Positions 1-64,000 of a stretch of DNA of 64,000 bases are shown in pieces (the stretch's first letter is position 1; every line of letters starts with the position of its first letter). Made by a program: the position numbers and the translations under genes. The stretch spans positions 13,713 to 77,712 of the forward strand of contig JBPOHU010000001.1 of the NCBI GenBank assembly GCA_052035195.1. Reading direction: 5' to 3'. This stretch comes from Candidatus Nomurabacteria bacterium (lineage in GTDB: Bacteria > Patescibacteriota > Minisyncoccia > Phycocordibacterales > UBA9973). The notes beneath the pieces are model-generated. The model was not told the origin of the DNA, did no database searches, and saw only the letters and a program-made list of their open reading frames with translations.

Positions 1-414
1 GAACAAGTAAAGACAACTATTGGAAGCGCAGTAGAGACAGAATATTCTGAGCTTGAGGTGCGAGGTAGAGATCTTATCACAGGTCTCCCTAGAGCTCTTG
101 TTGTAACTGATGGTGATATTAGAGAAGCACTGGGTTATCCTGTATCACTTTTAGTTGCTGGTATTCGTGAAGTTCTTGAAACAGCTCCACCAGAGATGAT
201 TTCTGATATTTTATCTTCAGGAGTTATCCTAACTGGAGGAGGAGCGTTACTTAAAGGCCTTCCTGCTCTTTTGCAACAAGAGCTTAAGCTTCCTATTTAT
301 ATTGCCGAAGACCCACTATCTGCTGTTGTTCGCGGTACTGGTATTATTTTAGAATCTTTCGAAGAATATAAGAGTGTACTTCTTTCAATAGATGATCATG
401 TCACCGTATCGTAA
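1..414 (+). CDS. mreB: Rod shape-determining protein MreB, C-terminal portion (5' end lies outside window)
   Basis: Frame-1 ORF is open from position 1. Translation (..GLPRALVVTDGDIREALGYPV..ILTGGGALLKGL..IAEDPLSAVVRGTG) matches the C-terminal subdomains of actin-like MreB. mreC follows immediately. Confidence 0.85.
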   Translation, partial: EQVKTTIGSAVETEYSELEVRGRDLITGLPRALVVTDGDIREALGYPVSLLVAGIREVLETAPPEMISDILSSGVILTGGGALLKGLPALLQQELKLPIYIAEDPLSAVVRGTGIILESFEEYKSVLLSIDDHVTVS

Positions 415-1138
415 TACAAAAAAGAAATATTTTTATACTTTTATTCTAATAATTATTAGTTTAGTTATTTTGTGGCGTATAGCTTCTTGGGTTAGAAACT
501 TTCGAGGTGCTATTTTGCCTGTATATAGTGATTCTGCTTCTCTGGTTTTTAATTCTAAACAATCTTTAATAAAAAAGATTTTAGCTCTGCAGAGTGAGAT
601 AGATGCAAATAAAGCTTCTCTTATTTCTCTTGATGCTCTTGATAAAGAAAATCAAAAATTAAAAAGTGAATTAGGTAGAGATATTAGTGGACATAAAGGC
701 GTAATGGCTAGGGTTATTGTTCCACCAAATAGATCTTTGTATGACACTCTTATTTTAGATATGGGGCATGAAGAAGGTGTTTTTGTAGGTCAAAATGTAT
801 ACGCTTTTGATTCTATTGCTCTTGGTACTATATCTGATACTAAGGCTCATAGTTCTACTGTTCTTTTGTATAGTTCACCAAATAGAGAAACTGTTGGATC
901 TGTTTCCGGCAGTGATCTTACTGTTACCTTAATAGGTCGTGGAGCAGGAGAGTACGAAGTACGAATGCCTAGAGATATTGTTTTTGAACAAGGAGGAATA
1001 ATCACAGAGCAAACATTAAAACTTAATCCAATAGCAGTTATTCAAAAAATAGTTACAGATCCAAGAGATCCATTTCAAAGACTTCTTGCAAAAGTACCAG
1101 TAAACCTTCAAACACTTAAGTACGTGGTGGTGAAGTAG
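392..1138 (+). CDS. mreC: Rod shape-determining protein MreC
   Basis: Overlaps the mreB stop. N-terminal TM helix, coiled-coil segment (QSEIDANKASLISLDALDKENQKLKSEL), then a beta-rich domain (GVMARVIVPP..YDTLILDMGHEEGVFVGQNV) typical of MreC. Confidence 0.75.
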   Translation: MIMSPYRNTKKKYFYTFILIIISLVILWRIASWVRNFRGAILPVYSDSASLVFNSKQSLIKKILALQSEIDANKASLISLDALDKENQKLKSELGRDISGHKGVMARVIVPPNRSLYDTLILDMGHEEGVFVGQNVYAFDSIALGTISDTKAHSSTVLLYSSPNRETVGSVSGSDLTVTLIGRGAGEYEVRMPRDIVFEQGGIITEQTLKLNPIAVIQKIVTDPRDPFQRLLAKVPVNLQTLKYVVVK

Positions 1139-1160
1139 GAGAGGAAAATAAGTATTACTA

Positions 1161-1350
1161 AAAAGAATATTATATTTGTATCTGCGGGGGCAATCACTTA
1201 CGTTTTAGCGGTCCTCGATACAAATATAATATTCTTTTTAGTTAGAACAAAAGTTTTTGGAGAAAAGATAAATAAAAGAAGTACTCATTTTGTATCGAGG
1301 ACTGTTTGAGCGCATAGCGAGTTCCGCAGATAAAAATGAGTACTTCTTTT
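1161..1350. repeat. Two tandem, mutually related palindromic elements (22-bp and ~17-bp perfect inverted repeats with 34-41 nt GC-richer loops)
   Basis: 1161-1182 AAAAGAATATTATATTTGTATC is the exact reverse complement of 1217-1238. 1275-1291 AAAAGAAGTACTCATTT pairs with 1334-1350. The loop of the second element (GTATCGAGGAC..CCGCAG) is approximately the reverse complement of the first loop. Lies between the mreC stop and tgt. Confidence 0.5.
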
Positions 1351-1395
1351 ATGTCTTAGTTTCAAAAAAAGTATCAATGTAGTAAAGTATCAAAT

Positions 1396-2580
1396 ATGAA
1401 ATTCTCTATAGAGAAAAAACTAGAGGGAACCCTTGCTCGTGCGGGAACCATTGAGACTAAAAACGGAGTTATTCAAACTCCGGCTTTTGTGACTGTTGGT
1501 ACTAAGGCTACAGTTAAGGCTTTGACTGCAGAACAAATAAGAAGCCTAGGGGCTCAGGTTGTGCTTGCAAATACGTATCATTTGTACCTTCAGCCGGGAA
1601 CAGAGATAGTAGAAAAAGCTGGAGGCTTCGGTCCTTTTATGGATTGGCATGGGCCAACCATGACAGACTCTGGGGGCTTTCAAGCTTTCTCTCTAGGCGC
1701 TGCTTTCGGAAGCGCTGTATCAAAAGTAGCTTCTGCGGATGCACCAGTAGAAGATATTTCTCCAGTTGCTGGGCAACTTGCGAATGTCACAGATGAAGGC
1801 GTAACTTTCAAAAGTCATATAGATGGTTCTATGCACCTATTTACTCCAGAGAGTTCTATGGAGGCACAGTGGTCCCTCGGTGCTGATATGATTTTTGCAT
1901 TTGATGAGTGCACTAGTCCAACAGCTCCTTATGAATACCAAAAGAAATCTCTTGCTAGAACAGAGAGTTGGGCAAAACGTTGTCTTATTCGGCACAATGA
2001 ATTAGATAAAGAAAATAAACAAGCTCTATTTGGTGTTGTACAGGGCGGAAGACATCAAGATCTTCGTGAAGAAGCCGCAAGAACTATGGGGGCGCTTCCT
2101 TTTGATGGATATGGTATTGGTGGCTCTTTTACTAAGGATGATATTGCTACTGCTGTAGCTTGGGTAAATAAAATTCTTCCAGAAGATAAACCAAGACATC
2201 TTCTTGGAATAGGAGAGCCGAGAGATCTTTTTGATGCCGTAGAATCCGGTTGTGATTTATTTGATTGTATTGCTCCAACACGTATGGGTAGACACGGAAC
2301 ACTACACACTTCAAAGGGTAGGTTAAATATTCGCAACGCTATTTTTGTAAAAGATTTTTCACCTATAGAAGATGGTTGCTCTTGTTACACATGCCTTCAT
2401 CATAGTCGCGCATATTTAGCTCATTTATTTAGAGCAGATGAAATGACTGCTGCAACACTTGCTTCAATACATAATATTCATTTTATACTCCGCCTCGTTG
2501 AGAAAATGAGAGATTCTATATTAGATGGTTCTTTCTTGGAATATAAAAATAGCTTTTGTTCAAACTATTACAATAAGTAG
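1396..2580 (+). CDS. tgt: Queuine tRNA-ribosyltransferase (tRNA-guanine transglycosylase)
   Basis: N-terminal GTIETKNGVIQTPAFVTVGT, catalytic DEC motif (FAFDECT) and C-terminal zinc site CSCYTC..H are all characteristic of Tgt. Confidence 0.9.
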   Translation: MKFSIEKKLEGTLARAGTIETKNGVIQTPAFVTVGTKATVKALTAEQIRSLGAQVVLANTYHLYLQPGTEIVEKAGGFGPFMDWHGPTMTDSGGFQAFSLGAAFGSAVSKVASADAPVEDISPVAGQLANVTDEGVTFKSHIDGSMHLFTPESSMEAQWSLGADMIFAFDECTSPTAPYEYQKKSLARTESWAKRCLIRHNELDKENKQALFGVVQGGRHQDLREEAARTMGALPFDGYGIGGSFTKDDIATAVAWVNKILPEDKPRHLLGIGEPRDLFDAVESGCDLFDCIAPTRMGRHGTLHTSKGRLNIRNAIFVKDFSPIEDGCSCYTCLHHSRAYLAHLFRADEMTAATLASIHNIHFILRLVEKMRDSILDGSFLEYKNSFCSNYYNK

Positions 2581-2771
2581 ATTACTTTTTTAATAAGAGT
2601 ATAATATTGTTCATATGACACTTAGACGTTCACTTATGTACTTCCTTTTATTTACTGTTTTTGCATCTTTTTTTACTTACAGAATAATAGTTCGAGCCTA
2701 CGATACAGCCTATTCTTACGACTTAGATACTTTGGTAAATTAGTTTTCCAAGAGGCTACATTTTCTATATA

Positions 2772-4847
2772 ATGCCTTTTATGGATAGATTTGAGCTTGT
2801 TAGCGATTTTAAACCAGGAGGAGACCAACCAGAAGCCATCAAGGGGCTTATTTCTGGCCTTAAGGATGGTCTCCATATGCAAACCCTTCTTGGTGCCACA
2901 GGTACAGGTAAAACCTTTACTATGGCCAATATTATCGCTCATGAACAAAAACCTACTCTTATAATTGCTCATAATAAAACCTTGGCAGCTCAACTAGCGA
3001 GTGAGTTCAAAAGCTTTTTTCCAAACAATGCAGTGCATTATTTCGTCTCATATTATGACTATTACCAACCAGAAGCATATCTGCCAACAACTGATACATA
3101 TATTGAAAAAGACGCACAAATCAACAAAGAGATAGATAGACTTCGCCATGCTACAACACAAAGCCTTTTAACAAGAAAGGACGTAATAATAGTTGCCTCT
3201 GTTTCTTGTATATATGGATTGGGTTCACCTGTTGAATATGAAAAGGTAAATTTTAAAATAGAAAAAGGTATGTCTCTTAGTCGTACTGAAGCGATGCAAA
3301 GACTTGTAGCTATTCATTATGAGAGAACAAACGCTGATCTTTCACCGGCTCAATTTCGGGCTCTAGGTAATACCATAGAAGTAATGCCTGTTTCAGAGAC
3401 TATTCAATACAGAATACTTTTCTCTGGTAATAAAGTAGAAGAAATTTTAAAAGTCGATCCTGTATCTTCTAGAATATTGCAAGAAGAAAATAGTGTTTTT
3501 ATTTTCCCGGCTAAGCACTTCATAACAGCGCCAGAACAAAAAGATCGTGCCGTAAAAGCAATAGCAAGTGAGCTTAAAGATCAACTTGCGTATTTTGAAA
3601 AAGAAGGGAAGTTGCTTGAGGCTGAAAGAATAAAAAGGCGTACAACTTATGACATGGCAATGATAAAAGAAATGGGCTATTGCTCAGGCATAGAAAACTA
3701 TTCACGACTTCTCTCGGGCAAGGCGCCAGGAGAACCACCAGAGACTCTTCTTTCGTATTTTCCTCATGACAAAGATGGTAATCCAGAGTTTTTACTTTTC
3801 ATAGATGAATCTCATGTGACTTTGCCTCAACTTGGAGCTATGTATGCTGGTGATGCTTCTCGAAAAAGTACTCTTGTTGAGTTCGGTTTTCGTTTGCCGA
3901 GTGCAAAAGATAACAGACCTCTTAAGTTTGAAGAATTTAAAGAGCGAATTGGTCAGACTATTTTTGTTTCAGCGACACCAGGAAAACACGAAGCAGAATT
4001 GAGTGAAAAAACAGTACAACAAATCATCAGACCAACAGGCTTAGTTGATCCTGAAGTAATAGTTAGGCCTATTTTGGAAAAAAATAATTATCTTGGCCAA
4101 GTTCAAGACTTTATAGATGAATCTCTGTCAGAAATAAAAAAAGGCGGTCGGGTACTTGCAACAACGCTTACTAAAAAAATGGCAGAAGACTTGTCTGCTT
4201 ATTTAAAAGAAAAAGGCGTAAAGGCAGAATACATGCACAGTGATATCAAGACGATAGAGCGTATTCAAATAATTACTAAGTTTCGTAAGGGTGCCTTTGA
4301 TGTATTAGTTGGAGTTAACTTGCTTCGAGAAGGTCTCGATATGCCAGAGGTATCTCTTATAGGTATTTTGGATGCTGACAAAGAAGGCTTCTTGCGGAGT
4401 GAAGTCTCTCTTATTCAAACTATTGGCCGAGCAGCTCGAAATGCAAATGGACGTGTGATTTTGTACGCTGATCAGATTACTGGAAGCATGGAACGCGCTA
4501 TGAGCGAAACAAAGCGTCGTCGTGATGTACAGCTCGCTTATAATAAAAAGCACGGTATCACCCCAGTAACTATTTCTAAAGCTATTAATGATATTACTGA
4601 AGGTATGGAAAGTGATCATGCTAAGGCTGTGAACGCTGAGCTTGCTCTTGATATGGAACTCTTTGCTGCAGTAGAAGCAGCAAGCAAAGGTAAAAAGGGA
4701 AGAGGGAAGAAAAATCCTATTGAAAAACTAATTGCAATAAAAGAAGCTGAAATGAAAGAAGCGGTCAAAGTTCTCGACTTCGAAACTGCTGCAATACTCC
4801 GTGATGAGATAGGAGTTTTAAAAGAAAAGACTTATATAAATTCATAG
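2772..4847 (+). CDS. uvrB: Excinuclease ABC subunit B
   Basis: Walker A GATGTGKT, beta-hairpin region YFVSYYDYYQPEAY, helicase motifs and a C-terminal UvrB/UvrC interaction helix (LDFETAAILRDEI). Confidence 0.95.
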   Translation: MPFMDRFELVSDFKPGGDQPEAIKGLISGLKDGLHMQTLLGATGTGKTFTMANIIAHEQKPTLIIAHNKTLAAQLASEFKSFFPNNAVHYFVSYYDYYQPEAYLPTTDTYIEKDAQINKEIDRLRHATTQSLLTRKDVIIVASVSCIYGLGSPVEYEKVNFKIEKGMSLSRTEAMQRLVAIHYERTNADLSPAQFRALGNTIEVMPVSETIQYRILFSGNKVEEILKVDPVSSRILQEENSVFIFPAKHFITAPEQKDRAVKAIASELKDQLAYFEKEGKLLEAERIKRRTTYDMAMIKEMGYCSGIENYSRLLSGKAPGEPPETLLSYFPHDKDGNPEFLLFIDESHVTLPQLGAMYAGDASRKSTLVEFGFRLPSAKDNRPLKFEEFKERIGQTIFVSATPGKHEAELSEKTVQQIIRPTGLVDPEVIVRPILEKNNYLGQVQDFIDESLSEIKKGGRVLATTLTKKMAEDLSAYLKEKGVKAEYMHSDIKTIERIQIITKFRKGAFDVLVGVNLLREGLDMPEVSLIGILDADKEGFLRSEVSLIQTIGRAARNANGRVILYADQITGSMERAMSETKRRRDVQLAYNKKHGITPVTISKAINDITEGMESDHAKAVNAELALDMELFAAVEAASKGKKGRGKKNPIEKLIAIKEAEMKEAVKVLDFETAAILRDEIGVLKEKTYINS

Positions 4848-4849
4848 AT

Positions 4850-5311
4850 ATGTATTCTTTCTCATTATTTTCTTCGCCTATAACCTTCCCGTTTTGTTTT
4901 GCGGTGCACACTTGGGTCGTTTTAGAATCTCCAGAGCTGGGTGTCAAAAGATACGAGATACACAAATTTTTTAATAATAAGACAGGTAATTATTTATACG
5001 TAAACGCTCAGGCCCCAAATGAAGGGATGTCTATTTTTATGATTCCAAAAAAGTTTTATTCAAAAAATAGGTTTAAATCAAGATGTATTTTTAAATTAAC
5101 AGGATTGCAAGCAAAAAATGTTATTGAAAATATAGAGAATAACATCAGTAAATATCCGTATTTAAATAAATATAGTTTATACCCTGGCCCTAACTCAAAC
5201 ACCTTTACTAGGTGGGTATTAGATTTGAACATTACTACTAAAGATTTAAACTTACCTTTTAACGCTTTCGGAAGGTTTTTTAATCGTTCTTTGGATATTG
5301 AGGCGTTATAA
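4850..5311 (+). CDS. Hypothetical protein (153 aa) wedged between uvrB and uvrA
   Basis: ORF starts 3 nt after the uvrB stop. No recognizable motif beyond a hydrophobic N-terminus. Confidence 0.4.
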   Translation: MYSFSLFSSPITFPFCFAVHTWVVLESPELGVKRYEIHKFFNNKTGNYLYVNAQAPNEGMSIFMIPKKFYSKNRFKSRCIFKLTGLQAKNVIENIENNISKYPYLNKYSLYPGPNSNTFTRWVLDLNITTKDLNLPFNAFGRFFNRSLDIEAL

Positions 5312-5351
5312 AAACAGTTTAATTTAGTAATACAAATCGTATACCAATTTT

Positions 5352-8006
5352 GTGGTACAATCGCTTATATTTATGAAGAAAGACGGGCAAAAAAATGAAT
5401 TAAAAGAAGGGCTTATTGTCGTAAAGGGAGCCCGGACACACAATCTCAAGAATGTGTCTGTTGAGATGCCTCGTGGCAAAATGATAGCTATTACAGGGCT
5501 CTCTGGTAGCGGTAAGAGTTCTCTTGCTTTTGATACTATTTTTGCAGAAGGACAGCGTCGTTATGTTGAAAGTCTCTCTTCTTACGCTCGACAATTTTTG
5601 AACCAAATGCCCAAGCCGGATGTAGATGAAATCAGTGGTCTTTCTCCTGCTATTTCTATTGACCAAAAGTCTCGCTCAAATAATCCTCGTTCAACAGTCG
5701 CAACCATCACTGAGATGTATGATTACATGCGTGTACTCTATGCTCGTGTAGGTAAGGCTCACTGTCCGGTCTGTGATACCTTGATTCAAAAACTTTCTAT
5801 TGAAGAGATAAATGGTTTTATTTTGCAAAAGATTAAAGACCTCTCTAAAAAACAAAAAGACAAAACTGTTATGGGTGTATCTTGGAATGATACTCGTATA
5901 CAGATATACGCACCTTTGGTACGAGGAAGAAAAGGAGAGTACTATCAACTTCTTTATGATTTAATAGGTAAAGGTTTTAGTACAGCTCGTATAGATGGCA
6001 AAATTCATAAACTTCGCGATAAGTTAGAAATAAAAAAGAACGATAAGCACACTATAGAAGTGTTGGTAGATGAATTAGCTGTACACGAATTTAAAGATAA
6101 TCCTAGAGATGCTGAGCTTCGTCTTTTTGAAGCTGTTGAGCGAGCACTTCTTGAAGCAGATGGATTGGTACAAGTTGTTTTTGGTGTGTCAGAAGATTTT
6201 GATCTTCAAACAGAACCGATACAAGAGTTTTTGATGTCTTCAAAGTTTTCTTGTCCTAATGATGGGTATTCATTTCCTGAGATTGAGCCTAGGCTTTTCT
6301 CTTTTAACTCTCCTTATGGAGCATGTCCAGAGTGTAACGGTTTGGGTAGTAAGTTTTTTGGAGGAACAGAGGTGTGCGATGTTTGTGGAGGAAAAAGACT
6401 TCGACCTGAAGCATTAAATGTCTTTTTGGGAGAAGATAAAAAAAGAATAAATATAGTAGACCTCACAACCCTCTCTGTTGAACAAGCTTTTGATTTTTTT
6501 GGATCACTTAAACTCTCTGCAAAAGATAGGGAAGTTGCTAATGCTGTTCTAAAAGAAATAGAAGATAGATTAGTTTTTCTCTTAAATGTTGGACTTGAAT
6601 ATTTAAGTTTAAATCGAACAGCCAATACTCTCTCTGGTGGTGAGGCTCAGCGTATCCGTCTTGCTTCACAGCTTGGCTCTCGATTGGTAGGGGCTATGTA
6701 CGTACTTGATGAACCAACTATTGGACTTCACCAAAGAGACAATGAACGTCTCATTAAGACCTTGGAAGAGTTAAGAGATGCAGGAAATACTATTATTGTC
6801 GTGGAGCATGATGAAGATACTATTTATGCATCGGACTACCTTGTTGATATTGGACCAGGTGCAGGAATACACGGAGGGCAAGTTATTGTTTCTGGTTATT
6901 TAGACAAACTTCTTTCAGCTAAGAAAAATGAAAGCGGATCTAGGACACTTGCTTATTTGCGCAAAGAAGAAGAAATAGAAACACCAGATAAGCGTCGTGA
7001 TACAGATAAGGGCACTATAAAAATAATTGGTGCAAACTTGCACAATATTCATAATCAAAATATAGATGTTCCACTTGGAAAAATGGTTGCTATAACAGGC
7101 GTATCTGGAAGTGGTAAAAGTACTTTCTTGTACGACATTTTGTACAAAAATCTTCAAGCGCGTTTTGAAAGAAAGCTTCGTAGTGCCAAAGTTTATAACT
7201 GTGCTTCATTTACTGGTACAGAATACTTGGCACGAGCTATTATGATTGATCAGTCTCCGATAGGAAGAACTCCACGAAGTAATATTGCCACCTATACTGG
7301 TGCATTTACTCATATCAGAGAAATATTTGCTCAGACAGAAGAAGCAAGACTTCGAGGTTGGAAGGTTAATAGATTCTCTTTCAATGTTAAAGGTGGGCGA
7401 TGTGAAGCTTGTGAGGGTAATGGTGAAATAGCTGTAGAAATGCACTTCTTGCCAACAGTTTACGTCACCTGTGATGTTTGTAATGGAAAGCGTTTTGATA
7501 AAGAAACATTAACTGTAAAATATAAACGTAAAAGCATTTATGACGTACTTCAGATGTCTGTAGAAGAAGGTCTTGAATTCTTTTATGAAATACCAGCTAT
7601 TTATGACAGACTCAAAACTCTAAGTGAAGTTGGTCTTGGTTATGTAAAGCTCGGTCAGAGCGCCACAACACTCTCTGGTGGAGAAGCTCAAAGAGTAAAG
7701 ATAGCTTCAGAGCTTTATCGTCCATATTTAGAAAAGACAATGTATCTACTAGATGAGCCTACTGTCGGACTGCACTATGATGATGTTAAAAATCTTATCG
7801 GAGTCCTAAATAGATTGGTTGCCAAGGGTAACACTGTTGTAGTTATTGAACACAATCTTGATCTTATAAAGTGCGCTGATCATCTTATAGATTTTGGACC
7901 ACAAGGAGGTGTTGCCGGAGGAAAAATAATTGCGAAAGGTACACCAGAAGAAGTCGCAAATAATAAGCATAGTTTTACAGGGGAATACCTTAAAAAGATA
8001 CTTTGA
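5352..8006 (+). CDS. uvrA: Excinuclease ABC subunit A
   Basis: Two ABC ATPase modules (GLSGSGKSSLAFDTI and GVSGSGKSTFLYDIL Walker A; LSGGEAQR signatures twice) and zinc-finger Cys clusters (CPVCDT, CPECNG, CEACEG, CDVCNG). The start could be the downstream ATG at about 5373. Confidence 0.95.
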   Translation: MVQSLIFMKKDGQKNELKEGLIVVKGARTHNLKNVSVEMPRGKMIAITGLSGSGKSSLAFDTIFAEGQRRYVESLSSYARQFLNQMPKPDVDEISGLSPAISIDQKSRSNNPRSTVATITEMYDYMRVLYARVGKAHCPVCDTLIQKLSIEEINGFILQKIKDLSKKQKDKTVMGVSWNDTRIQIYAPLVRGRKGEYYQLLYDLIGKGFSTARIDGKIHKLRDKLEIKKNDKHTIEVLVDELAVHEFKDNPRDAELRLFEAVERALLEADGLVQVVFGVSEDFDLQTEPIQEFLMSSKFSCPNDGYSFPEIEPRLFSFNSPYGACPECNGLGSKFFGGTEVCDVCGGKRLRPEALNVFLGEDKKRINIVDLTTLSVEQAFDFFGSLKLSAKDREVANAVLKEIEDRLVFLLNVGLEYLSLNRTANTLSGGEAQRIRLASQLGSRLVGAMYVLDEPTIGLHQRDNERLIKTLEELRDAGNTIIVVEHDEDTIYASDYLVDIGPGAGIHGGQVIVSGYLDKLLSAKKNESGSRTLAYLRKEEEIETPDKRRDTDKGTIKIIGANLHNIHNQNIDVPLGKMVAITGVSGSGKSTFLYDILYKNLQARFERKLRSAKVYNCASFTGTEYLARAIMIDQSPIGRTPRSNIATYTGAFTHIREIFAQTEEARLRGWKVNRFSFNVKGGRCEACEGNGEIAVEMHFLPTVYVTCDVCNGKRFDKETLTVKYKRKSIYDVLQMSVEEGLEFFYEIPAIYDRLKTLSEVGLGYVKLGQSATTLSGGEAQRVKIASELYRPYLEKTMYLLDEPTVGLHYDDVKNLIGVLNRLVAKGNTVVVIEHNLDLIKCADHLIDFGPQGGVAGGKIIAKGTPEEVANNKHSFTGEYLKKIL

Positions 8007-8076
8007 CAGTAACGCTCTATTGTTTCAAAGATAGATAATAATTGCTCATACGCCTTAGCTTGCATATAATCAAGGC

Positions 8077-11000
8077 ATGAAAAAAAAGAATATTTTGTTT
8101 GGTGCTTCATTAGCCGTTTTTATTAGTGTTTTAGGTTTTGTGTTTTTTGAGCCTGTTTCAGCTAGTTCAAAGACTTTTTTAGTAGATTTTGGACGTCAAG
8201 ATTTATCAACATCTGTTTCTGGTTGGAATAATATAACTAATCCTTCCCTAGGAACAAATTCTAATCTCGTTGATTCGACAGGTGCATCATCAAGTTTGAA
8301 TTTACAAATTTCAAATGCATTTGTAACCAATGCGAGTTATCCAACATATTCTGCAAATAACGGAGGTACAACAGCTAGTACTGTCTATCCAGCAAGTGCA
8401 ACTCGGGATTCCTTTTATCTTACTCCTTACGGAACAACAGCTGATACTGCTGGTCAGATAACTATAAGTGGTCTTAATAATGACGCTTCTTACACATTTA
8501 AATTTTTTGCATCTAGAGTAGATTCATCGACAGCCGCACGAACAGCTCAATATACTATAGGAACAAAATCTAGCACTCTTAATGCTACAAACAATGTAAA
8601 TTCTATTGCTCAAATTCAAGATGTAGTTCCAACAAATGGTTCTATTGTAATTAATGTTTCTATTTTGTCTGGTTCAAGTTATGCCTATTTAGGAGCTCTT
8701 GAGATTGTCGAAAATTCTTCAACAACCCCAACAAATATTAATCCAGTTGCAAATGCTGGTTTAGATCAGTCTATTTTACTTCCTATAAATTCAGTGACAT
8801 TTTCAGGCTCAGGTACAGATACAGATGGCTCTATAGTTGGGTATAGTTGGTCTCGAATTTCTGGAACAGGGGCTATCACATCACCTTCTTCTGCTTCAAC
8901 TACAATTACAGGACTTTTACAGGGAACATCGGTATTTCAGTTAACTGTTATTGATAATCAAGGTGCTCTTGGGACAGACACGGTTTCAGTAGTTGTAAAC
9001 CCTGGTACCCCTTCAAACGTTTCTCCTTCTGTTAATGCTGGTACAGATCAAACCATCACCCTCCCAATATCTTCAGTTACCCTCACAGGTTCTGCTACTG
9101 ACACCGACGGAACTATCTCTTCATACTCATGGACTAAAATTTCAGGTACTGGAGGAACTATCACATCACCATCTTCTGCTTCAACTACAATTATAGGACT
9201 ATCTGCAGGTTCATACACCTTCCGTCTTAGTGTTACTGATGATGATGGGGCTGTATCTTCTGATACTTTAGTGGTGGTTGTTAATCCTCAAACCGTAGGA
9301 GTTTGTCCTGTTCCACAAAAGATCGTTATTCTTGGCTCTTCAACCGCAGCAGGAAATGCAGCATCTTCATATCAAAATTCTTGGGCAGGAAGGTTGGCCA
9401 CATATGGTCAATCACAGAATCCAGGAGGGCAAATTATTAATCTTGGCATGTCTACATATACGACTTATCATATTTTAGCTACTGGATCATCTACTCCTTT
9501 AGATAGACCTACTCCTGATACAGCAAGAAACATTACCCGAGCACTTAGTTATTCTCCAGATGCAATTATTATTAATATGCCAACAAATGATGCTGCCAAC
9601 GGATACTCTCTTGCTGAACAACAGGCAAACTTTATTTCTTTGGCTCAAATTGCTGCTGATGCAGGTGTTGATTTATGGATAACAACAACACAGCCCCGTA
9701 ACTTAAACTCTTCACAAAGAGCTCAGCTTATAACAATGAGAGATTGGATTAACCAACAGTTCGGTTTAAAAGCAGTTGATTTTTGGACAACAGTTGCAAA
9801 TGCTGACGGCACAATAAATTCAACATATAATTCAGGTGACGGAATTCACCTAAATGATGCTGGTCATTTAGTACTATTTAATAGTTTGCTTTCTGAAAAT
9901 ATATACGATGTACTTTGTACTGCTAATTCAAATGTTTCTCCTTCTGCTAACGCTGGCACAGATCAATCTATTACTCTTCCGATAAGTTATCTTACCCTCA
10001 CAGGCTCAGGTACAGACTCAGACGGAACTATCTCTTCATACTCATGGACTAAGGTATCAACACTAGCAGGAACTATCACATCTCCATCTTCTGCTTCTAC
10101 TACTATCACTGGTTTAGCACAAGGTACTCATACCTTCCGTCTTACTGTTACAGACAATGGAGGATTAACTGCGAGTGATGATGTGGTGGTTGTGGTGAAT
10201 GCTGATCCGCTTCTTCAAAGTGCAACTACTATTGCTGGATATAATGCGATTGTTCACCTTCCAGGAGATTATGGACAAACTGGAACAAAACAGTATCCAT
10301 TAATATTATTCTTCCCGGGATTGTCTGAAGCTGGTACTGGAAATGTATACGACCTATTGTCTTATGGACCATCAGCTTTTATTGCAGCAGGTAACCCTAT
10401 GGAGTTTAATGTTAACGGTGTAGTAGAAAAGCCAATTGTTATATCGGTTCAAACCGGTCAATGGCCACAACCTTCTATTATAAATACTATTCTTTCAAAT
10501 ATCACATCTCAGTATAGGGTGGATAGTGCTCGGATTTATTTAACAGGTCTTTCAATGGGTGGATGGACAGTTGACACCTATGTAAGTGAAAATGAGACAT
10601 ATGCAAATAAAATTGCCGCAGTAGTAGCAGTTCAGCCAGCTGGTATGGATAATCCAGTTTCTCAAATGAGCACATTTGCTTCTGCTGGTGGTAAATGGTG
10701 GGGGATAAGAGGTATAAATGATGTATGGGGAACAGAAGTACCAACTATTGTCACAAATATGAACAGTCTATCTCCAGGGTCAGCCCGAGGTACTACTGTT
10801 GCTTCTGGTCAGCCTGGATCTACTCATTGTTGCTGGAATACATTTTATGACCCTGTTACATGGGCAACTAATAGCTCAAATAGTTACAGCGAAAGTATTT
10901 ATGAATGGATGCTTAAGCAATCAAAGAATTTTAATCAAGCACCTACTATTTCTTTTGATCCTATTACAATAAATCTGTCTGCAAATGTTGTTGACACCGA

Positions 11001-11178
11001 CGGAACTATCTCTTCATACTTATGGACAAAAGTATCAGGCACGGGAGGAACTATCACTTCACCATCTTCTGCTTCTACTACAATTACAGGACTATCTGCA
11101 GGTTCATACACCTTCCGTCTTAGTGTTACTGATGATGATGGGGCTGTAGTAAGTAAGGATTTTCAATTTTCTTTTTAA
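8077..11178 (+). CDS. Secreted multidomain protein: N-terminal beta-sandwich domain, four PKD-like repeats, SGNH/GDSL hydrolase domain and alpha/beta-hydrolase (esterase) domain
   Basis: Signal peptide MKKKNILFGASLAVFISVLGFVFF. Repeats of the form NAGTDQxITLPISSVTLTGSxTDTDGTISSYSWTKISGTGGTITSPSSASTTITGL..FRLSVTDDDG are PKD-like and occur four times. SGNH motifs (ILGSSTAAG near the N-terminus of the domain, DGIHLNDAGH at its end). Alpha/beta-hydrolase nucleophile elbow GLSMGG. Confidence 0.6.
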   Translation: MKKKNILFGASLAVFISVLGFVFFEPVSASSKTFLVDFGRQDLSTSVSGWNNITNPSLGTNSNLVDSTGASSSLNLQISNAFVTNASYPTYSANNGGTTASTVYPASATRDSFYLTPYGTTADTAGQITISGLNNDASYTFKFFASRVDSSTAARTAQYTIGTKSSTLNATNNVNSIAQIQDVVPTNGSIVINVSILSGSSYAYLGALEIVENSSTTPTNINPVANAGLDQSILLPINSVTFSGSGTDTDGSIVGYSWSRISGTGAITSPSSASTTITGLLQGTSVFQLTVIDNQGALGTDTVSVVVNPGTPSNVSPSVNAGTDQTITLPISSVTLTGSATDTDGTISSYSWTKISGTGGTITSPSSASTTIIGLSAGSYTFRLSVTDDDGAVSSDTLVVVVNPQTVGVCPVPQKIVILGSSTAAGNAASSYQNSWAGRLATYGQSQNPGGQIINLGMSTYTTYHILATGSSTPLDRPTPDTARNITRALSYSPDAIIINMPTNDAANGYSLAEQQANFISLAQIAADAGVDLWITTTQPRNLNSSQRAQLITMRDWINQQFGLKAVDFWTTVANADGTINSTYNSGDGIHLNDAGHLVLFNSLLSENIYDVLCTANSNVSPSANAGTDQSITLPISYLTLTGSGTDSDGTISSYSWTKVSTLAGTITSPSSASTTITGLAQGTHTFRLTVTDNGGLTASDDVVVVVNADPLLQSATTIAGYNAIVHLPGDYGQTGTKQYPLILFFPGLSEAGTGNVYDLLSYGPSAFIAAGNPMEFNVNGVVEKPIVISVQTGQWPQPSIINTILSNITSQYRVDSARIYLTGLSMGGWTVDTYVSENETYANKIAAVVAVQPAGMDNPVSQMSTFASAGGKWWGIRGINDVWGTEVPTIVTNMNSLSPGSARGTTVASGQPGSTHCCWNTFYDPVTWATNSSNSYSESIYEWMLKQSKNFNQAPTISFDPITINLSANVVDTDGTISSYLWTKVSGTGGTITSPSSASTTITGLSAGSYTFRLSVTDDDGAVVSKDFQFSF

Positions 11179-11190
11179 GGCATATTTTAG

Positions 11191-12045
11191 ATGATCAATA
11201 AAGACCTTTTAAAACGTGCGAAATTAATAACACGTCAGTATGGTCGTGGTTTTTATCGATCCTCTTTTTTATTCCCCAAGAAAGTAAGAGAGGCGACTTG
11301 GATTTTTTATGCTTTTGTTCGGTTGCCTGATGAAATGGTTGATACTGAGAAAGATAAAAACAAAGCCTTAGTTGAGCTTAACAAATGGTCTAATGATTGG
11401 AAGAGTGTAATCGATAATAATCCAAACAAAGAAGTAGATCCTTTAATCTTTGCTACTAAAGAGATTTTTGATTTTTATAATATTCCTTATGAATATGTAA
11501 GTAACTTTCTTTTTGCTATGTATCAGGACTTGAATAAAACAAGGTATAACTCTTATAAAGAACTAGAAGAATACATGTATGGCTCAGCTGCTGTTATAGG
11601 TCTCGTTATGAGTCATATTATAGGTTTTCGTGAAGGCGCATTGCCACACGCCAAGGCTCTGGGAGAAGCATTTCAGCTTATAAACTTTATAAGGGATGCA
11701 AAAGAGGATTATGATGTTCGTGGTAGAGTTTATTTACCCAAAGAAGATATGGATAAATTTGGTATTACAGAAGATTATATTAGAAAGAGTGTTTTAGATG
11801 ATTCAATGAAAAAGTTTTTGGCTTTTGAATTAGGTAGAGCCAAAGTTTTATTAGAAGAGGGGCAGAAAGGAATAAAAATGCTTGGTAATGGCAGAAGTGC
11901 TGTTTTTGCTTCTTACTTAATATATAAAAAACTAATAGAAAAAATTGAATTTGAGAATTATGATGTTTTTTCAAAAAGAATAGTTATTAGCCCATTACAA
12001 AAAACAATGTTACTCTTTAAAGCAGTATGGAACAAAAATCAGTAA
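11191..12045 (+). CDS. Squalene/phytoene synthase family enzyme (phytoene or 4,4'-diapophytoene synthase, CrtB/CrtM-like)
   Basis: Isoprenoid head-to-head synthase motifs: FYAFVRLPDEMVD (first Asp-rich region), YMYGSAAVIGLVM, and the second motif NFIRDAKEDYDVRGRVYLP. 284 aa, similar in size to CrtM. Confidence 0.75.
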   Translation: MINKDLLKRAKLITRQYGRGFYRSSFLFPKKVREATWIFYAFVRLPDEMVDTEKDKNKALVELNKWSNDWKSVIDNNPNKEVDPLIFATKEIFDFYNIPYEYVSNFLFAMYQDLNKTRYNSYKELEEYMYGSAAVIGLVMSHIIGFREGALPHAKALGEAFQLINFIRDAKEDYDVRGRVYLPKEDMDKFGITEDYIRKSVLDDSMKKFLAFELGRAKVLLEEGQKGIKMLGNGRSAVFASYLIYKKLIEKIEFENYDVFSKRIVISPLQKTMLLFKAVWNKNQ

Positions 12046-13535
12046 TCATAATAGGCGCAGGATTAGGAGGGCTTGCTCTCTCTGGCATGCTTGGCAAAAA
12101 GGGCTATAAAGTAACCCTGCTTGAAAAAAATGATTCTGTAGGTGGTAGAGCTAGGCTTTGGCAAAAAGATGGTTTTACTTTTGACCTTGGTCCTAGTTGG
12201 TACATGATGCCTGATGTTTTTGAGCACTTTTTTTCTTTAATGGGTGAAGATATAAATGATTATATTTCTTTACAAAAACTTGGTCCTTCATATCGAGTTT
12301 TTCTCAAAAGTAATGGTGCTGAATATGATTTTTATGGTGATATAGAAAAAAATAAACAAACTTTTGAATCAATAGAAAAAGGTTCAGGAGAAGTTTTAGA
12401 AAAGTTTTTAGCTTCAACAAAATATCAATACGAAATAGCAAAACAAGAATTCATGTTTAAAAACTATGATTCTATTTTTGATTTTATGAATAAGAGAATG
12501 ATGACTCTTGGTGCAAAGCTGCCTCTTTTTAAAAAACAAAAAAACATCATCGATAAACTTTTCAAAAGTGAACTCCTTAGAAAGGTTATGCAATATCAAA
12601 CTGTTCTTTTAGGGACATCTCCAGGAGAGACTCCTGGTATATATAGCATGATGAATTATGTGGATTTTGGCCTTGGTGTTTGGTATCCAAAAGGAGGTAT
12701 TATCGCTGTTCCAAATGCTTTGAAATCTATAACTAAAAAATACGGGGTCTCAATACGTACCAATGCAGACGTAGAGAAAATAATAGTAGAAGCTAACAAG
12801 GCTAAAGGAGTTAGACTCAAAGATGGTACAGAGCTTTATGCTGATATTGTAGTTTCTAATGCTGATATTGTTCATACAGATAAGACCCTTCTAGGAGGAG
12901 AGCATCAACAAAAGTCTACAAAGTATTGGGAAAAGAGATCCCTAGCACCGAGCGCTTTCATTCTTTATCTTGGTGTTAAGGGTAAAATCCCAAAAGCAGA
13001 ACATCATAACCTTATTTTTTCAAAATCTTGGGATGGCTACGCAAAAGAAGTTTTCAGTAGTAGTGGTGTTTGGCCGAATGATCCATCTCTATATGTTTGT
13101 GTGCCATCAAAAACAGATATAAGTGTTGCACCAAGTGGGGATGAAAATGTTTTTGTTCTTGTGCCTATTGCTCCAGGACTTGAATATACAGATGAATTTA
13201 TAAAACAATATAAAGAAAAAATTATTTCAGAATTGGCTACTTCTTTTAATGTTCCAGACTTGAAAGACAGAATAGTTGTAGAGAGGACTTATTGTGTTAA
13301 GGATTTTATAGCTGATTACAACGCTTTCAAGGGGACAGCATTAGGCTTGGCTCATACACTTGGTCAAACTGCTATCTTCAGGCCAAACAACGTACACAAG
13401 AAAATCAAAAATCTTTTTTATGTAGGGGCGGGGACAAATCCTGGTATTGGTATGCCGATCTGTCTTATCAGTGCAGAGCTAGCCTATAAGCGTATAGAAA
13501 ACATAACTCACCCATTTCCTTTAGAAAAGATATAA
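12027..13535 (+). CDS. Phytoene/diapophytoene desaturase (CrtI/CrtN family FAD-dependent oxidoreductase)
   Basis: N-terminal dinucleotide-binding fold VIIIGAGLGGLA..LEKNDSVGGRA. 502 aa. Overlaps the upstream synthase gene by 19 nt, suggesting translational coupling. Confidence 0.75.
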   Translation: MEQKSVIIIGAGLGGLALSGMLGKKGYKVTLLEKNDSVGGRARLWQKDGFTFDLGPSWYMMPDVFEHFFSLMGEDINDYISLQKLGPSYRVFLKSNGAEYDFYGDIEKNKQTFESIEKGSGEVLEKFLASTKYQYEIAKQEFMFKNYDSIFDFMNKRMMTLGAKLPLFKKQKNIIDKLFKSELLRKVMQYQTVLLGTSPGETPGIYSMMNYVDFGLGVWYPKGGIIAVPNALKSITKKYGVSIRTNADVEKIIVEANKAKGVRLKDGTELYADIVVSNADIVHTDKTLLGGEHQQKSTKYWEKRSLAPSAFILYLGVKGKIPKAEHHNLIFSKSWDGYAKEVFSSSGVWPNDPSLYVCVPSKTDISVAPSGDENVFVLVPIAPGLEYTDEFIKQYKEKIISELATSFNVPDLKDRIVVERTYCVKDFIADYNAFKGTALGLAHTLGQTAIFRPNNVHKKIKNLFYVGAGTNPGIGMPICLISAELAYKRIENITHPFPLEKI

Positions 13536-13545
13536 AAATAAAAAA

Positions 13546-13566
13546 CCTCCGCCTAGGAGGTTTTTT
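13546..13566. terminator. Bidirectional intrinsic terminator between convergent crtI/N-like and UbiA genes
   Basis: CCTCC-GCCTA-GGAGG hairpin flanked by an A-run (AAAAATAAAAAA) on the left and a T-run (TTTTTTATT) on the right. Confidence 0.55.
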
Positions 13567-13580
13567 ATTAATTAGGGTTT

Positions 13581-14432
13581 TTACCAAATATTTTTTGCAA
13601 ATAGCTCCATTGAAACGATTGCTCCAATTAGAGTATTAATCATAGGGAAGTAGGTATAGAGCTTGAATAGAGCTTCTTCTGTTTTCGCTCTCTGGCTACG
13701 CCACATAAAATAAGAGAAAACTATAGCCCCAACAAAACTTGCTATAGGGACTATATCTTTTACCAAATAACCAGCAAATACATATAAGAACCAACAAAGA
13801 GCTATAGTTCTCTGTTTTCCAATCATGATAGCGATAGTGTGTAGTCCTGCTTCAAAGTCTGCTTTGATATCTGGGACTGCACTATAGGCATGCATTGCAA
13901 CAGCCCAAAGTAGTCCAGCTATTATTCCAACAGCAGGGAAGCTTTCTCCTCCTGCTAGATAGTATCCAAAGACCCCCGTAGCAGTGTAGTGACCAGCAGA
14001 AAACAAGGAATCAATGATAGGTTTAGCTTTGGCTCGTATTGGTTCTGCAGAATAAAAAGAAGCAAAAAATACAAAAGCTAAAAATGAAAGTATTATTGGT
14101 GCAGAAAGTGGAACAAAGAAAAAGAATGGAACATTTGTAAAAATTATCCATTTCCATAGAGATCGTTGTCTTTCTGGTGGAACTAGTGCCTCATAGGCAT
14201 TGTCACCCTTTTTAGGATTTAGTTTATCCGTTTCGTAATCAAAAATATCATTGATACCGTATATCAAGATATTAGCTGGTATTAAAAAGTAGAGTGCAAA
14301 TACCCAATACCGCCAATCTGAAAAAAAGCTTAATCCCTGTAATGCTCCTACGGTTCCCACAAGTCCAAAAGTCGCTGCTTCATATAACCAAAAACGAGGT
14401 CTAGATATTTTAAGTACTTCTTTTATAGTCAT
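13581..14432 (-). CDS. UbiA-family aromatic/isoprenoid prenyltransferase (integral membrane)
   Basis: NDIFDYETD matches the UbiA NDxxDxxxD motif. Multiple TM helices. Start taken at the internal ATG (MTIKEVLKISRPRFW) rather than the ORF-track start at 14591. Confidence 0.65.
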   Translation of the reverse strand: MTIKEVLKISRPRFWLYEAATFGLVGTVGALQGLSFFSDWRYWVFALYFLIPANILIYGINDIFDYETDKLNPKKGDNAYEALVPPERQRSLWKWIIFTNVPFFFFVPLSAPIILSFLAFVFFASFYSAEPIRAKAKPIIDSLFSAGHYTATGVFGYYLAGGESFPAVGIIAGLLWAVAMHAYSAVPDIKADFEAGLHTIAIMIGKQRTIALCWFLYVFAGYLVKDIVPIASFVGAIVFSYFMWRSQRAKTEEALFKLYTYFPMINTLIGAIVSMELFAKNIW

Positions 14433-14490
14433 ATTGCAATAGTAGCATAAACAAAATAAAAACCCTCCCAAAAATTTTGAGAGAGTGAGG

Positions 14491-14709
14491 TTAGTCTTTT
14501 TGGTCTGGCAGTTCAAATTTAATGTACGTTGCCCATATAAACCATCCAATAAGTGTAAATAAAAAAGAATAGAGCACGGACCACAATACACTTATCTTAA
14601 ACACAAAATATAGTATAAACAGAGTAAAGAGTAGTGATCCTAAGGTTATTAATCCCATATGAAACATCAGATGGAAACCAGAGTGTAAATATTTTTTAAA
14701 CTTTTTCAT
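14491..14709 (-). CDS. Small two-TM membrane protein (72 aa), hypothetical
   Basis: ORF lies directly upstream of the UbiA gene on the same strand. Two hydrophobic helices. Assumes the UbiA start at 14432. Confidence 0.3.
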   Translation of the reverse strand: MKKFKKYLHSGFHLMFHMGLITLGSLLFTLFILYFVFKISVLWSVLYSFLFTLIGWFIWATYIKFELPDQKD

Positions 14710-14742
14710 TATACAAATTTTATGTTATAATACACTAACTTT

Positions 14743-15987
14743 ATGATTCGTCAAGATTTCGACAAGTTAAAATTCCCAGAAACACCAGGGGTATATGCCT
14801 GGCGTGATGCAGAAGGCAAAATCCTATATATAGGCAAGGCTACATCACTTCGCGATCGTGTGAGAAGTTATTTTTCTCCTGATGTTATTAAGACTCGTGG
14901 TCCACATATTGTAGATATGGTATTTAAGTCTCACACAGTTACATACCAAGAAACAATGAATGCTCTCGAAGCCCTTATCCTTGAAGCCAACTTAATTAAA
15001 AAATATAAACCTTATTACAATACCAAGGAAAAAGATGATAAGAGCTTTAATTGTGTTGCTATAACAAAAGAAGACTTCCCAAAAGTTATTTTAGTTAGGC
15101 AAAAAGATATAGATATAAAAAATAAAACAGTTAGAGCTCTAAGACACCCTAAGCCTATGTCGTACGATGTTATTTTTGGTCCCTATCCAAAAGGTTCAGC
15201 TATCAAAGAAGCCTTAAAAATCCTTAGACCAATTTTCCCTTTTAGAGATTTAGCTTCTTCAAAGAAAGACAATACTGTTTTTTATAGACAAATAGGACTT
15301 TCTCCAGATGTCATAAATAAAGATGCACAAATAGAATACAAAAAAACAATAAAAAGATTAAAAATGGTTTTTCAAGGGAAGTTTCAGTCTCTTTTAAAAG
15401 AACTCAAAAAAGAAATGTTATCTTTAGCTAATAAACAAAAATTTGAATTAGCAAATGTTTTGAAACAAAAAGTCTTTGCCCTAGAACATATTCAAGATAT
15501 TTCTTTGATAAAAAGAGATTTAGAAAGCACTGTCATAGGAGAAGAATTTCGTATAGAAGCGTATGATGTAGCGCATATTAGCGGAGCGTCTATGGTTGGT
15601 GTTATGACAGTGGTTACAAATTCAAGTTCTGATAAGTCTGCATATCGCAAATTTATTATCAAAGGTTTTGATAAGGCCAATGACGCTGGAGCTTTGAGAG
15701 AAATACTCACACGACGTTTTGGTCATCCAGAATGGGGAACGCCAAATGCTATTGTGGTAGACGGTAACCTTATACAGGTAAATGTAGCCAAAGAAGCTCT
15801 AAAAAATCTATCTTTGGATATACCAATAATTGCCGTTACAAAGGACGAACGTCATAGACCCAAGGCTATTAGCGGACCAAAGGAGATAGTTGAGAAAAAT
15901 AAATACGCAATACTTTTGGCAAATAACGAAGCTCATCGTTACGCTATAACTTTCCACAAAACTCGACGTAAAAAATCATTCGTGTAA
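14743..15987 (+). CDS. uvrC: UvrC-like excinuclease, shortened (GIY-YIG domain plus RNase-H-like endonuclease domain; no UvrBC-interaction or HhH region apparent)
   Basis: GIY-YIG N-terminus (PGVYAWRDAEGKILYIGKATSLRDRVRSYF..EALILEANLIKKYKPYYN) and the UvrC C-half signature EAYDVAHISGASMVGVMTVV..DKSAYRKF. Only 414 aa, against about 600 for a canonical UvrC. Confidence 0.7.
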   Translation: MIRQDFDKLKFPETPGVYAWRDAEGKILYIGKATSLRDRVRSYFSPDVIKTRGPHIVDMVFKSHTVTYQETMNALEALILEANLIKKYKPYYNTKEKDDKSFNCVAITKEDFPKVILVRQKDIDIKNKTVRALRHPKPMSYDVIFGPYPKGSAIKEALKILRPIFPFRDLASSKKDNTVFYRQIGLSPDVINKDAQIEYKKTIKRLKMVFQGKFQSLLKELKKEMLSLANKQKFELANVLKQKVFALEHIQDISLIKRDLESTVIGEEFRIEAYDVAHISGASMVGVMTVVTNSSSDKSAYRKFIIKGFDKANDAGALREILTRRFGHPEWGTPNAIVVDGNLIQVNVAKEALKNLSLDIPIIAVTKDERHRPKAISGPKEIVEKNKYAILLANNEAHRYAITFHKTRRKKSFV

Positions 15988-15998
15988 TATATAAACCA

Positions 15999-16736
15999 AT
16001 GGCAACAGAAAAACTATATTTATATGGCAAACACGCCCTCTCGGAGGCTCTTTTGGCGCGCCCAGAGGTTGTTCAAAAGGTTTTCCTTTCAAAGGAAATT
16101 GAGTCAGATGTTGAACTAGTTAATCTGCTTAAAAAACATTCTATTGGTATTAGTAGTATGAAAGGAGATATTAAAAAAGATGTTGGTAGTGATGCTGTGC
16201 ACCAAGGCGTAATAGCTGTTATCTCTCAAGAAAAACTATATTCATCTATGGATGAAGCACTTAAAAATGCTTCCAAAAAACAAAATCCTTGCATTGTCCT
16301 TCTCGATGAACTTCATGACCCTCATAATGTCGGGGCTATTATTCGTAGTGCGGTAGCCTTTGGTGCTAGCGCAATACTTTTACCAAAGCATAATCAAGCT
16401 CCTATTACAGGGGTAGTCATCAAGACTTCTGTCGGTATGGTATTTCGTATTCCGGTTGTATTGATAGGTAATGTAAATCAAACAATTCGCGACCTTAAAG
16501 ATAAGGGTTACTGGTCTTATGGCCTTGTGATGAACGGAACAACCACTCTTTCAAAGGCTGTATTTGATACACCTACACTTTTCATCGTTGGAAATGAGTC
16601 AGTAGGAATTCGAGAAAAAACTCTTGAGCTTTGTGATGTACCTCTTTCTATTCCTATGAATCCAGATTGTGAATCACTTAATGCCTCAACAGCTGCTTCT
16701 ATTGTTCTATACGAATACAGTCGTACTAACTTATAG
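15999..16736 (+). CDS. TrmH/SpoU-family RNA 2'-O-methyltransferase (RlmB-like)
   Basis: SPOUT motifs HNVGAIIRSAVAFGA and FIVGNESVGI..PMNPDCESLNASTAASIVLYE. Confidence 0.75.
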   Translation: MATEKLYLYGKHALSEALLARPEVVQKVFLSKEIESDVELVNLLKKHSIGISSMKGDIKKDVGSDAVHQGVIAVISQEKLYSSMDEALKNASKKQNPCIVLLDELHDPHNVGAIIRSAVAFGASAILLPKHNQAPITGVVIKTSVGMVFRIPVVLIGNVNQTIRDLKDKGYWSYGLVMNGTTTLSKAVFDTPTLFIVGNESVGIREKTLELCDVPLSIPMNPDCESLNASTAASIVLYEYSRTNL

Positions 16737-16770
16737 CTATTGTTAATAAAAGTTCTGCTATAATATATTC

Positions 16771-18639
16771 ATGATACATCCTAGTGATGGAGAACGAGTA
16801 ACTTATTTCGGCGAAACAAACTTTCGCAACCAACAAACGCGTTTTGGTATAAAAAACCGCGATCGTACTCGTCATATGTATGTGGTAGGAAAGTCTGGGG
16901 TAGGAAAGTCTACACTACTTGAAAATATGGCTATTCAAGACATTCAAAACGGAGAAGGGGTGGCCGTTCTAGATCCGCACGGTAGTTTTGCTGAGAAAAT
17001 GCTTGATTATATTCCTGAAGACCGTATTAAGGATGTGGTTTATTTTGCTCCTTTTGATATAGAAAATCCTATTTCTTTTAATATGCTTGAAGATATCGGA
17101 GAAGACAAGCGTCACTTTGTAGCTTCAGGATTGATGAGTACCTTCAAAAAGATTTGGGTAGACGCATGGAGTGCTCGTATGGAGTATATTCTTAACAATA
17201 TCTTGCTCGCTCTTTTAGAGTACCCAGATGCTACTTTGTTAGGAGTAAACCGAATGCTCTCGGATAAAGCTTTTAGAAAAAAAGTTGTTGAAAATATCAA
17301 AGACCCTTCAGTAAAAGCTTTTTGGACAGATGAATTTGAAAAGTACGGTGAGCGTTATATGCAAGAAGCTGGAGCAGCTATTCAAAATAAAATCGGTCAG
17401 TTTACTGCTAACCCTCTAGTTCGCAATATTATTGGTCAGCCTAAGTCTAGTTTTGATGTACGAGATATTATGGACAATAAGAAAATTCTTATTGTTAACC
17501 TTTCAAAAGGTCGTATTGGTGAACAAAATACAAGTCTCTTAGGTAGTATGATTATTACAAAGATTTATATTGCTGCTATGAGTCGCGCTGATGTTTCTCA
17601 TACTCGTATGGCAGAGCTTCCAAGTTTTTATTTTTATGTTGACGAATTCCAGTCTTTTGCCAACGAGTCCTTTGCTAATATTTTATCTGAGGCTCGTAAA
17701 TATAAACTCGCGCTTATCATTGCGCACCAATATATTGCTCAAATGGAGGAGTCAGTGCGCGATGCTGTTTTTGGAAACGTAGGAACAAGTGTATCTTTTA
17801 GAGTTGGACCACTGGACTCGGAGATGTTAGAGAAGGTATATGCACCACAGTTTACGTCAAACGATCTTGTAAATCTTGGTTTTGCGCAGATATATTTATC
17901 TTTGATGATTAACGATATGGGTTCTCAGCCTTTTTCTGCAAAAACCTTAGCTCCTATACCAAGACCATCTATTTCTTATAGAAATGATGTTATTGAGTGG
18001 ACCAGAGCTCACTTTGCTTTACCTAAAGACATAGTAGAGAAAAATATTAGAGATTGGTTTGGTGCTGGTAGCGAAGAATCTGGACAAAATAATTCCTATG
18101 AAAAGAAGCCGTATTTACAGAATCAAAAATCTTTTAGTCCAGAACAAAAGCCTTATCAAAAACCAACTACCTCTTTCCCAAAAAAGGAATACAAACCAGA
18201 GCAGAAGTTTACTAGTAGTGAGCCAAAAGTTCACATGCCTTTCAAAAAGGTTTTTGAAAAACCAATAGTTAAAGAAGAAACAAACAATATAAAACCAAGC
18301 GAAGAACTGTCGAAGCTTTTAGATGCTATTGATAATAGTCCCACAAAGACTAATGAAGCTCCTGTTGTACAAAAGGTTCCGAGGCCTCCATTTGTTGATG
18401 AAAAGCCTTTAACTCAAACTATAGCACCTGTTAAGCTCGCAGAAAGAGGTCCTACAGAATCTAGTCGCAACCTTCTCAAAGAAGCCTTAATGAAAGCTAC
18501 ATCAGGAACAAATATAAAAAATGAAGAAATAAAAACTCAAAAGACAGAAGATCCTATTTTAGAAAAAAAAGAAGATACTTCTGTAAACAATAATCCAAAA
18601 GAAATATCTCACAGCGAATTAAAAAAGATTTTAGAATAA
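16771..18639 (+). CDS. TraD/TrwB/VirD4-family (type IV coupling protein-like) P-loop ATPase with long Lys/Glu/Pro-rich C-terminal tail
   Basis: Walker A VVGKSGVGKSTLL followed by VLDPHG (matches the DPxG motif after the P-loop in T4CPs). Walker B FYFYVDEFQSF. IIAHQY motif. No N-terminal TM helices. About 190 aa of low-complexity C-terminus. Confidence 0.5.
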   Translation: MIHPSDGERVTYFGETNFRNQQTRFGIKNRDRTRHMYVVGKSGVGKSTLLENMAIQDIQNGEGVAVLDPHGSFAEKMLDYIPEDRIKDVVYFAPFDIENPISFNMLEDIGEDKRHFVASGLMSTFKKIWVDAWSARMEYILNNILLALLEYPDATLLGVNRMLSDKAFRKKVVENIKDPSVKAFWTDEFEKYGERYMQEAGAAIQNKIGQFTANPLVRNIIGQPKSSFDVRDIMDNKKILIVNLSKGRIGEQNTSLLGSMIITKIYIAAMSRADVSHTRMAELPSFYFYVDEFQSFANESFANILSEARKYKLALIIAHQYIAQMEESVRDAVFGNVGTSVSFRVGPLDSEMLEKVYAPQFTSNDLVNLGFAQIYLSLMINDMGSQPFSAKTLAPIPRPSISYRNDVIEWTRAHFALPKDIVEKNIRDWFGAGSEESGQNNSYEKKPYLQNQKSFSPEQKPYQKPTTSFPKKEYKPEQKFTSSEPKVHMPFKKVFEKPIVKEETNNIKPSEELSKLLDAIDNSPTKTNEAPVVQKVPRPPFVDEKPLTQTIAPVKLAERGPTESSRNLLKEALMKATSGTNIKNEEIKTQKTEDPILEKKEDTSVNNNPKEISHSELKKILE

Positions 18640-18653
18640 TTTTTTAAACCATC

Positions 18654-19997
18654 ATGTTTCGTGCCATAGCGCTATCTATCGCTATAGTTCTTGTTTCAGT
18701 AAGCATTTCTTACGCTAGTGTTCGTATCACTGAAATAGCATGGATGGGTAATACAGAGACTTCTTTTGGTGAATGGTTTGAGCTTTATAATGAGGGAGAT
18801 GAGAGTGTAGATCTTTCAGGTTGGAAGCTTTATGAAGATGGGGGAGAGCAAGTTGTTTTTACTCTTACAAAGAGTATTGACCCAAAAGGGTATTTAGTTG
18901 TTGAAAGAACAACCTCTACCAGTACAGATCCTGTTCCAGGTATAAGTGATGAATCAGGTACTTTTGGTGGCAGTGGATTTTCAAATACTGGTGAAAATTT
19001 AATTCTCAAAGATAAAGATGGTGTTTCTGTGCAGTCTTTAAATTTTATTTCTGGTTGGCCAGCAGGAAGTAGTGAGACCAAAGAAACAATGCAGTGGGAT
19101 GGAGCGTCTTGGGTAACAGCTAAATCTACACCAAAAGCCGGGCTTACTACTGATGTTGTTACTCCTGAACAGGTTGTAGCTTCGGGTGGTTCTGAATGGA
19201 TTCCTAAAAAAATAGAGCCAAGAATAGAGCTCTATATACCAAAGATAATTTATACAAAAGTAGCTTCAGAATATAATGCTGTAACTTTCTTAGATTATGA
19301 CAAAGCTTATTCAGGTGTTTTTCTTTGGAATATGGGTGATGGTACTACATACAGAAATACTTACCCTACAGAAATAAAACATACTTATAAATATCCTGGC
19401 ACTTATACTATCTCTTTTGCTTATTATAAAAATCCTTATGATAAAAAACCTTTTCTTTTAAACTTTTCTGAGCGTACAGTAGTAGAGCCTGTTGTTTCTC
19501 TAAGGATTATCAGTGATAAGGGGTTTGAATTTACAAATAGTAGTTCAAATACAGTTGATATCTCCGGATGGTTTGTTTTGCTCGAAGGAGTTTCAAATCC
19601 AAAAGATTCAATATTGGAAATCCCACCTATTACTTTTATTGCTCCTAATAAATCTATTATTATGCCATTTAGTTCTTTTGGATTATCAGAAGTTCCTAGT
19701 GGTGCCACCCTTCAAACTCCTGAGCGAAATAGTGTTACCGAAGAAACATCTTCTGTGGTAAAAAATCAAAATATTGTTGCCCCAAAGCAAAAAGTTATAG
19801 AAAATCAGTATCAAGATGAAATTGTTACAAAAAATAATTTTACAGCTAGCGTCACAACAGAAGGATTAGAAAATAAAGAAATTAGTGATAACCAAAAACA
19901 AAACAACACCAAGATTTTTATTTTTGGTGCTGTTTTACTAGGTGTTATTATTTTATTTTTGTTTGTAAATAGGTTTATTGTGTCGCGGGAAGAGTAG
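18654..19997 (+). CDS. Membrane-anchored protein with two lamin-tail-domain (LTD)-like modules
   Basis: Signal peptide. VRITEIAWMGN..GEWFELYNEGDESVDLSGWKL matches the LTD signature. A second, weaker copy (TNSSSNTVDISGWFVLLEG). C-terminal TM anchor IFIFGAVLLGVIILFLF. Confidence 0.6.
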   Translation: MFRAIALSIAIVLVSVSISYASVRITEIAWMGNTETSFGEWFELYNEGDESVDLSGWKLYEDGGEQVVFTLTKSIDPKGYLVVERTTSTSTDPVPGISDESGTFGGSGFSNTGENLILKDKDGVSVQSLNFISGWPAGSSETKETMQWDGASWVTAKSTPKAGLTTDVVTPEQVVASGGSEWIPKKIEPRIELYIPKIIYTKVASEYNAVTFLDYDKAYSGVFLWNMGDGTTYRNTYPTEIKHTYKYPGTYTISFAYYKNPYDKKPFLLNFSERTVVEPVVSLRIISDKGFEFTNSSSNTVDISGWFVLLEGVSNPKDSILEIPPITFIAPNKSIIMPFSSFGLSEVPSGATLQTPERNSVTEETSSVVKNQNIVAPKQKVIENQYQDEIVTKNNFTASVTTEGLENKEISDNQKQNNTKIFIFGAVLLGVIILFLFVNRFIVSREE

Positions 19998-20742
19998 TAG
20001 GTGGTACCTCAGGAGTAGTTTCAGTTGTATCTTCTACTGTGATATCTGTTTCTGTTACTAAATTTAAATCAGAGGTTAGTTGTTCTATTTCTTTAGATAT
20101 AATCTTATTTTCTTCAGCAGAAACCTTCTCTATAGTAGCATCGACTGCTTTTAATGCGTCACTTTGATCTTCTGTACTACCATCAACTATGTACTTCTGG
20201 ATATCTTCTTTTTGATTTTTAAGACTTTGTTCAAGTGTAGCAGTTACTTTTAGGGCCTCACTCGGCTCTGCGTCAGATAGAGTACCAAGCTCTTTAGAAA
20301 AATCTTTTATATGAGTATCTAGAGCTCTTTGAGCAGTCTCTTGTTTTGCTTTAGTAAGAGTTTTTGAAGCCGCCAAAGTCTTTATTTCACTTAATCGATT
20401 ATCAATACGAGTACTTTGCCATGAGAGTTTTTCTTCAGGAGTTGTTAAGAAGGCACCTTTAACTTCTTCGTTAACATTTATTTTGAAAGAGTATAGAGGG
20501 TCTCCCGGAAGAGAATTATCAGCTACAACAGAAACACTTCCTCCAACAAAGACAACAAATAGGAAAGTAGATAGACCTATTCTTAAGCCATGTTGTATCC
20601 CTCTGTGGAATATTGAAACAACAGGAGTTGATCGAGATATTTGAATATTTCTAGCAATAGAAGCACGAAGAATAGCACGCTCATCATTAGAGAGGTGTAT
20701 GTCTTTAAACATCTTTAATTGTTCGATTTTTTTCTCAATCAT
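19975..20742 (-). CDS. Putative anti-sigma factor / membrane protein with periplasmic coiled-coil domain
   Basis: Overlaps the stop of the upstream ECF sigma gene by 8 nt. Single TM helix (LSTFLFVVFVGGSVSVV), then a helical ectodomain. Confidence 0.4.
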   Translation of the reverse strand: MIEKKIEQLKMFKDIHLSNDERAILRASIARNIQISRSTPVVSIFHRGIQHGLRIGLSTFLFVVFVGGSVSVVADNSLPGDPLYSFKINVNEEVKGAFLTTPEEKLSWQSTRIDNRLSEIKTLAASKTLTKAKQETAQRALDTHIKDFSKELGTLSDAEPSEALKVTATLEQSLKNQKEDIQKYIVDGSTEDQSDALKAVDATIEKVSAEENKIISKEIEQLTSDLNLVTETDITVEDTTETTPEVPPTTLPATQ

Positions 20743-21253
20743 AAATTGTTTCGTTATAGCGACCTTTAAGTTTTTGGATAATTCTATGAATACGAACAGT
20801 CATAGCATTGACGCTTTTGCCGTATAAGCTCGCAATTTCTTCGATAGGTTTTTCTTCTGTGTATCTAAGGAAAATAATTTGCTTACTTTCTTCATCTAGC
20901 TCTTCGAGTAGCCCTTGAACCATTTTGATATCATCATTTCTGAATATTTCATCAGTATGAGTATTTGTTTCTGGGTCAAAACCATTTTCAAGTAGGGAGT
21001 CTAGAGAGGAACTTTTGCTCTTTTTGTAATAATCAATAACAGCATTTTTTGCTATTCGATAGACGAATGCTTGTTCGTGTAGCACCTCTCCTCCTTTGGC
21101 TAAATAGCCCCAAAGCCTTACAAAAGTGTCTTGGGTGATATCTAGGGCAATATGGCGAGAGCCAACACGAAAGAAAACAAAGCGAAATATCGCATCTTGA
21201 TATTCTTCAAATAGCTTGGAAAATAAGGCTTGTTGTTCGTTTTCGCGATTCAT
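20735..21253 (-). CDS. ECF-type RNA polymerase sigma-70 factor
   Basis: Region 2 (QDTFVRLWGYLAKG..AFVYRIAKNAVIDYY) and region 4 HTH (EIASLYGKSVNAMTVRIHRIIQKLK). Start taken at the internal ATG (MNRENEQ). Confidence 0.75.
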   Translation of the reverse strand: MNRENEQQALFSKLFEEYQDAIFRFVFFRVGSRHIALDITQDTFVRLWGYLAKGGEVLHEQAFVYRIAKNAVIDYYKKSKSSSLDSLLENGFDPETNTHTDEIFRNDDIKMVQGLLEELDEESKQIIFLRYTEEKPIEEIASLYGKSVNAMTVRIHRIIQKLKGRYNETIYD

Positions 21254-21346
21254 AGAACGATTCAATCTTAGTGACGAAGTAAAGCCACAGATATTACATA
21301 TTATACACAACATTTTGTTTTAAAGCATATTTGCTATAATAGCCCA

Positions 21347-22549
21347 ATGAATAAGGACCAAAATCGTAAAAAAGTCGTGATTATTGGAGGCGGTTTTGGG
21401 GGTATAGCAGTAGCAAAAAGACTACAAAATGTTGCAGATTTTGATGTCGTTTTGATTACTAAAAACCCGTTCTTTGAATACTACCCAGCCTTGTATAAAC
21501 TTGTTACAGGGGCTCTTGCTATTGAGGTTTGTGTACCTTATGACAAGATTTTTAAGAAAAATAGCAATATTAGTGTTATTCAAGGATTTTATGAGTCTTA
21601 TGATAAAGATAAAAAGATAGTCAGCCTGCTCGATGGCCAAAGTTTCGAATATGATTATTTGGTTTTAGCTATGGGAAGCCAGACAAATTATTTTAATATT
21701 CCTGGTATTGAAAAGTTTGCATTTTCTTTCAAGTCAGCAACTGAGGCGTTGGCGCTCAAACAGCACTTTCTAGATGCTCTTGAGGGATCAAATAATATTA
21801 CTAAAGAAGAATTAATAAAAAAATTCCATGTTACTGTTGTTGGAGGTGGACCATCAGGAGTAGAACTAGCAGGAGACATCACTACTTATCTTAGAGAAAT
21901 GACAAAAAAGTATCATGTTGATCCTAGTTTTGTCACCGTAGATCTTATAGAGTCAAACCCTCGTGTTCTTGCCATGCTTCCTCCTTCTGTTTCCAAAAAA
22001 GCAGAAGCTAGACTTCGTCGCCTCAAGGTTAATATATATACAAACAGAGCTCTTCAAGCTCAAGACTTGGACAATGTAACAGCAAGTGGTATGACAATGA
22101 GATCAGGCACAGTTATTTGGACCGCCGGTACAAAAATAAGTGATTCTTTTACTGGACTTACTCTCGACTCAAAAAAACGAGTAACTGTTAATCCTGATTT
22201 TTCAATTCCAGATGATCAAAATGTTTTTATTGTTGGAGATGGAGCTAGTGCTCCAGGAACTGGTCTTGCTCAAGGAGCTATAACTCATGGTCAATATCTA
22301 GGAGATTTTCTTAAAGCAAAAATAAAAAATAAAAATATCAAACCTTTTAAATCAAAAGCTATGGGATACCTTGTGCCTATTGGAAACTCTTGGGCAGTAT
22401 TTAGTTATAAAAAAATAACAGTAACAGGTTTTATACCATGGCTGATGAGAAGTTTCGTAGACTTCCAGTATTTTACAAGCATCGTGCCACTCTCTTATGT
22501 ATTTAGCGTCTTTAAACAAGGTAAAAAATATAGAAAAGGAGAGTGTTAA
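21347..22549 (+). CDS. ndh: Type II NADH dehydrogenase (NDH-2) / FAD-dependent pyridine nucleotide-disulfide oxidoreductase
   Basis: Two Rossmann GxGxxG motifs (VVIIGGGFGGIAVA and VTVVGGGPSGVELAGD). About 400 aa. Confidence 0.75.
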   Translation: MNKDQNRKKVVIIGGGFGGIAVAKRLQNVADFDVVLITKNPFFEYYPALYKLVTGALAIEVCVPYDKIFKKNSNISVIQGFYESYDKDKKIVSLLDGQSFEYDYLVLAMGSQTNYFNIPGIEKFAFSFKSATEALALKQHFLDALEGSNNITKEELIKKFHVTVVGGGPSGVELAGDITTYLREMTKKYHVDPSFVTVDLIESNPRVLAMLPPSVSKKAEARLRRLKVNIYTNRALQAQDLDNVTASGMTMRSGTVIWTAGTKISDSFTGLTLDSKKRVTVNPDFSIPDDQNVFIVGDGASAPGTGLAQGAITHGQYLGDFLKAKIKNKNIKPFKSKAMGYLVPIGNSWAVFSYKKITVTGFIPWLMRSFVDFQYFTSIVPLSYVFSVFKQGKKYRKGEC

Positions 22550-22554
22550 ATAAA

Positions 22555-23307
22555 ATGAATTCAAAAGAAACAAAATGGGACAATGTGGCATCTTGGTACG
22601 ATAAATATCTCGGAGGAGAAGATACTTACCAGTCAAAAGTTATAGCTCCAAACCTACTTAGAATGCTTTCTATAAAAAAGGGAGACAATGTCTTAGATCT
22701 TGCTTGTGGACAAGGGTATTTTTCAAGACTGGTCAAAGACCAAGGCTCTAGTGTGATAGGGGTGGATCTTTCTGAAAAATTGATAAAAATAGCTAAAGAG
22801 AAAAATTCAGATATTGATTTTGTAGTAGCGAGCGCAGAAAATACAAAACTCAAAAAAGATTTTTTTGATAAAGTTTTCACTGTTTTAGCTTTTGAAAATA
22901 TTAAAAATATAGATGAAACAGTAGGAGAGATAAAGCGTGTTTTGAAAAATAACGGATCTTTTACACTAGTAATGCTTCATCCAGCTTTTAGGATTCCACA
23001 GTATTCAGACTGGAATTTTGATCAAAAAAAAGAAATTCAATACAGACGAGTAGACAAATATTTATCTGAAATAAAAATAAGCATAGAACTAAATCCTCAT
23101 AAAGGTAGAAGTGAAGCATCTTCTGTTACCTTCCACAGGCCTCTTCAGTGGTACACAAAAATATTTAAAAAACATGGTTTGGTTATCACAAGTATTGAGG
23201 AGTGGATATCTCATAAAAAAAGCCAAATAGGACCAAGACAAAAAGCAGAGGATACTGCTCGTAAAGAATTCCCAATGTTTATTGCTTTAGAGCTCAAAAA
23301 GAGCTAG
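22555..23307 (+). CDS. Class I SAM-dependent methyltransferase
   Basis: Motif I VLDLACGQGYF and motif post-I VIGVDLS. Start taken at the ATG (MNSKE). Confidence 0.7.
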   Translation: MNSKETKWDNVASWYDKYLGGEDTYQSKVIAPNLLRMLSIKKGDNVLDLACGQGYFSRLVKDQGSSVIGVDLSEKLIKIAKEKNSDIDFVVASAENTKLKKDFFDKVFTVLAFENIKNIDETVGEIKRVLKNNGSFTLVMLHPAFRIPQYSDWNFDQKKEIQYRRVDKYLSEIKISIELNPHKGRSEASSVTFHRPLQWYTKIFKKHGLVITSIEEWISHKKSQIGPRQKAEDTARKEFPMFIALELKKS

Positions 23308-23331
23308 ATTGTCAGCTATTTTTGTGATAGT

Positions 23332-23577
23332 ATGTCGGATATGTTTGGACTAAAAAAGATGCTCACAAATAAGCTGCTCGAAAGACAGCTCAAAAGTTTA
23401 CCAGAAGCTCAAAGAGAGGCTATTTTGAAAGCTGTTAATGAAAACCCTGATTTTTTTAATAAGTTAGCTAAGGAAATTGAGGCAGAAAAAAAGTCTGGTA
23501 AAAGTGAAATGGCTGCTTCTATGGAAGTCATGAGAAAGCATCAAGGAGAAATCCAAAAGATAATGATGGGTAAATAG
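23332..23577 (+). CDS. Small charged helical protein (81 aa), hypothetical
   Basis: ORF followed by a strong intrinsic terminator. Confidence 0.35.
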   Translation: MSDMFGLKKMLTNKLLERQLKSLPEAQREAILKAVNENPDFFNKLAKEIEAEKKSGKSEMAASMEVMRKHQGEIQKIMMGK

Positions 23578-23596
23578 TACTTTGTTTGTTCAAAAA

Positions 23597-23626
23597 AGCT
23601 ACATAAAAATTATGTAGCTTTTTTGT
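23597..23626 (+). terminator. Intrinsic terminator
   Basis: AGCTACATA-AAAAT-TATGTAGCT hairpin followed by TTTTTT. Confidence 0.55.
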
Positions 23627-23717
23627 TGCACTAATATTTGTATATAGTAAAATATAGTTGCAATATTTGCGTATGCTCAGCTCAAAATATACATTTACTT
23701 TTGTTTCTCGTAAAAAA

Positions 23718-24413
23718 ATGAAATCACTTAAACAAAAAAGTGATGTTTCTTCTACCAGGTCTCTTATTTCTGAGAAAAAGAATATTTCAGAAATCAAAAA
23801 TAGTGAATCAGATGTAGATGCAAATAGAAGAGCTTTTCTTAAAATAGCGGGATTAACAGGGCTTGGTGTTGCTGCAACTGCATTATTTCCAAAAAGTGCC
23901 AGTGCATATGTAACAGGTAGTACTCCAACCTCAAATGTTGTTGGTTCTAAAGACGCATCAAATAATCGTATAAATCCAGCGAAAGAAGATGGTAATCTTG
24001 CGACAATCGCAGGTAAAGACTTTGCAACCCAGACGACATTAGCAGCAATGAAGGCCAAGACAGACCTACTTACGTTTGATGGGAGTAACAACCTTCTAAC
24101 TGCTAGTAGTGGAGGTGCTTCAGTTGTTGGTATAAAAGATTCAAATGATGTTCGTATTAACCCTGCTCAAGACGACAGCGTTGTTTTACTTCGTCGCATG
24201 GTTAAGCTTATGGAGTCGCAAGCAGTTGTTGATAGTCAAATGCGACAAAGAGTTGTGGTTGATACTGGAGCAATTGTTGTATCTGGTTCTGTTACAGTGG
24301 CAACCATAACATCACTCAGTCAGCTTGCAGGTGTTGATTCTCGTTGGCAGATAATAGATTGGTCTAGACAAGCGTATAATAGTGGTATTCGTGGTAATTT
24401 GATTAATTCATAG
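23718..24413 (+). CDS. Predicted Tat-exported protein with internal 25-aa repeats
   Basis: Twin-arginine motif NRRAFLK, hydrophobic h-region IAGLTGLGVAATALF, and an AxA site (SASA-Y). The mature part is Gly/Ser/Thr/Val-rich with two repeats (VVGSKDASNNRINPAKEDG / VVGIKDSNDVRINPAQDD). Start chosen at ATG 23718. Confidence 0.6.
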   Translation: MKSLKQKSDVSSTRSLISEKKNISEIKNSESDVDANRRAFLKIAGLTGLGVAATALFPKSASAYVTGSTPTSNVVGSKDASNNRINPAKEDGNLATIAGKDFATQTTLAAMKAKTDLLTFDGSNNLLTASSGGASVVGIKDSNDVRINPAQDDSVVLLRRMVKLMESQAVVDSQMRQRVVVDTGAIVVSGSVTVATITSLSQLAGVDSRWQIIDWSRQAYNSGIRGNLINS

Positions 24414-24416
24414 TAT

Positions 24417-27296
24417 ATGGCAATTACAAATAATCTTAAAAAACAAGTTGATTTGCCTGTATGGGAATGGTGTAGATTTGCCCCAACAGCAACAACTGCT
24501 GTTTCTTCTATGACAACGGGTAATACTTTACAAAATCGATACTTGTATTATCAGGTTTCAAGTTTACTGTACAGGTATGATACACATGCAGATTCTTGGC
24601 ATCAACTTGCATCAGCTCCAGTTACGGCGCCGACTATCATGAATAACAATGTGATGACAAATTCTATTGGTCACTTTGGACAAGCAATATCTGGTGGTTT
24701 GAATACTATTCAAATGGCAGGACTTTCAGGTCAGGTGCTTGTGGGACAGAAGATTAGAATCATCGGCGGGACAGGAGCAGGTCAAGAAAAAACAATCACC
24801 GCTGTCTCCGCTCCTACATTTCATGAGCGTGGCATGGTAACAACAGCAAGTTCTACACAGGTTATCGATGCTTCAACAGGAGTCGGACTGAAATTATGGA
24901 AAAATAATCAATGGAAAAATTATCAGGTACGTATCGACTGGGGGACAGGAAGAACACAACTTCGAAACATTTTATACAATACACAGAACACACTCACATT
25001 TTCTGATGTAAACCATGTCACCATCAACCCGTGGGCAAACTGTCCACTCGCAGTTGCTACTGTTGCCAACTCTTCATTTTTTGTTATCGAAAGTCATCAG
25101 GTGACTGTAGATACTAACTGGTCAGTAATACCAGACGAGACCTCGAGCTTCATGATTTTATCTGGTGGTATTTGGAATGTGACTCAAGGTACCACGTCTG
25201 CACCATTCTTTTCATTCGCATATTACGACAGGCTTGCAGATGTTTGGTATCAAAAATCTACTCAGTCTGGTCTCAAAACTGCAGTGTTCCTAGCGGGTTC
25301 GGATTTGCAAATGGAGCGCATGACGGAAAATGGTGGTGCAATTTTTACTGAGACAGCATCAGGTGGAGGTGCACGGTATATTACCGCTACCGCAGTATTA
25401 ACCCCGATGGCGTTTGCAAACTTTGAAATTCGAATTGTGGCAGGGACTGGTGTGGGGCAATCGCTTTCAATCCTCAGTAATACAGCGACACGGATCAACG
25501 TGACTCAAGACTGGGATACAAATCCAGATGCTACTTCTGTGTATGAAATATGGAGAGACGTAGGAAAGATATGGCTTATTGGTGGAAACGACGCAGGTAT
25601 GCTTCAGTATTCACAAGACACAGATCAGTGGTCAACAGGTAAACAACTCGATAATGGTCAATGTAATCAGCTTGCTGCAAAAAAGAGTGGAGACAATCCT
25701 ATTGCAATAACTTCGATTACACGCTCACCCGCAGGTATTACAGTGTTAAATTCTACTCCTATTGCAGGAGGAAGTGCGTATAATATTAATGATATACTTA
25801 CGATTACTACCGGTGGTACCGGAGGAACTGCACGAGTTACAGCAGTTTCGAGTACTGGCGCTGTAACAGCGGTTAGCCTCGAAACAGTAGGTACCAACTA
25901 CACAACAGGCACAGGAAAAGCAACAACTGTAGTTCCAACAGGAGGTACTGGATGTACTCTCGATATTACCTCAATTGATTTTATTGAAACAGCGGTGACT
26001 CCGATTGCTCATAATTATAAAATAGGGGACACTGTCACTATCACTGGGGCGACGGGAACTGGGGCATCAAAATTTAATGGAACATACACAGTCACTGGTA
26101 TTCCAACTCCTACAACCAACCTTTCTTTCACATATTGTTCTGTAGGAGATCCTGGTGCTGCTACAGCAACTATTGGAGCATCACCGTCTACTACTCAACT
26201 TGTAGATTGTACTAAGAACTGGGTAGTTAATGAGCATGTAGGAAAGATCGTACAACTATCAACCAATGCAATCTTGTCAGTAGGACAGGCTAGAAGAATT
26301 GTTTCCAATACTGCTACAACACTTGTCTGGACGCTCGCTGCAACTGCACCTGTAAACGGTACAACAAAATACATAATAGAAGATATTAAACCATTTGGTA
26401 CCGATAGAATGTCTAAAGGAGAAACTACAGGGACAGAAGGTTTTGCCACATCAGGATCTACGACAACCATTGTCGATACATCAAAAAACTGGGAGACAAA
26501 TTACTGGTCACGAACAGTTAATAGAAAAGTCAGAATTGTAGAGGGAACAGGAGTTGGTGCTGAAATTGCAATTACTTCTAATACTTCAAACACGCTCACT
26601 TTTGCTGCTCAATCATTTACGGTAGATACTACAACTCGATATATAATAATGGATACTTTTGGCACAGCAACAAGTGGCACAACAACAACCCTAGTTGATT
26701 CTGGTCAGAACTGGGAAACTAACTATTGGGTAGGAAGTCGTGTTCGCTTCTTGTCTGGAACAGGGCAAGGTAATGAATACGCTATTACAGCTAATACCTC
26801 AACTACACTGACATTTGCCACAGGTACTGCCCCTGATACTTCAACTGCTTATGCAATTCTCGAAGCTACACCAAAAGCAAACGGTATACATCTTGACTGT
26901 ATTACAGGGTCAACTGATACTACTCTAAATAGTAACTACATGTATGCTTGGACAGGAACAGCAACTTCAGAACTTTCTCGCTATAATATTCATACTGAAC
27001 ACTGGGAAACTTTGTCATACTTTCCTCAGACGGAAACCATGACAACGGGTGCCATGTATGTGTACGACGGAGAAGATAGAATATATTATATTCAAGGTAT
27101 TACTACTCTTGCAAAATTAATGTACTATGATCTAGTGAAAAACATCGTTGTTCCAGCTTCTCAGCCACCATATGGTATGGGAGCTGCTGTGTCTGGGAAC
27201 CGTATTGAGATAGTTGAGACTGAAGATGGATTAAAATACCTGTACCTCATGAGACATTCTGGTACTGAGATATGGAGGACATTATTATATTGGTAG
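24417..27296 (+). CDS. Large (959 aa) Thr/Gly-rich protein with about six copies of a roughly 65-aa repeat; no signal peptide
   Basis: Starts 4 nt after the stop of the upstream Tat-signal gene. Repeat pattern TTLVDxxxNWETNYWxGxxVRxxxGTGxGxEYAITxNTSTTLTF. Kelch-like strands near the C-terminus (MYVYDGEDRIYYIQG). Confidence 0.5.
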   Translation: MAITNNLKKQVDLPVWEWCRFAPTATTAVSSMTTGNTLQNRYLYYQVSSLLYRYDTHADSWHQLASAPVTAPTIMNNNVMTNSIGHFGQAISGGLNTIQMAGLSGQVLVGQKIRIIGGTGAGQEKTITAVSAPTFHERGMVTTASSTQVIDASTGVGLKLWKNNQWKNYQVRIDWGTGRTQLRNILYNTQNTLTFSDVNHVTINPWANCPLAVATVANSSFFVIESHQVTVDTNWSVIPDETSSFMILSGGIWNVTQGTTSAPFFSFAYYDRLADVWYQKSTQSGLKTAVFLAGSDLQMERMTENGGAIFTETASGGGARYITATAVLTPMAFANFEIRIVAGTGVGQSLSILSNTATRINVTQDWDTNPDATSVYEIWRDVGKIWLIGGNDAGMLQYSQDTDQWSTGKQLDNGQCNQLAAKKSGDNPIAITSITRSPAGITVLNSTPIAGGSAYNINDILTITTGGTGGTARVTAVSSTGAVTAVSLETVGTNYTTGTGKATTVVPTGGTGCTLDITSIDFIETAVTPIAHNYKIGDTVTITGATGTGASKFNGTYTVTGIPTPTTNLSFTYCSVGDPGAATATIGASPSTTQLVDCTKNWVVNEHVGKIVQLSTNAILSVGQARRIVSNTATTLVWTLAATAPVNGTTKYIIEDIKPFGTDRMSKGETTGTEGFATSGSTTTIVDTSKNWETNYWSRTVNRKVRIVEGTGVGAEIAITSNTSNTLTFAAQSFTVDTTTRYIIMDTFGTATSGTTTTLVDSGQNWETNYWVGSRVRFLSGTGQGNEYAITANTSTTLTFATGTAPDTSTAYAILEATPKANGIHLDCITGSTDTTLNSNYMYAWTGTATSELSRYNIHTEHWETLSYFPQTETMTTGAMYVYDGEDRIYYIQGITTLAKLMYYDLVKNIVVPASQPPYGMGAAVSGNRIEIVETEDGLKYLYLMRHSGTEIWRTLLYW

Positions 27297-27302
27297 AATT
27301 AT

Positions 27303-28166
27303 ATGGACATAAATTATCTTATACAATTACTAGGGAATAGATTAAATGGATTAAATCTTGCAAAAGATCAAGCTTTTTCATCTGGAGATTTGGAGAGGAT
27401 AAACACAATAGATGCTGAAATTTTGGAAGTTAAAAATACTATTTCTAAACTAAATTTAGTAGCAAGTATTGAACAAACTGCCGCAGCTACACCTTTTACG
27501 GAGGCTCAGGTTGTACAAAATGGCATTGAAGCATCTTTTAATCCAACAGTTATTACAGATGCAACAAAATGTTTGCTTGAATATGATATTACTCCTTATG
27601 CTACAGATCCAATGCACGAATTAAAAATACAAAATATCCTTGAAAAGATGGGGTTAATGGATTCTCCAGATAAGGTAGATTTTTATATAAAGAAAACAAG
27701 TCCGGATAGTCCATTAGATGGTCTTATGGTATGGAATGCTTCAACTCAGTATTTAGTGGATGTTCGTCTTATGCTCGCACTGATGGAGCTTGATTCTCGT
27801 TTTGGAACTCTTGGCCTAGCAACAAGTACTTTTAATCCAGGTAACGTAGGTAATGATGGTGTAAATACAAAAACATATGATTCTTGGAATGATGGTGTAT
27901 TAGCAGTAGCAATGTGGTTAAATACACATAGAAAAAATAATTTAACTAATACCGACACTATTGATGTTATTCCTGCTCCACAACAAGAGCCTGTACAAAT
28001 TATAGAACCTGTGAATGTTGAAGTTCCAAAAGATACTAATCCTATAGTAGAAGCAGCCCCAGATGAACAAAAAGAAATAATACCTGAAATAGTCCCTGAT
28101 ATAGCCCCCACTCCTCCTGAAACTACTATATCAGAACCGAACACAGAGGTATTAGTAGGAGAGTAA
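27303..28166 (+). CDS. Hypothetical protein with weak lysozyme-like motif and Pro/Glu-rich tail
   Basis: Central segment LMLALMELDSRFGTLGLATSTFNPGNVGN loosely resembles the Glu-Ser..FNP catalytic region of SLT/lysozyme-like folds. C-terminus is low-complexity (PEIVPDIAPTPPETT). Confidence 0.3.
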   Translation: MDINYLIQLLGNRLNGLNLAKDQAFSSGDLERINTIDAEILEVKNTISKLNLVASIEQTAAATPFTEAQVVQNGIEASFNPTVITDATKCLLEYDITPYATDPMHELKIQNILEKMGLMDSPDKVDFYIKKTSPDSPLDGLMVWNASTQYLVDVRLMLALMELDSRFGTLGLATSTFNPGNVGNDGVNTKTYDSWNDGVLAVAMWLNTHRKNNLTNTDTIDVIPAPQQEPVQIIEPVNVEVPKDTNPIVEAAPDEQKEIIPEIVPDIAPTPPETTISEPNTEVLVGE

Positions 28167-28187
28167 AGTTCTTAGTTAGTTTATATC

Positions 28188-28916
28188 GTGAATACACTTC
28201 AAGAAGCAATCACAAAATACTCTCATTATTTTGAGGGTTTTCGTCGCAAGCTGGTTCTCCTGGTAAAGATTTTTGCTATTGTTTTTGTAATAGCATTTTT
28301 AAACGCTGGTCCTGTTATAAAAGTTTTGCTTAAGTACTTAACTATGAAAGGCGTTACTGTCGTTACTACTTCACCATTTCAACTAGTTGAGGTGGCTATG
28401 AGTATTGCTTTTTTCTTGGCTTGCGTAGTAATTATACCTATTTGTATTTATTATTTGTATTTATTTTTAAAACCAGCTCTTTTTAAAAAAGAACAGAGAC
28501 TTTTTTTGTTTTCATTGCCACTAGCTTTACTTTTATTCGCATTAGGTTTTTTATACAGTGTTATTATGCTTTATTACGCTGTTAGATTAATCGCTACGGT
28601 TAATGTAGCTTTGGGGGTTGCTAATTATTGGGATATAAGTACTTTTATTTATCAAATAGTCTTAACTTCAACACTTTTGGGCTTATTATTTATGTTTCCT
28701 TTGGTTATAACACTCTTAATAAAGATGGGGGCAACAACTGTTAGTTTTTTACGGTCTAAACGTAGGCATGCAATCGCTGTAATCTTTGTAATAGTCTCTT
28801 TACTTCCCCCAACCGATGGTTTATCATTAATATTAATGGCGGTGCCGTTGGTGTTAATTTATGAGATCACGGTCTTAATAAACAGAAAAAAACCGGGTCG
28901 TTTATTAGTAAACTAA
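28188..28916 (+). CDS. tatC: Sec-independent protein translocase TatC
   Basis: 242 aa with six predicted TM helices. N-terminal HYFEGFRRKLVLLV matches the TatC HLxELRxRLL start. Size and hydropathy are typical. Confidence 0.75.
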   Translation: MNTLQEAITKYSHYFEGFRRKLVLLVKIFAIVFVIAFLNAGPVIKVLLKYLTMKGVTVVTTSPFQLVEVAMSIAFFLACVVIIPICIYYLYLFLKPALFKKEQRLFLFSLPLALLLFALGFLYSVIMLYYAVRLIATVNVALGVANYWDISTFIYQIVLTSTLLGLLFMFPLVITLLIKMGATTVSFLRSKRRHAIAVIFVIVSLLPPTDGLSLILMAVPLVLIYEITVLINRKKPGRLLVN

Positions 28917-28931
28917 ATAGTGTATTCACCT

Positions 28932-29084
28932 ATGTTTGGATTAGGAACAAAAGAAATTATAATTATTGTTGTTGTCATTGTTTTACTTTTTGGATCAAAG
29001 AAGATTCCAGAACTTACAAAAAGTATCGCTGATGCAGTTCGCCACTTGTTTGGAGCTTTTAAAGACGCTGACACTAAAAAGTAG
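28932..29084 (+). CDS. tatA: Sec-independent translocase TatA/E (50 aa); not in ORF track
   Basis: MFGLGTKEIIIIVVVIVLLFGSKKIPELTKSIADAVRHLFGAFKDADTKK: N-terminal TM helix, FG-hinge and amphipathic helix typical of TatA. Confidence 0.7.
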   Translation: MFGLGTKEIIIIVVVIVLLFGSKKIPELTKSIADAVRHLFGAFKDADTKK

Positions 29085-29126
29085 TATCAAGCGTTTGTTT
29101 ATTATTTATATTTAGATAACATAATC

Positions 29127-29300
29127 ATGTTTGGATTAGGAACAAAAGAAATTATAATTATTGCGGTTGTCCTTATTTTGCTTTTTGGATCAAAGAAGAT
29201 TCCAGAACTCGCAAAGAATCTTGTTGAGGCTTTTAAAAATCTTACCGGTATTTTTAAGAGTTCAGAATCAAGTGCTTCTGAAAAAAATAATAAAAAATAG
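29127..29300 (+). CDS. tatA: Second TatA/E paralogue (57 aa); not in ORF track
   Basis: MFGLGTKEIIIIAVVLILLFGSKKIPELAKNLVEAFKNL.. has the same architecture. Tandem duplicate with a diverged C-terminus. Confidence 0.7.
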   Translation: MFGLGTKEIIIIAVVLILLFGSKKIPELAKNLVEAFKNLTGIFKSSESSASEKNNKK

Positions 29301-29361
29301 CCTTTTAGCTACTTTTTAGTAATTCTATGCTTAGCATAGTATTACTTTTTACAATATCTGT

Positions 29362-31794
29362 GTGAAAAGTAATCATTTTAAAAATACACCAATAATCAAG
29401 ACTGTTACCCTTAGCATTTTATTGTTCGGAGCTTTTTTTGCAACGAATGTCTTCGCAACTGACACTTATATCCCAGGTGAAAGTATAGTTATTGGCGAGT
29501 TTATCTACAATGATGACTATACCCCAACTACTGATGACTGTACGATATCAGTGTATTCACCAGCGGGCGTTTCTCTTGTTAGTGAGGTGACAATGACAGA
29601 TGATGCTACTGGTTGGCATAGTTATTCTTACGGCACTCCTTTAGTAGAAGGGAAATACCCTACATTTATTACATGTGGCTCGCTTATAGGAGGCGACCTT
29701 CTAAAACTAGACAAATCTTTCATACTTAAAGCTCCGGTTGTTACTGATGCCTCTATTGCCTCATCTGTTTGGAGTAGTGCCTCTAGAACTCTGACATCTT
29801 TCGGTTCTCTTGTTTCTGATATATGGAGCTATAGCACTAGAACACTCTCATCTTTTGGAACACTTGCTTCAGATATTTGGAATGATACCTTTGCTCCAAC
29901 TCGAACACTTACAAGTAAAAATATAGCCGGAGGAGGATCTTTCGCAACAGAGAGTTATATTGATGCCTCACAATCAACAATTGTTACAGAAATCCAAACA
30001 AATAGAACTCTTATAAATGCCCTTAATAACATATCAGCTGCAGACGTTTGGACTTATGGAACTCGATCAACAAACTCTGGTAGTGTAAGTATAAATAATG
30101 CTTCAGTTGATGCAATTTGGGACAAGGCTTCTTCTAGTCTTACAACAACAGGTAGTGTAGGTAAATTAATTGTCGACAACCTTGATGCTCAAGTTTCAAC
30201 AAGGGGAACAAGTACTCTTACAGCGGGAGATGTATGGGCATCTGCAACAAGAACTCTTTCTTCTAGCGGGGTAGACGCTGTTTCTGCGGGTGTATGGGCT
30301 AATGCTGGGCGAACTCTTACTAGTTATGGTAATGACATAACTGCCGCTGATGTATGGAATACATTATCTTCATCACTTACTACTGTAGGGTCTATAGGTG
30401 AACAATTAGCAACAAATTCTGATGCTAAAACATCAGATGTAATCACAGCTATTGGAGCACTAAATAATATATCAGCCACAGATGTTTGGACTGCTGGTAC
30501 TAGAACTCTTACCTCTGGTGTAGATATTTCAAATTCTTCAATTTCTGCTATTTGGGATAAAGCAACATCTTCTCTTTCTACTTCCGGTAGTATAGGTAAA
30601 CTTGTTGTCGACAATCTCGATGCTCAAGTTTCAAGTCGAGGAACAGGTAACAGTAGCCTAACTGCTGCTGACGTTTGGTCATCAGCAACCCGAACACTTT
30701 CTGATTATTCTACTTCTGCTGTTGCTACGGCTGTGTGGGCAAATGCCACAAGGACTCTAACAAGTTATGGTAATGATATTACTGCCGCTGATGTTTGGAA
30801 TGTACTTTCGTCAACATTAACTACAGTAGGATCTATCGGAGAACAGGTTAAAACAAATCTTGATGCACCGGTATCTGCTATTGGTGGCTCAACAAACTGG
30901 TCTGTAAAGATGAGTAATGTTGAAAGAGTACAAACAGGTTATACATATAGAACAAAGGTTTTTATTTTGGATTCTAGTGCATCTCCGACTGCTCCTTTTG
31001 CTACACCTACTGTGACTCTCTACGATGTAGATCGTAATGTAGTAGTTTCAAATGTGTCTATGAACCTAATAAGCACAGGTGTTTATGAGTATACATATTT
31101 AGTAAATAACTCTGCAGCACAAGGACTATGGGAAGCAGTTATTTCTTCACAAGTAGAAAGTGGTAAAACAATACAAACGAATGATTATTTTGAAATAGCT
31201 GGGTCTCCAGCTCAGGTGCTTATCAATTCGGTTAATGCAACTAGTCCGTCATCAATTAGTGCAAATGTAACGATAACAAATGAAGGCTTAACTGGTTATG
31301 AATACCAGTATGAGTGGTGTATTGTCTCAAATTTAAATAACGATTGTGGGGGTAACGATGATGCTTATTATGCTTCAGCAGCTAAGTATATAAATCCTGC
31401 TGAGGACTGGAATACAGTTCTCACTGGGTCAGTTACAAATGCTGGAACATATTATTTCAAACTCGTTGTATATTTCGGTACTGAGAGTTCAGGGTCTTCT
31501 AGAGTCTTCACTGTAAATGCCTCTAATACTGGAGGCGGGGGTGGTGGAGGAGGCGGTGGCGGAGGCGGAGGAGGTAACACTCCACCATCTCCTGTAACAG
31601 AAAACAAGTCTTGCAATGGTGCAGATTTTAATAAAAATGGAGTAGTAGACTCCACTGATTTCTCAATATTGTTATATTATTGGAAGACCTCACCGCCTTT
31701 TAAAAACCCTTGTGTTGACATAAACTTGGATAAAAAAGTTGATTCAATAGATTTTTCAATTATGCTCTTCCAGTGGGGTAAAAAACCATTATAA
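29362..31794 (+). CDS. Secreted repeat protein with C-terminal poly-Gly linker and dockerin domain
   Basis: Signal peptide. More than 15 copies of an (A/S)xDVW/IWxxxxRTLTSxG repeat. Gly15 tract. C-terminal pair of Ca-binding dockerin segments DFNKNGVVDSTDFSILL and DINLDKKVDSIDFSIML. Confidence 0.6.
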   Translation: MKSNHFKNTPIIKTVTLSILLFGAFFATNVFATDTYIPGESIVIGEFIYNDDYTPTTDDCTISVYSPAGVSLVSEVTMTDDATGWHSYSYGTPLVEGKYPTFITCGSLIGGDLLKLDKSFILKAPVVTDASIASSVWSSASRTLTSFGSLVSDIWSYSTRTLSSFGTLASDIWNDTFAPTRTLTSKNIAGGGSFATESYIDASQSTIVTEIQTNRTLINALNNISAADVWTYGTRSTNSGSVSINNASVDAIWDKASSSLTTTGSVGKLIVDNLDAQVSTRGTSTLTAGDVWASATRTLSSSGVDAVSAGVWANAGRTLTSYGNDITAADVWNTLSSSLTTVGSIGEQLATNSDAKTSDVITAIGALNNISATDVWTAGTRTLTSGVDISNSSISAIWDKATSSLSTSGSIGKLVVDNLDAQVSSRGTGNSSLTAADVWSSATRTLSDYSTSAVATAVWANATRTLTSYGNDITAADVWNVLSSTLTTVGSIGEQVKTNLDAPVSAIGGSTNWSVKMSNVERVQTGYTYRTKVFILDSSASPTAPFATPTVTLYDVDRNVVVSNVSMNLISTGVYEYTYLVNNSAAQGLWEAVISSQVESGKTIQTNDYFEIAGSPAQVLINSVNATSPSSISANVTITNEGLTGYEYQYEWCIVSNLNNDCGGNDDAYYASAAKYINPAEDWNTVLTGSVTNAGTYYFKLVVYFGTESSGSSRVFTVNASNTGGGGGGGGGGGGGGGNTPPSPVTENKSCNGADFNKNGVVDSTDFSILLYYWKTSPPFKNPCVDINLDKKVDSIDFSIMLFQWGKKPL
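31531..31575 (+). repeat. GGN codon repeat encoding a 15-residue poly-glycine linker
   Basis: ggaggcgggggtggtggaggaggcggtggcggaggcggaggaggt. Confidence 0.7.
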
Positions 31795-31805
31795 AATATA
31801 AAAAA

Positions 31806-32714
31806 ATGAAATACCAAAATTTTTTCCCAGCCTTTATTCTATTTTTAACAACTTTTTTGTTTGTTGTTATTTTATTACCTCAAAGTAGTTACGCCGCTTA
31901 CATTAATGCTTCTGCTGAAAGTAGTATTTCTGCTGGAGATATTAGTATTATAAATATCTATTTAAATACTGAAGGCCAAGAAATCAACTCTCTCGAAGGA
32001 ACGATATCACTTTCAGACAATCGTGATAGTAATTTTGAGGTTAAAGACATTTCTCTTGTTAATTCAGTATTTAGTATGTGGCCACGCAAACCTTCTTTAA
32101 CCACGGGGCATAATATTACGTTTATCGGCGGGGTACCTGGTGGTGTAAAAGGTGACAGACTTTTAATCTTCTCAGCTTTTGTAAAAATAAATAGTCCAGG
32201 TAGTTTTGTTATAAGTCCAAGAGTAATCACTGCTTATAAAAATGATGGTTTAGCAACGGCTATTTCAATCACCAAAGACATTTCAACTATTAATGTTAGT
32301 TCTGCGGGTTCTTCACAAAAGAACGCTTTAGAGGAAGTTATTTCAAACGATAACATAGCCCCAGACCCTTTTAATGTAAGCCTTATAAAAGACCCAAACC
32401 TTTATGACAATAAAAAGTTTATTAATTTTGAAACAAATGATGGGCAATCAGGAATAAGTCATTATGAAGTAAGAGAGGGGAGTTACCCAGCTGTTAGAAG
32501 TGGTACTTCTTATATTCTTGTTGATCAAAACAAAAAAGCTAATGTCGTTGTTACTGCATATGATAAGGCTGGAAATTTTCAAGTTGTTAGCTTCAAAGAA
32601 AAACAACCTATTCGCTGGTTAACTGTCTTTACTTCTGTCATAATTATATTAGTAATAAATAAAATAGTTAAAAATAAAATTAAAAGAAGAAGCAATGCAA
32701 AAATACTGCAATAG
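31806..32714 (+). CDS. Membrane-anchored cohesin-like domain protein (signal peptide, cohesin-like beta-sandwich, Ig-like domain, C-terminal TM)
   Basis: Cohesin-like pattern SAGDISIINIYLNTEGQEINSLEGTISLSDN..FEVKDISLVNSVF..GDRLLIFSAFVKINSPGSF. Ig-like domain ending VVVTAYDKAGNFQVV. C-terminal TM plus basic tail. Confidence 0.5.
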   Translation: MKYQNFFPAFILFLTTFLFVVILLPQSSYAAYINASAESSISAGDISIINIYLNTEGQEINSLEGTISLSDNRDSNFEVKDISLVNSVFSMWPRKPSLTTGHNITFIGGVPGGVKGDRLLIFSAFVKINSPGSFVISPRVITAYKNDGLATAISITKDISTINVSSAGSSQKNALEEVISNDNIAPDPFNVSLIKDPNLYDNKKFINFETNDGQSGISHYEVREGSYPAVRSGTSYILVDQNKKANVVVTAYDKAGNFQVVSFKEKQPIRWLTVFTSVIIILVINKIVKNKIKRRSNAKILQ

Positions 32715-34410
32715 TTTAAGTTTTCTAAAAAGAATATCTGTTCTGATATTTATTTTTTGTATTTTATTGCCTATAAATAAAGTTGAGGCTGCTACTCTTT
32801 CTTTTTCTCCGAGCTCTACAACTGTTTCTGAAGGAAATATTGTTTCAATAAAAGTTGTAACAAATACTCTCGGCAAGTCAGTTAATAATGCAGAAGCTAC
32901 AATACAGTTTCCAACTGATTTACTCGAGGTTGTATCTGTTAATAAGAGCAATTCAATTTTTTCTTTGTGGGTGGAAGAACCTAAATTTTCTAACGCAGCA
33001 GGTACAGTATCGTTTAATGGTGGAGTTTCAAACCCAGGGTATACAGGTAGTAACGGCACGCTTGCTACTATTACCTTTAAAGCAAAGAAATCAGGCGTAG
33101 CCACCGTACTTTTTGCTGATGCAGCTGTCAGAGAAAACGATGGGCTAGGTACTGACATTATCTCTGGTAGGGGTACAAGTGTGATTCAGATTGGTAATCC
33201 AAAAGAAACTGAAACTCCAACTCCTGCCACTCCTACAACTACTACAAAATCTGTTAAGCCTATTGTGACTTCTGATACACATCCAGACCAAAACACATGG
33301 TATTCAAATAGCACCGCGTCTTTCAATTGGAAAACTCCTTCTGGTGTTAATTCTGTTCAAGCTTTTACAAACAGAATTCCAGAATCAGTTCCGACCACTA
33401 CTTATGATAGCTCTGTTACCCAAAAAACACTGACAGAACTTCCTGACGGCACTTTTTATTTCCATATTAGATATTCCGGCTCAAATGGTTGGGGTCCTAT
33501 AACTCACTACAAAATAAAAGTTGATACCAAGGCCCCAGAGGCTTTCACACCAACAATTAAAACCGTTGGCAATCAAAGTATTATTGAATTAAAAGCTGAA
33601 GACTTAACTTCTGGTATAGATTATTACACTCTAAAAATAGATGAAGGTGATATTTTAAACATCAAAAAAGACGATTTAATAAATTCTGAGTACATTCTCC
33701 CTGTTCTAGCTCAAGGAGATCATGTTGTAACTGTTGTAGCTTATGATAAAGCAGGTAACCATACAGAAGCTACCACAAACTTTACTAGCTCTTTTATTAC
33801 CCCTCCTTCAATATCTCTAAGTTCTTCAGAAGTTAAAAAAGGAGATCCAGTAATTATTTTTGGTAAAAGTGATTATCCAAACAAACAAGTTGAAATAATT
33901 TTTGAACTATCTGGAATACAAATCAAAAAATACATAGGAACAACTTCTGATGACGGCTCTTTCTCAGTAACTGTCGAAAATGTTAGAAAAGTTGGACTTA
34001 TAAAAGTATCAGCAAAAAATATTTTATCTGATTCAGTAAAAAGCCAAGCTTCTGAAAGTCTAGATTTGAGAGTTCTCAAGAGTGATTTTGCCAAAGTCAC
34101 AGTGACATTATTCTGGGTAGTTTTGGCAGTCGCCTTATTAGTACTATTGTTGATAGTTTTGTACATTGGTTGGTACAAGTTCTTGTCACTCAAAAAGAAA
34201 AATAAATCAAAATTACAAAATGCAATAGAAGATGCCCATAGAGCAGTGGTTCTTTTGAAAGAGGAGCTAAATGATCAGCTTGCAGAACTCGAAAAGGTTC
34301 GTGTTGATAGAGAATTAAATAAAAATGAAGAAATGGTATTTAAAGAAATTCAAAAAAATGTAGATGACGTAGATAAGTTTATTGAAAAGAAACTCAAAAA
34401 GTTACTTTAG
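32695..34410 (+). CDS. Membrane-anchored cohesin-like domain protein, second paralogue, with Ig-like domains and cytoplasmic coiled-coil tail
   Basis: N-terminal signal/TM. Cohesin-like VSEGNIVSIKVVTNTLGKSVNNAEATIQFPTDLLEVVSV..GTLATITFKAKKSGVATVLF. Thr/Pro linker. Ig-like domain ending VVTVVAYDKAGNHTEA. TM helix LFWVVLAVALLVLLLIVLYIGWY and a charged coiled-coil C-terminus. Confidence 0.5.
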   Translation: MQKYCNSLSFLKRISVLIFIFCILLPINKVEAATLSFSPSSTTVSEGNIVSIKVVTNTLGKSVNNAEATIQFPTDLLEVVSVNKSNSIFSLWVEEPKFSNAAGTVSFNGGVSNPGYTGSNGTLATITFKAKKSGVATVLFADAAVRENDGLGTDIISGRGTSVIQIGNPKETETPTPATPTTTTKSVKPIVTSDTHPDQNTWYSNSTASFNWKTPSGVNSVQAFTNRIPESVPTTTYDSSVTQKTLTELPDGTFYFHIRYSGSNGWGPITHYKIKVDTKAPEAFTPTIKTVGNQSIIELKAEDLTSGIDYYTLKIDEGDILNIKKDDLINSEYILPVLAQGDHVVTVVAYDKAGNHTEATTNFTSSFITPPSISLSSSEVKKGDPVIIFGKSDYPNKQVEIIFELSGIQIKKYIGTTSDDGSFSVTVENVRKVGLIKVSAKNILSDSVKSQASESLDLRVLKSDFAKVTVTLFWVVLAVALLVLLLIVLYIGWYKFLSLKKKNKSKLQNAIEDAHRAVVLLKEELNDQLAELEKVRVDRELNKNEEMVFKEIQKNVDDVDKFIEKKLKKLL

Positions 34411-34442
34411 ATGACTTTTTAGGCTTATTTTGATATAGTGTT

Positions 34443-35450
34443 TTGACTATGGGACTATCTATCGGAATTGTTGGACTACCAAATGTAGGGAAATCAACCC
34501 TCTTTAATGCACTTACTAAAAAGGGTGTACCAGCTGAAAACTACCCTTTTTGTACTATTGATCCATCTGTCGGTATTGTGCCTGTGCCAGATGAAAGACT
34601 TTATAAGCTCGCTGATTTCTCAAAGACAGAGCGTACTATTCCTGCAGCTATAGAGTTTGTAGATATTGCAGGCCTTGTTGCTGGGGCTAGTAAGGGAGAA
34701 GGTTTGGGAAATAAATTCCTCGCAAATATCAGGGAGACTGACGCAATACTTCATATGGTGCGCGTTTTTGAAGACAAGGACGTTATACACGTAGCAAATA
34801 AGGTTGATCCACTATTTGATATCGGTGTTATCAATCTAGAGCTTATTTTGGCTGATTTAGAGACTGTTAATAAACGACTTGAAACAAATGCCAAAGATCA
34901 AAAGCGCGGAGTAAAAGAAGCCGTCATACTCCACGAGGCTTTGGAGAAAATAAAAACTGCGCTCGAAAATGAAGTTATGGCTCATACTGTATCACTCGAA
35001 GATATAGAGAAGCCTCTTGTTGCTCAGCTTAATCTACTGACCATGAAGCCTATGCTTTATGCACTCAACACTTCTTCTGCTAGTGAAAATAAAATACAAG
35101 ATGTTATAAAAGAATTACCTGGTCCATATGTAGAGATAGACCCTGTCTTTGAGACAGGTTTTGATGAAATGATAAAAGCTTGTTATAAGCTTTTGAACCT
35201 TGAGACGTATTTTACTACTGGGGTACAAGAGACTCGTGCTTGGACTATTAAGATAGGTAGTACTGCTCCTATTGCAGGTACCGCTATACATACTGATTTT
35301 AAAGATAAATTCATCCGTGCTGAGGTTGTATTTTGGAAAGACCTACTTGACGCTGGAAGCTATGCTGAAGCGCGTAATAAGGGCCTTGTAAGAACAGAAG
35401 GGAAGGAATACATAGTCAAAGACGGGGATGTGATAGAGTTCAGAATCTAG
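34443..35450 (+). CDS. ychF: Ribosome-binding ATPase YchF (Obg-family GTPase)
   Basis: G1 GIVGLPNVGKSTLFNAL, G2/G3 YPFCTIDP and DIAGLV, and a TGS-like C-terminus (YIVKDGDVIEFR). Confidence 0.9.
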   Translation: MTMGLSIGIVGLPNVGKSTLFNALTKKGVPAENYPFCTIDPSVGIVPVPDERLYKLADFSKTERTIPAAIEFVDIAGLVAGASKGEGLGNKFLANIRETDAILHMVRVFEDKDVIHVANKVDPLFDIGVINLELILADLETVNKRLETNAKDQKRGVKEAVILHEALEKIKTALENEVMAHTVSLEDIEKPLVAQLNLLTMKPMLYALNTSSASENKIQDVIKELPGPYVEIDPVFETGFDEMIKACYKLLNLETYFTTGVQETRAWTIKIGSTAPIAGTAIHTDFKDKFIRAEVVFWKDLLDAGSYAEARNKGLVRTEGKEYIVKDGDVIEFRI

Positions 35451-35584
35451 GAAAATAAAAAAATCCCCGAATCAGCCTAAGCTTCTTCAGGGACTCTTAT
35501 TATAGCATATTTGTATACAAAATAGCAGATTATCTATATTTGTCAAGTAGAAAAATGGAAGTGTTATTAAGTTTAGAATATAGC

Positions 35585-35613
35585 TTGACTTTGACATAAA
35601 AAGGTGCTATAAT
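35585..35613 (+). promoter_or_regulatory. Near-consensus sigma-70 promoter (TTGACT-17-TATAAT)
   Basis: TTGACT at 35585-35590 and TATAAT at 35608-35613. Drives a 48-aa small membrane ORF. Confidence 0.5.
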
Positions 35614-35639
35614 GTATTTAAATCAAATCCTTAATAGTT

Positions 35640-35786
35640 ATGAAGAATATTATTTTTAACCAAGAAGGCAAGCTTACAAAGTTTGCATTTTGGACTACGG
35701 TTTTAGTAATAGTTGCTGCTATTTATTTCCTTTTAGGAGGTGCCTTAGGCGCTCTTCAGGAAGGAGTACCTATCAGAGCAAAATAA
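35640..35786 (+). CDS. Small (48 aa) single-TM protein, hypothetical
   Basis: MKNIIFNQEGKLTKFAFWTTVLVIVAAIYFLLGGALGALQEGVPIRAK. Consensus promoter upstream, terminator downstream. Confidence 0.3.
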   Translation: MKNIIFNQEGKLTKFAFWTTVLVIVAAIYFLLGGALGALQEGVPIRAK

Positions 35787-35797
35787 AAAAATAAAAC

Positions 35798-35828
35798 ACC
35801 CCGGATTAATTCCGGGGTTATTTTTTTA
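35798..35828. terminator. Bidirectional intrinsic terminator
   Basis: CCCCGGA-TTAAT-TCCGGGG hairpin flanked by A-run and T-run. The stop codon of the minus-strand DUF1003 gene abuts the stem. Confidence 0.6.
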
Positions 35829-36321
35829 ATTGCTCTATTTCTTTTTGAAGCTGTGTCAGGATAGTTTGGATAGCAGATATAGCATTGGCTTCTTTGGCCT
35901 CTATTTTTTGGTCTTCGGTGCTGTCTTCTTCGATATCTTCAATGTCTTCTTGAATCTCATCCACATCTTTCTGAATCTCATCCACATCTTTTTCAATCTC
36001 TTCAACACCTTCCTCAATCTCCTCAATATCTTCTTGGATTTCTTCCACGTCTTCTTGAATGATTTCGATGTCTTTGGTGTTTTTGTTAACTGACATTTGT
36101 ATAAAGATAGCTAGATATATTGCTTCGAGAGATAGAAGGGTAGTTAGTACTAGTAACACTCTTTCAAGGCTAATACCAAAAAGAGGAAGACTAAAAGCTC
36201 CTAAAAATAAAATAGTGTGGACTATTAAGCTACGAGTAGAGCCTATCCAGCGCGTAGCTTTGTCAGCACTTTTTTCTAATAAGGCAATATTTTGATATAA
36301 TAAAATATATGGAAAAAACAC
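35818..36321 (-). CDS. DUF1003-like two-TM membrane protein with acidic heptad-repeat N-terminal region
   Basis: TM pair plus LEAIYLAIFIQMSVNKNTKD resembles DUF1003. Acidic repeats EDVEEIQEDIEEIEEGVEEIEKDVDEIQKDVDEIQEDIEDIEED. Confidence 0.5.
   Translation of the reverse strand: MFFPYILLYQNIALLEKSADKATRWIGSTRSLIVHTILFLGAFSLPLFGISLERVLLVLTTLLSLEAIYLAIFIQMSVNKNTKDIEIIQEDVEEIQEDIEEIEEGVEEIEKDVDEIQKDVDEIQEDIEDIEEDSTEDQKIEAKEANAISAIQTILTQLQKEIEQLKK
35926..36078. repeat. About eight tandem 21-nt repeats encoding the acidic heptads of the DUF1003 gene
   Basis: gaatctcatccacatctttct / gaatctcatccacatctttttc / aatctcttcaacaccttcctc and further related units. Confidence 0.6.
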
Positions 36322-37376
36322 CAGAAGGGATAAATGAATCTAGTCAGCAAGAAAACAGAATTGAAAAAATTGTTACCCATGAGGGTTTTTTTCATACTGA
36401 CGAGGTGTTTGCCACCGCAATTTTGAAAGATTTGTTTCCAGAGTCAATGGAATTAAAAGATGGTGGTAAGGCCGATTTTGTTAAATATTTGAGAACTAGA
36501 GATAAGGGGACTATATCTCGATACAAAGAATCACCTTCTACTTTACTAACTGATGTTGGAGGTGAATATGATTTTGAAAATTTTAATATGGATCATCATC
36601 AGATCGAAGGAGCTGGAGCAAGAGAAAATGGTATTAAATACGCTGCAGCAGGTTTGGTATGGAAGCATTTTGGTAAGGAGTGGATAAAGTATGTAGATGT
36701 TTATTCTCGTCGCTTAAATATGTCAGAAGAAGAAATAGACTTTGTTTGGGGGCAGGTTGACGAAACATATGTTCAATTTTTTGATAGTAGTGATACAGGG
36801 CAAATGGAGAGTATTACGTGTGAACTTAAGGACGGAACAGAGCTTAATGGCAAGCCGTTCTCTTTTAGTGAAATAATCAGGCTTTATAATATTGATGTTG
36901 GGGATGGTAGTAAACATCAAAAACGTTTTGACTTAGCTGTAGAAGTAATGAGAACCTCTATGCTTTCAATTGCCTATAAGTATATGCAGATGATTGAAGG
37001 TTTGAGAAAATTTAATCTTGAAAAGTGTGAATTTATTTCAAACGGAAGGGCTGTTATTATTAATCAGGATGTTGGATCAGAGGTGTCTTCATATGTACTA
37101 GATAAGCAAGAAGAATTTAAAAAAGTTGAGTATTACGCAGTACGAAACTTTAAAGATAATTACACTATTTTAGTTGCTCCTGTTGAGAGAGGTCAAAGAA
37201 AGTACCGTAATCCAAATGCAATTCCAGTCGAATTAAGACTCGCTGATAATGTAGAAGAAATTAATAAACTTATTGGAGTAGAAAAAGGTGTTATTTTTTC
37301 ACATACAGCAGGTTTTATGGCCTCATGTAAAGATTTAGAAACTGCTCGAAAATTTTTAGAGTATTGCACAAAATAA
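36309..37376 (+). CDS. MYG1/UPF0160-family metal-dependent hydrolase (RNA 3'-5' exonuclease family)
   Basis: IVTHEGFFHTDEVFATAIL matches the THxGxFHxDE motif. TDVGGEYDFENFNMDHHQ matches the DVGGxYD..DHHQ motif. Confidence 0.75.
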   Translation: MEKTPEGINESSQQENRIEKIVTHEGFFHTDEVFATAILKDLFPESMELKDGGKADFVKYLRTRDKGTISRYKESPSTLLTDVGGEYDFENFNMDHHQIEGAGARENGIKYAAAGLVWKHFGKEWIKYVDVYSRRLNMSEEEIDFVWGQVDETYVQFFDSSDTGQMESITCELKDGTELNGKPFSFSEIIRLYNIDVGDGSKHQKRFDLAVEVMRTSMLSIAYKYMQMIEGLRKFNLEKCEFISNGRAVIINQDVGSEVSSYVLDKQEEFKKVEYYAVRNFKDNYTILVAPVERGQRKYRNPNAIPVELRLADNVEEINKLIGVEKGVIFSHTAGFMASCKDLETARKFLEYCTK

Positions 37377-37428
37377 AATAACCCATAAAGAAATTGTCAT
37401 TAGACTTTTTCTTTATGGGTATGAATGT

Positions 37429-38019
37429 TTAAGCGGTTTTTTGTCCGTACCTTTTTTTGAATTTATCAATCTGTGAACTACCGTAAGGGCTGGTCACTTT
37501 TTGATTACCGGCTTCAACTTTGGGGTTTTTAGCCGGGGTAGGGGCTTGGTTGGAAGGATTAGGAGCAGGCTGGTTGTTTTTTTTATCCTTATTTTCATTT
37601 CGGATATTTTTCTTGAGCAAATTCAGCTTCTTACTGAGCTCAGGGTTTTCCTTCATTGTAGAGGTGCCCTTCCTGAGTGCCATTGCTTTCTGAAAGACCT
37701 TTTTCCTTTCGATCGGGTTTTGCAGTTTGAGACAAAGCGCAACAGCCATTTCGAACCTTTCAGGGTCATTTTTTTCATTCAGCTCCCTGGTTACCACTTC
37801 GGGATTACCTTTTTTCCACATTTTTTCTGCCCACAGGAACTCATCGTACCCTTCTTTGTGATCTTCAAGGGTGTGTTCGTTGTGGGTTTTTCCAATATGC
37901 AGATCGCCAGTCGGTGTCATGTAGAAATGCATGTCGCCTCTGTCATAGAATTCAATCCAGATGCGTGTATTACCTGATGTGCTGGGATAAAGCCCAACCA
38001 CTCTTTTAATTCTTGCCAT
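37429..38019 (-). CDS. Hypothetical protein (196 aa), noticeably GC-richer than neighbours, Lys/Asn/Pro-rich C-terminus
   Basis: ORF with a clear ATG at 38019. Composition by eye is richer in G/C than flanking genes. Confidence 0.4.
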   Translation of the reverse strand: MARIKRVVGLYPSTSGNTRIWIEFYDRGDMHFYMTPTGDLHIGKTHNEHTLEDHKEGYDEFLWAEKMWKKGNPEVVTRELNEKNDPERFEMAVALCLKLQNPIERKKVFQKAMALRKGTSTMKENPELSKKLNLLKKNIRNENKDKKNNQPAPNPSNQAPTPAKNPKVEAGNQKVTSPYGSSQIDKFKKRYGQKTA

Positions 38020-38025
38020 ATTATT

Positions 38026-38095
38026 GGGGGTTTTAATTGTTTACCAAAAACCTTAGGATGTTAGTCTAGAATCTTTGGTAAACAATTAAAACTCC
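38026..38095. promoter_or_regulatory. 19-bp perfect inverted repeat in the 5' leader/promoter of the 37429-38019 gene
   Basis: GGTTTTAATTGTTTACCAAA at 38025-38044, and its reverse complement TTTGGTAAACAATTAAAAC at 38076-38094, separated by about 30 nt. Confidence 0.4.
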
Positions 38096-38218
38096 TTTCA
38101 AAGAACCTTATATTAATATTGTAGCATAATAGAGTAACTATGTCAAGTAGTATTAATATACTTATAAAATAAGGCTAATTGTGTAAATACTTTATTATTA
38201 GTAAACTAAAAGAGACTT

Positions 38219-39598
38219 ATGAAATTTTCTAGTATATACATACCCACAAGGCCACAACCAGACACTATTGTAGCGATTTTCTTACTTAAGGCTTACGGGG
38301 TAACCATTTTTAATGGTATTGATACTGCTGATTATCAAGTTCTTTCTCATACTGATCAAAATAAAGATGAAAAAGAGTATTTGAAAGAAGGTAAAATATT
38401 ACTTGATGTTGGTGGAGGTATTTTTGATCACCACAATAAACTTGAAAAAACTACAGCTAGTGAACTTGTTGCCAAGGCTTTAGGTATACAAAATGAGCCT
38501 GCTATCCAAAAGCTTTTAGCTTACGCTAAGCGAGATGATTTTTATGGAAAGGGTACACAGTCTGATGATCCACTTGATAAAGCTTTTGGACTCTCTGGTT
38601 TAATAGCCGCTATGAATAAAACTCATTTGGACAATCCTACTGTTATTGTCGATACAATCCTTCCTCTTCTGCAGGCTCATCATAATCAAGAAAAACAAAG
38701 AACTATAGAATCGCCTAAAGAAATATCTTTGCTTCGAGAAAGAGGTCTTTTTTCTGAGATAGAAGTACTTCAGAAAAAAAATACACTCAAGGTTTGTTTT
38801 GTAGAATCTGATAACGTTGGTCTTCCAGGGTTTCTTCGAGCAACTGATGGTGGTCGTTATGATGTTGTAGTTCAGAAACGTAGTACTGGCCATGTAAATA
38901 TTTTGACTAAACCACTTAAAAGACCTGATTTGCGACCATTAGTCGGCTTGATCCGGGCAGAAGAGTATAGTATTCGCTCTGGTATTTTTTACCCAAATCC
39001 TGATTTGTTGAAATTACCCGGAAGAAATGACGATGTTCCGTTTTGGTATTTTGATCCAGCAACCAATTCTTTGCAAAATGGAGGTGTTAATCCTGAACAA
39101 ACAGAAGCAACTAAAATCCCCTGGGAAATAATAAAAAAACTCACGGAGAAAGGAATGGCTCTTTTTGAAGGAACAATTTTTAAACAGAAGGATCCGTCAC
39201 GTGTTTTATATACTGCTTTATTTGTAGATTCACCCGACCAACTTCTATCTAGATTTAAACCTAAGCACTCCCAGGTGTATGCGCACCATCTTACACTAAA
39301 TTATAAGCCTGAATCTATAAAAGATTTAGAAATAGGAAAGAAGATTGAACTTAAGATTATAGGGCGAGTTTCAGATGGCAATGGGGACGCCCTTCTTGTT
39401 GAAACTGATTTAAAAACAGAGGGTAGACATCCTCATATTACACTTTCTTGCGCAGAAGGTTTTCGTCCAAACTATTCAAACCAGATGGTTGAAAAGGCGG
39501 TGTTAGATGGCACTGTAGAGTATTTCGATGATGTTGAATATGTTGAAACTACCGAAGGATACGAAAATGGTGAAAATAAGGTTATTATCTCATTATAG
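38219..39598 (+). CDS. Fusion protein: divergent MYG1-like N-terminal domain plus C-terminal 2H-phosphoesterase (LigT/CPDase-like) domain
   Basis: LDVGGGIFDHHN resembles the MYG1 DVGGxYD..DHHQ motif. The C-terminal domain carries two HxT/Sx motifs (AHHLTL and HPHITLS) separated by about 70 aa, as in 2H phosphoesterases. Confidence 0.5.
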   Translation: MKFSSIYIPTRPQPDTIVAIFLLKAYGVTIFNGIDTADYQVLSHTDQNKDEKEYLKEGKILLDVGGGIFDHHNKLEKTTASELVAKALGIQNEPAIQKLLAYAKRDDFYGKGTQSDDPLDKAFGLSGLIAAMNKTHLDNPTVIVDTILPLLQAHHNQEKQRTIESPKEISLLRERGLFSEIEVLQKKNTLKVCFVESDNVGLPGFLRATDGGRYDVVVQKRSTGHVNILTKPLKRPDLRPLVGLIRAEEYSIRSGIFYPNPDLLKLPGRNDDVPFWYFDPATNSLQNGGVNPEQTEATKIPWEIIKKLTEKGMALFEGTIFKQKDPSRVLYTALFVDSPDQLLSRFKPKHSQVYAHHLTLNYKPESIKDLEIGKKIELKIIGRVSDGNGDALLVETDLKTEGRHPHITLSCAEGFRPNYSNQMVEKAVLDGTVEYFDDVEYVETTEGYENGENKVIISL

Positions 39599-39638
39599 CT
39601 TGCCTTAAAAGCACTTTTCTGCTATAGTTCCAGGACAT

Positions 39639-39797
39639 ATGCCACAGCAAAACCTAGTAAAATTAGTAAACAAAGAGACAGGGGAAACCTATTGGTCTAC
39701 AAAAAACCGCAAAAAGCTTGCAGGTATTAAGCTTGAATTCAAGAAATACTCTCGAAAACTTCGAAAGGTTGTATCTTTCAAGGAATCAAAGAAATAA
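39639..39797 (+). CDS. rpmG: 50S ribosomal protein L33 (Cys-less variant); below ORF-track size cutoff
   Basis: MPQQNLVKLVNKETGETYWSTKNRKKLAGIKLEFKKYSRKLRKVVSFKESKK aligns with the L33 pattern (Y.TTKNK....RLELKKY..R..KHV.HKE.K). Followed by a terminator. Confidence 0.65.
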   Translation: MPQQNLVKLVNKETGETYWSTKNRKKLAGIKLEFKKYSRKLRKVVSFKESKK

Positions 39798-39803
39798 TAA
39801 AAA

Positions 39804-39826
39804 CCCTCATTATGAGGGTTTTTATT
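39804..39826 (+). terminator. Intrinsic terminator after rpmG
   Basis: CCCTC-ATTAT-GAGGG followed by TTTTTATTATTT. Confidence 0.5.
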
Positions 39827-39837
39827 ATTTCTTTTTG

Positions 39838-39911
39838 TGGCGGGCGATGTAGGAATCGGACCCACACCAAAGGTTTTGGAGACCTTCGTTCTACCACTAA
39901 ACTAATCGCCC
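39838..39911 (-). tRNA. tRNA-Trp (anticodon CCA)
   Basis: Reverse complement GGGCGATTAGTTTAGTGGTAGAACGAAGGTCTCCAAAACCTTTGGTGTGGGTCCGATTCCTACATCGCCCGCCA. 7-bp acceptor stem, anticodon stem AAGGT/ACCTT with loop CTCCAAA, encoded CCA end. Confidence 0.8.
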
Positions 39912-39947
39912 AACAGTCCATACTATAACAAAAAAGATCAATTTGAG

Positions 39948-40784
39948 CTATTTTGCATATTTCTTAAACCAAGTACGTTGACGCTTGGCATAATGCCAGA
40001 TAGCCATTTCAAGCTCTTTAAGCATCTCTTCTTTGGATAGTTTGTCTTGTAAAAATAATGCCAGATATCGATATTCCAATCCGAAAGATTCAAGTCTTTT
40101 CCAAGAGACGCCTTCAGAGTGCAAACTCTCTACTTCTTTTACCATACCCGTTTTCATTCTTTTCAAAAGTCTTTTGTGTATTCTTTCTTTCAAGACTTCA
40201 TCAGGAAAGTCTAGATATATCCACTCTACATTGTACTTGTGGTGAGCTTGCCGAACCATTTCAGGTACAGAGCCGAGCGCTGTAGCTATTTCTATAGCAC
40301 GGATAAGCCTCACTTTATTTTTCTGATCAACCAATTCAAAACGCCTAGGGTCTAATTTTTGAAGTTTATTTTGAAGTTCTTCGAGAGATAGTTTTTCTAA
40401 AGTTTTTCGAAGTGTTTTATTTGGAGGAACAGCAGGGAAGGCAATATCACAAATAACAGCATCAATATAAAATCCAGTTCCGCCGCAAATAATAGGAGTC
40501 TTGCCACGACTTACGATATCTTTGATAGCTTTGTCGGCAAACTTTTTATAACTAGATACAGAAAATACTCTTTTTGGATTTGCTATATCTAGGCAGTAAT
40601 GAGGTATACCACGCATTTCTTTTTTGGTAATTTTGCCACTACCTATATCTAAACCACGATACACTTGTCGAGAATCAGCAGAGACGATTTCTCCTCGCAC
40701 CTTTTTAGCGAGTTCTACTGCATAGTCACTTTTACCTGTAGCAGTAGGACCACATACTACGATGATTTTTTGTAATGATTTCAT
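39948..40784 (-). CDS. miaA: tRNA dimethylallyltransferase
   Basis: P-loop IVVCGPTATGKS, and SADSRQVYRGLDIGSGK. Confidence 0.9.
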   Translation of the reverse strand: MKSLQKIIVVCGPTATGKSDYAVELAKKVRGEIVSADSRQVYRGLDIGSGKITKKEMRGIPHYCLDIANPKRVFSVSSYKKFADKAIKDIVSRGKTPIICGGTGFYIDAVICDIAFPAVPPNKTLRKTLEKLSLEELQNKLQKLDPRRFELVDQKNKVRLIRAIEIATALGSVPEMVRQAHHKYNVEWIYLDFPDEVLKERIHKRLLKRMKTGMVKEVESLHSEGVSWKRLESFGLEYRYLALFLQDKLSKEEMLKELEMAIWHYAKRQRTWFKKYAK

Positions 40785-40943
40785 ACTTTTACTTTTTTAT
40801 GGGTCACTAGTTACTAAGTATTTTTTCGCTAGTTGGCGAAAAAATACAAAGTACTATCGACCCCGACTCGATTGTCCTTCGGACATATCTCCGTCTCACA
40901 AAATGTCCACAAGCAAAGAAGTTTGCTTGTTTTTCACATTTTG

Positions 40944-41024
40944 TGCCCGAGGGGAGACTTGAACTCCCACCCCTTACGAGACTCGATTTTGAGTCGAGCG
41001 CGTCTACCATTCCGCCACTCGGGC
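40944..41024 (-). tRNA. tRNA-Leu (anticodon CAA)
   Basis: Reverse complement GCCCGAGTGGCGGAATGGTAGACGCGCTCGACTCAAAATCGAGTCTCGTAAGGGGTGGGAGTTCAAGTCTCCCCTCGGGCA. Long variable arm and T-arm GGAGTTCAAGTCTCC. Confidence 0.85.
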
Positions 41025-41114
41025 AACTCGCCCCGCGAAGCTTTATGCGAAGTGGGGTTACGTCCTCATTTTACATGGTTTTTGGGTTAAGTAAACATCA
41101 AATTAATATAATAC

Positions 41115-41142
41115 TTGACAAAGTCTGTCAAAGGTGTATAGT
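41115..41142 (+). promoter_or_regulatory. Near-consensus sigma-70 promoter (TTGACA-16-TATAGT) whose -35 box is embedded in a palindrome TTGACAaagtcTGTCAA
   Basis: TTGACA at 41115-41120, TATAGT at 41137-41142. Palindrome spans 41115-41131. Confidence 0.5.
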
Positions 41143-41148
41143 GTACTC

Positions 41149-41442
41149 AGAGTTCTTACCCGCACGGAATGTCTCCTTGCGGAAACACAAAAAAATAAAA
41201 AATGAAAAGGAAAGTTCCCCCGGGCTACAATGCCCGCAACACATCTTCTGTCGATCCCTTTTATGCCGTAAGTTTTTCCGATGTGATCAGCCTGGATACC
41301 GGCCCCTGCCGCCAGCATCTGAAAAGACTGGACTGACCGACCCCGCTGCCGGGCCCGCTTTAAAACAGTAGGAGCCCAGCTAAAAAAATCTACCCATGCC
41401 TTGTGGTAGTACCCCCGATTTTTTCGGGGGTTCTTTGTTTTT
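41149..41442 (+). ncRNA. Candidate structured ncRNA (~290 nt), GC-rich, class unresolved (some RNase P RNA P4-like strings: AGGAAAGUUCCCCCGGGCU and ACAGUAGGAGCCCAGCUAA)
   Basis: GC-rich block with no credible ORF. Consensus promoter upstream. Predicted ends can pair (5' GUACU with 3' AGUAC). Strong intrinsic terminator CCCCCGA-TTTTT-TCGGGGG plus T-run at 41412-41442. Class assignment is low-confidence. Confidence 0.45.
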
Positions 41443-41474
41443 AAGCTCAAAATTTTTTATGTTATTATGTAGTC

Positions 41475-42509
41475 ATGTCAAACCTGTATTCAAATTCAAT
41501 CTTTTTTATCGACACAGATAAAATTTTTCCAAATCCATACCAACCTCGCCGAGAATTTGAACAAGGGCCACTAAACGATTTAGCAGAATCTATCCGTCAG
41601 TATGGAGTGTTGCAGCCACTAACTGTCTCTCGGGTAGAAAAAGAAACTCCAGACGGGGGGTTAATCACTGAGTATGAACTTATCGCTGGAGAGCGTAGAC
41701 TACGTGCTGCCAAACTTGCTGGTATTCCTACAGTACCTGTGATTATCAGAGTAGGAGATGATCCTATGATGAAGCTAGAGCTCGCTATCATCGAAAATGT
41801 TCAGCGCGAAGATCTCAATCCGGTAGAACGTGCTCGAAGTTTTGCTCGTCTTGTAGAAGAATTCAAACTCACTCACGCTCAAATAGGGCAAAAGGTAGGT
41901 AAGAGTCGAGAATATGTTTCAAACTCCCTTAGACTTTTGTTGATGCCACAAGAATTTCTAGATGCTCTTTCAGAGGGCAAGATAAATGAAGGTCATACAA
42001 GACCACTTCTCATGCTTAGTACTCGCAAAGAAGAGCAGATGACTTTGTTCAAAGAAATAGTTTATCGCAAGATTTCTGTAAGAGAAGCAGAGCGTATTGC
42101 GCGTCGTATTGCTACAGATAAAGCTCGCAAAAAAGAGCTTCTTCCTACGCCAGAGCTCATGGAAATAGAAAAACATTTGCAAGAGAAGCTTGGTACCAGG
42201 GTTCATATTCAGCAAGGTGAAGTCGGTGGCAAAATTACGATAGATTATTTCTCAAATGATGATCTTGATGTGATAGTTGATGTATTAGGCAAAGCACAAG
42301 CTAGAGGCACAACAGAAGAGAATTTCAAGGCTTTTATAGCAACAAAAGAGGGTACTCCTGTATCAGAAAATATTAGTTCAGAGCAAGTCCTTGAAGAAAG
42401 AGCAGAAAAAGAAGAAGTAGCTTTACTTGATGATAGAAATAAAGAAGAAGTCAAAGAATCAGAAGAAGACGTAGATAGTCTATACAATATCAAAAACTTC
42501 TCTCTCTAG
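41475..42509 (+). CDS. parB: Chromosome partitioning protein ParB/Spo0J (no adjacent parA)
   Basis: ParB box (LIAGERRLRAAKLAGIPTVPVII) and HTH region. 344 aa with an acidic C-terminal tail. Confidence 0.85.
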   Translation: MSNLYSNSIFFIDTDKIFPNPYQPRREFEQGPLNDLAESIRQYGVLQPLTVSRVEKETPDGGLITEYELIAGERRLRAAKLAGIPTVPVIIRVGDDPMMKLELAIIENVQREDLNPVERARSFARLVEEFKLTHAQIGQKVGKSREYVSNSLRLLLMPQEFLDALSEGKINEGHTRPLLMLSTRKEEQMTLFKEIVYRKISVREAERIARRIATDKARKKELLPTPELMEIEKHLQEKLGTRVHIQQGEVGGKITIDYFSNDDLDVIVDVLGKAQARGTTEENFKAFIATKEGTPVSENISSEQVLEERAEKEEVALLDDRNKEEVKESEEDVDSLYNIKNFSL

Positions 42510-43990
42510 TCCTTCACTGAAAACCTTTCAGCCAAGCCACCTTTTTCTTCTACATACATTCTGATTTTCTTACGAGCAAAACTTGTTTTGGCGTATTCAA
42601 GCCATTTACTACTCGGATGAGCATTTTTGGCTGTGATTATCTCCACTACGTCACCATTTTGCAGTATTGTATCTAGGCTCGCCATTTTTCTATTTATTTT
42701 TACGGCGCTTACACTGTTACCGATATCAGAGTGTATGGCATATGCGAAGTCTATAGCACTTGCGTCTTCTGGCAAATCTATCACGTCGCCCTTTGGTGTG
42801 AAGACAAAGATTCGATGGTTGAAAAAGTCTAACTTGAGCTCATTCATATCGTCCACGCTACTTACCAAACTAGATAGTTCTTTGAGTTGATCAAGCCAGG
42901 CTTGTTGTTGTTTTTCTGATACTTTTCCTCCTAGAGATTTTTCTTTGTAGACTAGGTGTGAAGCTATACCTAGCTCAGCATCACTATGCATTTCATTTGT
43001 GCGTATTTGGATCTCTACGACTCCTCCAGGGGTAACAACTGTTGTGTGCAATGATTTGTAGCCATTTGGTTTTGGTACGGCTATCCAGTCTTTTATACGG
43101 CCAGGAATAGGTTTCCAGGACATATGCATTAGTCCTAATACTTGATAACAATCAGCGACACTTGGCACCAAGACTCTCAGGGCTACTATGTCATGGATTT
43201 TTTCTCTTTCCATATTGTATTTCACAAGCTTTCTATAGAGGCTATAGACATGCTTAGCTCGAGCATCTACCTGGGCTTGTATATTAAAAGACTCAAGTAT
43301 TTCCTCAACTTCTTTTTTGATGGTATCAACGAGTTTTGTAGCTTCGGGTGTTAGTTCATCCATCAAAGCTTTTGTTTCTTTGTGTTCTTGGGGGTAAGCA
43401 AAAGGGAAGGCTTCATTTTCAAGAAGGCCTTTGAGTTTGCCCATACCGAGTCGTCCAGCAAGAGGGGCATAGACTTCTATTGTTTCTATTGCGATTCTTT
43501 TTTGTTTATCTTCTCTTACATGTTCTAGTGTCTGGATATTGTGAAGTCTATCAGCGAGCTTGATGATAAGTACACGTACATCCTCAGCCAAAGCAATAAA
43601 AAACTTCCTCATACTCTCTACGTGCCTTTCAACTCCTTGGTATTTTAATTTTCCAAGTTTTGTAACTCCTGATACCAAGAAAAGTATTTCTTCTCCAAAT
43701 TCTTTTTTAAATTCTTCTTCAGTAATATCAGTATCCTCTAGCGTGTCATGAAGTAGTGCTCCGGATATCGTGATAGCATCTGCTCCTAGGGAAGCGCAGT
43801 TTTTTGCCACTTCAAAAACATGTGTAAAATACGGCTCTCCACTATTTCGAAGTTGATTTGCGTGTGCCTTTTTTGAGAAAAAGTAAGCCTTCTCTATAAG
43901 AGCTTTTTCTTCTACTCCAAAAGATTTTCCGCTGTATTTATATAGTTCTTCTAAATGTTCTTCTGGACTTTTCATGATATTGTTATACAC
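42506..43990 (-). CDS. RelA/SpoT-family (p)ppGpp synthetase/hydrolase, short form (HD + synthetase + TGS; no ACT domain)
   Basis: HD motif (HDTLEDT), RelA_SpoT synthetase region, and TGS domain (RIFVFTPKGDVIDLPEDASAIDFAYAIHSDIG). 494 aa. Confidence 0.85.
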   Translation of the reverse strand: MYNNIMKSPEEHLEELYKYSGKSFGVEEKALIEKAYFFSKKAHANQLRNSGEPYFTHVFEVAKNCASLGADAITISGALLHDTLEDTDITEEEFKKEFGEEILFLVSGVTKLGKLKYQGVERHVESMRKFFIALAEDVRVLIIKLADRLHNIQTLEHVREDKQKRIAIETIEVYAPLAGRLGMGKLKGLLENEAFPFAYPQEHKETKALMDELTPEATKLVDTIKKEVEEILESFNIQAQVDARAKHVYSLYRKLVKYNMEREKIHDIVALRVLVPSVADCYQVLGLMHMSWKPIPGRIKDWIAVPKPNGYKSLHTTVVTPGGVVEIQIRTNEMHSDAELGIASHLVYKEKSLGGKVSEKQQQAWLDQLKELSSLVSSVDDMNELKLDFFNHRIFVFTPKGDVIDLPEDASAIDFAYAIHSDIGNSVSAVKINRKMASLDTILQNGDVVEIITAKNAHPSSKWLEYAKTSFARKKIRMYVEEKGGLAERFSVKD

Positions 43991-44149
43991 TGTTATTCAG
44001 AAAAAATACAGTATTTTTTGTTTCCATAGCAATCCTAAATAAAAACCCCTCTTTTCCAGGAGGGGTTTGTTTATTGTTGACTTTTTATAGATTTTGTTAT
44101 ATAATATAATTATATATAGTACAGTTCTTTCACTTTTAAAATCATTCAA

Positions 44150-44527
44150 ATGAAAAAGATATTAGTTTTTATTTTAGTAATTTTACTGAGCAACTCTCTT
44201 TATGCTCAGGAAAAAACCCCTGTTCGGGCAGTCGAACTCAAATCATCCGTCTCTTCTTTTGAAACCTTGTTTTCTAAAACCGGCCTCCGTCCTATTTCGG
44301 GGACACAAGAACTACGCACTATTTACAAAGATGTAATGGAAGTCCCTGAGCTTTTTGGGCTAAGCCCTAAGAGCTCCATTTTCTTTGTATATGAGGTTTC
44401 AGGAAAGCTCTGTTTAACAGAGGTTCGCTGGAAAGAGATTGATGCCAGAGGAACACTCATTGTTCAAAATATAAAATGGTTGAGTATAAACATCATCCCG
44501 AAGGGCTCAATCATTATGGGAAGATAA
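44150..44527 (+). CDS. Small secreted protein (125 aa), hypothetical
   Basis: Signal peptide MKKILVFILVILLSNSLYA. Confidence 0.4.
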   Translation: MKKILVFILVILLSNSLYAQEKTPVRAVELKSSVSSFETLFSKTGLRPISGTQELRTIYKDVMEVPELFGLSPKSSIFFVYEVSGKLCLTEVRWKEIDARGTLIVQNIKWLSINIIPKGSIIMGR

Positions 44528-44564
44528 AAAGCTTTTTTAAAAAATCCGACAAGTTCGGATTTTT

Positions 44565-46775
44565 TTATTTAGCTTTCTTTTGGAAACCGCGAGGTTTCTT
44601 TTCTTGAGCAAGAAGTTCTAGTGCTTGTTCCAAAGTGATAGTATAAACATCTAGTGGCACCTTGATTGATCGGAAGTTTCCATCATGGGCTACATAAGGA
44701 CCAAAGCGACCATTGTTAGCAGTGACTTCTTTTTTGCTTTCTGGGTGCTCTCCAAGAGTTCTAGGAAGTGACAAATACTTAAGAGCCATTTCCAAGGTCA
44801 CAGTACTTGGATCTATTGTTTTAGGAATAGAAGCCATTTTTGGTTTCAACTTTTTTTCTCCTTTTTTAGCTTTTCCTTTCTCTGGCATAAGTCCGAGTTG
44901 AACATAAGGACCAAATCTTCCTATTTTGGTAAATATCGGCAATTTTGTTTCTGGGTCAATTCCTATTGGTTCATCGTCTTTTATTTCTGTTCCGTCTATC
45001 ATAAGAGCGCCATCACAATCTGGATATCTATTGCAAGATAGGAATTTGCCTCCGCGACCTAGTTTTACAACCATACCACTACCACAAACTGGACATTTAA
45101 ATTTTTCATCAGCTTCTTCTAGGGTTGTTGCTTTATCAAGCTTTTCTTTTAGCTTAACTTCTTTTTTAAATGGTGTATAAAAATCTCGCAATGTCTTTTC
45201 ATATTCACGATCTCCGTTTGCAATATCGTCGAGCTTATCTTCGATACTAGCTGTAAAAGTGTCAGAGATATATTGCATAAAGTTTTGTTCCAAAAACGTA
45301 GAAACAACTTCGCCTGTGTCAGTCGGCTTGAGAGATCTATTTATTTTTTCTATATAGCCACGAATTTCAAGAGTACTAATAATAGAAGCATAAGTAGATG
45401 GGCGACCTATACCACGGGCTTCCAATTCTTTAACAAGACCTGCTTCAGAGTATCGGTTTGGTGGCTCTGTTTGTTTTTCTAGACTGACTAGTTCAATCAA
45501 ATTAAGTGCTTCGCCTTCTTTAACACTCGGTAGTTCTACATCTTCTCCTTTAGCTCCAACATCAACAGATAGCCATCCAGGGAAAAGTACCTGGCTTCCA
45601 GTAACAGTAAAGTCGGGGATAGAATCACCTTTTACATTTGCAGTAATTCTTGTTTTGAGAAGTTTGGCATCAGCCATTTGAGAAGAAACAGTTCTCTCCC
45701 AAATCAAAGCATAAAGACGCTTTTGTTCTTCATTGTTTCCAGTATTCATTTTCTCAACATGTGTTGGTCTGATTGCTTCGTGTGCTTCTTGAGCATTTTT
45801 TGATTTTGTTTTGTAGGTTCTAGTTTCTAGGTATTCTTTTCCATACTTTTTCTCTACTAGAGAGGCTATAGCACTGAGTGACTGTTTAGAAAGAGTTGTT
45901 GAATCAGTACGCATGTATGATATGTGTCCCGCTTCATAAAGCTTTTGAGCTACTTGCATTGTTCGGCTTGGAGAAAATCCTAGTCGGCTACTTGCAGTTT
46001 GTTGTAGGGTAGAAGTAGTAAAAGGCGCACGAGGAGATCGCTTTTGTTCACTTTCTTTTACTTCTTTTACATACCAAGGTTTACTGTTACCGTCTTTAAG
46101 TATTTTCTCCATCAAAGCTTTGTCTCTAGGCTCTTCTGTACAAGATAAAGTCAAAGATTCTTTCTTTTGAGTTTCGCAATGAGCAGTTAGAGCCCAGTAA
46201 GTCTCAGGTACGAAGGCTTTTATTTCTCGCTCTCTTTCAACCAATATTCTAAGAGCAGGAGATTGAACTCTTCCAGCAGAAAGTCCGTATCTTACTTTTT
46301 GCCAAATTATTCCAGAGAGATCATAACCAACTAGACGGTCGAGCACACGTCTTGCTTCTTGAGCTTTACGTAAATTTGTATCTATTGCTCTAGGGTGCTT
46401 GAGAGCTTCAACTACAGCTTCTTTGGTAATTTCATTAAAGGTTACTCTACTAATAGAAGCTTTAACCTTTTTATCAGCTTTTAGTATTTCTTCTATATGC
46501 CAAGAAATAGCCTCTCCTTCTCGGTCCGGGTCGGTTGCAAGTACAATAGTTTTAGCTTTTTCAGCTAGTGCTTGTAGTTCGTGTACTACTTTGTCTTTAC
46601 CTTTACTGATTTCATAGTGAGGAATAAAACCATTTTCTATATCGATAGCTTTTTTATTTGATTTTGGTAGATCACGCACATGTCCTACAGAAGCGCGAAC
46701 AATATATTCGCCATCTAAGTATTTCTCTATGGTTTTAGCCTTAGAGGGGGACTCAACTATCAAAAGTTTGCTCAT
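44565..46775 (-). CDS. topA: DNA topoisomerase I
   Basis: TOPRIM start LLIVESPSKAKTIEKYLG, active-site Tyr region, and C-terminal Zn-ribbon repeats (CPVCGSGM..CNRYPDC). Confidence 0.95.
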   Translation of the reverse strand: MSKLLIVESPSKAKTIEKYLDGEYIVRASVGHVRDLPKSNKKAIDIENGFIPHYEISKGKDKVVHELQALAEKAKTIVLATDPDREGEAISWHIEEILKADKKVKASISRVTFNEITKEAVVEALKHPRAIDTNLRKAQEARRVLDRLVGYDLSGIIWQKVRYGLSAGRVQSPALRILVEREREIKAFVPETYWALTAHCETQKKESLTLSCTEEPRDKALMEKILKDGNSKPWYVKEVKESEQKRSPRAPFTTSTLQQTASSRLGFSPSRTMQVAQKLYEAGHISYMRTDSTTLSKQSLSAIASLVEKKYGKEYLETRTYKTKSKNAQEAHEAIRPTHVEKMNTGNNEEQKRLYALIWERTVSSQMADAKLLKTRITANVKGDSIPDFTVTGSQVLFPGWLSVDVGAKGEDVELPSVKEGEALNLIELVSLEKQTEPPNRYSEAGLVKELEARGIGRPSTYASIISTLEIRGYIEKINRSLKPTDTGEVVSTFLEQNFMQYISDTFTASIEDKLDDIANGDREYEKTLRDFYTPFKKEVKLKEKLDKATTLEEADEKFKCPVCGSGMVVKLGRGGKFLSCNRYPDCDGALMIDGTEIKDDEPIGIDPETKLPIFTKIGRFGPYVQLGLMPEKGKAKKGEKKLKPKMASIPKTIDPSTVTLEMALKYLSLPRTLGEHPESKKEVTANNGRFGPYVAHDGNFRSIKVPLDVYTITLEQALELLAQEKKPRGFQKKAK

Positions 46776-46821
46776 ATGGTATGCAGTAGTACCATGCTAC
46801 AAAAAAAATGGCAAATTTTAC

Positions 46822-47694
46822 TCAAGCAATTCTTTCTATTATTCCGTAAGTTTCTTTTATAAGACCTTTGATTTCAAGGGTTGAAAGGATGACATTTATT
46901 TCAGAAGATTCCATTTCTAAACTATCTATTAACTGGTCTTTTGTCTTTGGTTCTTTGAGAGCATCAAGAACCAGGCCTTCTTTTTCATTTACCAACAACC
47001 CTGACAAAGGTACATCTTTTGCTTCAAGCCCAAGCTCTTTTAGAATATCTCCACTTGAAGTTATAGGAGTAGCGCCTAGTCGGAGCAACCAGTTTGTCCC
47101 TTGTGAGGAGTTGCTATAAATACTTCCTGGGACAGCACCTACTATTTTATTGTATTCAGTACCGAGTCTGGCTGTGATGAGCGCGCCAGACTTTTCTTGT
47201 GCCTCTATTATGATTATCATGTCGGCAATACCAGCTACTATTCTATTTCTTTGAGGAAAGGTCCAAATAGCCCCGCGAGTCTCTGGTGTATATTCAGAAA
47301 ACAAAGCACCACCTTTTTCTAAAATATCTTTCGCTAAGTCTCTATTTATTGCAGGATAGAGTGTTTTCCAAGAAAGCCCTGATCCGGGAAATGCTATTGT
47401 TGTCAGACCAGAGCTCAAAGCCGCTTTGTGAACTATAGAATCAATACCCATAGCCAAACCAGAGACTATAACTATATTGTATCCACGTAATCCTTCTATA
47501 AGGGTTTTACAAACATTTGCTCCATAGCTAGTACAAGCACGAGAACCAACAAAAGCGATAATTTTCTTATGCTTTACATTATCCATTGTGCCCCTCATAA
47601 AAAACCTTTTAGGTTTTTGGGGTATTTCTGCAAGACTAGGAAATGTCTCAATAGGGTCAACTTCTTGAATGGGAAATTTTTCATTATTTTCCAT
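46822..47694 (-). CDS. dprA: DNA processing protein DprA (Smf)
   Basis: Rossmann-like DprA core (VGSRACTSYGANVCKTLIEGL..IVSGLAMGIDSIVHKAAL) and C-terminal winged-helix-like region. Start taken at the internal ATG 47694 to avoid overlapping serS. Confidence 0.85.
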   Translation of the reverse strand: MENNEKFPIQEVDPIETFPSLAEIPQKPKRFFMRGTMDNVKHKKIIAFVGSRACTSYGANVCKTLIEGLRGYNIVIVSGLAMGIDSIVHKAALSSGLTTIAFPGSGLSWKTLYPAINRDLAKDILEKGGALFSEYTPETRGAIWTFPQRNRIVAGIADMIIIIEAQEKSGALITARLGTEYNKIVGAVPGSIYSNSSQGTNWLLRLGATPITSSGDILKELGLEAKDVPLSGLLVNEKEGLVLDALKEPKTKDQLIDSLEMESSEINVILSTLEIKGLIKETYGIIERIA

Positions 47695-47734
47695 GGTGTT
47701 GAATAATTGTATCACTTTAGGTACTATGTTATAT

Positions 47735-49003
47735 ATGCTCGACATTAAATTCATTCGCGAAAACCCAGATCTTATTAAAGAAGCTGTTAGAAAAAAACAC
47801 CTGTCGTTTGATGTCGACAAGCTATTATCGGCAGAAGAAAAGAGAAAAGAAGCCTTAACTGCTTTTGAGACTATCCGTGCAGAGCAGAACGAGCTCTCTG
47901 ACAAAGTAGCCAAAGCTACTCCAGAAGAGAGAGCAACTTTACTAGAAGCTCTCAAGCCTATCAAAGAGAAAGTTCAAGCTGCTGAAGAGGTTGTTAGAGC
48001 TGTTACAAAAGATTGGCAAGAGTTGATGTTGCAAGTTCCAAACGTTCCAGATGTTTCTGTGCCAGAAGGAGAAGATGATAGTGGTAACGTTGAGGTGCGA
48101 ACTTGGGGAGAGAAAACACAATTTTCTTTCACACCAAAAAACCATATTGAACTTATGGAAAGTTTAGGAATGGCTGACTTTGAAAAAGGCGCAGAGGTTT
48201 CTGGTTTTAGAGGTTACTTTTTGAAAGGAGATGGAGCTTTGCTTGAATTTGCTCTTTGGCAATTTGTTACTGAATTTTTTAGAACAAAAAAGCCGGATTA
48301 TGAATTTATGCTTGTCCCATCACTCGTTCGACGAGAGACTCTTTTGGGTACTGGTTATTTGCCACAAGGGGAAGATGATTTGTATAAAACACAAGATTCA
48401 GACTATCTCTCTGGTACAGCAGAAGTAGCTGTTATGAGTTATTTTTCTGATAAGGTTTTAAATGTTTCTGATTTTCCAATCAAGAAAATAGCATTCTCTA
48501 CTGCTTTCCGCCGAGAAGCAGGAAGTCATAGTAAGGATACAAAGGGTTTGTTTAGAGTTCATGAATTTCACAAGTTCGAACAAGTAATACTCTGTGAAGC
48601 AAATCACGAGACTTCTGTTGCTTTCCATGAAGAACTCCTAGCTAATGCAGAAGAGCTTTTGCAAGCCCTTGAAGTTCCATACCATGTTGTTGTTAACTGC
48701 GGAGGAGATCTAGGACTAGGACAAGTCAAAAAGTATGACATAGAAGCCTGGGTTCCTTCTCAAAATACATACCGAGAAACTCACTCTTGTTCTTATTTCC
48801 ATGATTTTCAATCAAGAAGATTGAACTTGAAATACAAGGATGCTGAAGGCAAAAGCCACTTTGCTCACTCTTTGAACAATACTGCTTTGGCAACTCCTAG
48901 AATCTTGCAACATATAGTAGAGAATTATCAACAAGAAGACGGAACTATCAGAGTGCCTGCTGTTCTACAGAAATATATAGGAAAGGAAATAATGGGTAAA
49001 TAA
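47735..49003 (+). CDS. serS: Seryl-tRNA synthetase
   Basis: N-terminal coiled-coil (MLDIKFIREN..) and class II aaRS motifs (FRREAGSHSKDTKGLFRVHEF, GLGQVKKYDIEAW). Confidence 0.9.
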   Translation: MLDIKFIRENPDLIKEAVRKKHLSFDVDKLLSAEEKRKEALTAFETIRAEQNELSDKVAKATPEERATLLEALKPIKEKVQAAEEVVRAVTKDWQELMLQVPNVPDVSVPEGEDDSGNVEVRTWGEKTQFSFTPKNHIELMESLGMADFEKGAEVSGFRGYFLKGDGALLEFALWQFVTEFFRTKKPDYEFMLVPSLVRRETLLGTGYLPQGEDDLYKTQDSDYLSGTAEVAVMSYFSDKVLNVSDFPIKKIAFSTAFRREAGSHSKDTKGLFRVHEFHKFEQVILCEANHETSVAFHEELLANAEELLQALEVPYHVVVNCGGDLGLGQVKKYDIEAWVPSQNTYRETHSCSYFHDFQSRRLNLKYKDAEGKSHFAHSLNNTALATPRILQHIVENYQQEDGTIRVPAVLQKYIGKEIMGK

Positions 49004-49012
49004 TACATTTTT

Positions 49013-49852
49013 ATGTATGAAAAGACGTATCACACCCGGGTACTAAAACAAGATGAACCAAAAAAGGCCCAAAAGGGTTTTTCTTGGAAAAAGGCATTAA
49101 TTATTTTTCTGATACTAGCTTTTGTTTCGGGTGCTATTTTTGCTATTAGACATCCTCGTTTACAGGTCACTAGTGTGAGTGTTTTAGGTACACAAGTTCT
49201 TGATGTAGAAGATGTTGTCTCTTTTACAAAAGAACAATTAGTTGGAAAAAAATTATGGATTTTGCCCAAGAGTAGTATTTTTCTAGTTGATGAATCTTAT
49301 TTAAAAAATACAATAAAACAAAAATTCTCTAGAATAGAAAATATTTCAGTTTCAAGAGATAACTTTCATGGTTTAACCATAGAAATAAAAGAATTTGATG
49401 CTTTGTATTTATGGTGCAATCAGTCTTCAGCAGAGGATTGTTATTTTATGGACAATCAAGGCATGGTCTATAGCAATGCTCCAGTATTCTCTGGTACAGC
49501 TTATCCAAAAATAATAACAAACAAAGAAGTCTCGCCTCTACCTTTTTCCGCTATGGAAGTGAGTGAAGTATCTAGAATTACTATGTTAAATGATAGGCTC
49601 TCTGTTATAGGTATTACCCCTGTTAGTTTCAAATATATCTCTAGTAGAGAAATGATTGTTGAATTTTTGCATAATAAAGATATTTCAACTATAAAAGTAG
49701 ATCCAAATACAGCAACAGAAACAACTTTGGAATATATTTTTTCAGCTATTAGAACAGAGCCATTTTCTTCTTTGTTTCAAAATTCAGAAAAAAAGCTTTT
49801 GTACATAGATGTTCGTTTCCCAAGTAAAGTAGTTTATAAATTTGAAGAATAA
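49013..49852 (+). CDS. FtsQ/DivIB-like cell-division protein (TM + POTRA)
   Basis: Single TM (ALIIFLILAFVSGAIFAI), then a POTRA-like region (LQVTSVSVLGTQVLDVEDVV..ISVSRDNFHGLTIEIKE). Confidence 0.5.
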   Translation: MYEKTYHTRVLKQDEPKKAQKGFSWKKALIIFLILAFVSGAIFAIRHPRLQVTSVSVLGTQVLDVEDVVSFTKEQLVGKKLWILPKSSIFLVDESYLKNTIKQKFSRIENISVSRDNFHGLTIEIKEFDALYLWCNQSSAEDCYFMDNQGMVYSNAPVFSGTAYPKIITNKEVSPLPFSAMEVSEVSRITMLNDRLSVIGITPVSFKYISSREMIVEFLHNKDISTIKVDPNTATETTLEYIFSAIRTEPFSSLFQNSEKKLLYIDVRFPSKVVYKFEE

Positions 49853-50954
49853 AATGAGTAACTTTTGGTTAGATTTAAAAAATAAAAAACAAGGACCATT
49901 TTTCGCTCTTGCTCCCATGGCGGATGTTACCGATCCTGCTTTTCGTTTACTCATCACAAAATACGGCAAGCCAGATGTTATGTGGACAGAGTTTGTATCT
50001 GCCAATGGTTTAAATAGTAAGGGCAGGGAAGTATTAAAGAGAGATTTAGAATACTCTGAAATAGAAAGACCTATTGTTGCTCAGCTTTTTTCTTCAGACC
50101 CTATTTCTATGAGAGAAGCTTCTAAGCTATGCGCAGAACTTGGTTTTGATGGGATAGACATCAATATGGGTTGTCCAGATAAAACCATAGAAAAACAAGG
50201 CTCTGGTGCTGGCATGATCAAAACTCCAGAAATAGCAAAGACGATAATACAAGCAGTAAAAGACGGGATAGCTTCTTCTGGTAAAGATATTCCTGTATCT
50301 GTAAAAACTCGTGTTGGGTATTACACTCCCGCAATAAAAGAGTGGATAGGTATGATACTAAATCAAGACATCTCTGCTTTGACTGTGCACGCTCGTACTA
50401 GAAAAGATTTGTCTAAAGTTCCAGCAAATTGGGATTATATAAAAGAAGTAGTAGAGCTGAAAAATAAAATATCTCCAAACACAGTTATCATTGGTAATGG
50501 TGATGTAGTGTCTATCTTAGATGGAAAACAAAAAGCCAAATACAGTGGCGCTGATGGAGTGATGGTAGGTAGAGCTCTTTTTGGGAACCCTTGGTTTTTT
50601 GATGAATCAAGAGAGATAGTTGCCACTCTTCCAAAGCGTGCTCCATGGATACTTCGCAAGCTACCATTTATAAAAAGATTTTTTGATACTAAAAGAAGTG
50701 CCGCTGTTTCTAATGTTAAGCCTATCTCTATTAAAGAAAGGCTTGAGACTATGGTAGAGCACTGTGAAATGTTTGAGGCCATGCTCTGTCCGCCAGCTGG
50801 CGGAAAGAACTTTTCTATTATGAAAAAGCATATCAAGGCATATGTTATTGGTTTTCCTGGAGCCAAAGAGCTTCGAGTAGATTTGATGGAAAATGCCAAC
50901 AATTCTAAAGACGTAAAAGCGATAGTTGAGAGGTTTTTGACTTCTAAGTCATAA
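49842..50954 (+). CDS. tRNA-dihydrouridine synthase
   Basis: Dus motifs FALAPMADVTD and DINMGCP. TIM-barrel FMN-binding pattern. Confidence 0.85.
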   Translation: MKNKMSNFWLDLKNKKQGPFFALAPMADVTDPAFRLLITKYGKPDVMWTEFVSANGLNSKGREVLKRDLEYSEIERPIVAQLFSSDPISMREASKLCAELGFDGIDINMGCPDKTIEKQGSGAGMIKTPEIAKTIIQAVKDGIASSGKDIPVSVKTRVGYYTPAIKEWIGMILNQDISALTVHARTRKDLSKVPANWDYIKEVVELKNKISPNTVIIGNGDVVSILDGKQKAKYSGADGVMVGRALFGNPWFFDESREIVATLPKRAPWILRKLPFIKRFFDTKRSAAVSNVKPISIKERLETMVEHCEMFEAMLCPPAGGKNFSIMKKHIKAYVIGFPGAKELRVDLMENANNSKDVKAIVERFLTSKS

Positions 50955-50984
50955 AAAAGCTATATTATTGGCAAACCTATTAAA

Positions 50985-51446
50985 ATGCCAATAGAAGAAC
51001 AAATAACCCCAGCCGTTGAGCCAAATATTTTTTTGCTCAGCACCTCTGAACTTTCTGTCTTGAAAAGTAAACTTGATAAAGCAAATCAGCAAAAACTGAA
51101 GTATGAAAAAGAGATAGACTCTTGGTTTTCGCAGCTAGAAAATAAACTTTTAAAAAAGATCCCAGAAGATCATAATATTTTAAAGATTATTAACTCTAAT
51201 ATTAGAGCCAAAGAAAACAGGACAATTTTAAAGTGTTTTTTGGATGGTACTTTTAATAAAGAAAAAGTGTCCCTGCGTAAGTCCGGCTTTACTGTAAAGA
51301 TATTCACTACCATGATGCCTGTAGTGATTAATCAACAAGACCTTTTGGCTCTTGTAAATGAGTTAAACGGCTTCTGGTTTTCTAACGTTAGCTTAGACGT
51401 TAAATTAGACCAACCTTATGTTTATTTTTCTTTCGCATGGCTATAG
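50985..51446 (+). CDS. Hypothetical protein (153 aa)
   Basis: ORF followed by a terminator hairpin (CCCGCT..AGCGGGG plus T-run at about 51455-51490). Confidence 0.35.
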   Translation: MPIEEQITPAVEPNIFLLSTSELSVLKSKLDKANQQKLKYEKEIDSWFSQLENKLLKKIPEDHNILKIINSNIRAKENRTILKCFLDGTFNKEKVSLRKSGFTVKIFTTMMPVVINQQDLLALVNELNGFWFSNVSLDVKLDQPYVYFSFAWL

Positions 51447-51505
51447 CATCCCATCCCGCTTCAAAAGAGCGGGGTTTTTATTTTTTTGGTACAATGTTTT
51501 CACAT

Positions 51506-52558
51506 ATGGCAAATGAAGAAAATAACCAGGTTCTTTATCGCAAATACAGACCCGCAGACTGGGATGCTGTTTTGGGGCAAGAGCATATAGTCTCTGTACT
51601 TACGCAGTCTATTGCTAATTCTTCATTTGCTCATGCGTATCTCTTTACTGGTAGTCGCGGTACCGGCAAGACTTCTGTGGCTCGTATTTTTGCCCGGGCG
51701 CTTGGCACAACACCAGAAGACGTCATAGAGATAGATGCCGCTTCAAATCGTGGTATAGACGATATTAGAGCCCTTAGGGAGGCTGTGAGGACCTTTCCTT
51801 TCTCTTCTCCTTACAAGGTCTATATTATTGATGAGGTACACATGCTTTCAAAGGATGCTTTCAATGCTCTCCTAAAGACACTAGAGGAGCCACCAAAGCA
51901 TGTGATATTTATCTTGGCGACAACAGAGTTGGACAAAGTACCTGAAACTATTCTTTCTCGTTGTCAGACATTTTCTTTTCGAAAACCAACAGAGAAAATA
52001 CTTACTCTCATGGTAGAAGATATAGCAAAGAGAGAGAAAGTAAATATCGATAATGAATCTGCTTCTTTGATAGGCTTTCTCGGAGATGGATCATTTCGTG
52101 ATACTTATGGTCTCTTGCAGAAAGTCCTCTCTGCAACAGCAGACCGCAAAATCACAAGAGAATTAGTAGAGAAAGTAACAGGAGCTCCATCACTCAAAGT
52201 CATTCATGAGCTCTATGATGCTTTGATAAACAAAGACATAGCGAGCGCTTATGAAGTCTTGGCAAAGAGCAACGAACATCACACTGATATGATGCTCCTG
52301 GCTGAGCTCTTGCTCGATACTATGCGCATGAGTTTGATGTATCGTTATGCTCCTAAGATGCGAGAGCAAATAGAAGCAGAGCACAATGAAAGTTATATAG
52401 AAATAATCAAGCGGGGAGCAGTAGAAGGAGCGGAGGTTATCACTTCAGGAAGTGTTTTAGCTCTCATCAAAGCCGTAGAGCGTATAGCCTATGCTTCTAT
52501 ACCCGTTTTGCCACTTGAACTCGCATTCCTAGAAATGGTTGGGGTTGAAACAAAATAA
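51506..52558 (+). CDS. dnaX: DNA polymerase III subunit gamma/tau, short form
   Basis: YRKYRPADWDAVLGQEHIV, Walker A GSRGTGKTS, and the DEVHML box. About 350 aa. Start taken after the upstream terminator, with a TACAAT -10 box 10 nt upstream. Confidence 0.75.
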   Translation: MANEENNQVLYRKYRPADWDAVLGQEHIVSVLTQSIANSSFAHAYLFTGSRGTGKTSVARIFARALGTTPEDVIEIDAASNRGIDDIRALREAVRTFPFSSPYKVYIIDEVHMLSKDAFNALLKTLEEPPKHVIFILATTELDKVPETILSRCQTFSFRKPTEKILTLMVEDIAKREKVNIDNESASLIGFLGDGSFRDTYGLLQKVLSATADRKITRELVEKVTGAPSLKVIHELYDALINKDIASAYEVLAKSNEHHTDMMLLAELLLDTMRMSLMYRYAPKMREQIEAEHNESYIEIIKRGAVEGAEVITSGSVLALIKAVERIAYASIPVLPLELAFLEMVGVETK

Positions 52559-52603
52559 CTATATAAAACTCTTTGTTCTTGGTATAATACTTGTATCCTA
52601 CCT

Positions 52604-53299
52604 ATGATAAAAAAAGAGTTTGAGAGAAAAAATGCTATCAAGTTAAGAAAGCAAGGTCTCACGTACCAAGAAATTTTAAATAAAATACCTGTTGCCAAGT
52701 CCACGCTCTCTCTGTGGCTTCGTGATGTTGGTTTGGCAAAGAGACAAAAACAAATTCTTTCACAAAAGAAAATTTTATCCGCCAAAAGGGGTGGTATCGC
52801 AAAGAAAAATCAAAGAATTGAAAAGCTTAATACTATTGTTAATAATGCCTCAAAGGATATTGGCACAATCTCTGATAAAGAATTGTTTTTGATAGGTACG
52901 ACGCTCTATTGGGCTGAAGGAGCAAAAGAAAAGCCTGATAGACCAGGCTCTGGATTCCAATTTGGCAACATGGATCCAAGGATGGTGCAGGTGGTTCTCG
53001 CTTGGTTAGAAAGGGTATGTAAAATTCAAAAAAGTATGGTAGTATACGAGCTGTACATTCATAAAAGCCATAAAAACAGGCTCTCAGAGATGGTAAAATA
53101 CTGGGAGAATACTCTTGGTTTGAACAGAGGCAGTATTACTAAAGTTTATTTAAAAAATAACCAATCTAGCAATACAAACCGTAAAAATACAGGATCAGAG
53201 TATCGAGGACTTATCCGCATACGAGTAAATCAAAGCTCTACTCTAGTTAGAGAGATTGCAGGATGGGTCAATGGCATATATAAAGAAATTTGTGAATAA
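52604..53299 (+). CDS. HTH-domain protein with a LAGLIDADG-like motif (possible homing-endonuclease-like DNA-binding protein)
   Basis: N-terminal HTH (LRKQGLTYQEILNKIPVAKSTLSLWLRDV). Central LFLIGTTLYWAEGAK resembles a LAGLIDADG helix. Ends 1 nt before tRNA-Gln. Confidence 0.35.
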   Translation: MIKKEFERKNAIKLRKQGLTYQEILNKIPVAKSTLSLWLRDVGLAKRQKQILSQKKILSAKRGGIAKKNQRIEKLNTIVNNASKDIGTISDKELFLIGTTLYWAEGAKEKPDRPGSGFQFGNMDPRMVQVVLAWLERVCKIQKSMVVYELYIHKSHKNRLSEMVKYWENTLGLNRGSITKVYLKNNQSSNTNRKNTGSEYRGLIRIRVNQSSTLVREIAGWVNGIYKEICE

Positions 53300-53300
53300 A

Positions 53301-53375
53301 GCTGGGGTATCGTCTAACGGCAGGACTACGGTTTTTGGTACCGTCTATCGAGGTTCGAATCCTTGTACCCCAGCT
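53301..53375 (+). tRNA. tRNA-Gln (anticodon UUG)
   Basis: GCTGGGGTATCGTCTAACGGCAGGACTACGGTTTTTGGTACCGTCTATCGAGGTTCGAATCCTTGTACCCCAGCT. Anticodon arm ACGGT-TTTTGGT-ACCGT, T-loop GGTTCGAATCC. No encoded CCA. Confidence 0.8.
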
Positions 53376-53576
53376 TTGCACATAAATTTCTTTTGACTGA
53401 AAAAGTTTTAGGCGACCGCGTGCCACCATAGCTTTCTTTGACCCAACGTAGCTTTAGCGAAGTAGGTAGCGGTGGAGCAAGGAGAGATTCCTTGTCGGGT
53501 AGCTAGAGGAGGGTAATTTGTTATACAGACAAATTATCTTTACATAAAGCAAAAACTTCTATGATAGAATATCTAA

Positions 53577-54191
53577 ATGGCAAAGGTTGCTTTTATTGAT
53601 GTTCAAAATACAGAAACTACAGTTCAGAAATGGTTAGGTTTTTCAATTGATTGGCAAAAATTTGTTTCTTTTCTGAAAACTGACTGGGGTTGTAATCATG
53701 TGTATTTTTATTTAGGTATTCAGCAAGGAGACACGACAAGAGCTCAAGAGTTTGATAGCTTAAAGAGCGCAGATGTTACTGTTCGACCTAAGTACTATTT
53801 TGTACATAAAGTCAGTGATAAAACAGTCAATACAACCTGTCCGGTATGTTCACAAAAAATAACTGTTAAGGTTGATATGGGATATACATGGAAATGTAAC
53901 TGTGATGTTGAGCTAACCGCAGACGTTCTCGACCATGCTCAACCAGACACTCAGATGTATCTTTTTAGTGGTGATGGGGACTTTGAGTTTCTTATCGATA
54001 AAGTCTTAGGAAAAGGAACAGATCTTGTTTCTATAGTTTCAACTTCCAAACCCCGAATAGTGGCTGGTCGTTCTGATTATAGACTCTCAAAAAAACTAAA
54101 GGCTATGACTAGAAATAAATTGGTTAAAATTTTAGAGATTGATAATATTAAAAAGAAAATAGAGAGTGGCGCGGTAATATCTACAGCTTAA
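53577..54191 (+). CDS. NYN/LabA-like (PIN-fold) domain protein with inserted zinc ribbon
   Basis: VAFIDVQN..YFYLG..DVELTADVLDH..YLFSGDGDFEFLI is the NYN pattern. A CPVC..CNC insert. Followed by a terminator hairpin (54197-54217). Confidence 0.6.
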   Translation: MAKVAFIDVQNTETTVQKWLGFSIDWQKFVSFLKTDWGCNHVYFYLGIQQGDTTRAQEFDSLKSADVTVRPKYYFVHKVSDKTVNTTCPVCSQKITVKVDMGYTWKCNCDVELTADVLDHAQPDTQMYLFSGDGDFEFLIDKVLGKGTDLVSIVSTSKPRIVAGRSDYRLSKKLKAMTRNKLVKILEIDNIKKKIESGAVISTA

Positions 54192-54325
54192 AACGCAAAA
54201 GAGCCGCGAAGCGCGACTCTCTTTAGCGATAGTAATACTATATACAAACACTGATTATTTGTCAAGTCAAGATGTGCATAACTCAACCAAACTTAGATAA
54301 ACAACCTTAATTTGCAATAAATACT

Positions 54326-54366
54326 GTTCTAATATCGCCCCAAACCTTCAGCAAATAAGCTATACT
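54326..54366 (+). repeat. Island intergenic motif copy 1 (full, promoter-type: ..GTTCTAATATCGCCCCAAACCTTCAGCAAATAAGCTATACT)
   Basis: Ends in a TATACT -10-like box 6 nt before ATG 54373. Confidence 0.6.
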
Positions 54367-54372
54367 TTAATT

Positions 54373-54837
54373 ATGGAACAATTACTTAATTCGAACGAGA
54401 AGCCAGAATCATCAAAAATAATTGATGAACAACTTGAGGCGCTTAAAAAAAATACTCAAGAAAATATAGAGGATAATGAATTCCTATTAAAACACCATTT
54501 TGAACTTTTAAAGAGATATATTGAAATACTCAAAGATAGTGAAGACTGGATCAAAGAAATGATTGCTTTTAGTAAGCAGAATGAAGAAATGGACAATTTC
54601 TTTAAAGAGCAAGGCAAAGAATCATCATTTTCTAGCAGATCGTATACGGTTGAGGATGTAGAAAGAGAGTTACAAAATATTGAAAAAATAAAATCTGAAA
54701 TAAAAGAAATTCATAGACTTATTACTGATATGCAACTTGATACAGTAAAAGAAAGAGAAGATTTAGATCTATTAAATGAATTGGAAAAAGAATTTAAGGA
54801 AACTGTAATGAGGATTGCCCCAGACCGACTGAATTAA
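54373..54837 (+). CDS. Hypothetical acidic coiled-coil protein (154 aa)
   Basis: ORF with a -10 box 6 nt upstream. No recognizable domain. Confidence 0.4.
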   Translation: MEQLLNSNEKPESSKIIDEQLEALKKNTQENIEDNEFLLKHHFELLKRYIEILKDSEDWIKEMIAFSKQNEEMDNFFKEQGKESSFSSRSYTVEDVERELQNIEKIKSEIKEIHRLITDMQLDTVKEREDLDLLNELEKEFKETVMRIAPDRLN

Positions 54838-54845
54838 TCAGTATA

Positions 54846-54894
54846 GTTCCAACATCGCCCCAAACTGCCAGCTACGACTTTTTTGAGTTATAAT
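54846..54894 (+). repeat. Island intergenic motif copy 2 (GTTCCAACATCGCCCCAAACTGCCAGC..TATAAT)
   Basis: TATAAT at 54889-54894, 6 nt before ATG 54901. Confidence 0.6.
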
Positions 54895-54900
54895 TAAATT

Positions 54901-55425
54901 ATGAAAGTTTTACTAACAGGTGTCGCAGGGACAGGAAAGTCTACAATAATAAATTCTCTAAATGAAAAAGGGTTAGTTGCTATTGATCTTCATGACATAC
55001 CTGGGTTATTTTTTTGGCAAGACAAAATAACTAAAGAGAAGGTTCCATATTCTCCTGTTCAATTAAGAGAGTGGTTTGATAACGTAGATAGACTTTGTGA
55101 TATTGATACATTAAAAGAAATATTAGACCAATATCAAGATGTTGTTATGGCTGGGACAACAAGCGGTAGTAATCAAAAAGAATTCTTATCACTTTTTGAT
55201 AAAGTGATACTTTTGCAAGCAAATCCCCAGACGCTAGTTGATCGTATGGAAACGAGAACAAATAAATCGGGGTACGGGAAGACAAAGGCAGAGCAAGAAG
55301 ATAATGTTGAATGGCAAAAAGAATTCGAACCGCTTTTGCTCTCTTATGGAGCTATTCCTGTAAGTACTGAAGAAGAACTTGATGATGTAGTAGATAGAGT
55401 TATTACAGTATTAAACATTAAGTAA
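54901..55425 (+). CDS. P-loop NTPase, small nucleotide/nucleoside-kinase-like (AAA_33/shikimate-kinase-like fold)
   Basis: Walker A LLTGVAGTGKST at the extreme N-terminus. 174 aa. Confidence 0.5.
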   Translation: MKVLLTGVAGTGKSTIINSLNEKGLVAIDLHDIPGLFFWQDKITKEKVPYSPVQLREWFDNVDRLCDIDTLKEILDQYQDVVMAGTTSGSNQKEFLSLFDKVILLQANPQTLVDRMETRTNKSGYGKTKAEQEDNVEWQKEFEPLLLSYGAIPVSTEEELDDVVDRVITVLNIK

Positions 55426-55477
55426 GGTTCCAACATAAACCTAAACCCTTAGCAAATATTTTGGAAATAAAAAAAAT
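55426..55477 (+). repeat. Island intergenic motif copy 3 (GGTTCCAACATAAACCTAAACCCTTAGCAAATATTTTGGAAATAAAAAAA) followed by terminator hairpin 55478-55499
   Basis: Starts immediately after the stop at 55425. The hairpin GGCTTCG..CGAAGCC plus the A-run act as a terminator for the minus-strand gene 55507-55986. Confidence 0.6.
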
Positions 55478-55506
55478 GGCTTCGCGTATTTACGAAGCCA
55501 TCAAAG

Positions 55507-55986
55507 CTACTTTTCATTTATACTGAAACCGTGGATAGAAACTTTAGCAGGGTCAATATTTTTTTCAAATACAAACACACTCAATTCTTTCAAAGTGACA
55601 ACATTCGTGTTGTTTTGTGCGTGTTGTTCTATCAGAATTTTTATTTTCCCTTTCAATCTGTTTTCTCGAAAATCATTTATGTTCTGAGTAACAACTTCCC
55701 AGTCCTCTATGGATAGGTGGAGAGACTTGTCTTTCGGGTATTTAAGATGATCAAGATATTTACCTATCAAGACCAACGGTTCTACACCCAAAACCTCACT
55801 TATTGCTAAAATGGCATCGAGAGTCGCACGGGATGTACCTAATTCATAAGAACTCCACTGTGCCTGTGATATTTTCAATAATACAGAACAGTTTGCTTGG
55901 GTGAGGTTTTTATACTTCCTCACCTCCTTTAGAGCGAGGCCAAAAGCGTTAGTGTTGTTTTCTTTCATTAATGAAGTTTTGTTCAT
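55507..55986 (-). CDS. XRE-family helix-turn-helix transcriptional regulator
   Basis: HTH_3-like segment LKEVRKYKNLTQANCSVLLKISQAQWSSYELGTSRATLDAILAISEVLGV. Confidence 0.6.
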   Translation of the reverse strand: MNKTSLMKENNTNAFGLALKEVRKYKNLTQANCSVLLKISQAQWSSYELGTSRATLDAILAISEVLGVEPLVLIGKYLDHLKYPKDKSLHLSIEDWEVVTQNINDFRENRLKGKIKILIEQHAQNNTNVVTLKELSVFVFEKNIDPAKVSIHGFSINEK

Positions 55987-56018
55987 CTTACAACTTATCC
56001 AACTTTTGTCAATAAACA

Positions 56019-56115
56019 GGTTCTAACATCTCTTCGGCAAGTTAACAGTGAGTCTGTCGAACTGCTCAGAATAAACTTTCCCATACGGCCAGCAAATATT
56101 TTGGAAATAAAAAAA
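56019..56115 (+). repeat. Island intergenic motif copy 4 (split: GGTTCTAACATC .. about 58-nt insert .. CCAGCAAATATTTTGGAAATAAAAAAA) followed by hairpin 56116-56133
   Basis: The two motif halves are separated by inserted sequence. The hairpin GCCACC..GGTGGC terminates the minus-strand gene 56144-56533. Confidence 0.5.
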
Positions 56116-56143
56116 GCCACCTTTTAGGGTGGCCTGAGGGATA

Positions 56144-56533
56144 TCAGAGCATTTTTTCTCTGAATTCCTTAAGTCCTTCAGCATGTGTTGTGTGTATGAA
56201 CTCTCCGGTATCAGGAGCTCGGAAGCATCCCAGTGTATACGGTCGTCCGTCCTTGGTCTCAATATAAAGAGAATCTCCAGGGCGAATTTCCCAGAAATCT
56301 TTTTTTACGAGAACAAATGTAGTCTCGATGGGTACACTCGCTTTTTTTGTTACGAGGGTTGCTCTTATTCTCATAAGCAAGGCAGGACAATTTTCGAATA
56401 CTTCTTTTTCTTTGCAACTGATTGTGGCCTTTTGAAATTCAAATTCAGTTGAATCAAGAAGAAATTCGATGAGTTTTTTGAGAATGTCTAAAGAGACAAT
56501 CTCGGAGGCGCTAAGTGATTTAAAGAACGTCAT
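56144..56533 (-). CDS. Hypothetical protein (129 aa)
   Basis: ORF with a motif/terminator unit at its 3' end. The palindrome TTGACTACAAGTCAA lies about 85 nt upstream. Confidence 0.35.
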   Translation of the reverse strand: MTFFKSLSASEIVSLDILKKLIEFLLDSTEFEFQKATISCKEKEVFENCPALLMRIRATLVTKKASVPIETTFVLVKKDFWEIRPGDSLYIETKDGRPYTLGCFRAPDTGEFIHTTHAEGLKEFREKML

Positions 56534-56616
56534 AATAATCCAATTTTAGGATTTATTGGCAGGGAATACCCGCTACCAAACTACAGTTTTAGTAGTATTT
56601 ATATTATACTATATTA

Positions 56617-56631
56617 TTGACTACAAGTCAA
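56617..56631. promoter_or_regulatory. Perfect palindrome TTGACT-ACA-AGTCAA
   Basis: Inverted-repeat arms TTGACT/AGTCAA with a 3-nt spacer, upstream of the minus-strand gene 56144-56533. Confidence 0.35.
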
Positions 56632-56663
56632 TGTACTAAAGCCGAACTCTGTACTTTGGTAAT

Positions 56664-56691
56664 CAGTAAATATTTTAGAAATAAAAAAAAA
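56664..56691 (+). repeat. Island motif copy 5 (3' half: CAGTAAATATTTTAGAAATAAAAAAAAA) plus hairpin 56691-56704
   Basis: The hairpin AGAGC-CGAA-GCTCT terminates the minus-strand gene 56715-56999. Confidence 0.5.
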
Positions 56692-56714
56692 GAGCCGAAG
56701 CTCTTTAATCTTTT

Positions 56715-56999
56715 TTAATCAGAAATAGGTTCGAGAAAAAATAAAGTATCAATAAGTCGAACACTGGAAAAAGGGAAGCTGTAAGGATTGTTTCTTATTT
56801 TTACTATCTTATTAACGACTTTATGTCGAGGGAAAATAATAGAAACTATTATAGAAGGTTTATTTTCCATCTCTAACACTTCTTCCTCATCATAAAAATT
56901 ACCGATGTAGGACCGAATTCCATATTGTATTTTCCCTTGACCTCTCATCTTAACCTTAGGGTATTCTAACCCTGCACTATTAGTACTATTATTGTTCAT
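56715..56999 (-). CDS. Hypothetical protein (94 aa)
   Basis: ORF bounded by a motif/terminator unit. Confidence 0.3.
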   Translation of the reverse strand: MNNNSTNSAGLEYPKVKMRGQGKIQYGIRSYIGNFYDEEEVLEMENKPSIIVSIIFPRHKVVNKIVKIRNNPYSFPFSSVRLIDTLFFLEPISD

Positions 57000-57080
57000 A
57001 CCTCTTTTTTAATTATAGTATCTCTTTTGAAATGAAAGTCAAAGTCCAAACTTTCTGTTTACACAGGTAGTCCATATAGT

Positions 57081-57105
57081 CAGCAAATATTTTGGAAATA
57101 AAAAA
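57081..57105 (+). repeat. Island motif copy 6 (3' half: CAGCAAATATTTTGGAAATAAAAAA) plus hairpin 57106-57122
   Basis: The hairpin GTTCCC-GATTT-GGGAAC terminates the minus-strand gene 57145-57747. Confidence 0.5.
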
Positions 57106-57144
57106 GTTCCCGATTTGGGAACTGTTAATCTTTACAAAGTAAAC

Positions 57145-57747
57145 TCAAACCTTTCTTTTTGTTAGGTACATGAACAATGAATTCATTACGAATAAATAAA
57201 GAGGAAAGAGTGCATACACCCATGCATACCCGATACAAATGATAAGAGTAAATGCCCAGGATAATACTCCGTACAACCATGCTGAAGATTTTTCAGATTC
57301 TGGTTTTGTATAAGCATTATGAATGGTTGGGATTGCAACAATAAAATCCGCAATAATTCCGAAGATGGTGGTTACGAGGGCATTTTTTGTAGATAGATAT
57401 ATACCTACACAAATCATGCCTAAAATAAGACACCACCAATCCATAGGTTTTATGCTGTAACTTTTAACTGCAAATGCGGTGACGGCAATGATGACACAGA
57501 AAATTACTGAAGTAAGGATTGTTATCTGGTTCCACTCAAACCCGTTTTTAATGACCTGAGAAGTAAGACTGATTCCCATCATGAGCGCCCAACCGATCCA
57601 TGAGAGGGGGCGTGGCTTTATTCTCTTTTCATGATTTTTGTTAACAATAGAAGCTATATAAGCGAGGCTTGCTGCAACTAGTAATAGCCCAGCAATGGCA
57701 CTTAATGATTGCTCCATAAAACTTGGAAGAAAGCTAATTAATTGCAT
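57145..57747 (-). CDS. Integral membrane protein (about 6 TM), hypothetical
   Basis: Hydrophobic segments throughout. 200 aa. Confidence 0.45.
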   Translation of the reverse strand: MQLISFLPSFMEQSLSAIAGLLLVAASLAYIASIVNKNHEKRIKPRPLSWIGWALMMGISLTSQVIKNGFEWNQITILTSVIFCVIIAVTAFAVKSYSIKPMDWWCLILGMICVGIYLSTKNALVTTIFGIIADFIVAIPTIHNAYTKPESEKSSAWLYGVLSWAFTLIICIGYAWVYALFPLYLFVMNSLFMYLTKRKV

Positions 57748-57815
57748 TTCGTATATTTTTTGTTGTGAAATTTAATTTTAAATTAACACTAAAATATAAT
57801 CTTGTCAAGTATCTT

Positions 57816-57857
57816 GGTTCCAACACTATCCCGCACTGCCAGCAAATAGGTTATAAT
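57816..57857 (+). repeat. Island motif copy 7 (full, promoter-type: GGTTCCAACACTATCCCGCACTGCCAGCAAATAGGTTATAAT)
   Basis: TATAAT at 57852-57857, 6 nt before ATG 57864. TTGTCAAGT lies 25 nt upstream. Confidence 0.6.
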
Positions 57858-57863
57858 CATTTT

Positions 57864-58244
57864 ATGAAAATTAAAGAATCAGATAGAGAGCTTTTCTTTG
57901 GTCTCGAAACAAGTCTCCACAAAAAAGATATCCGGAATTCTATAGAAAAAACCTCAGAACTTCTCGCGGATGATTTTATTGAATTTGGAAGTTCAGGAAT
58001 AAAATATGACAAAGCGTTTACTTTAGATTCTTTAAGTAAAGAACAGGTTGATTTAGAAATAACAGTTGAAGATTTTGAAGTAAAATACCTTTCTGAGGAT
58101 GTAGTGCTCGTAACTTACAAAACTTCAAAGCTAGATCCTAAAAATGGAGAAAAATTCTGTTCACTTAGAAGTTCGATATGGAGATTTAATGGAGATAAGT
58201 GGGCTATGGTATTTCATCAGGGGACTAAGGTATTAAACCAATAG
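57864..58244 (+). CDS. NTF2-like / SnoaL-like (DUF4440-type) small protein
   Basis: MKIKESDREL..; the C-terminal WRFNGDKWAMVFHQGT is typical of NTF2-like DUF4440. The ORF-track start at 57765 would read through the promoter motif. Confidence 0.5.
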   Translation: MKIKESDRELFFGLETSLHKKDIRNSIEKTSELLADDFIEFGSSGIKYDKAFTLDSLSKEQVDLEITVEDFEVKYLSEDVVLVTYKTSKLDPKNGEKFCSLRSSIWRFNGDKWAMVFHQGTKVLNQ

Positions 58245-58292
58245 CGGTCCCAGCTTCGTCCCAAACTCCCAGCAAATTTTTAGAAATAAAAA
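58245..58292 (+). repeat. Island motif copy 8 (GCGGTCCCAGCTTCGTCCCAAACTCCCAGCAAATTTTTAGAAATAAAAA) plus hairpin 58293-58313
   Basis: Starts right after the stop at 58244. The hairpin TTAGCCG..CGGCTAA terminates the minus-strand gene 58321-58614. Confidence 0.6.
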
Positions 58293-58320
58293 TTAGCCGA
58301 TTTAAACGGCTAATGAATAA

Positions 58321-58614
58321 TTATAGTTTTACATTTAACACAGTTAAAACATATCCTCCTATAGCAAATGCTCCGATGATAACTATCACTATTGATAAAG
58401 AAAAAACTAGTTCACCTAGTCGGTCTTCATTATCGAATGAATTTTTTGTTTCTAAGATACCAAAAAAACCAAACAATGTAGTATAGAGAGCAAAACTAAG
58501 CAGGGTAAATGTTGTCTTAAATTTGGGGTTAATAATTTGAATGAACATCAAGATCAAGAATAGGAGAAGCGATATAATCGCGAGTGTTAATAAAACACGT
58601 TTAAATATTTTCAT
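58321..58614 (-). CDS. Small membrane protein (97 aa, 3 TM), hypothetical
   Basis: Hydrophobic ORF. Confidence 0.35.
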   Translation of the reverse strand: MKIFKRVLLTLAIISLLLFLILMFIQIINPKFKTTFTLLSFALYTTLFGFFGILETKNSFDNEDRLGELVFSLSIVIVIIGAFAIGGYVLTVLNVKL

Positions 58615-58663
58615 TAGTTAGATTTTTTTGTATATTACACTATATTACTTGTTTGTCAATAAA

Positions 58664-58705
58664 GCGGTTCTAACATCGACCCAAATCCAACAAATAAGTT
58701 ATACT
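58664..58705 (+). repeat. Island motif copy 9 (full, promoter-type: GCGGTTCTAACATCGACCCAAATCCAACAAATAAGTTATACT)
   Basis: TATACT at 58700-58705, 8 nt before ATG 58714. TTTGTCAAT lies just upstream. Confidence 0.6.
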
Positions 58706-58713
58706 TAGTTTCT

Positions 58714-59214
58714 ATGGAAAATACTCCGTTAAATAATCCTGAACGCAAAGAAACTGTTATTCCTGAGTTGAAAATAATATCAGATAAAGAATTGGTTGAT
58801 CTTATATATCAGAAAAAAAGTTTTCCTCAAGATAACAGGTTTCTTCCTGTAGACCAAGGCGGTGTATTTAAATACTTTGATCTTGAAGATATTATCGGAG
58901 CAAATAGTTATTCAAAAACAAAAAAGTTATATCCTAATGTATCCTTAGAAAATGAAATAGTTGGTTTAGCTGAACTTGAAGAGGACCCTAATAATGAAAA
59001 AAACTATTGGATGAAATTTGTTTCTGTTGATCCAAAATATCAAGGAAGGGGATATGCATCATTATTAATAAATAAAATATTTGAATATGCAAAAGAAAAT
59101 AACTATTCTTTGCAACCATCGTTTTATTCAAATGAAGGAGAATTAAAATTGAAAAAAGTAATGGATAGAGCTATTGCTGAAAGCGGTGTGGTTATTATTG
59201 ATGGTCACAAATAA
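58714..59214 (+). CDS. GNAT-family N-acetyltransferase
   Basis: Motif A region FVSVDPKYQGRGYASLLINKIFEYAKENN (Q/R-x-x-G-x-G/A). Confidence 0.6.
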   Translation: MENTPLNNPERKETVIPELKIISDKELVDLIYQKKSFPQDNRFLPVDQGGVFKYFDLEDIIGANSYSKTKKLYPNVSLENEIVGLAELEEDPNNEKNYWMKFVSVDPKYQGRGYASLLINKIFEYAKENNYSLQPSFYSNEGELKLKKVMDRAIAESGVVIIDGHK

Positions 59215-59254
59215 TATCTCTAACACTCTCCTTGTGCAGGCAGGGCCATACAAT

Positions 59255-59280
59255 CAGTAAATATTTTAGAAATAAAAAAC
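59255..59280 (+). repeat. Island motif copy 10 (3' half: CAGTAAATATTTTAGAAATAAAAAAC)
   Basis: Sequence match to copies 5 and 6. No hairpin follows. Confidence 0.4.
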
Positions 59281-59317
59281 ATTATTCTTCTTGGATCTTC
59301 TGCGCTATTATAAATAT

Positions 59318-59701
59318 ATGCTTGAGTCATTTCCAGAACAAGAAAAATCACCAATACCCGAGAAGCCGTTGATTGAAAAACGACAGATTTTTGATATGTA
59401 TAAGATATCTGGAAAAGAAGATGCTCGTTTTAGAGAAATTTTAATAGCATATCTTGGACAAAGACAAGATCTTTTACATGATGATGAATTGGAGAGTATT
59501 AAGGAAGAAGGAAAAAGAAATGAACATGTTCGAGAGACTATTGAGTGGAATATAGAAAAAGCTGAGATGTTCATCGAAGTTGGTTTGTTGGACGAAGCCC
59601 AAGAAACAATAGAAGATATTATAGATGGCGTAAAAGATCCTTATTTTGGAAAAATGAGAGAGATACTCGATACCATAGAAAAGATGCGTAATTTAAAATA
59701 G
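59318..59701 (+). CDS. Hypothetical acidic protein (about 127 aa)
   Basis: ATG preceded directly by TATAAATAT. The ORF-track start at 59291 is a TTG. Confidence 0.35.
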   Translation: MLESFPEQEKSPIPEKPLIEKRQIFDMYKISGKEDARFREILIAYLGQRQDLLHDDELESIKEEGKRNEHVRETIEWNIEKAEMFIEVGLLDEAQETIEDIIDGVKDPYFGKMREILDTIEKMRNLK

Positions 59702-59781
59702 TTATTTATCAATAAACAGGGTTTCCCTCTGTTCAATAAACTCAGAATAGACTGAGTAAAAATAAAAAGAGCCTGTAATTT

Positions 59782-60540
59782 TTACAAGCTCTTTGGAAAA
59801 AATTTACGCCGAAACATACGACATACCCAATTGAAAAAGAACACCCCAGTAAGTAAAAATAATTTTGGCCTTCGAATACAATGCTTAAGAAAGGCTCCGC
59901 AGGTCTTCAGAGAACAGAAGAAATATACAAGAAGATTCCGAAAGGTAGGCTTAACACTTATTATGTTTGCTTTCCAGTCTCTTTTGAAATCTAACAAAGT
60001 ATCAATCACATCTCCTGCCTTAGAAAGGTCTTCAACAAATGCAGTAAAATCAGGTGTGCTTTTTTCAATAAAAAGAAGTACAAGTTCACTAGTGAGAAGG
60101 CCTTCTTCTTTCGTGAGTTGAAACAATTCTTTCGCAGAACTAGCTTTACGTATCCTTTCTGATTGAGTAAACACTGCTTGTACAGTACGAGATAAATCAA
60201 TACGATCCCTATTTGATCTGATATTTTTTAGCAGATAGGTCATCATTTCATCTATAGCCAAAGGGAAAGCATTGTTGGTCTGGGAATAAAGAATTCTTCG
60301 GATAACCTTATCTTGAAATTCTTTTCTATCTTCCTTACTGCTTGATGAATCAATCTTGTCATCAATAAACACCATGACAGCAAACAATACCTGTAGCACT
60401 TTTTGTTCTTGTTGTGAAGGATTTAATTTGAAAGCTTTTGCAGATTTAAATAAATAGTAGCTACTTTTCTGATACGCGTACCGTAAATGTGGTCGTAAAT
60501 CTTTTTTCCAGTCGGATGAACTAAGAATCAGACTTTCCAT
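59782..60540 (-). CDS. Isoprenoid (squalene/phytoene) synthase-like protein, divergent
   Basis: LFAVMVFIDDKID resembles the first Asp-rich motif (YaFcRxxDDxxD). AGDVIDTLLDFKRD resembles the second. Low similarity otherwise; the C-terminus is hydrophobic and unusual. Confidence 0.35.
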   Translation of the reverse strand: MESLILSSSDWKKDLRPHLRYAYQKSSYYLFKSAKAFKLNPSQQEQKVLQVLFAVMVFIDDKIDSSSSKEDRKEFQDKVIRRILYSQTNNAFPLAIDEMMTYLLKNIRSNRDRIDLSRTVQAVFTQSERIRKASSAKELFQLTKEEGLLTSELVLLFIEKSTPDFTAFVEDLSKAGDVIDTLLDFKRDWKANIISVKPTFRNLLVYFFCSLKTCGAFLKHCIRRPKLFLLTGVFFFNWVCRMFRRKFFPKSL

Positions 60541-60713
60541 TTAAATTAAAGTTTTTAGTTAAAGAACGGACATCTAACTATCTGCACAAATAGTTCGTCA
60601 GAGGTTAGATAACTTGAAACAAACATTATAATCTATTATTCATATTGTCAATATTAATCTTTTAGTTTTAACCTAAAAGATTAAATAACTTAAGATAGGT
60701 TATAATAGAGATT

Positions 60714-61103
60714 ATGAAAACCATTTTAGTTGACGCAATAGATTGTTTTGTTTCTGATAAAGGAGAGATTTTTCAAGAAATGCATGACCTTCTTGAGACA
60801 TATCCAAATAAGAAAATTATTGTAACCGGTGCAGACGATGAACAGTTTAAAACCTTCGGTCTAGATAAAATGCCATACGAAGTATTTACCTTAAAGCATG
60901 ACCCAGAAAAAACTAATCCAAAGTATTTTAAAATGCTTCTTGAACAATATAGATTAGATAAAGATGGCGTTGTTTATTTTGAACACAACCGTTATGCAGT
61001 TGAGAGTGCGCAGATAGCAGGGATCGTTAGTTATTTTTATGATAATTCTTCAAAAGACTTGAAAGCTCTCAAGGCTTTCTTGGATGAAAATCTTGAAAAA
61101 TAA
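60714..61103 (+). CDS. Small HAD-like hydrolase fold protein (129 aa), tentative
   Basis: N-terminal ILVDAIDCF resembles HAD motif I (hhhDxDx). TATAAT lies 7 nt upstream of the ATG. Confidence 0.35.
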   Translation: MKTILVDAIDCFVSDKGEIFQEMHDLLETYPNKKIIVTGADDEQFKTFGLDKMPYEVFTLKHDPEKTNPKYFKMLLEQYRLDKDGVVYFEHNRYAVESAQIAGIVSYFYDNSSKDLKALKAFLDENLEK

Positions 61104-61120
61104 AAAAACCTGAAACTTTT

Positions 61121-61378
61121 TTAAGTTTTCAGGTTTTGATTTATTTTACCGGGCTTTTTCTTCTGATGGATTAGATGTTCTTCCTTTGTTGTCGTATTTT
61201 CTCCATTTGATTCTTTTTCAATCAAAGCTTTTGCTTTTTCCTTGCAAACAGTACAAGTTATTTCATCTATATCTCTAAAGGAAACCCAGTCATGATTTTT
61301 TGGCCAGTCTTTTGCAAATTTTTTCGAGAAACCGCAAAGTGGATCACTCGTACAAAGAGCGTGCATTATCTTTGCCAT
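61121..61378 (-). CDS. Small Cys-containing protein (85 aa), hypothetical
   Basis: Four Cys residues (ALCTSDPLCGF..ITCTVCKEK). Consensus promoter TTGACA-16-TAATAT upstream on the minus strand. Confidence 0.3.
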   Translation of the reverse strand: MAKIMHALCTSDPLCGFSKKFAKDWPKNHDWVSFRDIDEITCTVCKEKAKALIEKESNGENTTTKEEHLIHQKKKPGKINQNLKT

Positions 61379-61403
61379 AAATGTACTTATTTAAATTTGT
61401 CTT

Positions 61404-61470
61404 TATATTACAAGCTAAATTCTCTTTGTCAAATAAAAAAGTCTTTTGTCACAATATGACAAAAGACTTT
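61404..61470 (-). promoter_or_regulatory. Terminator-promoter unit on minus strand (hairpin 61440-61468 plus T-run; TTGACA-16-TAATAT)
   Basis: Reverse complement of tgtcaa at 61427-61432 is the -35 box; reverse complement of atatta at 61405-61410 is the -10 box. The same unit design (conserved flank TGATATTACAAGCTAAA..TTTGTCAAATAAAAAA) recurs at 62307-62338, 62819-62858 and 63768-63838. Confidence 0.5.
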
Positions 61471-61473
61471 GAC

Positions 61474-62277
61474 TTAATCTATCTCTTTTTCGGGGGTAAA
61501 CAAACTGAATGTTTCCTCGTGTAATCCTAAGCGCAGTGCCTCTACCTCAAGAATTCTCTCCGGAGAAATGTTGCTTAGATTACAATTCGTACCGAGAAGT
61601 TGGATAAAGTAAACCTGTTGGAGTTTTTGTGGTGCTCCCCAGACGATTTGTTCCGGAAGTATTTGGGTGATTATTTCTTGCACCAGACCTTCACGTACCT
61701 CACCTGATCCACGGTATATACCCACATTTCCAGCATCTTTACTTTCTGCAAACACGTACTTTGAGCCACATTCGAGTTCTGAACGCATCAGTTCAATCCA
61801 TTTATATGGAGGAATAATGTATGCTGGGTCTTTCGATCCAACCTTGCTGTAAACAGTACCTATTCTTGCAAGCTTTTCGATATAGCTACATTTTTCTGAA
61901 GGATGGATAGTCACACATCCATCACTTACCATAAATGTGTCTATTTGGTTTTTTTCGCACAGTTCCATGTAGCCGTCGAACTTATCTCTTTTCAGAAATG
62001 CTTCGAAAACTATTCCCGACAAAAACGGGGTGATGTTTAGTTTCTTGCAGAGCGATACCCTTTTTTGTAAATCATTACTAATAAGGGCTTCGGGGCCGAT
62101 CTCCAGAACATCGATGTGTTTGTGGTACGATAGTGCGTTTTCGAGAGTTTTAAGAGGGATACCTCTATCTACGAGGACATTGATTCCTGATTGTCTCGGT
62201 TTTGCATTTCGTTCAGGGAGATCAAAATATGAAAACCCTTCTAAGATGGTGTTGTTTTCTTTATTCATTTTTAACAA
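61474..62277 (-). CDS. comA: (2R)-phospho-3-sulfolactate synthase (ComA family)
   Basis: FDLPERNAKPRQSGINVLVDRGIPL matches the ComA N-terminal LPxxxKPRxxGLTxVxDxGL pattern. 267 aa, a typical size. Confidence 0.55.
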   Translation of the reverse strand: MLKMNKENNTILEGFSYFDLPERNAKPRQSGINVLVDRGIPLKTLENALSYHKHIDVLEIGPEALISNDLQKRVSLCKKLNITPFLSGIVFEAFLKRDKFDGYMELCEKNQIDTFMVSDGCVTIHPSEKCSYIEKLARIGTVYSKVGSKDPAYIIPPYKWIELMRSELECGSKYVFAESKDAGNVGIYRGSGEVREGLVQEIITQILPEQIVWGAPQKLQQVYFIQLLGTNCNLSNISPERILEVEALRLGLHEETFSLFTPEKEID

Positions 62278-62355
62278 TTTTCTTTACATTACTATATAAA
62301 AATATGTTGTCAAATAAAAAAGCTGAAATTATTCAGCTTTTGTTTTAGAGGAGTA

Positions 62356-62802
62356 TTAGTTTGCATTTTCGTAGAGATGTGAAGAAAGCTCTATTTCTAT
62401 GAGAGTTTCTTTTGTGAGACTTTTTCTCTTGGCCTTAAAATCATACCTGTTGTCAGAAAGCCATACTGTGTAGGAGAGTAGGTTGTCGTATTCTTTAAAT
62501 TCTCCGTCAGGATGAAATGCTCCTGCGTGTGCAAAAAATAAAAAGTTTGAACCCGCCACCTTCATGATCTCGTTGAGGTGAGTAGTTCCATTTGAAGACT
62601 TCATGTCGTGGATACTATTGTAAATATTCAAGACATCTTTTTTTGAAAACCCATCACTTCCTTCTATGACAGTGATACAGGTCGATATCTTCAGTGCCTC
62701 CGGTTGTTCGAGAAGGAAGAACAGTATCTTTTTTGCCAATTCTGTGGCATCTTTTGAATGGATAATGAGGTACTTTACTGCCTCTGTTTGTGTGTTGTTC
62801 AT
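62356..62802 (-). CDS. Hypothetical protein (148 aa)
   Basis: ORF with a consensus promoter upstream and hairpin terminator (62321-62338) downstream. Confidence 0.35.
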   Translation of the reverse strand: MNNTQTEAVKYLIIHSKDATELAKKILFFLLEQPEALKISTCITVIEGSDGFSKKDVLNIYNSIHDMKSSNGTTHLNEIMKVAGSNFLFFAHAGAFHPDGEFKEYDNLLSYTVWLSDNRYDFKAKRKSLTKETLIEIELSSHLYENAN

Positions 62803-62899
62803 TACTTAAGGTTTTGTTTGATATTACAACCTAAACTCTTTTTGTCAAATAAAAAAAGTTGACTAGCACTTATGTTCTTATTTGAGTATTATTGTTTTA

Positions 62900-63463
62900 A
62901 TGGAAAGATTATTAAAGACATATAGAGCATGGAGATTTAAAAACACTTTTTTGTTGATAGGGATTCTTGTTTTTGTTTTTTATGCTACGGGTACTACAGC
63001 AGGGCAACAAGTTGTCTTGAGTATTTCCAAGCTAGGATACTTCGGGTCTTTTATTGCAGGAATGTTTTTTGTTTCTACTTTTACTGTGGCTCCTGCAGGA
63101 GTTGTACTTTTTAAATTTGCGCAAATATATAATCCGATACTTATAGCACTTTCAGCAGGAGTAGGAGCGGTGATAGGAGATTATATTATTTTTCGATTTT
63201 TGAAAGATAATGTTTTTGAAGAGATAAAACCTGTATTTATGAAATTAGGGGGGTCTCATATTACACACCTGCTCGGGACCCCATATTTTGGATGGTTGGC
63301 GCCAGTTTTAGGGGCTATAATTATCGCTTCACCTTTCCCAGATGAAATAGGGGTAGGACTTATGGGGATCTCAAAGCTTAAAAACTGGCAGTTTCTTTTG
63401 ATATCATTTTTACTCAATAGTGTAGGAATATTACTTATCGTTACTCTGGCAAAATCTATTTAG
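62900..63463 (+). CDS. DedA/SNARE-associated (VTT-domain) family membrane protein, tentative
   Basis: Multi-TM protein with Gly-rich re-entrant-like segments (GYFGSFIAGMFFVSTFTVAPAG; GVGAVIGDYIIF). Start taken at ATG 62900. Confidence 0.4.
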   Translation: MERLLKTYRAWRFKNTFLLIGILVFVFYATGTTAGQQVVLSISKLGYFGSFIAGMFFVSTFTVAPAGVVLFKFAQIYNPILIALSAGVGAVIGDYIIFRFLKDNVFEEIKPVFMKLGGSHITHLLGTPYFGWLAPVLGAIIIASPFPDEIGVGLMGISKLKNWQFLLISFLLNSVGILLIVTLAKSI

Positions 63464-63513
63464 TACTATAGATATTTATTAAAATAAAAAAAGAGCCGTA
63501 GCTCCTTTTAATT

Positions 63514-63753
63514 TTAATGATTTTTGAAATACACCTGGTCTTCGGCGGTTGGTTTGACTCTTGAGTGTCCACGTCCCATTGGAATAAGGGTGACATCGGC
63601 AATACCGTCACCATCTTCATCAATTATTTCTGACCAGCCGTTTGGTGTATTCCGGTCTACTATTTTGTTAGGAATGATCTTCTTAAGTACAGAAGGAGCA
63701 ATAATAGTACACATTAAGACTATTAAAGATGCCCAAATAAATACTTTTCTCAT
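63514..63753 (-). CDS. Small secreted protein (79 aa), hypothetical
   Basis: Signal peptide MRKVFIWASLIVLMCTIIAPS. Consensus TTGACA-16-TAATAT promoter upstream. Confidence 0.35.
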   Translation of the reverse strand: MRKVFIWASLIVLMCTIIAPSVLKKIIPNKIVDRNTPNGWSEIIDEDGDGIADVTLIPMGRGHSRVKPTAEDQVYFKNH

Positions 63754-63814
63754 GTTAACTTTTTTCTTGATATTACAAGTAAACTGCGTTTTGTCAATTT
63801 TTTTAAAACAAAAT

Positions 63815-63838
63815 AAAAAAACCCGTTTAAACGGGCCC
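63815..63838. terminator. Intrinsic terminator (GGGCCCGTTTAAACGGG hairpin with A/T runs)
   Basis: AAAAAAACCCGTTTAAACGGGCCC. Serves the partial minus-strand gene ending at 63859. Confidence 0.55.
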
Positions 63839-63858
63839 TATCTTTAATCACAGACAAC

Positions 63859-64000
63859 TTATTCTTTTCTAGGACCATAGAGTTGTTCAGTGTCATTTTC
63901 GACACAGTAAACGATCATTTGGCCATGAGAAAGGTAATTTCCTAAATTACAACTCTTTCTCAGTTCTTTTCCATACAAACGATCTGTTAGATAGTCTAAG
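63859..64000 (-). CDS. Partial CDS (C-terminal 46 aa), hypothetical; 5' end outside window
   Basis: Open frame ..LDYLTDRLYGKELRKSCNLGNYLSHGQMIVYCVENDTEQLYGPRKE ending at the TAA stop at 63859-63861. Confidence 0.3.
   Translation of the reverse strand, partial: LDYLTDRLYGKELRKSCNLGNYLSHGQMIVYCVENDTEQLYGPRKE

Follow-up and report, generated by a model that had tools for sequence, protein, structure and literature searches.

Does a gene pair in a genome of the Patescibacteria, one member of which joins a MYG1-like domain to a 2H phosphoesterase domain, encode an RNA repair module, as proposed in a preliminary description of the locus, or does the fused protein have a role of its own? The pair lies within a 64,000-nt stretch of DNA from Candidatus Nomurabacteria bacterium (GCA_052035195.1, contig JBPOHU010000001.1, positions 13,713-77,712 of the forward strand), hereafter called the window. 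Both open reading frames (ORFs) have exactly the coordinates originally assigned to them, and the features relevant here are as follows:

36309..37376, plus strand: gene 1, canonical MYG1/UPF0160 DHH-family phosphoesterase, 355 aa (ORF call, PF03690)
37429..38019, minus strand: intervening ORF, 196 aa, family not recognised (ORF call)
38219..39598, plus strand: gene 2, 459 aa, MYG1-related DHH-type phosphoesterase, linker and mini-2H phosphoesterase (ORF call, AlphaFold2)
38219..38740, plus strand: gene 2 aa 1-174, catalytic (DHH-like) lobe (hhalign, conservation, Foldseek)
38741..39172, plus strand: gene 2 aa 175-318, second lobe, in a DHHA1-like position (model secondary structure, conservation)
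39173..39196, plus strand: gene 2 aa 319-326, flexible interdomain linker (pLDDT <50)
39197..39595, plus strand: gene 2 aa 327-459, mini-2H phosphoesterase domain (HxT motifs, PF08302, Foldseek)
39639..39797, plus strand: rpmG, ribosomal protein L33 (PF00471, E=1e-9)
39790..39832, plus strand: terminator-like hairpin and T-run, end of the probable gene 2-rpmG unit (terminator scan)
39838-39911, minus strand: tRNA-Trp, downstream of rpmG

Gene 1 and the transcription units

The assignment of gene 1 to MYG1 on the strength of textbook motifs is borne out: THEGFFHTDE (aa 23-32), DVGGEYD (aa 82-88) and DHHQ (aa 95-98) are all present, and the full motif set also includes D159/D162 and the C-terminal FSHTAGF. 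PF03690 is matched with E=3.8e-40 (138.9 bits vs a cutoff of 22.1), the gene 1 family profile matches the PDB entry 24ah, 'MYG1 exonuclease', with E=7e-62, and the single sequence matches the same entry with E=4.3e-7, all catalytic motifs being aligned. Judged by its sequence, gene 1 is a bona fide, ordinary protein and full member of the MYG1 RNA exonuclease family (UPF0160), whose human and yeast representatives are DHH-motif 3'-5' RNA exonucleases (PMC6582341).

The ORF at 37429-38019 has a strong promoter-like site of its own at 38146-38118 (11/12 matches, with TG) and syntenic counterparts in three related loci (L001, L003 and L010), with no family match in Pfam, NCBIfam, PHROGs or PADLOC; it is absent from the preliminary description. 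Because this minus-strand ORF separates them, gene 1 and gene 2 are different transcription units. Gene 2 is probably co-transcribed with rpmG, which begins 40 nt further on: no terminator was found between the two, a terminator-like hairpin follows rpmG, and the adjacency recurs in L001, L002 and L010. The tRNA gene said to lie downstream together with rpmG does come next, but on the minus strand.

The two domains of gene 2

The whole gene 2 protein has no significant match in Pfam or NCBIfam, and no description of a MYG1-2H fusion was found in the literature. All the motifs initially quoted for it, including LDVGGGIFDHHN (aa 62-73), HHLTL (aa 356-360) and HPHITLS (aa 404-410), are found in the translation, and their conservation among homologs, detailed below, shows that they are no chance occurrence. 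The AlphaFold2 model (pLDDT 94.5, pTM 0.71) consists of two domains connected by residues 319-326, the sole segment with pLDDT <50 (disordered), and it is at this linker position that stand-alone, unfused orthologs of the N-domain terminate. Orthologs of identical architecture are P0001 (95% identity), P0003-P0006 and P0023.

The N-domain (aa 1-318) is modelled as two DHH/DHHA1-like lobes, with motif I PTRPQPDT (P9, Q13, D15), motifs II and III LDVGGGIFDHH (D63, D70, H71, H72) and motif IV RDDFYGKG (D106, D107). Among 116 diverse homologs, D15 is found in all 116, D70 in 106, H72 in 110 and D107 in 106, while conservation of D63, H71 and D106 is seen within gene 2's own subgroup. With the canonical DHH metal ligands kept almost throughout the family, the N-domain is, as far as sequence can tell, probably active. 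Its Foldseek matches are the DHH/DHHA1 enzymes DhhP (9r7o), TM1595 (5o1u) and GdpP (5xt3), with E=2.9e-5 to 2e-3 and low TM-scores that probably reflect a differing lobe orientation; PF01368 and PF02272 give no sequence signal on the domain. With these phosphodiesterases and the NrnA-type nanoRNases it shares two lobes, a long connecting helix, the DHH motif and acidic ligands, whereas the second lobe carries GGGH in those enzymes and NGG and WYxD motifs in gene 2.

The relationship to MYG1 is confined to the catalytic lobe. Here, hhalign against the MYG1 family yields Prob 93.9%, rising with diverse profiles to 97.3% (E=2.6e-11) over gene 2 aa 2-151 and MYG1 aa 17-214, and the order and spacing of motifs are the same: xxD(T/E), DVGG...(F)DHH, (R/I)DxxD/GxG, F(G)LSxLIxxxN. 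One subgroup of the N-domain family even keeps the MYG1 motif I, 'THxxPHxDE', and so bridges both families. In gene 2, Pro9 and Gln13 stand in place of the two motif-I histidines (His24 and His29 in MYG1), and metal binding therefore differs from that of MYG1. Neither the Pfam MYG1 model, which does not recognise the N-domain, nor an HMM search from the N-domain, which did not reach the PDB MYG1, links the two families. The second lobe, with its own motifs GHVNILT and WYFDPATNSLQNGG and near-universal R246, E249, W276, N287 and G288, does not resemble the MYG1 C-lobe in profile comparison (hhalign Prob 0.2%); the MYG1 lobe, including its conserved C-terminal His, has no detectable counterpart in gene 2. 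The C-lobe of DHH enzymes determines substrate choice; hence, the substrate cannot be transferred from MYG1 to the N-domain. Of the earlier view of this half as a degenerate MYG1, the homology persists, though not over the whole length, and the degeneracy does not: the N-domain belongs to a well-conserved separate family. It is a two-lobed metal-dependent DHH-type phosphoesterase, the catalytic lobe of which is distantly related to the MYG1 3'-5' RNA exonuclease.

The C-terminal domain (aa 327-459) was correctly recognised as a 2H domain from its two HxTx motifs. These motifs, H357-L-T359 within HHLTL (nt 39284-39298) and H406-I-T408 within HPHITLS (nt 39428-39448), are placed on the second and fifth strands in the domain model (pLDDT 93.6); both His and both Thr are invariant across 42 mini-2H homologs, as is the strand-1 Tyr in LYTALF (nt 39206-39223). 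In the Trl1 CPD, too, strands 2 and 5 carry the HxT motifs and strand 1 a Tyr, the residue at +5 of the first HxT is aromatic, and the second is not followed by an Arg (PMC7145591); all these traits are found in gene 2. PF08302 (tRNA_lig_CPD), the best Pfam signal, matches 39 of the 42 members, all below threshold (best E=1.5e-6; 15.4 bits for the mini-2H vs the Pfam cutoff of 23). The Foldseek matches in PDB are 2H enzymes only, namely CNPase (TMq 0.54-0.69), the Trl1 KIN-CPD 6u05 (0.61) and the plant CPDase 1fsi, and the top BFVD matches are Trl1-like RNA ligases of giant viruses (TMq 0.59-0.67, about 20% identity). Among 2H enzymes, the mini-2H thus falls into the CNPase/Trl1-CPD-like branch, the makers of 2'-phosphate ends, but it is much smaller, about 135 aa with 49 residues separating the HxT motifs vs 200-250 aa, and is linked to a DHH enzyme, whereas the Trl1 CPD is linked to kinase and ligase modules. 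It is not of the LigT type: PF02834 matches weakly in only 3 of the 42 members, and hhalign against LigT gives Prob 7%.

Spread and arrangements of the fusion

The N-domain family is unannotated and comprises about 1400 clusters; all the genome loci retrieved come from Patescibacteria. The fusion, the frequency of which had been left to be checked, is widespread and recurrent: a fused 2H-type domain occurs in 16 of 79 species loci, in five arrangements. Eight of these fusions were verified as 2H; the other eight, of type b, are 2H-like by motif only, and Pfam, NCBIfam, PDB and hhalign provide no support for them. In nine further instances among the 79 species, a separate 2H-type gene lies within 6 kb of an unfused N-domain gene, four of them abutting it on the same strand. 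Among the 120 closest N-domain homologs, 20 carry the mini-2H (12 N-terminally, 8 C-terminally) and another 23 an N-terminal extension of ~180 aa with two HxT/S motifs. The three type-a extensions scanned are bona fide LigT domains (PF02834, 36-54 bits vs a cutoff of 23.3) with the HxTxxF and HxTxxR motifs of ThpR (comparison in PMC4201822). Some relatives thus have a genuine LigT domain, the bacterial RNA 2',3'-cyclic phosphodiesterase, joined to the N-domain where others have the mini-2H, which implies an equivalent function. No recurring partners of the N-domain were found besides 2H or 2H-like extensions.

About 70-80% of the family members have no fused 2H, and in three genomes mini-2H genes stand alone, away from N-domain genes; therefore, the coupling is facultative. 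Because the order of the domains varies, the active sites are more likely to be independent and used in sequence than to form a composite one. Clearly degenerate N-domain paralogs and degenerate 2H-like tails occur elsewhere in the family.

What gene 2 might do

We hold, with moderate confidence in the explanation as a whole, that gene 2 encodes a bifunctional phosphoesterase with two independently folding catalytic modules. The recurrence of the fusion within the lineage, in several arrangements, makes it probable that both activities work one after the other on 2',3'-cyclic-phosphate ends of RNA or nucleotides. The 2H domain would first hydrolyse the cyclic phosphate that ends an RNA fragment or oligonucleotide on its 3' side, or possibly that of a 2',3'-cNMP, to a 2'-phosphomonoester; by analogy with ThpR, Trl1-CPD and CNPase, this reaction would need no metal, and the two HxT histidines would serve as general acid and base. 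ThpR yields 2'-phosphate ends from RNA with a terminal cyclic phosphate (PMC4201822). The DHH/MYG1-like domain, in which D15, D63, D70-H71-H72 and D106/D107 would form a Mn2+/Mg2+ site, would then remove the phosphomonoester or the entire phosphorylated terminal nucleotide and may go on with 3'-5' trimming, so that exonuclease-resistant cyclic-phosphate ends would become 3'-OH ends or mononucleotides. Two-step clearing of such ends is familiar from CpdB (2',3'-cyclic phosphodiesterase/3'-nucleotidase), the T4/Clostridium Pnkp phosphatase and ANGEL2, and the logic proposed for gene 2, with the cyclic phosphate opened and the phosphomonoester or nucleotide then removed, would be alike. The folds of these enzymes (calcineurin-like, HAD/DxD and EEP, respectively) are entirely different; to our knowledge, none of them combines 2H with DHH, nor is there a citable experimental precedent for a DHH enzyme acting on a 2'-phosphate end.

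It is possible, albeit rather unlikely, that the substrates are small molecules, the 2H domain opening 2',3'-cNMPs or cleaving 2'-5' or cyclic-oligonucleotide linkages, and the DHH domain acting as a nucleotidase, nanoRNase or pAp-type phosphatase, either for salvage from scavenged RNA, with CpdB as a functional analogue, or for removal of signalling nucleotides, as with Acb1 or GdpP. Patescibacteria do rely on salvage, the structural neighbours DhhP, TM1595 and GdpP are dinucleotide/nanoRNA phosphodiesterases, and CNPase, the best 2H match, works on 2',3'-cNMPs; moreover, the phage family phrog_36523 matches the mini-2H, Acb1 is among its viral fold matches, and in one genome (L006) a stand-alone mini-2H lies among NUDIX, CYTH and HD genes of nucleotide metabolism. 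However, the mini-2H is nearer to the RNA-end CPDs of the Trl1 type than to Acb1 (TMq about 0.47), the N-domain has no relative detectable by sequence other than the RNA exonuclease MYG1, and the surrounding genes are of the housekeeping kind, with no defence or anti-defence matches in PADLOC. This reading overlaps the sequential clearing of RNA ends, substrate size being the sole difference.

A dedicated repair module, in which the 2H domain would heal broken 3' ends of tRNA or rRNA and both MYG1-type nucleases would trim them before resealing, appears improbable. Both genes encode RNA-end enzymes by homology, the mini-2H comes closest to the CPD module that heals ends in Trl1-type ligases, genes for tRNA and translation lie nearby, and MYG1 adjoins the gene 2 family in this window and in L001-L004. 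Yet, across the 79 species, MYG1 lies within 6 kb of an N-domain family gene in only five, in varied arrangements, less often than unrelated housekeeping neighbours such as FtsH (19), an aminoacyl-tRNA-synthetase-like ORF cluster (8) and RNase Y (7); in the syntenic relative L010, the fused gene is likewise present and MYG1 absent; and the opposite-strand gene with its own promoter-like site intervenes here. Neither a kinase nor a ligase was found in the ORFs and domain scans of the 32.6-44 kb part of the window, nor in the gene annotation of the fetched loci, and a 2'-phosphate end is no substrate for RtcB-type sealing. Neither a conserved MYG1 pair nor, with no kinase or ligase in the neighbourhood of the two genes, a complete repair module can be upheld: the pairing with MYG1 is weak, and gene 1 is a separate enzyme and no obligate partner of gene 2.

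That one domain is non-catalytic, be it the mini-2H (as a nucleotide or RNA-end binder, a role suggested for AKAP7-type 2H domains) or the N-domain (as a pseudo-enzyme scaffold), is very improbable: the mini-2H is unusually small, with a short interval between its HxT motifs (vs about 80 residues in LigT/CNPase), P9 and Q13 replace the motif-I His, and degenerate relatives exist, but gene 2 is unlike these, with the HxT residues invariant and the metal ligands conserved.

Taken together, the likely role of gene 2 is the sequential clearing of 2',3'-cyclic-phosphate ends in RNA turnover or end healing. A part in RNA repair is an inference, and the clearing of ends for turnover would explain the findings no less well. 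In the reduced genome of a patescibacterium, such an enzyme would serve RNA turnover, nucleotide salvage or 3'-end healing.

The two genes and their surroundings

The MYG1-family gene (gene 1) and the two-domain gene (gene 2) lie among the following features of the window:

32695-34410, + strand: gene for a 571-aa protein whose N-terminus resembles a signal anchor; C-terminal transmembrane segment, coiled-coil tail
35818-36321, - strand: gene for a 167-aa membrane-anchored coiled-coil protein
36309-37376, + strand: gene 1, 355 aa, MYG1/UPF0160 (PF03690)
37429-38019, - strand: ORF of 196 aa, between gene 1 and gene 2
38219-39598, + strand: gene 2, 459 aa, N-domain followed by C-domain
39639-39797, + strand: rpmG, 40 nt past gene 2 (PF00471, E=1e-9)
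39838-39911, - strand: tRNA-Trp

MYG1 is a DHH-motif 3'-5' RNA exonuclease (PMC6582341), and gene 1, as judged from its sequence, is a canonical, ordinary MYG1/UPF0160 protein. It matches PF03690 over nearly its full length (aa 20-349; 138.9 bits against a cutoff of 22.1, E=3.8e-40) and carries all the motifs that the preliminary description had read there, namely THEGFFHTDE (aa 23-32), DVGGEYD (aa 82-88) and DHHQ (aa 95-98). In a 33-sequence family alignment, H29, D31, D82, D95-H96-H97, D159, D162 and H332 are invariant and H24 is conserved in at least 90% of the proteins; the catalytic motif set (HxGxFHxDE, DVGG...DHHQ, DxxDxG and a C-terminal conserved His) is complete. The single sequence aligns with the PDB MYG1 entry 24ah across all catalytic motifs, and the family profile matches the PDB 'MYG1 exonuclease' entries with E=7e-62.

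Genes 1 and 2 had been taken for a pair forming one module, and the view that they make up a conserved operon has to be given up in the light of the promoter and terminator layout, the intervening gene and the neighbourhood statistics. The 196-aa ORF that separates them lies on the opposite strand and has a strong promoter-like site in the intergenic region (38146-38118, 11/12 matches); searches of Pfam, NCBIfam, PHROGs and PADLOC return nothing for it, and its syntenic counterparts in three fetched loci of relatives (L001, L003 and L010) are 172-219 aa long. The partner of gene 2 appears, from the signals in the DNA, to be rpmG: there is no terminator between the two, a hairpin with a T-run lies at 39790-39832, and co-transcription would fit this arrangement. 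Of the two downstream neighbours noted earlier, rpmG follows immediately on the same strand, and tRNA-Trp comes next but on the other one.

In four loci of relatives (L001-L004), the order ychF, coiled-coil gene, MYG1, hypothetical gene, gene 2, rpmG, miaA, parB is kept; at L010, where the fused counterpart of gene 2 is 59% identical, MYG1 is missing from an otherwise similar synteny, and in more distant relatives the neighbours differ (UPF0102 and FtsH, RNHCP, or ribosomal-protein clusters). Within 6 kb, across 79 species, MYG1 is found in 5, FtsH in 19, a cluster of aminoacyl-tRNA-synthetase-like ORFs in 8 and RNase Y in 7. Since MYG1 is a rarer neighbour than any of the other three, its adjacency is at the level of the synteny background, and the two genes may at most have a weak tendency to adjoin. 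A role in defence or anti-defence was rejected in view of the housekeeping context and of the lack of PADLOC matches.

Several other features of the region deserve mention. The coiled-coil protein encoded at 35818-36321 is conserved in synteny, contains a highly repetitive acidic 'EEIQEDIEEIE' region and shows weak DUF948/DUF2730 matches in relatives; a bidirectional terminator-like hairpin (35798-35818) lies between its gene and ychF. The 571-aa protein, which has weak matches to Ig-like domains, is probably, by its sequence features, a surface protein of an episymbiont-type bacterium. Rfam finds three tRNAs only across the window. A GC-rich stretch without a convincing gene (41025-41475), between tRNA-Leu (- strand) and parB (+ strand), is not matched by any Rfam family even at E<=1, and either strand of it folds better than shuffled sequences (z=-2.2 and -2.6). 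Its + strand contains GGAAAGUUCCCCCGGGCU, which we take to resemble the P4 region of RNase P RNA; the stretch is a candidate for a divergent non-coding RNA of CPR bacteria.

The N-domain of gene 2 and its relation to MYG1

Gene 2, which was likewise found with all its reported motifs, including LDVGGGIFDHHN at aa 62-73, encodes an N-domain (aa 1-318) that consists of a catalytic lobe (aa 1-174) and a second lobe (aa 175-318). Conventional searches do not classify this domain. BLASTP of gene 1 against gene 2 gives nothing significant, with the DVGG..DHH stretch alone aligned at E=11. Pfam and NCBIfam return no significant family for gene 2 and none for its N-domain relatives (40 homologs and 10 divergent members), and PF03690 is not matched even at E<=1 by gene 2, by the 40 homologs or by the 10 divergent members, which belong to subgroup B (see below). 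Searched against the PDB by sequence and by profile, gene 2, the N-domain and C-domain families and a diverse 72-sequence N-domain profile yield spurious matches only (I-CreI, HIV Env His-tag, EGFR), and HMM-versus-sequence PDB searches with the N-domain do not reach MYG1.

The relationship emerges upon comparison of profiles. The first alignments of the N-domain with MYG1 gave 93.9% in hhalign; when 116 diverse members of the family are compared with 52 MYG1 proteins, the value is 97.3% (E=2.6e-11, 149 columns), gene 2 aa 2-151 being matched to MYG1 aa 17-214 with the motifs in register. In this alignment, MYG1 D31 corresponds to D15 of gene 2, DVGG...DHH to DVGGGIFDHH and the IDxxDNG-type motif to RDDFYGKG, whereas both motif-I histidines of MYG1, H24 and H29, are replaced, by P9 and Q13, respectively. 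D15 is present in all 116 family members, D70 in 106, H72 in 110 and D107 in 106; these four residues correspond to the canonical ligands of the DHH superfamily and are essentially universal in the family. D63, H71 and D106 are conserved within the subgroup of gene 2. The second lobe shows no similarity to the C-lobe of MYG1 in hhalign (Prob 0.2%), so that the C-terminal substrate-lobe His of MYG1 is left without a match; it has conserved motifs of its own (GHVNILT, R246, E249 and WYxDxxxNSxxNGG).

About one third of the family, denoted subgroup B (for example, P0355, P0364, P0373, P0386, P0395 and P0408), keeps a MYG1-style motif I (THxxPHxDE), whereas its motif II has Gly and its motif III reads 'DEH' in place of DHH, a pattern opposite to that in the subgroup of gene 2. 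Metal ligands seem to have been exchanged between motifs, and, by retaining the MYG1-style motif I, subgroup B links the N-domain family to MYG1.

The possibility that the N-half of gene 2 is a decayed MYG1 can therefore be rejected, given the conserved ligands of a separate family and its own second lobe. Of the earlier reading as a degenerate MYG1-like half, the homology stands for the catalytic lobe and the degeneracy does not: the N-half represents a separate, unannotated family of the MYG1/DHH superfamily that is probably active.

An exhaustive profile search (E<=1e-3) delineates this family as 1413 representative clusters at 50% identity. The closest homologs of gene 2 all come from metagenome-assembled genomes of Patescibacteria/Paceibacteria, which assigns the window to this lineage, and all 79 species-level genomes with an N-domain are Patescibacteria, except for one MAG that is probably mis-binned. 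In 14 of 79 Paceibacteria genomes, a full-length paralog of the N-domain (hhalign 99.8%) is encoded directly upstream of the active-looking copy (at L043, 2127-3206, and at 13 other loci among L011-L089). The DHH motif is gone from the upstream paralog ('PIDiG..KYh', 'NNktGyL'), so that the two look like a tandem of enzyme and pseudo-enzyme; no such tandem is present in the window.

The miniature 2H domain and its recurrent fusions

The C-domain of gene 2 (aa 327-459) contains the motifs HHLTL (aa 356-360) and HPHITLS (aa 404-410), that is, H357-L-T359 and H406-I-T408, which had suggested a 2H phosphoesterase (a LigT/CPDase-type enzyme with two HxT motifs). The structural models bear this out. 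In the AlphaFold2 model of the C-domain alone (pLDDT 93.6, pTM 0.86; whole protein, pLDDT 94.5), the HxT motifs lie on strand 2 (E37-42) and strand 5 (E86-91), and all the best 50 listed PDB fold matches are 2H enzymes, including the CNPase catalytic domain (TMq 0.54-0.69), the Candida Trl1 kinase-CPD 6u05 (TMq 0.61) and the Arabidopsis CPDase 1fsi. Among viral models, Trl1-like multidomain RNA ligases of giant viruses match best (TMq 0.59-0.67, identity about 20%), ahead of Acb1 (anti-CBASS) and of nidovirus 2H phosphodiesterases. By the fold of the model, the C-domain is thus a miniature 2H phosphoesterase, or mini-2H, of about 135 aa with 49 residues between the HxT motifs.

A homology search with aa 321-459 retrieved 89 relatives, most of them free-standing proteins about 130-150 aa long; when 42 of the relatives are aligned, both HxT motifs, the strand-1 Tyr and a Phe are invariant. 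Gene 2 matches PF08302, the CPD of fungal tRNA ligases, only faintly (15.4 bits for the domain alone and 12.5 at full length, with a cutoff of 23); sub-threshold matches to this family are seen in 39 of the 42 relatives (best E=1.5e-6), and weak matches to PF02834 (LigT) in 3 only. The second HxT stands in the context HITLSC, without the Arg, so that the extended HxTxxF/HxTxxR pattern of LigT/ThpR is not displayed. The CPD of Trl1 has its HxT motifs on strands 2 and 5, a Tyr in strand 1, an aromatic residue five positions past the first His and a second HxT that is not followed by Arg (PMC7145591), which is the layout of the C-domain. In terms of sequence, then, the C-domain is related to the PF08302 family without being a member, and, as it reaches the threshold of neither PF08302 nor PF02834, it is treated here as a separate family. 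The combined domain identities of gene 2 we consider highly probable.

The mini-2H is also met in other settings. A phage family of unknown function, phrog_36523, matches it (window 39197-39595), with E down to 7.9e-10 for relatives, and it is matched structurally by the CPD-like portion of Trl1-type RNA ligases from giant viruses (BFVD models E3T4N1 and A0A481YY40). At L006 (4526-9494), a stand-alone mini-2H gene has NUDIX and CYTH genes upstream and an HD-domain gene two genes downstream, a nucleotide-metabolism context unlike that of the window. P0128 fuses a 70-aa HAD-like N-terminal fragment to the mini-2H and could be a remnant of a real phosphatase-2H fusion or an assembly artefact; because the HAD part is truncated and the contig is 1.2 kb long, it was set aside as support for a logic of '2H plus phosphatase'.

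Fusions of the N-domain to 2H-type domains, the spread of which the preliminary description had left to be checked, proved to be recurrent.

Domain arrangements of N-domain proteins (120 closest homologs; 124 near-complete representatives)
N-domain alone: 77; 87
Mini-2H N-terminal: 12; about 8
Mini-2H C-terminal: 8; about 4
Long extension with two HxT/S: 23, all N-terminal; about 15 N-terminal and 5-6 C-terminal

Two kinds of long extension, a and b, can be told apart. All three type-a examples that were scanned score as true LigT domains (PF02834, 36-54 bits, cutoff 23.3), and type a carries the motifs HxTxxF and HxTxxR that are typical of ThpR (PMC4201822), so that the N-terminal extensions of some relatives do qualify as LigT/ThpR. 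Type b has two invariant HxT motifs and finds no support as a 2H domain from Pfam, NCBIfam, the PDB profile search or hhalign; accordingly, it is counted separately, as motif-only. A few of the 124 representatives have degenerate 2H-like or low-complexity tails, and there is no recurring partner other than 2H or 2H-like domains among them. P0265, P0271 and P0340 carry an extra C-terminal LigT-like domain of about 200 aa with one or both HxT motifs degenerate (e.g. 'FHIPL', 'YRITIF'), and P0271 has a 2H-type domain at each end.

At the genome level, fusions occur in 16 of the 79 species-level genomes, in five arrangements (8 with a verified 2H and 8 with type b); in 9 further genomes, a separate 2H-type gene lies within 6 kb, and 4 of these are type-b genes that abut on the same strand. 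The relatives of gene 2 at L001-L004, 72-76% identical, are entirely devoid of the mini-2H, which implies that the domain was gained or lost recently. None of three stand-alone mini-2H genes (L005-L007) adjoins an N-domain gene; hence, the coupling is frequent yet facultative. Literature searches, of incomplete coverage, returned no published description of DHH or MYG1 fused to 2H or LigT. What is new here is the large unannotated MYG1-related family, confined to Patescibacteria among the genome loci retrieved, together with the miniature 2H domain and its repeated fusion to the N-domain; both superfamilies are already well known.

A possible two-step activity on RNA 3' ends

The model of gene 2 shows two catalytic-type domains that fold independently, have conserved catalytic residues and are joined by a disordered linker, and the N-domain is recurrently fused to, or adjoins, several 2H-type domains, two of them verified and one motif-only, in either order. 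CNPase converts 2',3'-cNMP to 2'-NMP. ThpR converts RNA with a 2',3'-cyclic phosphate end (>p) to the 2'-phosphomonoester (PMC4201822), and the CPD of Trl1 is the cyclic-phosphodiesterase end-healing module of the fungal tRNA ligase (PMC7145591). By analogy, the 2H module would open the 2',3'-cyclic phosphates that metal-independent ribonucleases leave and that block 3' exonucleases; the DHH/MYG1-like module, with its putative divalent-metal site, would then remove the resulting phosphate or phospho-nucleotide and may trim further. We regard the chances of such a two-step mechanism as about even. Because the order of the domains varies, two independent sites that act in sequence are more plausible than a single composite one; the substrate may be long RNA, nanoRNA or a mononucleotide.

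A complete RNA repair system comprises healing and sealing, with a kinase and a ligase linked to the healing enzyme, and the regions scanned hold no such set: among the ORFs and domain matches between 32.6 and 44 kb of the window, there is neither a polynucleotide kinase nor an RNA ligase, and there is no kinase or ligase among the annotated genes of L001-L010 or the recurrent neighbour families of the 79 loci. Because of this, and because such 2H enzymes yield a 2'-PO4 end, we consider a full repair pathway less likely than the clearing of ends, in the service of turnover or salvage, or than plain healing of 3' ends.

The end-clearing reading can be extended to the whole N-domain family, albeit as a speculation that we think rather unlikely to hold in full. 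The family would then be an unrecognised Patescibacteria-wide enzyme for 2'-phosphorylated or cyclic-phosphate RNA 3' ends, either a metal-dependent 2'-phosphatase or an exonuclease removing 2'-phospho-nucleotides, that has independently recruited different 2H domains at least three times (verified 2H), or at least five times with the motif-only types.

A large part of bacterial diversity belongs to the Patescibacteria, which have tiny genomes and few recognisable enzymes of RNA decay or nucleotide salvage. Here, a family of about 1400 clusters (50% identity) without Pfam or NCBIfam annotation is placed in the MYG1/DHH superfamily, and a 2H domain of minimal size (about 135 aa), common to phages and related to the CPD of Trl1-type ligases, is defined. 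The varied and repeated fusions and adjacencies that tie the N-domain family to 2H amount to a prediction of the Rosetta-stone type, a two-step activity on 2',3'-cyclic-phosphate ends, which is testable in vitro. The family also offers an evolutionary handle on MYG1, the bacterial role of which is not addressed in the papers cited. If the proposed reading of the N-domain is true, minimal genomes would possess a route of >p clearing independent of Tpt1 and Pnkp, and a comparable unexplored activity would be suggested for MYG1 itself.

Follow-up and report, generated by a model that had tools for sequence, protein, structure and literature searches.

CPR (Patescibacteria) genomes are small, and their accessory content is mostly unexplained. 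In a stretch of 64,000 nucleotides of such a genome, referred to here as the window, a short GC-rich segment between tRNA-Leu(CAA) and parB raises the question of which product it delivers, an RNA or a peptide. A sequence-only reading had described the segment as a structured RNA of about 290 nt in which every ORF was implausible, and had considered both a reduced version of a universal RNA and a new class of non-coding RNA. The source genome is of the Paceibacteria/Nomurabacteria type of CPR, and the sequence of the locus is identical in the NCBI MAG GCA_964367675.1 (contig CAYIYI010000001.1). The segment, referred to below as the unit, is present as one copy within the 64-kb window. Its neighbours are as follows:

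39948-40784, minus strand: miaA
40943-41024, minus strand: tRNA-Leu(CAA)
about 41149 to 41442, plus strand: predicted transcript of the unit, between tRNA-Leu(CAA) and parB
41475-42509, plus strand: parB
beyond parB, minus strand: relA/spoT

A literature search returned nothing on a unit between tRNA-Leu and parB. When the unit was used as query in blastn against 50,697 phage and 72,556 plasmid records, no match pointing to a phage or plasmid origin was obtained. No parS site was found in or near the unit; the sole match with three mismatches in the window, at 23702, is at chance level.

A transcription unit of its own upstream of parB

The promoter scan returned a sigma-70-type site, TTGACA-16-TATAGT, which matched at 11 of 12 positions and was the best site within 40000-42500. 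The terminator scan placed an intrinsic terminator at the other end, with a stem at 41411-41431 (ACCCCCGA/TCGGGGGT) of eight pairs, six of them G-C, and a T-run to about 41442. Both signals had been named in the sequence-only reading and are confirmed by these scans, as is the local GC peak (0.53 in 41200-41399 vs 0.36 in the whole window). Judged from the promoter spacing, transcription would start near 41149. The proposed pairing of the two transcript ends (GUACU/AGUAC) did not survive inspection: GUACU occupies 41143-41147, which places it past the −10 box but ahead of the expected start, and is therefore probably not transcribed, and AGUAC shares bases with both the last hairpin and the terminator stem. 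The unit is composed of the following parts, all on the plus strand:

41115-41142, plus strand: sigma-70-type promoter (−35 box TTGACA, 41115-41120; spacer of 16 nt; −10 box TATAGT, 41137-41142)
41160-41182, plus strand: 5′ UTR hairpin CCGCA...UGCGG, with compensatory changes
41183-41201, plus strand: A-rich, SD-less leader after the 5′ UTR hairpin
41202-41336, plus strand: small ORF of 44 codons plus TGA (MKRKVPPGYNARNTSSVDPFYAVSFSDVISLDTGPCRQHLKRLD), conserved in frame in relatives
41221-41236, plus strand: short candidate hairpin within the ORF, CGGGC-UACAAU-GCCCG, with modest support
41289-41306, plus strand: conserved block AGCCTGGATACCGGCCCC, which encodes SLDTGP and is in frame in relatives
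41337-41410, plus strand: 3′ UTR, with a GC-rich segment, an A-run (41382-41388) and the hairpin CUACC-N10-GGUAG (41390-41409)
41411-41442, plus strand: intrinsic terminator ACCCCCGA-UUUUU-UCGGGGGU with U-rich tail

Downstream of the unit, an extended −10-like element, TGTTATTAT, ends 6 nt 5′ of the parB ATG (window 41452-41477), so that parB looks leaderless. Among the 38 long ORFs of the window, three carry an SD-like core, and in many a hexamer resembling TATAAT lies 5-9 nt 5′ of the ATG; this pattern suggests that leaderless or SD-independent initiation is widespread in the genome. Since the genome hardly uses SD sequences, the A-rich, SD-less leader of the unit is normal here.

The −35 box of the unit sits within a palindrome, TTGACAAAGTCTGTCAA (41115-41131), that is conserved in several relatives. 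The palindrome could be an operator, or it could hold two −35 boxes placed back to back, one serving the divergent tRNA-Leu and the other the unit. L008, L011, L031, L038, L039 and L048 all carry the block TTGACAANNNNTGTCAAAGGTGTATA unchanged.

The unit in related genomes

Relatives were gathered through a ParB handle, a scan with the promoter pattern and matches of small proteins; the promoter-pattern scan of metagenomes contributed two loci only. Eighteen distinct units were found between tRNA-Leu and parB in related Paceibacteria/Nomurabacteria MAGs and metagenomes. Their common layout consists of a near-consensus promoter, a short leader, an ORF beginning with M[KR][KR], one to four hairpins, a terminator and the conserved parB promoter, with the terminator at the same place in every unit. 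Using nhmmer, the unit of the window was linked to those of L051, L054, L011 and L053 (E values of 5e-7 to 4e-4). Two larger clusters of units were linked to each other, and five units share the layout only.

Two relatives, L009 and L041 (ParB 86% identical), have no unit between tRNA-Leu and parB. Their parB has nevertheless kept its own promoter, which indicates that the unit stands alone.

Comparison with known RNA families

The Infernal search against Rfam that had been proposed for this locus was carried out and matched no family. With cmscan at gathering thresholds, three tRNAs were the only hits in the 64 kb. When 451 nt around the unit (41050-41500) were compared with 4227 Rfam models at E≤10, no RNase P, tmRNA, SRP or 6S RNA was matched; what did match at this threshold was weak and owed to the terminator, such as the rimP leader (21 bits, with the gathering score at 47). 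Among relatives, nine units that are homologous or syntenic had no Rfam match at E≤0.1. ARAGORN found no tmRNA in the window, and the ORF of the unit opens with AUG, unlike the start-less tag frame of tmRNA. The predicted folds of the unit contain multiple hairpins and not the single long interrupted helix of SRP and 6S RNAs.

A resemblance of two internal strings to the P4 strands of RNase P RNA had been pointed out. Both strings are present and resemble AGGAAAGUCC and ACAG...GGCU, and the unit shares with bacterial RNase P RNA the character of a GC-rich island in an AT-rich genome. The 5′ string, however, is the start of the ORF (AUGAAAAGGAAAGUUCCCCCGGGCU), where homologous units have AUGAAAAAACAACGAUC..., and the 3′ string is likewise not conserved across them. 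In further contrast to RNase P RNA, the unit has no match to an RNase P covariance model and no specificity domain, is hypervariable and is not universally present.

The idea that the unit is a strongly reduced or diverged form of a universal RNA (RNase P RNA, tmRNA, SRP RNA or 6S RNA) had only the GC content and these P4-like strings in its favour. Against it stand the failure of the covariance models and of ARAGORN, in the window as well as in the nine relatives, and the lack of conservation of the strings. Moreover, the unit is absent from the close relatives L009 and L041 and is replaced by unrelated sequence in the near-identical strain L048, which is incompatible with an essential universal RNA. 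We consider this explanation effectively excluded. What does stand is the description of the locus as a lineage-specific unit that is transcribed independently, from a strong promoter to a terminator, and falls into none of the curated RNA families.

A reading frame conserved across the units

The dismissal of every ORF proved wrong. The ORF at 41202-41336 encodes a peptide of 44 amino acids, MKRKVPPGYNARN...SLDTGP..., with the segments MKRKVPPGYNAR and NTSSVDPFYAVSFSDVISLDTGPCR, makes up most of the GC-rich core of the transcript and is conserved in frame in relatives. A counterpart with M[KR][KR] start was present in all 18 distinct units, with 16-59 codons and at a distance of 35-78 nt past the −10 box.

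We measured the distance from the AUG to four conserved anchors. It was 36, 39, 42, 45, 48, 48, 51 and 51 nt to YYYYYBGGYC (eight sequences), 27 to 63 nt to AGYRCC (ten sequences), 86 to 104 nt to CCTGGAYRCC (six sequences) and 122 to 170 nt to the stop block (six sequences). With four to nine distinct lengths per anchor, each set fell into one residue class modulo 3. Control intervals in the UTRs (35-44, 71-77 and 34-46 nt) had mixed residues. In alignments of close relatives made without regard to frame, indels came in threes within the ORF and not outside it. In 14 of 17 units, the +2 frame closed earlier than the frame set by the AUG, and the centre of the ORF contained no in-frame stop despite a divergence of about 41%. 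The SLDTGP block is in frame in L011, L039, L049, L051 and L054, where it lies 86-104 nt past the AUG, always at 2 modulo 3.

At the protein level, a profile search returned five homologues that had been called as genes by the JGI and ENA gene callers (P0121, P0122, P0123, P0125 and P0126). The nearest relatives of the window allele are P0125 and P0126, both of which contain LDTGP; P0126, a JGI-called protein of 44 aa, shares 61% identity with the peptide of the window, and their alignment contains two indels of one residue each. The motifs S-G-x-S-A and LDTGP are recognisable in the protein across distant alleles. The ORF of the window itself was never called as a gene in a collection of 15 billion proteins, and six unit peptides had no match in Pfam or NCBIfam at E≤1. 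As judged from these comparisons, the ORF belongs to an unannotated, very fast-evolving family of small genes of Paceibacteria (CPR).

Several other candidates were rejected. Two further profile matches, P0124 (2163 aa, InlB B-repeat/Flg_new repeats) and P0127 (SH3_3 repeats with Thr-rich linkers), are artefacts of repeats or low complexity. The NCBI assembly annotates an ORF of 142 aa at 40943-41371 on the plus strand (L001 2469-2897); this ORF crosses tRNA-Leu on the antisense strand and the unit in another frame, belongs to no family and is almost certainly a mis-call. An ORF of 115 aa on the minus strand at the unit, also without family, was discarded.

Substitution pattern and character of the peptide

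Among four close alleles, dN/dS was 0.9-1.8, compared with 0.01-0.08 in the adjacent parB. In the hypervariable centre, pS and pN were both 0.41, approximately three times the dS of parB, and at the conserved ends of the ORF they were 0.07 and 0.08, respectively. There was no excess of substitutions at third positions, and synonymous and non-synonymous counts were alike in all three frames. No sign of purifying selection on the amino-acid sequence was thus found, and the peptide appears to evolve at a nearly neutral rate (dN/dS about 1). Nor do the data demonstrate positive selection on it, because synonymous sites in the centre have diverged as much as non-synonymous ones.

The 44-codon ORF does not have host-like codon usage: its GC3 is 0.58, whereas the 38 long ORFs of the window average 0.25 and span 0.16-0.38, and GC is raised at all three codon positions. 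S, P, N and Q are frequent in the unit peptides, and L, I, V and E are scarce. AlphaFold2, run with an alignment of five sequences, gave no confident fold (pLDDT 59, pTM 0.24).

RNA structure

The whole stretch folds somewhat better than shuffled sequences on both strands (z = −2.67 and −2.50). Support for the 5′ UTR hairpin is good: 97.6% of cells were paired across six distinct sequences, compared with 27-46% in slid controls, and four of the seven pairs had changed on both sides. The 5′ UTR had a fold z-score of −2.3 in the window, and in cluster A the scores ranged from −1.5 to −4.5.

In relatives, the 3′ UTR is far more stable than shuffles (z = −3 to −8), and that of the window reached only −0.9. 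When the sequences were read, the A-run and the CUGCC...GGCAG hairpin were found to be kept in L011, L049, L051, L031, L038, L039 and L048. The third pair of this 3′ hairpin is A-U in the window, G-C in most units and G-U in L048.

Most ORF segments were no more stable than shuffles (window z = +0.37). At the place equivalent to 41221-41236, relatives have hairpins with different stem sequences. For the early ORF (AUG+9 to +60), comparison with shuffles gave p=0.12 in the window and a Fisher combined p of approximately 0.001-0.002 over 13-18 units, which is modest support for a hairpin tendency.

Allele pattern between strains

Between the window and L060, parB is 98.2% identical at the nucleotide level (19 differences in 1035 positions), and the unit shows no difference in 300 positions. 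A similar situation was found for L055 and L056, in which the transcribed unit differs at 0 of 463 positions and parB at 10 of 375, with a left flank that is 84% identical. This higher conservation of the unit than of parB between close strains could reflect a nucleotide-level (RNA) constraint or recent transfer.

The opposite outcome was seen with L048. Its parB is 92.4% identical to that of the window at the nucleotide level and the block from the −35 box to the spacer is identical, with a −10 box one base off (TATACT vs TATAGT), but from +1 to the terminator the two units cannot be aligned. The 3′ modules (A-run, CUGCC hairpin and CCGG hairpin) persist in L048 though the ORF cassette has been replaced. 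L011, L049 and L051 (parB 94-97% identical) are 91-94% identical in the 5′ UTR, 64-71% in the first two-thirds of the ORF and 84-96% in the last third. Since the units of near-identical strains are either identical or wholly replaced, the locus behaves as an allelic cassette.

Discussion

Our preferred explanation, which we hold to be probable though by no means settled, is that the unit is a monocistronic gene in its own right. Its mRNA would be strongly expressed, have structured UTRs and encode a small, disordered and hypervariable accessory peptide. The near-consensus sigma-70 promoter would drive a transcript of about 290 nt, from approximately 41149 to 41442. The hairpin in the 5′ UTR would act as a stabiliser, and the A-rich, SD-less region behind it would serve as ribosome entry. 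Translation of the 44-codon ORF would yield a polar, probably disordered peptide with a basic N-terminus (MKRK), a PPGY-NA motif, a hypervariable middle and an LDTGP motif. The 3′ hairpins and the intrinsic terminator would stop the transcript just 5′ of the separate, apparently leaderless parB promoter. The whole would constitute an accessory allelic cassette that is fixed between tRNA-Leu(CAA) and parB and swapped as a block between strains. We infer from the sequence that the unit is transcribed and translated, that the hairpin has a stabilising role and that the peptide, not the RNA, is the active product. The RNA may have a role besides coding, and the allele pattern suggests a function in strain-specific interaction.

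The most serious competitor, which we regard as possible and clearly the less probable, is a translated regulatory or dual-function RNA, with the RNA as main product and the peptide as by-product. The active part would be the 3′ domain (A-run and conserved hairpins) or the whole transcript, and translation of the small ORF would be favoured by selection only for its control of the folding, stability or Rho-sensitivity of the RNA. Such an RNA would fit an ORF that stays intact while its amino acids drift almost neutrally and synonymous and non-synonymous sites behave alike, as well as the GC increase at all three codon positions. It is also consistent with the compensatory changes in the 5′ hairpin, the stability of the 3′ UTRs in relatives, the early-ORF hairpin tendency (weak in single units and significant when combined), the identity of whole units including their UTRs between strains whose parB genes differ by 2-3%, and the 3′ modules that outlasted replacement of the ORF cassette in L048. 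Yet most ORF segments fold no better than shuffles, the RNA has no known target or pairing partner, and the protein motifs S-G-x-S-A and LDTGP survive across distant alleles; moreover, recent recombination explains the identity between strains equally well. A purely non-coding structured RNA of a new class, with an ORF that is incidental to a GC-rich, stop-poor sequence, would account for the GC content, the fold z-score of −2.67, the atypical GC3, the missing codon-position bias in substitutions and the fairly open other frames of some units. We judge it improbable because of the frame periodicity: lengths vary in steps of three only between AUG and stop and are mixed in the UTRs, the AUG is conserved in 18 of 18 units, the centre has diverged by about 41% without an in-frame stop, and the ORF part is not unusually structured.

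The position directly 5′ of parB also brings to mind leader-peptide attenuators such as trpL and tnaC, in which a short ORF is followed by hairpins and a terminator 5′ of a gene, with a maintained frame and a weakly conserved peptide. Translation of the small ORF would then decide whether the terminator at 41411-41431 forms or transcription reads through into parB. The order of small ORF, hairpins and intrinsic terminator is the one expected, and in the window the stop codon lies approximately 75 nt ahead of the terminator stem. This explanation is very unlikely, even more so than a purely non-coding RNA, because parB is served by a promoter of its own and also occurs where the unit is absent; the conserved extended −10 box of parB is kept in the unit-less L009 and L041. 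Reading the sequence by eye, we saw no G-rich competitor for the CCCCCGA arm of the terminator and no alternative antiterminator, and in cluster A the stop codon is separated from the terminator end by 125-200 nt and several stable hairpins.

Returning to the small monocistronic gene that we prefer, its closest counterparts are the unannotated bacterial small ORFs of fewer than 50 codons. Like these, the unit has its own promoter and terminator, encodes about 44 aa without a family and was missed when genes were called in its own assembly. It differs from them by a dN/dS of about 1 next to a parB at 0.01-0.08, by the atypical GC3 and by its cassette-like alleles. Dual-function RNAs such as SR1/SR1P of B. 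subtilis, RNAIII/hld of S. aureus and SgrS/SgrT of E. coli resemble the unit in format (a transcript of 200-500 nt, an ORF of 26-59 codons, structured non-coding parts and an intrinsic terminator), but the unit has no sequence or structure similarity to them, no Rfam match and no known base-pairing function. Allelic peptides with a hypervariable core between conserved ends are found in the comC and agrD pherotypes and in the cyanobactin and prochlorosin RiPP precursors. The unit peptide likewise has conserved N- and C-terminal parts flanking a hypervariable middle, and its alleles are identical or replaced between close strains. In contrast to these precursors, it carries no double-glycine or signal leader, and no processing, export or receptor genes were found in the approximately 6 kb around the unit, where the neighbours are miaA, tRNA-Leu, parB and relA/spoT.

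The locus is compact, apparently highly expressed and situated between two housekeeping genes, and its frame is kept even as the sequence changes as fast as expected under neutrality or faster. This combination, together with the all-or-none alleles, points to two candidate roles, in strain-level interaction or as a dual-function RNA. A tentative extension, to which we give low probability, is that the unit is a translated element acting essentially as RNA, a strongly expressed, structured and GC-rich cassette in which selection keeps both frame and nucleotides and not the peptide. It would serve as a strain-specific determinant of recognition or compatibility, acting through a dual-function RNA or through a hypervariable peptide without linked processing genes. 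If true, its centre would be swapped or hypermutated between strains of episymbiotic CPR bacteria. The unit is in any case a clear example of how small genes are overlooked or mis-called by standard annotation, and it cautions that GC-rich islands bracketed by promoter and terminator in AT-rich genomes are not necessarily non-coding RNAs.

Further observations at the locus

In most cassettes, including some that are otherwise unalignable, a GCCGGC/CCGGCC-type motif was seen by eye approximately 1-12 nt past the stop codon of the small ORF (window 41337-41362; units in L010, L011, L013, L042 and L052). Upstream of the locus, the window contains an ORF of 459 aa at 38219-39598 on the plus strand, for which Pfam gives no match.

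The tRNA-Leu side of the intergenic region is variable as well. In L008 (2506-2572), the leader between tRNA-Leu and the promoter of this tRNA gene holds a perfect inverted copy of 18 nt of the tRNA 5′ end, and a comparable insert of approximately 130 nt at the tRNA-Leu leader occurs in L011, L040, L042, L045, L049 and L051. The window has only a shorter hairpin-like insert 5′ of tRNA-Leu (41027-41062). These inserts point to a pre-tRNA leader that would pair with the acceptor and D-arm region, or to an integration remnant. In L054 (1-300), an intact tRNA-Leu(CAA) at 64-147 is flanked by fragments of a second tRNA-Leu copy, and it looks as if a tRNA gene had been split by an insertion that brought another tRNA-Leu.

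A second, AT-rich mini-unit, consisting of a promoter, a mini-ORF of 4-15 codons beginning with MKKL... and a terminator, lies between tRNA-Leu and the main unit in L039 (3480-3650). The terminator end of such a mini-unit is visible at the equivalent position in L038, and in L007 (2770-2975) a mini-unit stands in place of the main unit. The intergenic site between tRNA-Leu and parB seems to accumulate small transcription units.

Follow-up and report, generated by a model that had tools for sequence, protein, structure and literature searches.

Sedentary chromosomal integrons and CALINs (attC clusters lacking an integrase) line up single-ORF cassettes of about 0.5 kb in long arrays, with one site per cassette, one site orientation, an array orientation that is consistent relative to replication, a content that varies between close strains, and cargo in which GNAT, NUDIX, small enzymes and proteins without known function abound. 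Accretion islands anchored at tRNA genes include the tycheposon-containing islands of Prochlorococcus and CIME/ICE accretion in streptococci. The pdif (Xer) modules of Acinetobacter plasmids and the IMEX arrays at dif are small modules with 28-bp sites served by host XerC/XerD; in pdif sites, two inverted 11-bp arms surround a 6-bp spacer and orientation alternates. Flexible ('additive') islands of marine bacteria and islands of Patescibacteria keep a fixed location, and their content differs between co-occurring strains. Genomic islands have already been reported in groundwater Patescibacteria (PMC12455944), without mention of tRNA genes, cassettes or integrons, and in the literature we found no description of a boundary motif, a one-gene cassette grammar or tRNA-Gln anchoring for Patescibacteria.

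Here, we present a locus that shares the listed traits of integrons and CALINs as well as the fixed location and strain-dependent content of flexible islands. It lies in a 64,000-nt stretch of DNA (the window) from a Paceibacteria-type Patescibacterium (CPR), an ultra-small organism, and comprises the left two-thirds of a strain-variable single-gene cassette array on the 3' side of a tRNA-Gln gene. The array looks like an integron-like way of collecting genes, undescribed until now. Our preferred reading, to which we assign a probability of roughly 45%, is an integron-like cassette system in which a short element, A, would act as boundary and recombination site and the recombinase would be encoded elsewhere in the genome.

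The initial annotation had placed an abrupt change of architecture after the tRNA-Gln, and gene length, spacing and GC bear this out: from 53303-53374 onwards, median protein length is 151 aa (vs 340 aa for the 42 upstream genes), median intergenic length 97 nt (vs 30 nt) and GC 0.341 (vs 0.368). The island (53.4-64 kb) holds 18 complete small ORFs and one cut by the window end, on both strands between 53577 and 64000, in agreement with the roughly 20 genes first counted. Its proposed limits of 53376-63860 are correct at the tRNA-Gln and too short at the other end, the island continuing past the window end up to a Cyt-b5/DoxX/AI-2E-transporter block. Pfam supports the names NYN, P-loop (AAA_18), XRE (HTH_31), NTF2-like (DUF4440), GNAT and ComA; the HAD-like assignment stays below threshold (NCBIfam E 0.01-0.06), a gene called DedA-like found no support in profile searches, and a suspected phage-defence content is not supported, PADLOC giving weak domain-level matches only. 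The anchor and genes are as follows.

53303-53374, + strand: tRNA-Gln (UUG), left anchor, co-oriented with all A copies (ARAGORN, Rfam)
53577-55986, mixed strands: four cassettes present in all strains, proteins 99-100% identical in all strain contigs
53577-54191, + strand: NYN nuclease-like (Pfam)
54373-54837, + strand: 154-aa coiled-coil protein
54901-55425, + strand: AAA_18 P-loop kinase-like (Pfam)
55507-55986, - strand: XRE/HTH regulator (Pfam)
56144-59701, mixed strands: variable cassettes bounded by A (ORFs and Pfam)
56144-56533, - strand: 129-aa protein
56715-56999, - strand: 94-aa protein
57145-57747, - strand: 200-aa membrane protein
57864-58244, + strand: DUF4440 (Pfam)
58321-58614, - strand: 97-aa membrane protein
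58714-59214, + strand: GNAT (Pfam)
59318-59701, + strand: 127-aa protein
59782-63753, mixed strands: variable cassettes lacking A, with promoter and terminator modules at their boundaries
59782-60540, - strand: 252-aa protein
60714-61103, + strand: HAD-like, 129 aa (sub-threshold support)
61121-61378, - strand: 85-aa protein
61474-62277, - strand: ComA (Pfam)
62356-62802, - strand: 148-aa protein
62900-63463, + strand: 187-aa membrane protein
63514-63753, - strand: 79-aa secreted protein

Element A is 28-31 nt long (window form GGTTCCAACATCGCCCCAAAC..CCAGCAAAT; general consensus GGTTCCAACATCGTCCCAGACnnCCAGCAA) and occurs at about ten cassette boundaries, with every copy on the + strand and at all four junction types, regardless of gene direction. 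Several copies adjoin a tract, B (ATATTTTGGAAATAAAAAA), which is the T-tract of a convergent terminator. Within the window, both A and B occur in the island and nowhere in the remaining 53 kb, 0 occurrences being expected by chance. The earlier reading of the sequence had missed A.

54326-54356, + strand: A copy 1, ahead of the 154-aa gene's -10 box and ATG (nhmmer E = 8e-6; repeat families D3, D4)
54846-54876, + strand: A copy 2, nearest to the general consensus, plus-plus junction (nhmmer E = 1.7e-6 with the window model, 5.5e-8 with the metagenome-derived model)
55427-55474, + strand: A copy 3 and B, plus-minus junction, beginning directly after the stop codon
56019-56114, + strand: A copy 4 and B, long form, box 1 and box 2 being separated by 51 inserted nt, minus-minus junction
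56640-56688, + strand: A copy 5 (degenerate) and B, minus-minus junction (B matches; sequence reading)
57044-57105, + strand: A copy 6 (degenerate, with insert) and B
57817-57847, + strand: A copy 7, divergent minus-plus junction (nhmmer E = 9e-5)
58247-58294, + strand: A copy 8 and B, plus-minus junction
58667-58695, + strand: A copy 9, minus-plus junction; in L081 the 129-aa HAD-like gene stands directly after it
59218-59279, + strand: A copy 10 (degenerate) and B, last in the window

Like pdif sites, A has a conserved core of about 28 nt, and the gene modules are similarly small; unlike pdif sites, A lacks dyad symmetry and its copies share a single direction. The lack of dyad symmetry and of a hairpin sets A apart from tyrosine-recombinase core sites and from attC, which counts against its being a recombination site. 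Whereas attC is conserved in structure and variable in sequence, A is conserved in sequence and unstructured. No Rfam family matched A.

The transcription signals differ between the strands. According to the initial annotation each gene had its own strong promoter and terminator, which holds for the minus-strand genes (TTGACA-16-TAATAT, own hairpin) and not for the plus-strand genes. All 10 strong hairpins and every TTGACA-16-TAATAT promoter serve minus-strand genes, and plus-strand genes, which lack hairpins of their own, have a -10 box alone (often extended) that stops 6-8 nt short of the ATG, so that their mRNA is probably leaderless. Terminator-like hairpin sites number 23 in the island against 5.9±2.3 in shuffles (17 vs 11.2 expected in window positions 1-20000), and the total of sigma-70-like matches in the island is not enriched (38 vs 39.6 expected). 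Distinctive instead is Pm, one extended promoter/5'UTR module of minus-strand cassettes, about 45-50 nt long (TTATTGACAAA..N..TGTAATAT..A-rich leader..ATG) with 5-6 matches in the island and 0 in the other 53 kb (nhmmer). Three of the four proposed terminator-promoter junctions are real (61404-61470, 62307-62338 and 63768-63838), the fourth (62819-62858) is a promoter without a hairpin, and the view that the region is not an operon is upheld, the genes being individual transcription units.

55975-56018, - strand: Pm-type promoter of the XRE gene, TTGACA-16-TAAGAT, weak family member
58617-58666, - strand: Pm module, conserved promoter and 5'UTR (nhmmer E = 2e-6)
61389-61470, - strand: terminator hairpin (61438-61470) fused to Pm (61389-61441)
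62270-62341, - strand: terminator hairpin (62318-62341) fused to the Pm of ComA
62806-62856, - strand: Pm of the 148-aa gene, back to back with the + promoter of the 187-aa gene
63754-63839, - strand: Pm (63754-63799) and the terminator hairpin of the next minus-strand gene (63818-63839)

The cassettes are autonomous single-gene units of two kinds. In the plus form the -10 box stands 6-8 nt ahead of the ATG, the mRNA is probably leaderless and an own hairpin is lacking; the minus form has a conserved TTGACA-16-TAATAT promoter, an A-rich leader and an own hairpin. One A separates each cassette from the next across the island's left half, as it does in numerous other genomes of Patescibacteria.

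Strain variation was assessed on contigs with an identical 231-aa flanking protein, the flanks of which are 97-100% identical at the DNA level. Five gene arrangements occur among these strains, and cassettes are gained, lost and reassorted: those at 56144-59701 are replaced or missing in L081/L092 and L082/L094/L095, each of the two middle types (M1/M2) is found with each of the two right-end types (R1/R2), and ComA alleles are 84-96% identical (DNA) between strains with flanks 97-99% identical. These five arrangements and reassorted segments support the proposal of a hypervariable accessory region. The proposal was to be abandoned if gene set and order proved conserved in divergent relatives; they are not conserved, and it stands. 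In a sister species (flanking protein 74% identical), nine unrelated small genes lie between the tRNA-Gln and the AI-2E-transporter position, with 3 A copies, 1 Pm and different cargo; more distant relatives keep dnaX and tRNA-Gln and none of the island genes, and A was not found in 80 dnaX loci of other species. The majority of similarity breakpoints between strains fall within boundary modules.

56030: breakpoint vs L081, inside box 1 of A copy 4
57106 vs L082 and 57085 vs L081: breakpoints at A copy 6 and B
58291: breakpoint vs L081, in B of A copy 8
58636-58703: breakpoint zone, Pm and A
61431: breakpoint vs L082, Pm/terminator

Crossover points vary between A box 1, B, Pm, a -10 box and, once, the inside of an ORF (about 63648, 79-aa gene). 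Since there is no single fixed crossover position, homologous recombination suits these data at least as well as a dedicated site. The locus might then be an ordinary flexible island whose cassettes are gained, lost or exchanged through RecA-dependent recombination of environmental DNA, in which A, B and Pm are portable homology and no dedicated recombinase acts, an explanation that we consider possible and the less likely one. It agrees with the breakpoint inside a homologous gene, with the arrangement of long A, B and the hairpin of the 200-aa gene in L081, which is the expected B-to-B deletion product of a window-like arrangement, and with the right half of the island, which varies between strains without any A and so also speaks against A-mediated recombination. 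DprA is encoded in the window, relatives carry type IV pilus genes, and T2SSE and T2SSF lie near arrays at other loci. Further, no recombinase was found in the scanned window ORFs, and none is linked to the arrays as a family recurring beside them in 26 longer loci, the large serine recombinase of L200 being a single case. Unlike integrons, A arrays have no adjacent IntI-type integrase or attI/Pc platform; under the preferred reading, a recombinase encoded elsewhere in the genome would act on A, as in pdif and IMEX modules, and A would be an attC/attI-like site of cassette exchange that is double-stranded and sequence-specific. Homologous recombination between repeated A, B and Pm modules could add deletions and swaps.

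The metagenomes contain 158 A copies in 73 loci; A thereby delimits similar arrays in numerous other uncultivated bacteria and is conserved across taxa with differing cargo. Of its roughly 28 positions, 20 are 94-100% conserved in genomes that differ in GC (0.38 to 0.63) and carry unrelated cargo, which speaks for a site recognised by a protein and against neutral shared homology. Positions left free in the search pattern are conserved as well (G12 96%, T13 91%, CCAGC 79-91%). Homologous recombination demands neither the uniform orientation of A, seen in 42 of 42 multi-copy loci (85 adjacent pairs), nor its one-gene spacing (median 532 nt, exactly one ORF of median 131 aa in 72 of 82 intervals), and at 28 nt A is no longer than the shortest homology with which RecA usually recombines efficiently. 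The cargo (NUDIX, HAD, GNAT, SnoaL and many proteins without known function) resembles that of chromosomal integrons. In contrast to integrons, the cassettes of A arrays all bring a promoter of their own, and 45% of their genes run opposite to A (42 same, 34 opposite).

The direction of A equals the dominant flanking-gene direction in 17 of 19 loci, and the strand carrying A shows a positive GC skew in 18 of 19. This tracking of local gene direction and leading strand would fit a polar expression or insulation signal, such as a roadblock, a termination or nucleoid protein site, or a C-rich RNA (e.g. Rho loading), with small recent genes gathering at insulators and variability stemming from generic horizontal transfer. 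So would the C-rich top strand of A, which is less structured than shuffles (z +0.4 to +1.8 in 9 of 10 sites), and the co-oriented upstream genes that in about half of the cases end 0-5 nt before A without a hairpin of their own. We regard such a signal as improbable, as A is equally frequent at minus-plus and minus-minus junctions, where no co-oriented transcript arrives (plus-minus 22, plus-plus 20, minus-minus 18, minus-plus 17), lies at variable distances from downstream promoters, and occurs only in cassette arrays, being absent from the 80 dnaX loci and from the other 53 kb, where genes need terminators too. A role of A as a -35 element was rejected because A lies anywhere from 4 to 45 nt away from the -10 box.

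The tRNA-Gln link extends beyond the window: 10 of 11 tRNAs neighbouring A-bearing metagenome loci are tRNA-Gln, always upstream and co-oriented. This anchoring departs from integrons and matches tRNA accretion islands, which share the position on the 3' side of a tRNA, strain-variable content at a fixed chromosomal site, co-oriented repeats resembling the tRNA 3' end, and partial tRNA copies in some loci (here directly after the tRNA in L114, L119 and L200). Unlike those islands, the one in the window holds no integrase. The array could accordingly be a decayed remnant of serial small-element integrations at the tRNA-Gln 3' end, with A as dead attL/attR scars. The L200 element, with its large serine recombinase and RepSA-type Rep at tRNA-Gln, is in keeping with this, as are GGTTC and AGnCTnCCAGCA, common to A and tRNA-Gln 3' ends, and the degenerate window copies of A, which also count against a functional recombination site. 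We nevertheless find scars very unlikely: they would decay, and A is near-invariant across many taxa; A is a distinct cross-taxon motif that differs from the 3' end of each resident tRNA; the one-gene units of 0.35-0.7 kb are far below the kilobase scale of integrative elements; and some arrays, such as that of L233, adjoin no tRNA. Under the integron-like reading, A may have descended from tRNA-Gln 3'-end att repeats; the similarity of A to the tRNA-Gln 3' end is weak, with tRNA-Trp scoring about equally, and this counts against that reading, as do the arrays that adjoin no tRNA. Next to the tRNA lies one further feature of this kind.

53410-53505, + strand: GC-rich element, with a 3' end (GAGATTCCTTGT....AGCT) resembling the tRNA-Gln 3' end

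This element may represent an att-type duplicate that has degenerated, and its folding is not better than that of shuffled sequences. A second copy, 95.5% identical, lies inside the L081 island with the direct repeat CGGCCAGCA on its flanks, and the sister species carries GAGATTCCGAAGTACCCCAGC, a match to its own tRNA.

The part of the window upstream of 53.3 kb consists of large, tightly packed and mostly co-directional core genes (TGT, UvrC, TatC, YchF, TruD, ParB, RelA/SpoT, TopA, DprA, SerS, Dus and DnaX), and the architecture changes at tRNA-Gln, where an island of small genes on both strands begins 2 nt past the tRNA, as in insertions at tRNA 3' ends. The features at this border are:

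52604-53299, plus strand, gene of a 231-aa protein between dnaX and tRNA-Gln
53303-53374, tRNA-Gln, the point after which the architecture changes
53410-53505, GC-rich element of about 89 nt, directly 3' of tRNA-Gln

The island holds 18 complete ORFs and one cut at the window end, and the change of architecture described in the initial annotation is borne out by median protein length (151 aa in the island versus 340 aa upstream), median intergenic gap (97 versus 30 nt) and GC content (0.341 versus 0.368). Pfam also agrees with the gene labels given there as NYN, P-loop (AAA_18), XRE (HTH_31), NTF2-like (DUF4440), GNAT and ComA; the label HAD-like survives only as sub-threshold HAD-IA matches of a 129-aa protein, with none above threshold, and the label DedA-like found no support. 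DnaX and the neighbouring 231-aa protein place the organism among Paceibacteria/Parcubacteria-type Patescibacteria.

An element of about 31 nt that was absent from the initial annotation, here called A (window form GGTTCCAACATCGCCCCAAACTGCCAGCAAAT), is present at every gene boundary from 54.3 to 59.3 kb. The window has about ten copies, three of them degenerate or with inserts, all on the plus strand, and the rest of the window has none (0 expected by chance). On its 3' side A is followed either by a -10 box and ATG (plus-strand gene) or by the T-tract of a convergent terminator, here called B, and a hairpin (minus-strand gene), and on its 5' side it is preceded either by a stop codon (plus-strand gene) or by a -35 box (minus-strand gene). 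Given this fixed set of elements before and after A, each gene is a cassette bounded by A, regardless of gene direction.

The two gene directions are equipped differently. Minus-strand genes are preceded by a promoter/5'UTR module of 45-50 nt, Pm, with the pattern TTATTTGACAAAA-N10-TTGTAATATCAAAGAAAA..TTAA..ATG, for which an nhmmer model gave 5-6 matches in the island and 0 in the remaining 53 kb of the window, and each of the ten strong island hairpins lies downstream of such a gene. Terminator-like hairpins number 23 in the island (5.9±2.3 expected) and 17 in window positions 1-20000 (11.2 expected), and generic sigma-70-like matches are not enriched in the island (38 versus 39.6 expected). 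Plus-strand island genes have a -10 box (TATAAT or TATACT) ending 6-8 nt 5' of the ATG, and neither a -35 box nor a hairpin of their own, so a strong promoter plus an intrinsic terminator, claimed for every single gene, holds for the minus-strand genes only. For the genes co-oriented with A (in the window at 54357-54375, 54877-54903, 57848-57866 and 58696-58716), the -10 box, often TGn-extended, ends 6±1 nt before the ATG and there is no Shine-Dalgarno sequence; the -10/ATG arrangement recurs in about 45 of 57 genes of metagenome arrays among the matches listed. This suggests that leaderless mRNAs are the rule for Patescibacteria cassettes co-oriented with A.

A itself is not a -35 or sigma-factor element, since anything between 4 and 45 nt can separate it from the -10 box. 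That A, uniformly oriented and adjoining promoter and terminator parts, would be a polar expression or insulation signal is an improbable reading, given that same independence of promoter spacing. The window also encodes an ECF-type sigma factor (Sigma70_r2 + r4_2, 192 aa) adjoining a DUF5667 protein, which may be its anti-sigma partner (19975-21313, minus strand); no connection of this sigma factor to the island motifs was found, and no consistently spaced ECF-type motif was found by eye.

Contigs of the same locus were retrieved from other samples by the exact 231-aa and XRE protein sequences, and their flanks are 97-100% identical to the window, with five arrangements of the island between them. 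The first four cassettes (NYN, 154 aa, AAA_18 and XRE) are constant in all strains, and beyond them cassettes are swapped, absent or extra, with variable cargo such as a SET-domain gene, a 150-aa gene, an AAA_33 protein, two GNATs, His_Phos_1 and a hydrolase, up to a right boundary at a Cyt-b5/DoxX/AI-2E-transporter block past the window end. Middle types M1 and M2 and right-end types R1 and R2 are found in all four combinations (M1R1 in the window, and M1R2, M2R2 and M2R1 in strain contigs L093, L094 and L095, respectively), and there is thus recombination within the population. ComA alleles are 84-96% identical between strains with island flanks 97-99% identical. In a sister species (L108, 231-aa protein 74% identical), the stretch from tRNA-Gln to the AI-2E transporter holds nine unrelated small genes, still with three A copies and one Pm module; more distant relatives have kept dnaX and tRNA-Gln, and the island genes and A are absent. 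The contig of the closest species-representative genome (L001, DnaX 72% identical) stops 51 nt past tRNA-Gln (11089-11211), in keeping with assemblies being interrupted at this locus by a variable or repetitive island. The locus thus shows the variable content between conserved flanks in close relatives that defines a flexible island, and since gene set and order are clearly not conserved, the initial description of a hypervariable accessory region stands, with five strain arrangements and different genes in the sister species. A phage-defence database search, also proposed there, was negative: PADLOC returned domain-level matches only (NYN 1.5e-5, HTH 1.9e-8, VakA-like 6.6e-5) and no complete system, which argues against an anti-phage defence island. 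A phage or plasmid origin was rejected as well, as the A and Pm patterns matched nothing but unrelated sequences (GC 0.42-0.55) in the viral contigs scanned.

Most similarity breakpoints between strains lie in boundary modules, at 56030 (A), 57085/57106 and 58291 (B), 58636-58703 (Pm plus A) and 61431 (Pm/terminator junction). One falls within the gene of a 79-aa secreted protein (63514-63753, minus strand), where the border between middle and right-end types lies near 63648; the C-terminal half of this protein is common to the strains and the N-terminal half divergent (58% identity overall to a 73-aa allele). Further, an 85-aa protein (61121-61378, minus strand) has its first 59 residues 76% identical to the N-terminus of a longer protein in another strain contig, and is therefore a truncated or domain-swapped allele:

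L081 16803-17528, 241-aa AAA_33 kinase-like protein at the same island position as the window 85-aa gene

Homologous recombination between repeated modules clearly contributes to this turnover, as the L081 junction is an exact B-to-B deletion product, and homologous recombination alone is a serious rival, which we consider less probable than the site-specific reading. Two observations count against the site-specific reading here, namely that the strain breakpoints are at no single fixed position and that the A-free right half of the island is also variable.

The distribution of A was surveyed in metagenomes with the exact pattern GGTTCCAACATCNNCCCANAC, which gave at least 120 loci in an incomplete census, and this exact-pattern start makes the positions in the pattern look more conserved than they are. 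Of the 120 listed matches, about 40, with a single exact match and no nhmmer hit, are probably chance or coding matches and were left out of the analysis, and eleven loci were left out of the statistics by name, the majority belonging to a high-GC gene family in which an ORF contains the pattern. This family (L142, L156, L171, L173, L190, L193, L209 and L212; GC 0.63-0.69; pattern within a 360-530-aa ORF) is unrelated to the arrays and warns of false positives in motif scans. ORF calls in the metagenome loci were crude, and the 41 A matches 'inside' the longest-ORF call are due partly to the excluded family and partly to over-extended ORFs. Taxonomy of most array contigs was based on synteny, DnaX similarity and one protein search.

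An nhmmer model of A found at least 158 copies in at least 73 loci, with the general consensus GGTTCCAACATCGTCCCAGACnnCCAGCAA, conserved also at positions left free in the search pattern. Among the matches listed, at least 42 loci have multiple copies (2-8 each, 85 adjacent pairs) and none has mixed orientation; A-to-A spacing has a median of 532 nt (interquartile range 412-680 nt), and 72 of 82 inter-A intervals hold exactly one ORF (median 131 aa). The array grammar is identical everywhere among these matches: the four junction types are about equally frequent, 42 cassette genes have the same direction as A and 34 the opposite, and for about half of the co-oriented upstream genes the distance from the stop to A is 0-5 nt. 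GC content of the listed multi-copy loci ranges from 0.38 to 0.63, which points to many taxa carrying A arrays, and the cargo listed includes NUDIX, HAD, GNAT, Ham1, SnoaL, isochorismatase and PRTase proteins, along with many proteins without a match. One array is in a named Patescibacteria MAG (L233, GCA_964366495.1), which has two, 13 kb apart and in the same orientation:

L233 2945-4096, first A array
L233 16307-18320, second A array

With no tRNA near either L233 array within the 21 kb examined, arrays are not restricted to tRNA-Gln. Among the matches listed, 11 A loci contain a tRNA, which is tRNA-Gln (UUG or CUG) in 10 and tRNA-Met in one; in every case it precedes the array and has the same orientation. 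The orientation of A equals the dominant direction of the large flanking genes in 17 of 19 listed loci, and GC skew is positive on the A strand in 18 of 19. Partial duplicates of the tRNA-Gln 3' end directly follow the tRNA in three metagenome loci (56 nt in L114, 23 nt in L119 and L200), and the window and L108 have only a degenerate one, in the window at 53480-53505. A and tRNA-Gln 3' ends have GGTTC and AGnCTnCCAGCA in common; the similarity is weak, and because the alignment score is only modestly above that of other tRNAs, a descent of A from tRNA-Gln att repeats would be a lead only. It is very unlikely that the A copies, for all this resemblance to tRNA ends, are inert att scars, as they are nearly invariant across taxa with differing cargo.

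The sole recombinase near an array among the matches listed is in L200, directly beside tRNA-Gln with its 23-nt partial copy, so placed that it separates the tRNA from an array of six or more A:

L200 108-2430, minus strand, 486-aa large serine recombinase (Resolvase + Recombinase + Zn ribbon) and RepSA/G2P-type replication initiator

Together they resemble a small integrated replicon that makes use of the same tRNA. Four tandem 87-nt repeats (4645-5079) within a 266-aa ORF of L200 mark a repetitive protein inside the integrated element, and its EGF/zinc-finger-like Pfam matches are spurious. Otherwise, Pfam revealed no recombinase in the island genes, the dnaX-to-231-aa neighbours and 10 further window ORFs, or in precomputed results for window 27-53 kb, these scans covering part of the window ORFs; there is no integrase gene in the window island or its strain variants, and no recombinase recurrently linked to arrays emerged from Pfam searches of 132 flanking ORFs and all-against-all clustering. 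The 231-aa protein was considered as array recombinase or LAGLIDADG-like endonuclease and rejected, being found at only one other array locus. Its family, with over 2,100 members in Paceibacteria that hardly vary in length, has an N-terminal HTH and the invariant motifs LYWAEGxKEK and FxNxD; AlphaFold modelled it with confidence (pLDDT 89.5), a Foldseek search of PDB with this model had no match at E < 0.1 and there is no Pfam family, which leaves a conserved protein without assigned fold or function.

The array was compared with several known systems. Like integrons and CALINs, it has one ORF per cassette and boundary sites all in one orientation. The attC sites of integrons are imperfect inverted repeats (R''-L''...L'-R') that form single-stranded hairpins, and it is their structure, not their sequence, that is conserved; A shows conservation of sequence and lacks an internal inverted repeat, and bottom-strand ssDNA folding of 10 A sites was no better than shuffles (z -0.1 to +1.8). 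Most cassettes of an integron lack a promoter, are co-oriented and depend on Pc for expression; array cassettes, in contrast, each have their own -10 box or full promoter and lie in both directions (42 versus 34 among the matches listed). With no IntI-type tyrosine recombinase beside the array, it works like a chromosomal integron or CALIN but fails the defining tests of IntI, attC hairpins and promoterless co-oriented cassettes. Islands linked to a tRNA share the location, but the array has no integrase and its units are single genes. Xer/pdif modules have 28-bp sites with inverted XerC and XerD arms in alternating orientation, whereas the A consensus has no dyad symmetry and its orientation is uniform. 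DNA uptake sequences (DUS/USS) are found genome-wide at high density in both orientations, whereas A is absent from the 53 kb outside the island, with clustered copies in one orientation. As an RNA family A was likewise rejected, since tRNAs were all that Rfam returned, for the window in gathering and E-value modes and also for five canonical arrays. The array is a cassette array or flexible island, with a substantial chance of representing a separate recombination system. Genomic islands in Patescibacteria have already been reported in general terms (PMC12455944), and full-text literature searches found no description of the motif, the cassette grammar or the tRNA-Gln anchoring.

Our main reading, to which we give a probability of about 0.45, is that A may be a protein-recognised recombination site marking where cassettes end, comparable in function to attC/attI, and that homologous recombination acts in addition to the site-specific kind. 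It is the most economical reading of an element that is present at all junction types, in one orientation and independently of promoter spacing, and that is confined to arrays and nearly invariant across taxa despite differing cargo; against it stand the missing linked recombinase and an A that is neither palindromic nor folding. More tentatively, and with limited confidence, we propose that Patescibacteria (CPR) may have their own gene-cassette acquisition system, an independently evolved functional analogue of integrons, in which arrays of self-expressed single-gene cassettes, usually starting at tRNA-Gln, would be bounded by a sequence-specific, non-palindromic, replication-oriented 28-nt site (GGTTCCAACATCGTCCCAGACnnCCAGCAA) and mobilised by an unlinked putative recombinase.

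Patescibacteria are host-dependent, and their minimal genomes, 0.6-1 Mb in size, were regarded as too tiny to leave much room for such plasticity; how these organisms gain and test new genes is poorly understood. The tRNA-Gln locus offers a defined chromosomal site with single-gene turnover between co-occurring strains, and arrays organised by this boundary motif occur in many lineages, whose GC spans 0.38 to 0.63. Should the motif be a recombination site, it would define a new cassette system whose signature is simple and searchable, open up the mobile gene pool of an uncultivated phylum directly, and could serve for site-specific integration in organisms that are just becoming genetically tractable. 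Even with homologous recombination only, there is a reusable cassette grammar (probably leaderless on the plus strand, promoter/5'UTR module and terminator on the minus strand), and accessory genes in these genomes can be located in practice by the A motif.

The GC-rich element next to tRNA-Gln has a second copy:

L081 13971-14059, GC-rich element inside the island of that strain, 95.5% identical to the window copy

As a structured RNA the element was rejected, its folding being no better than shuffles (z -0.1 and -0.6); the copies differ at four positions, two of which are A-to-G and would keep G-U pairs. The L081 copy interrupts an A element as an insertion, with the direct repeat CGGCCAGCA on either side.
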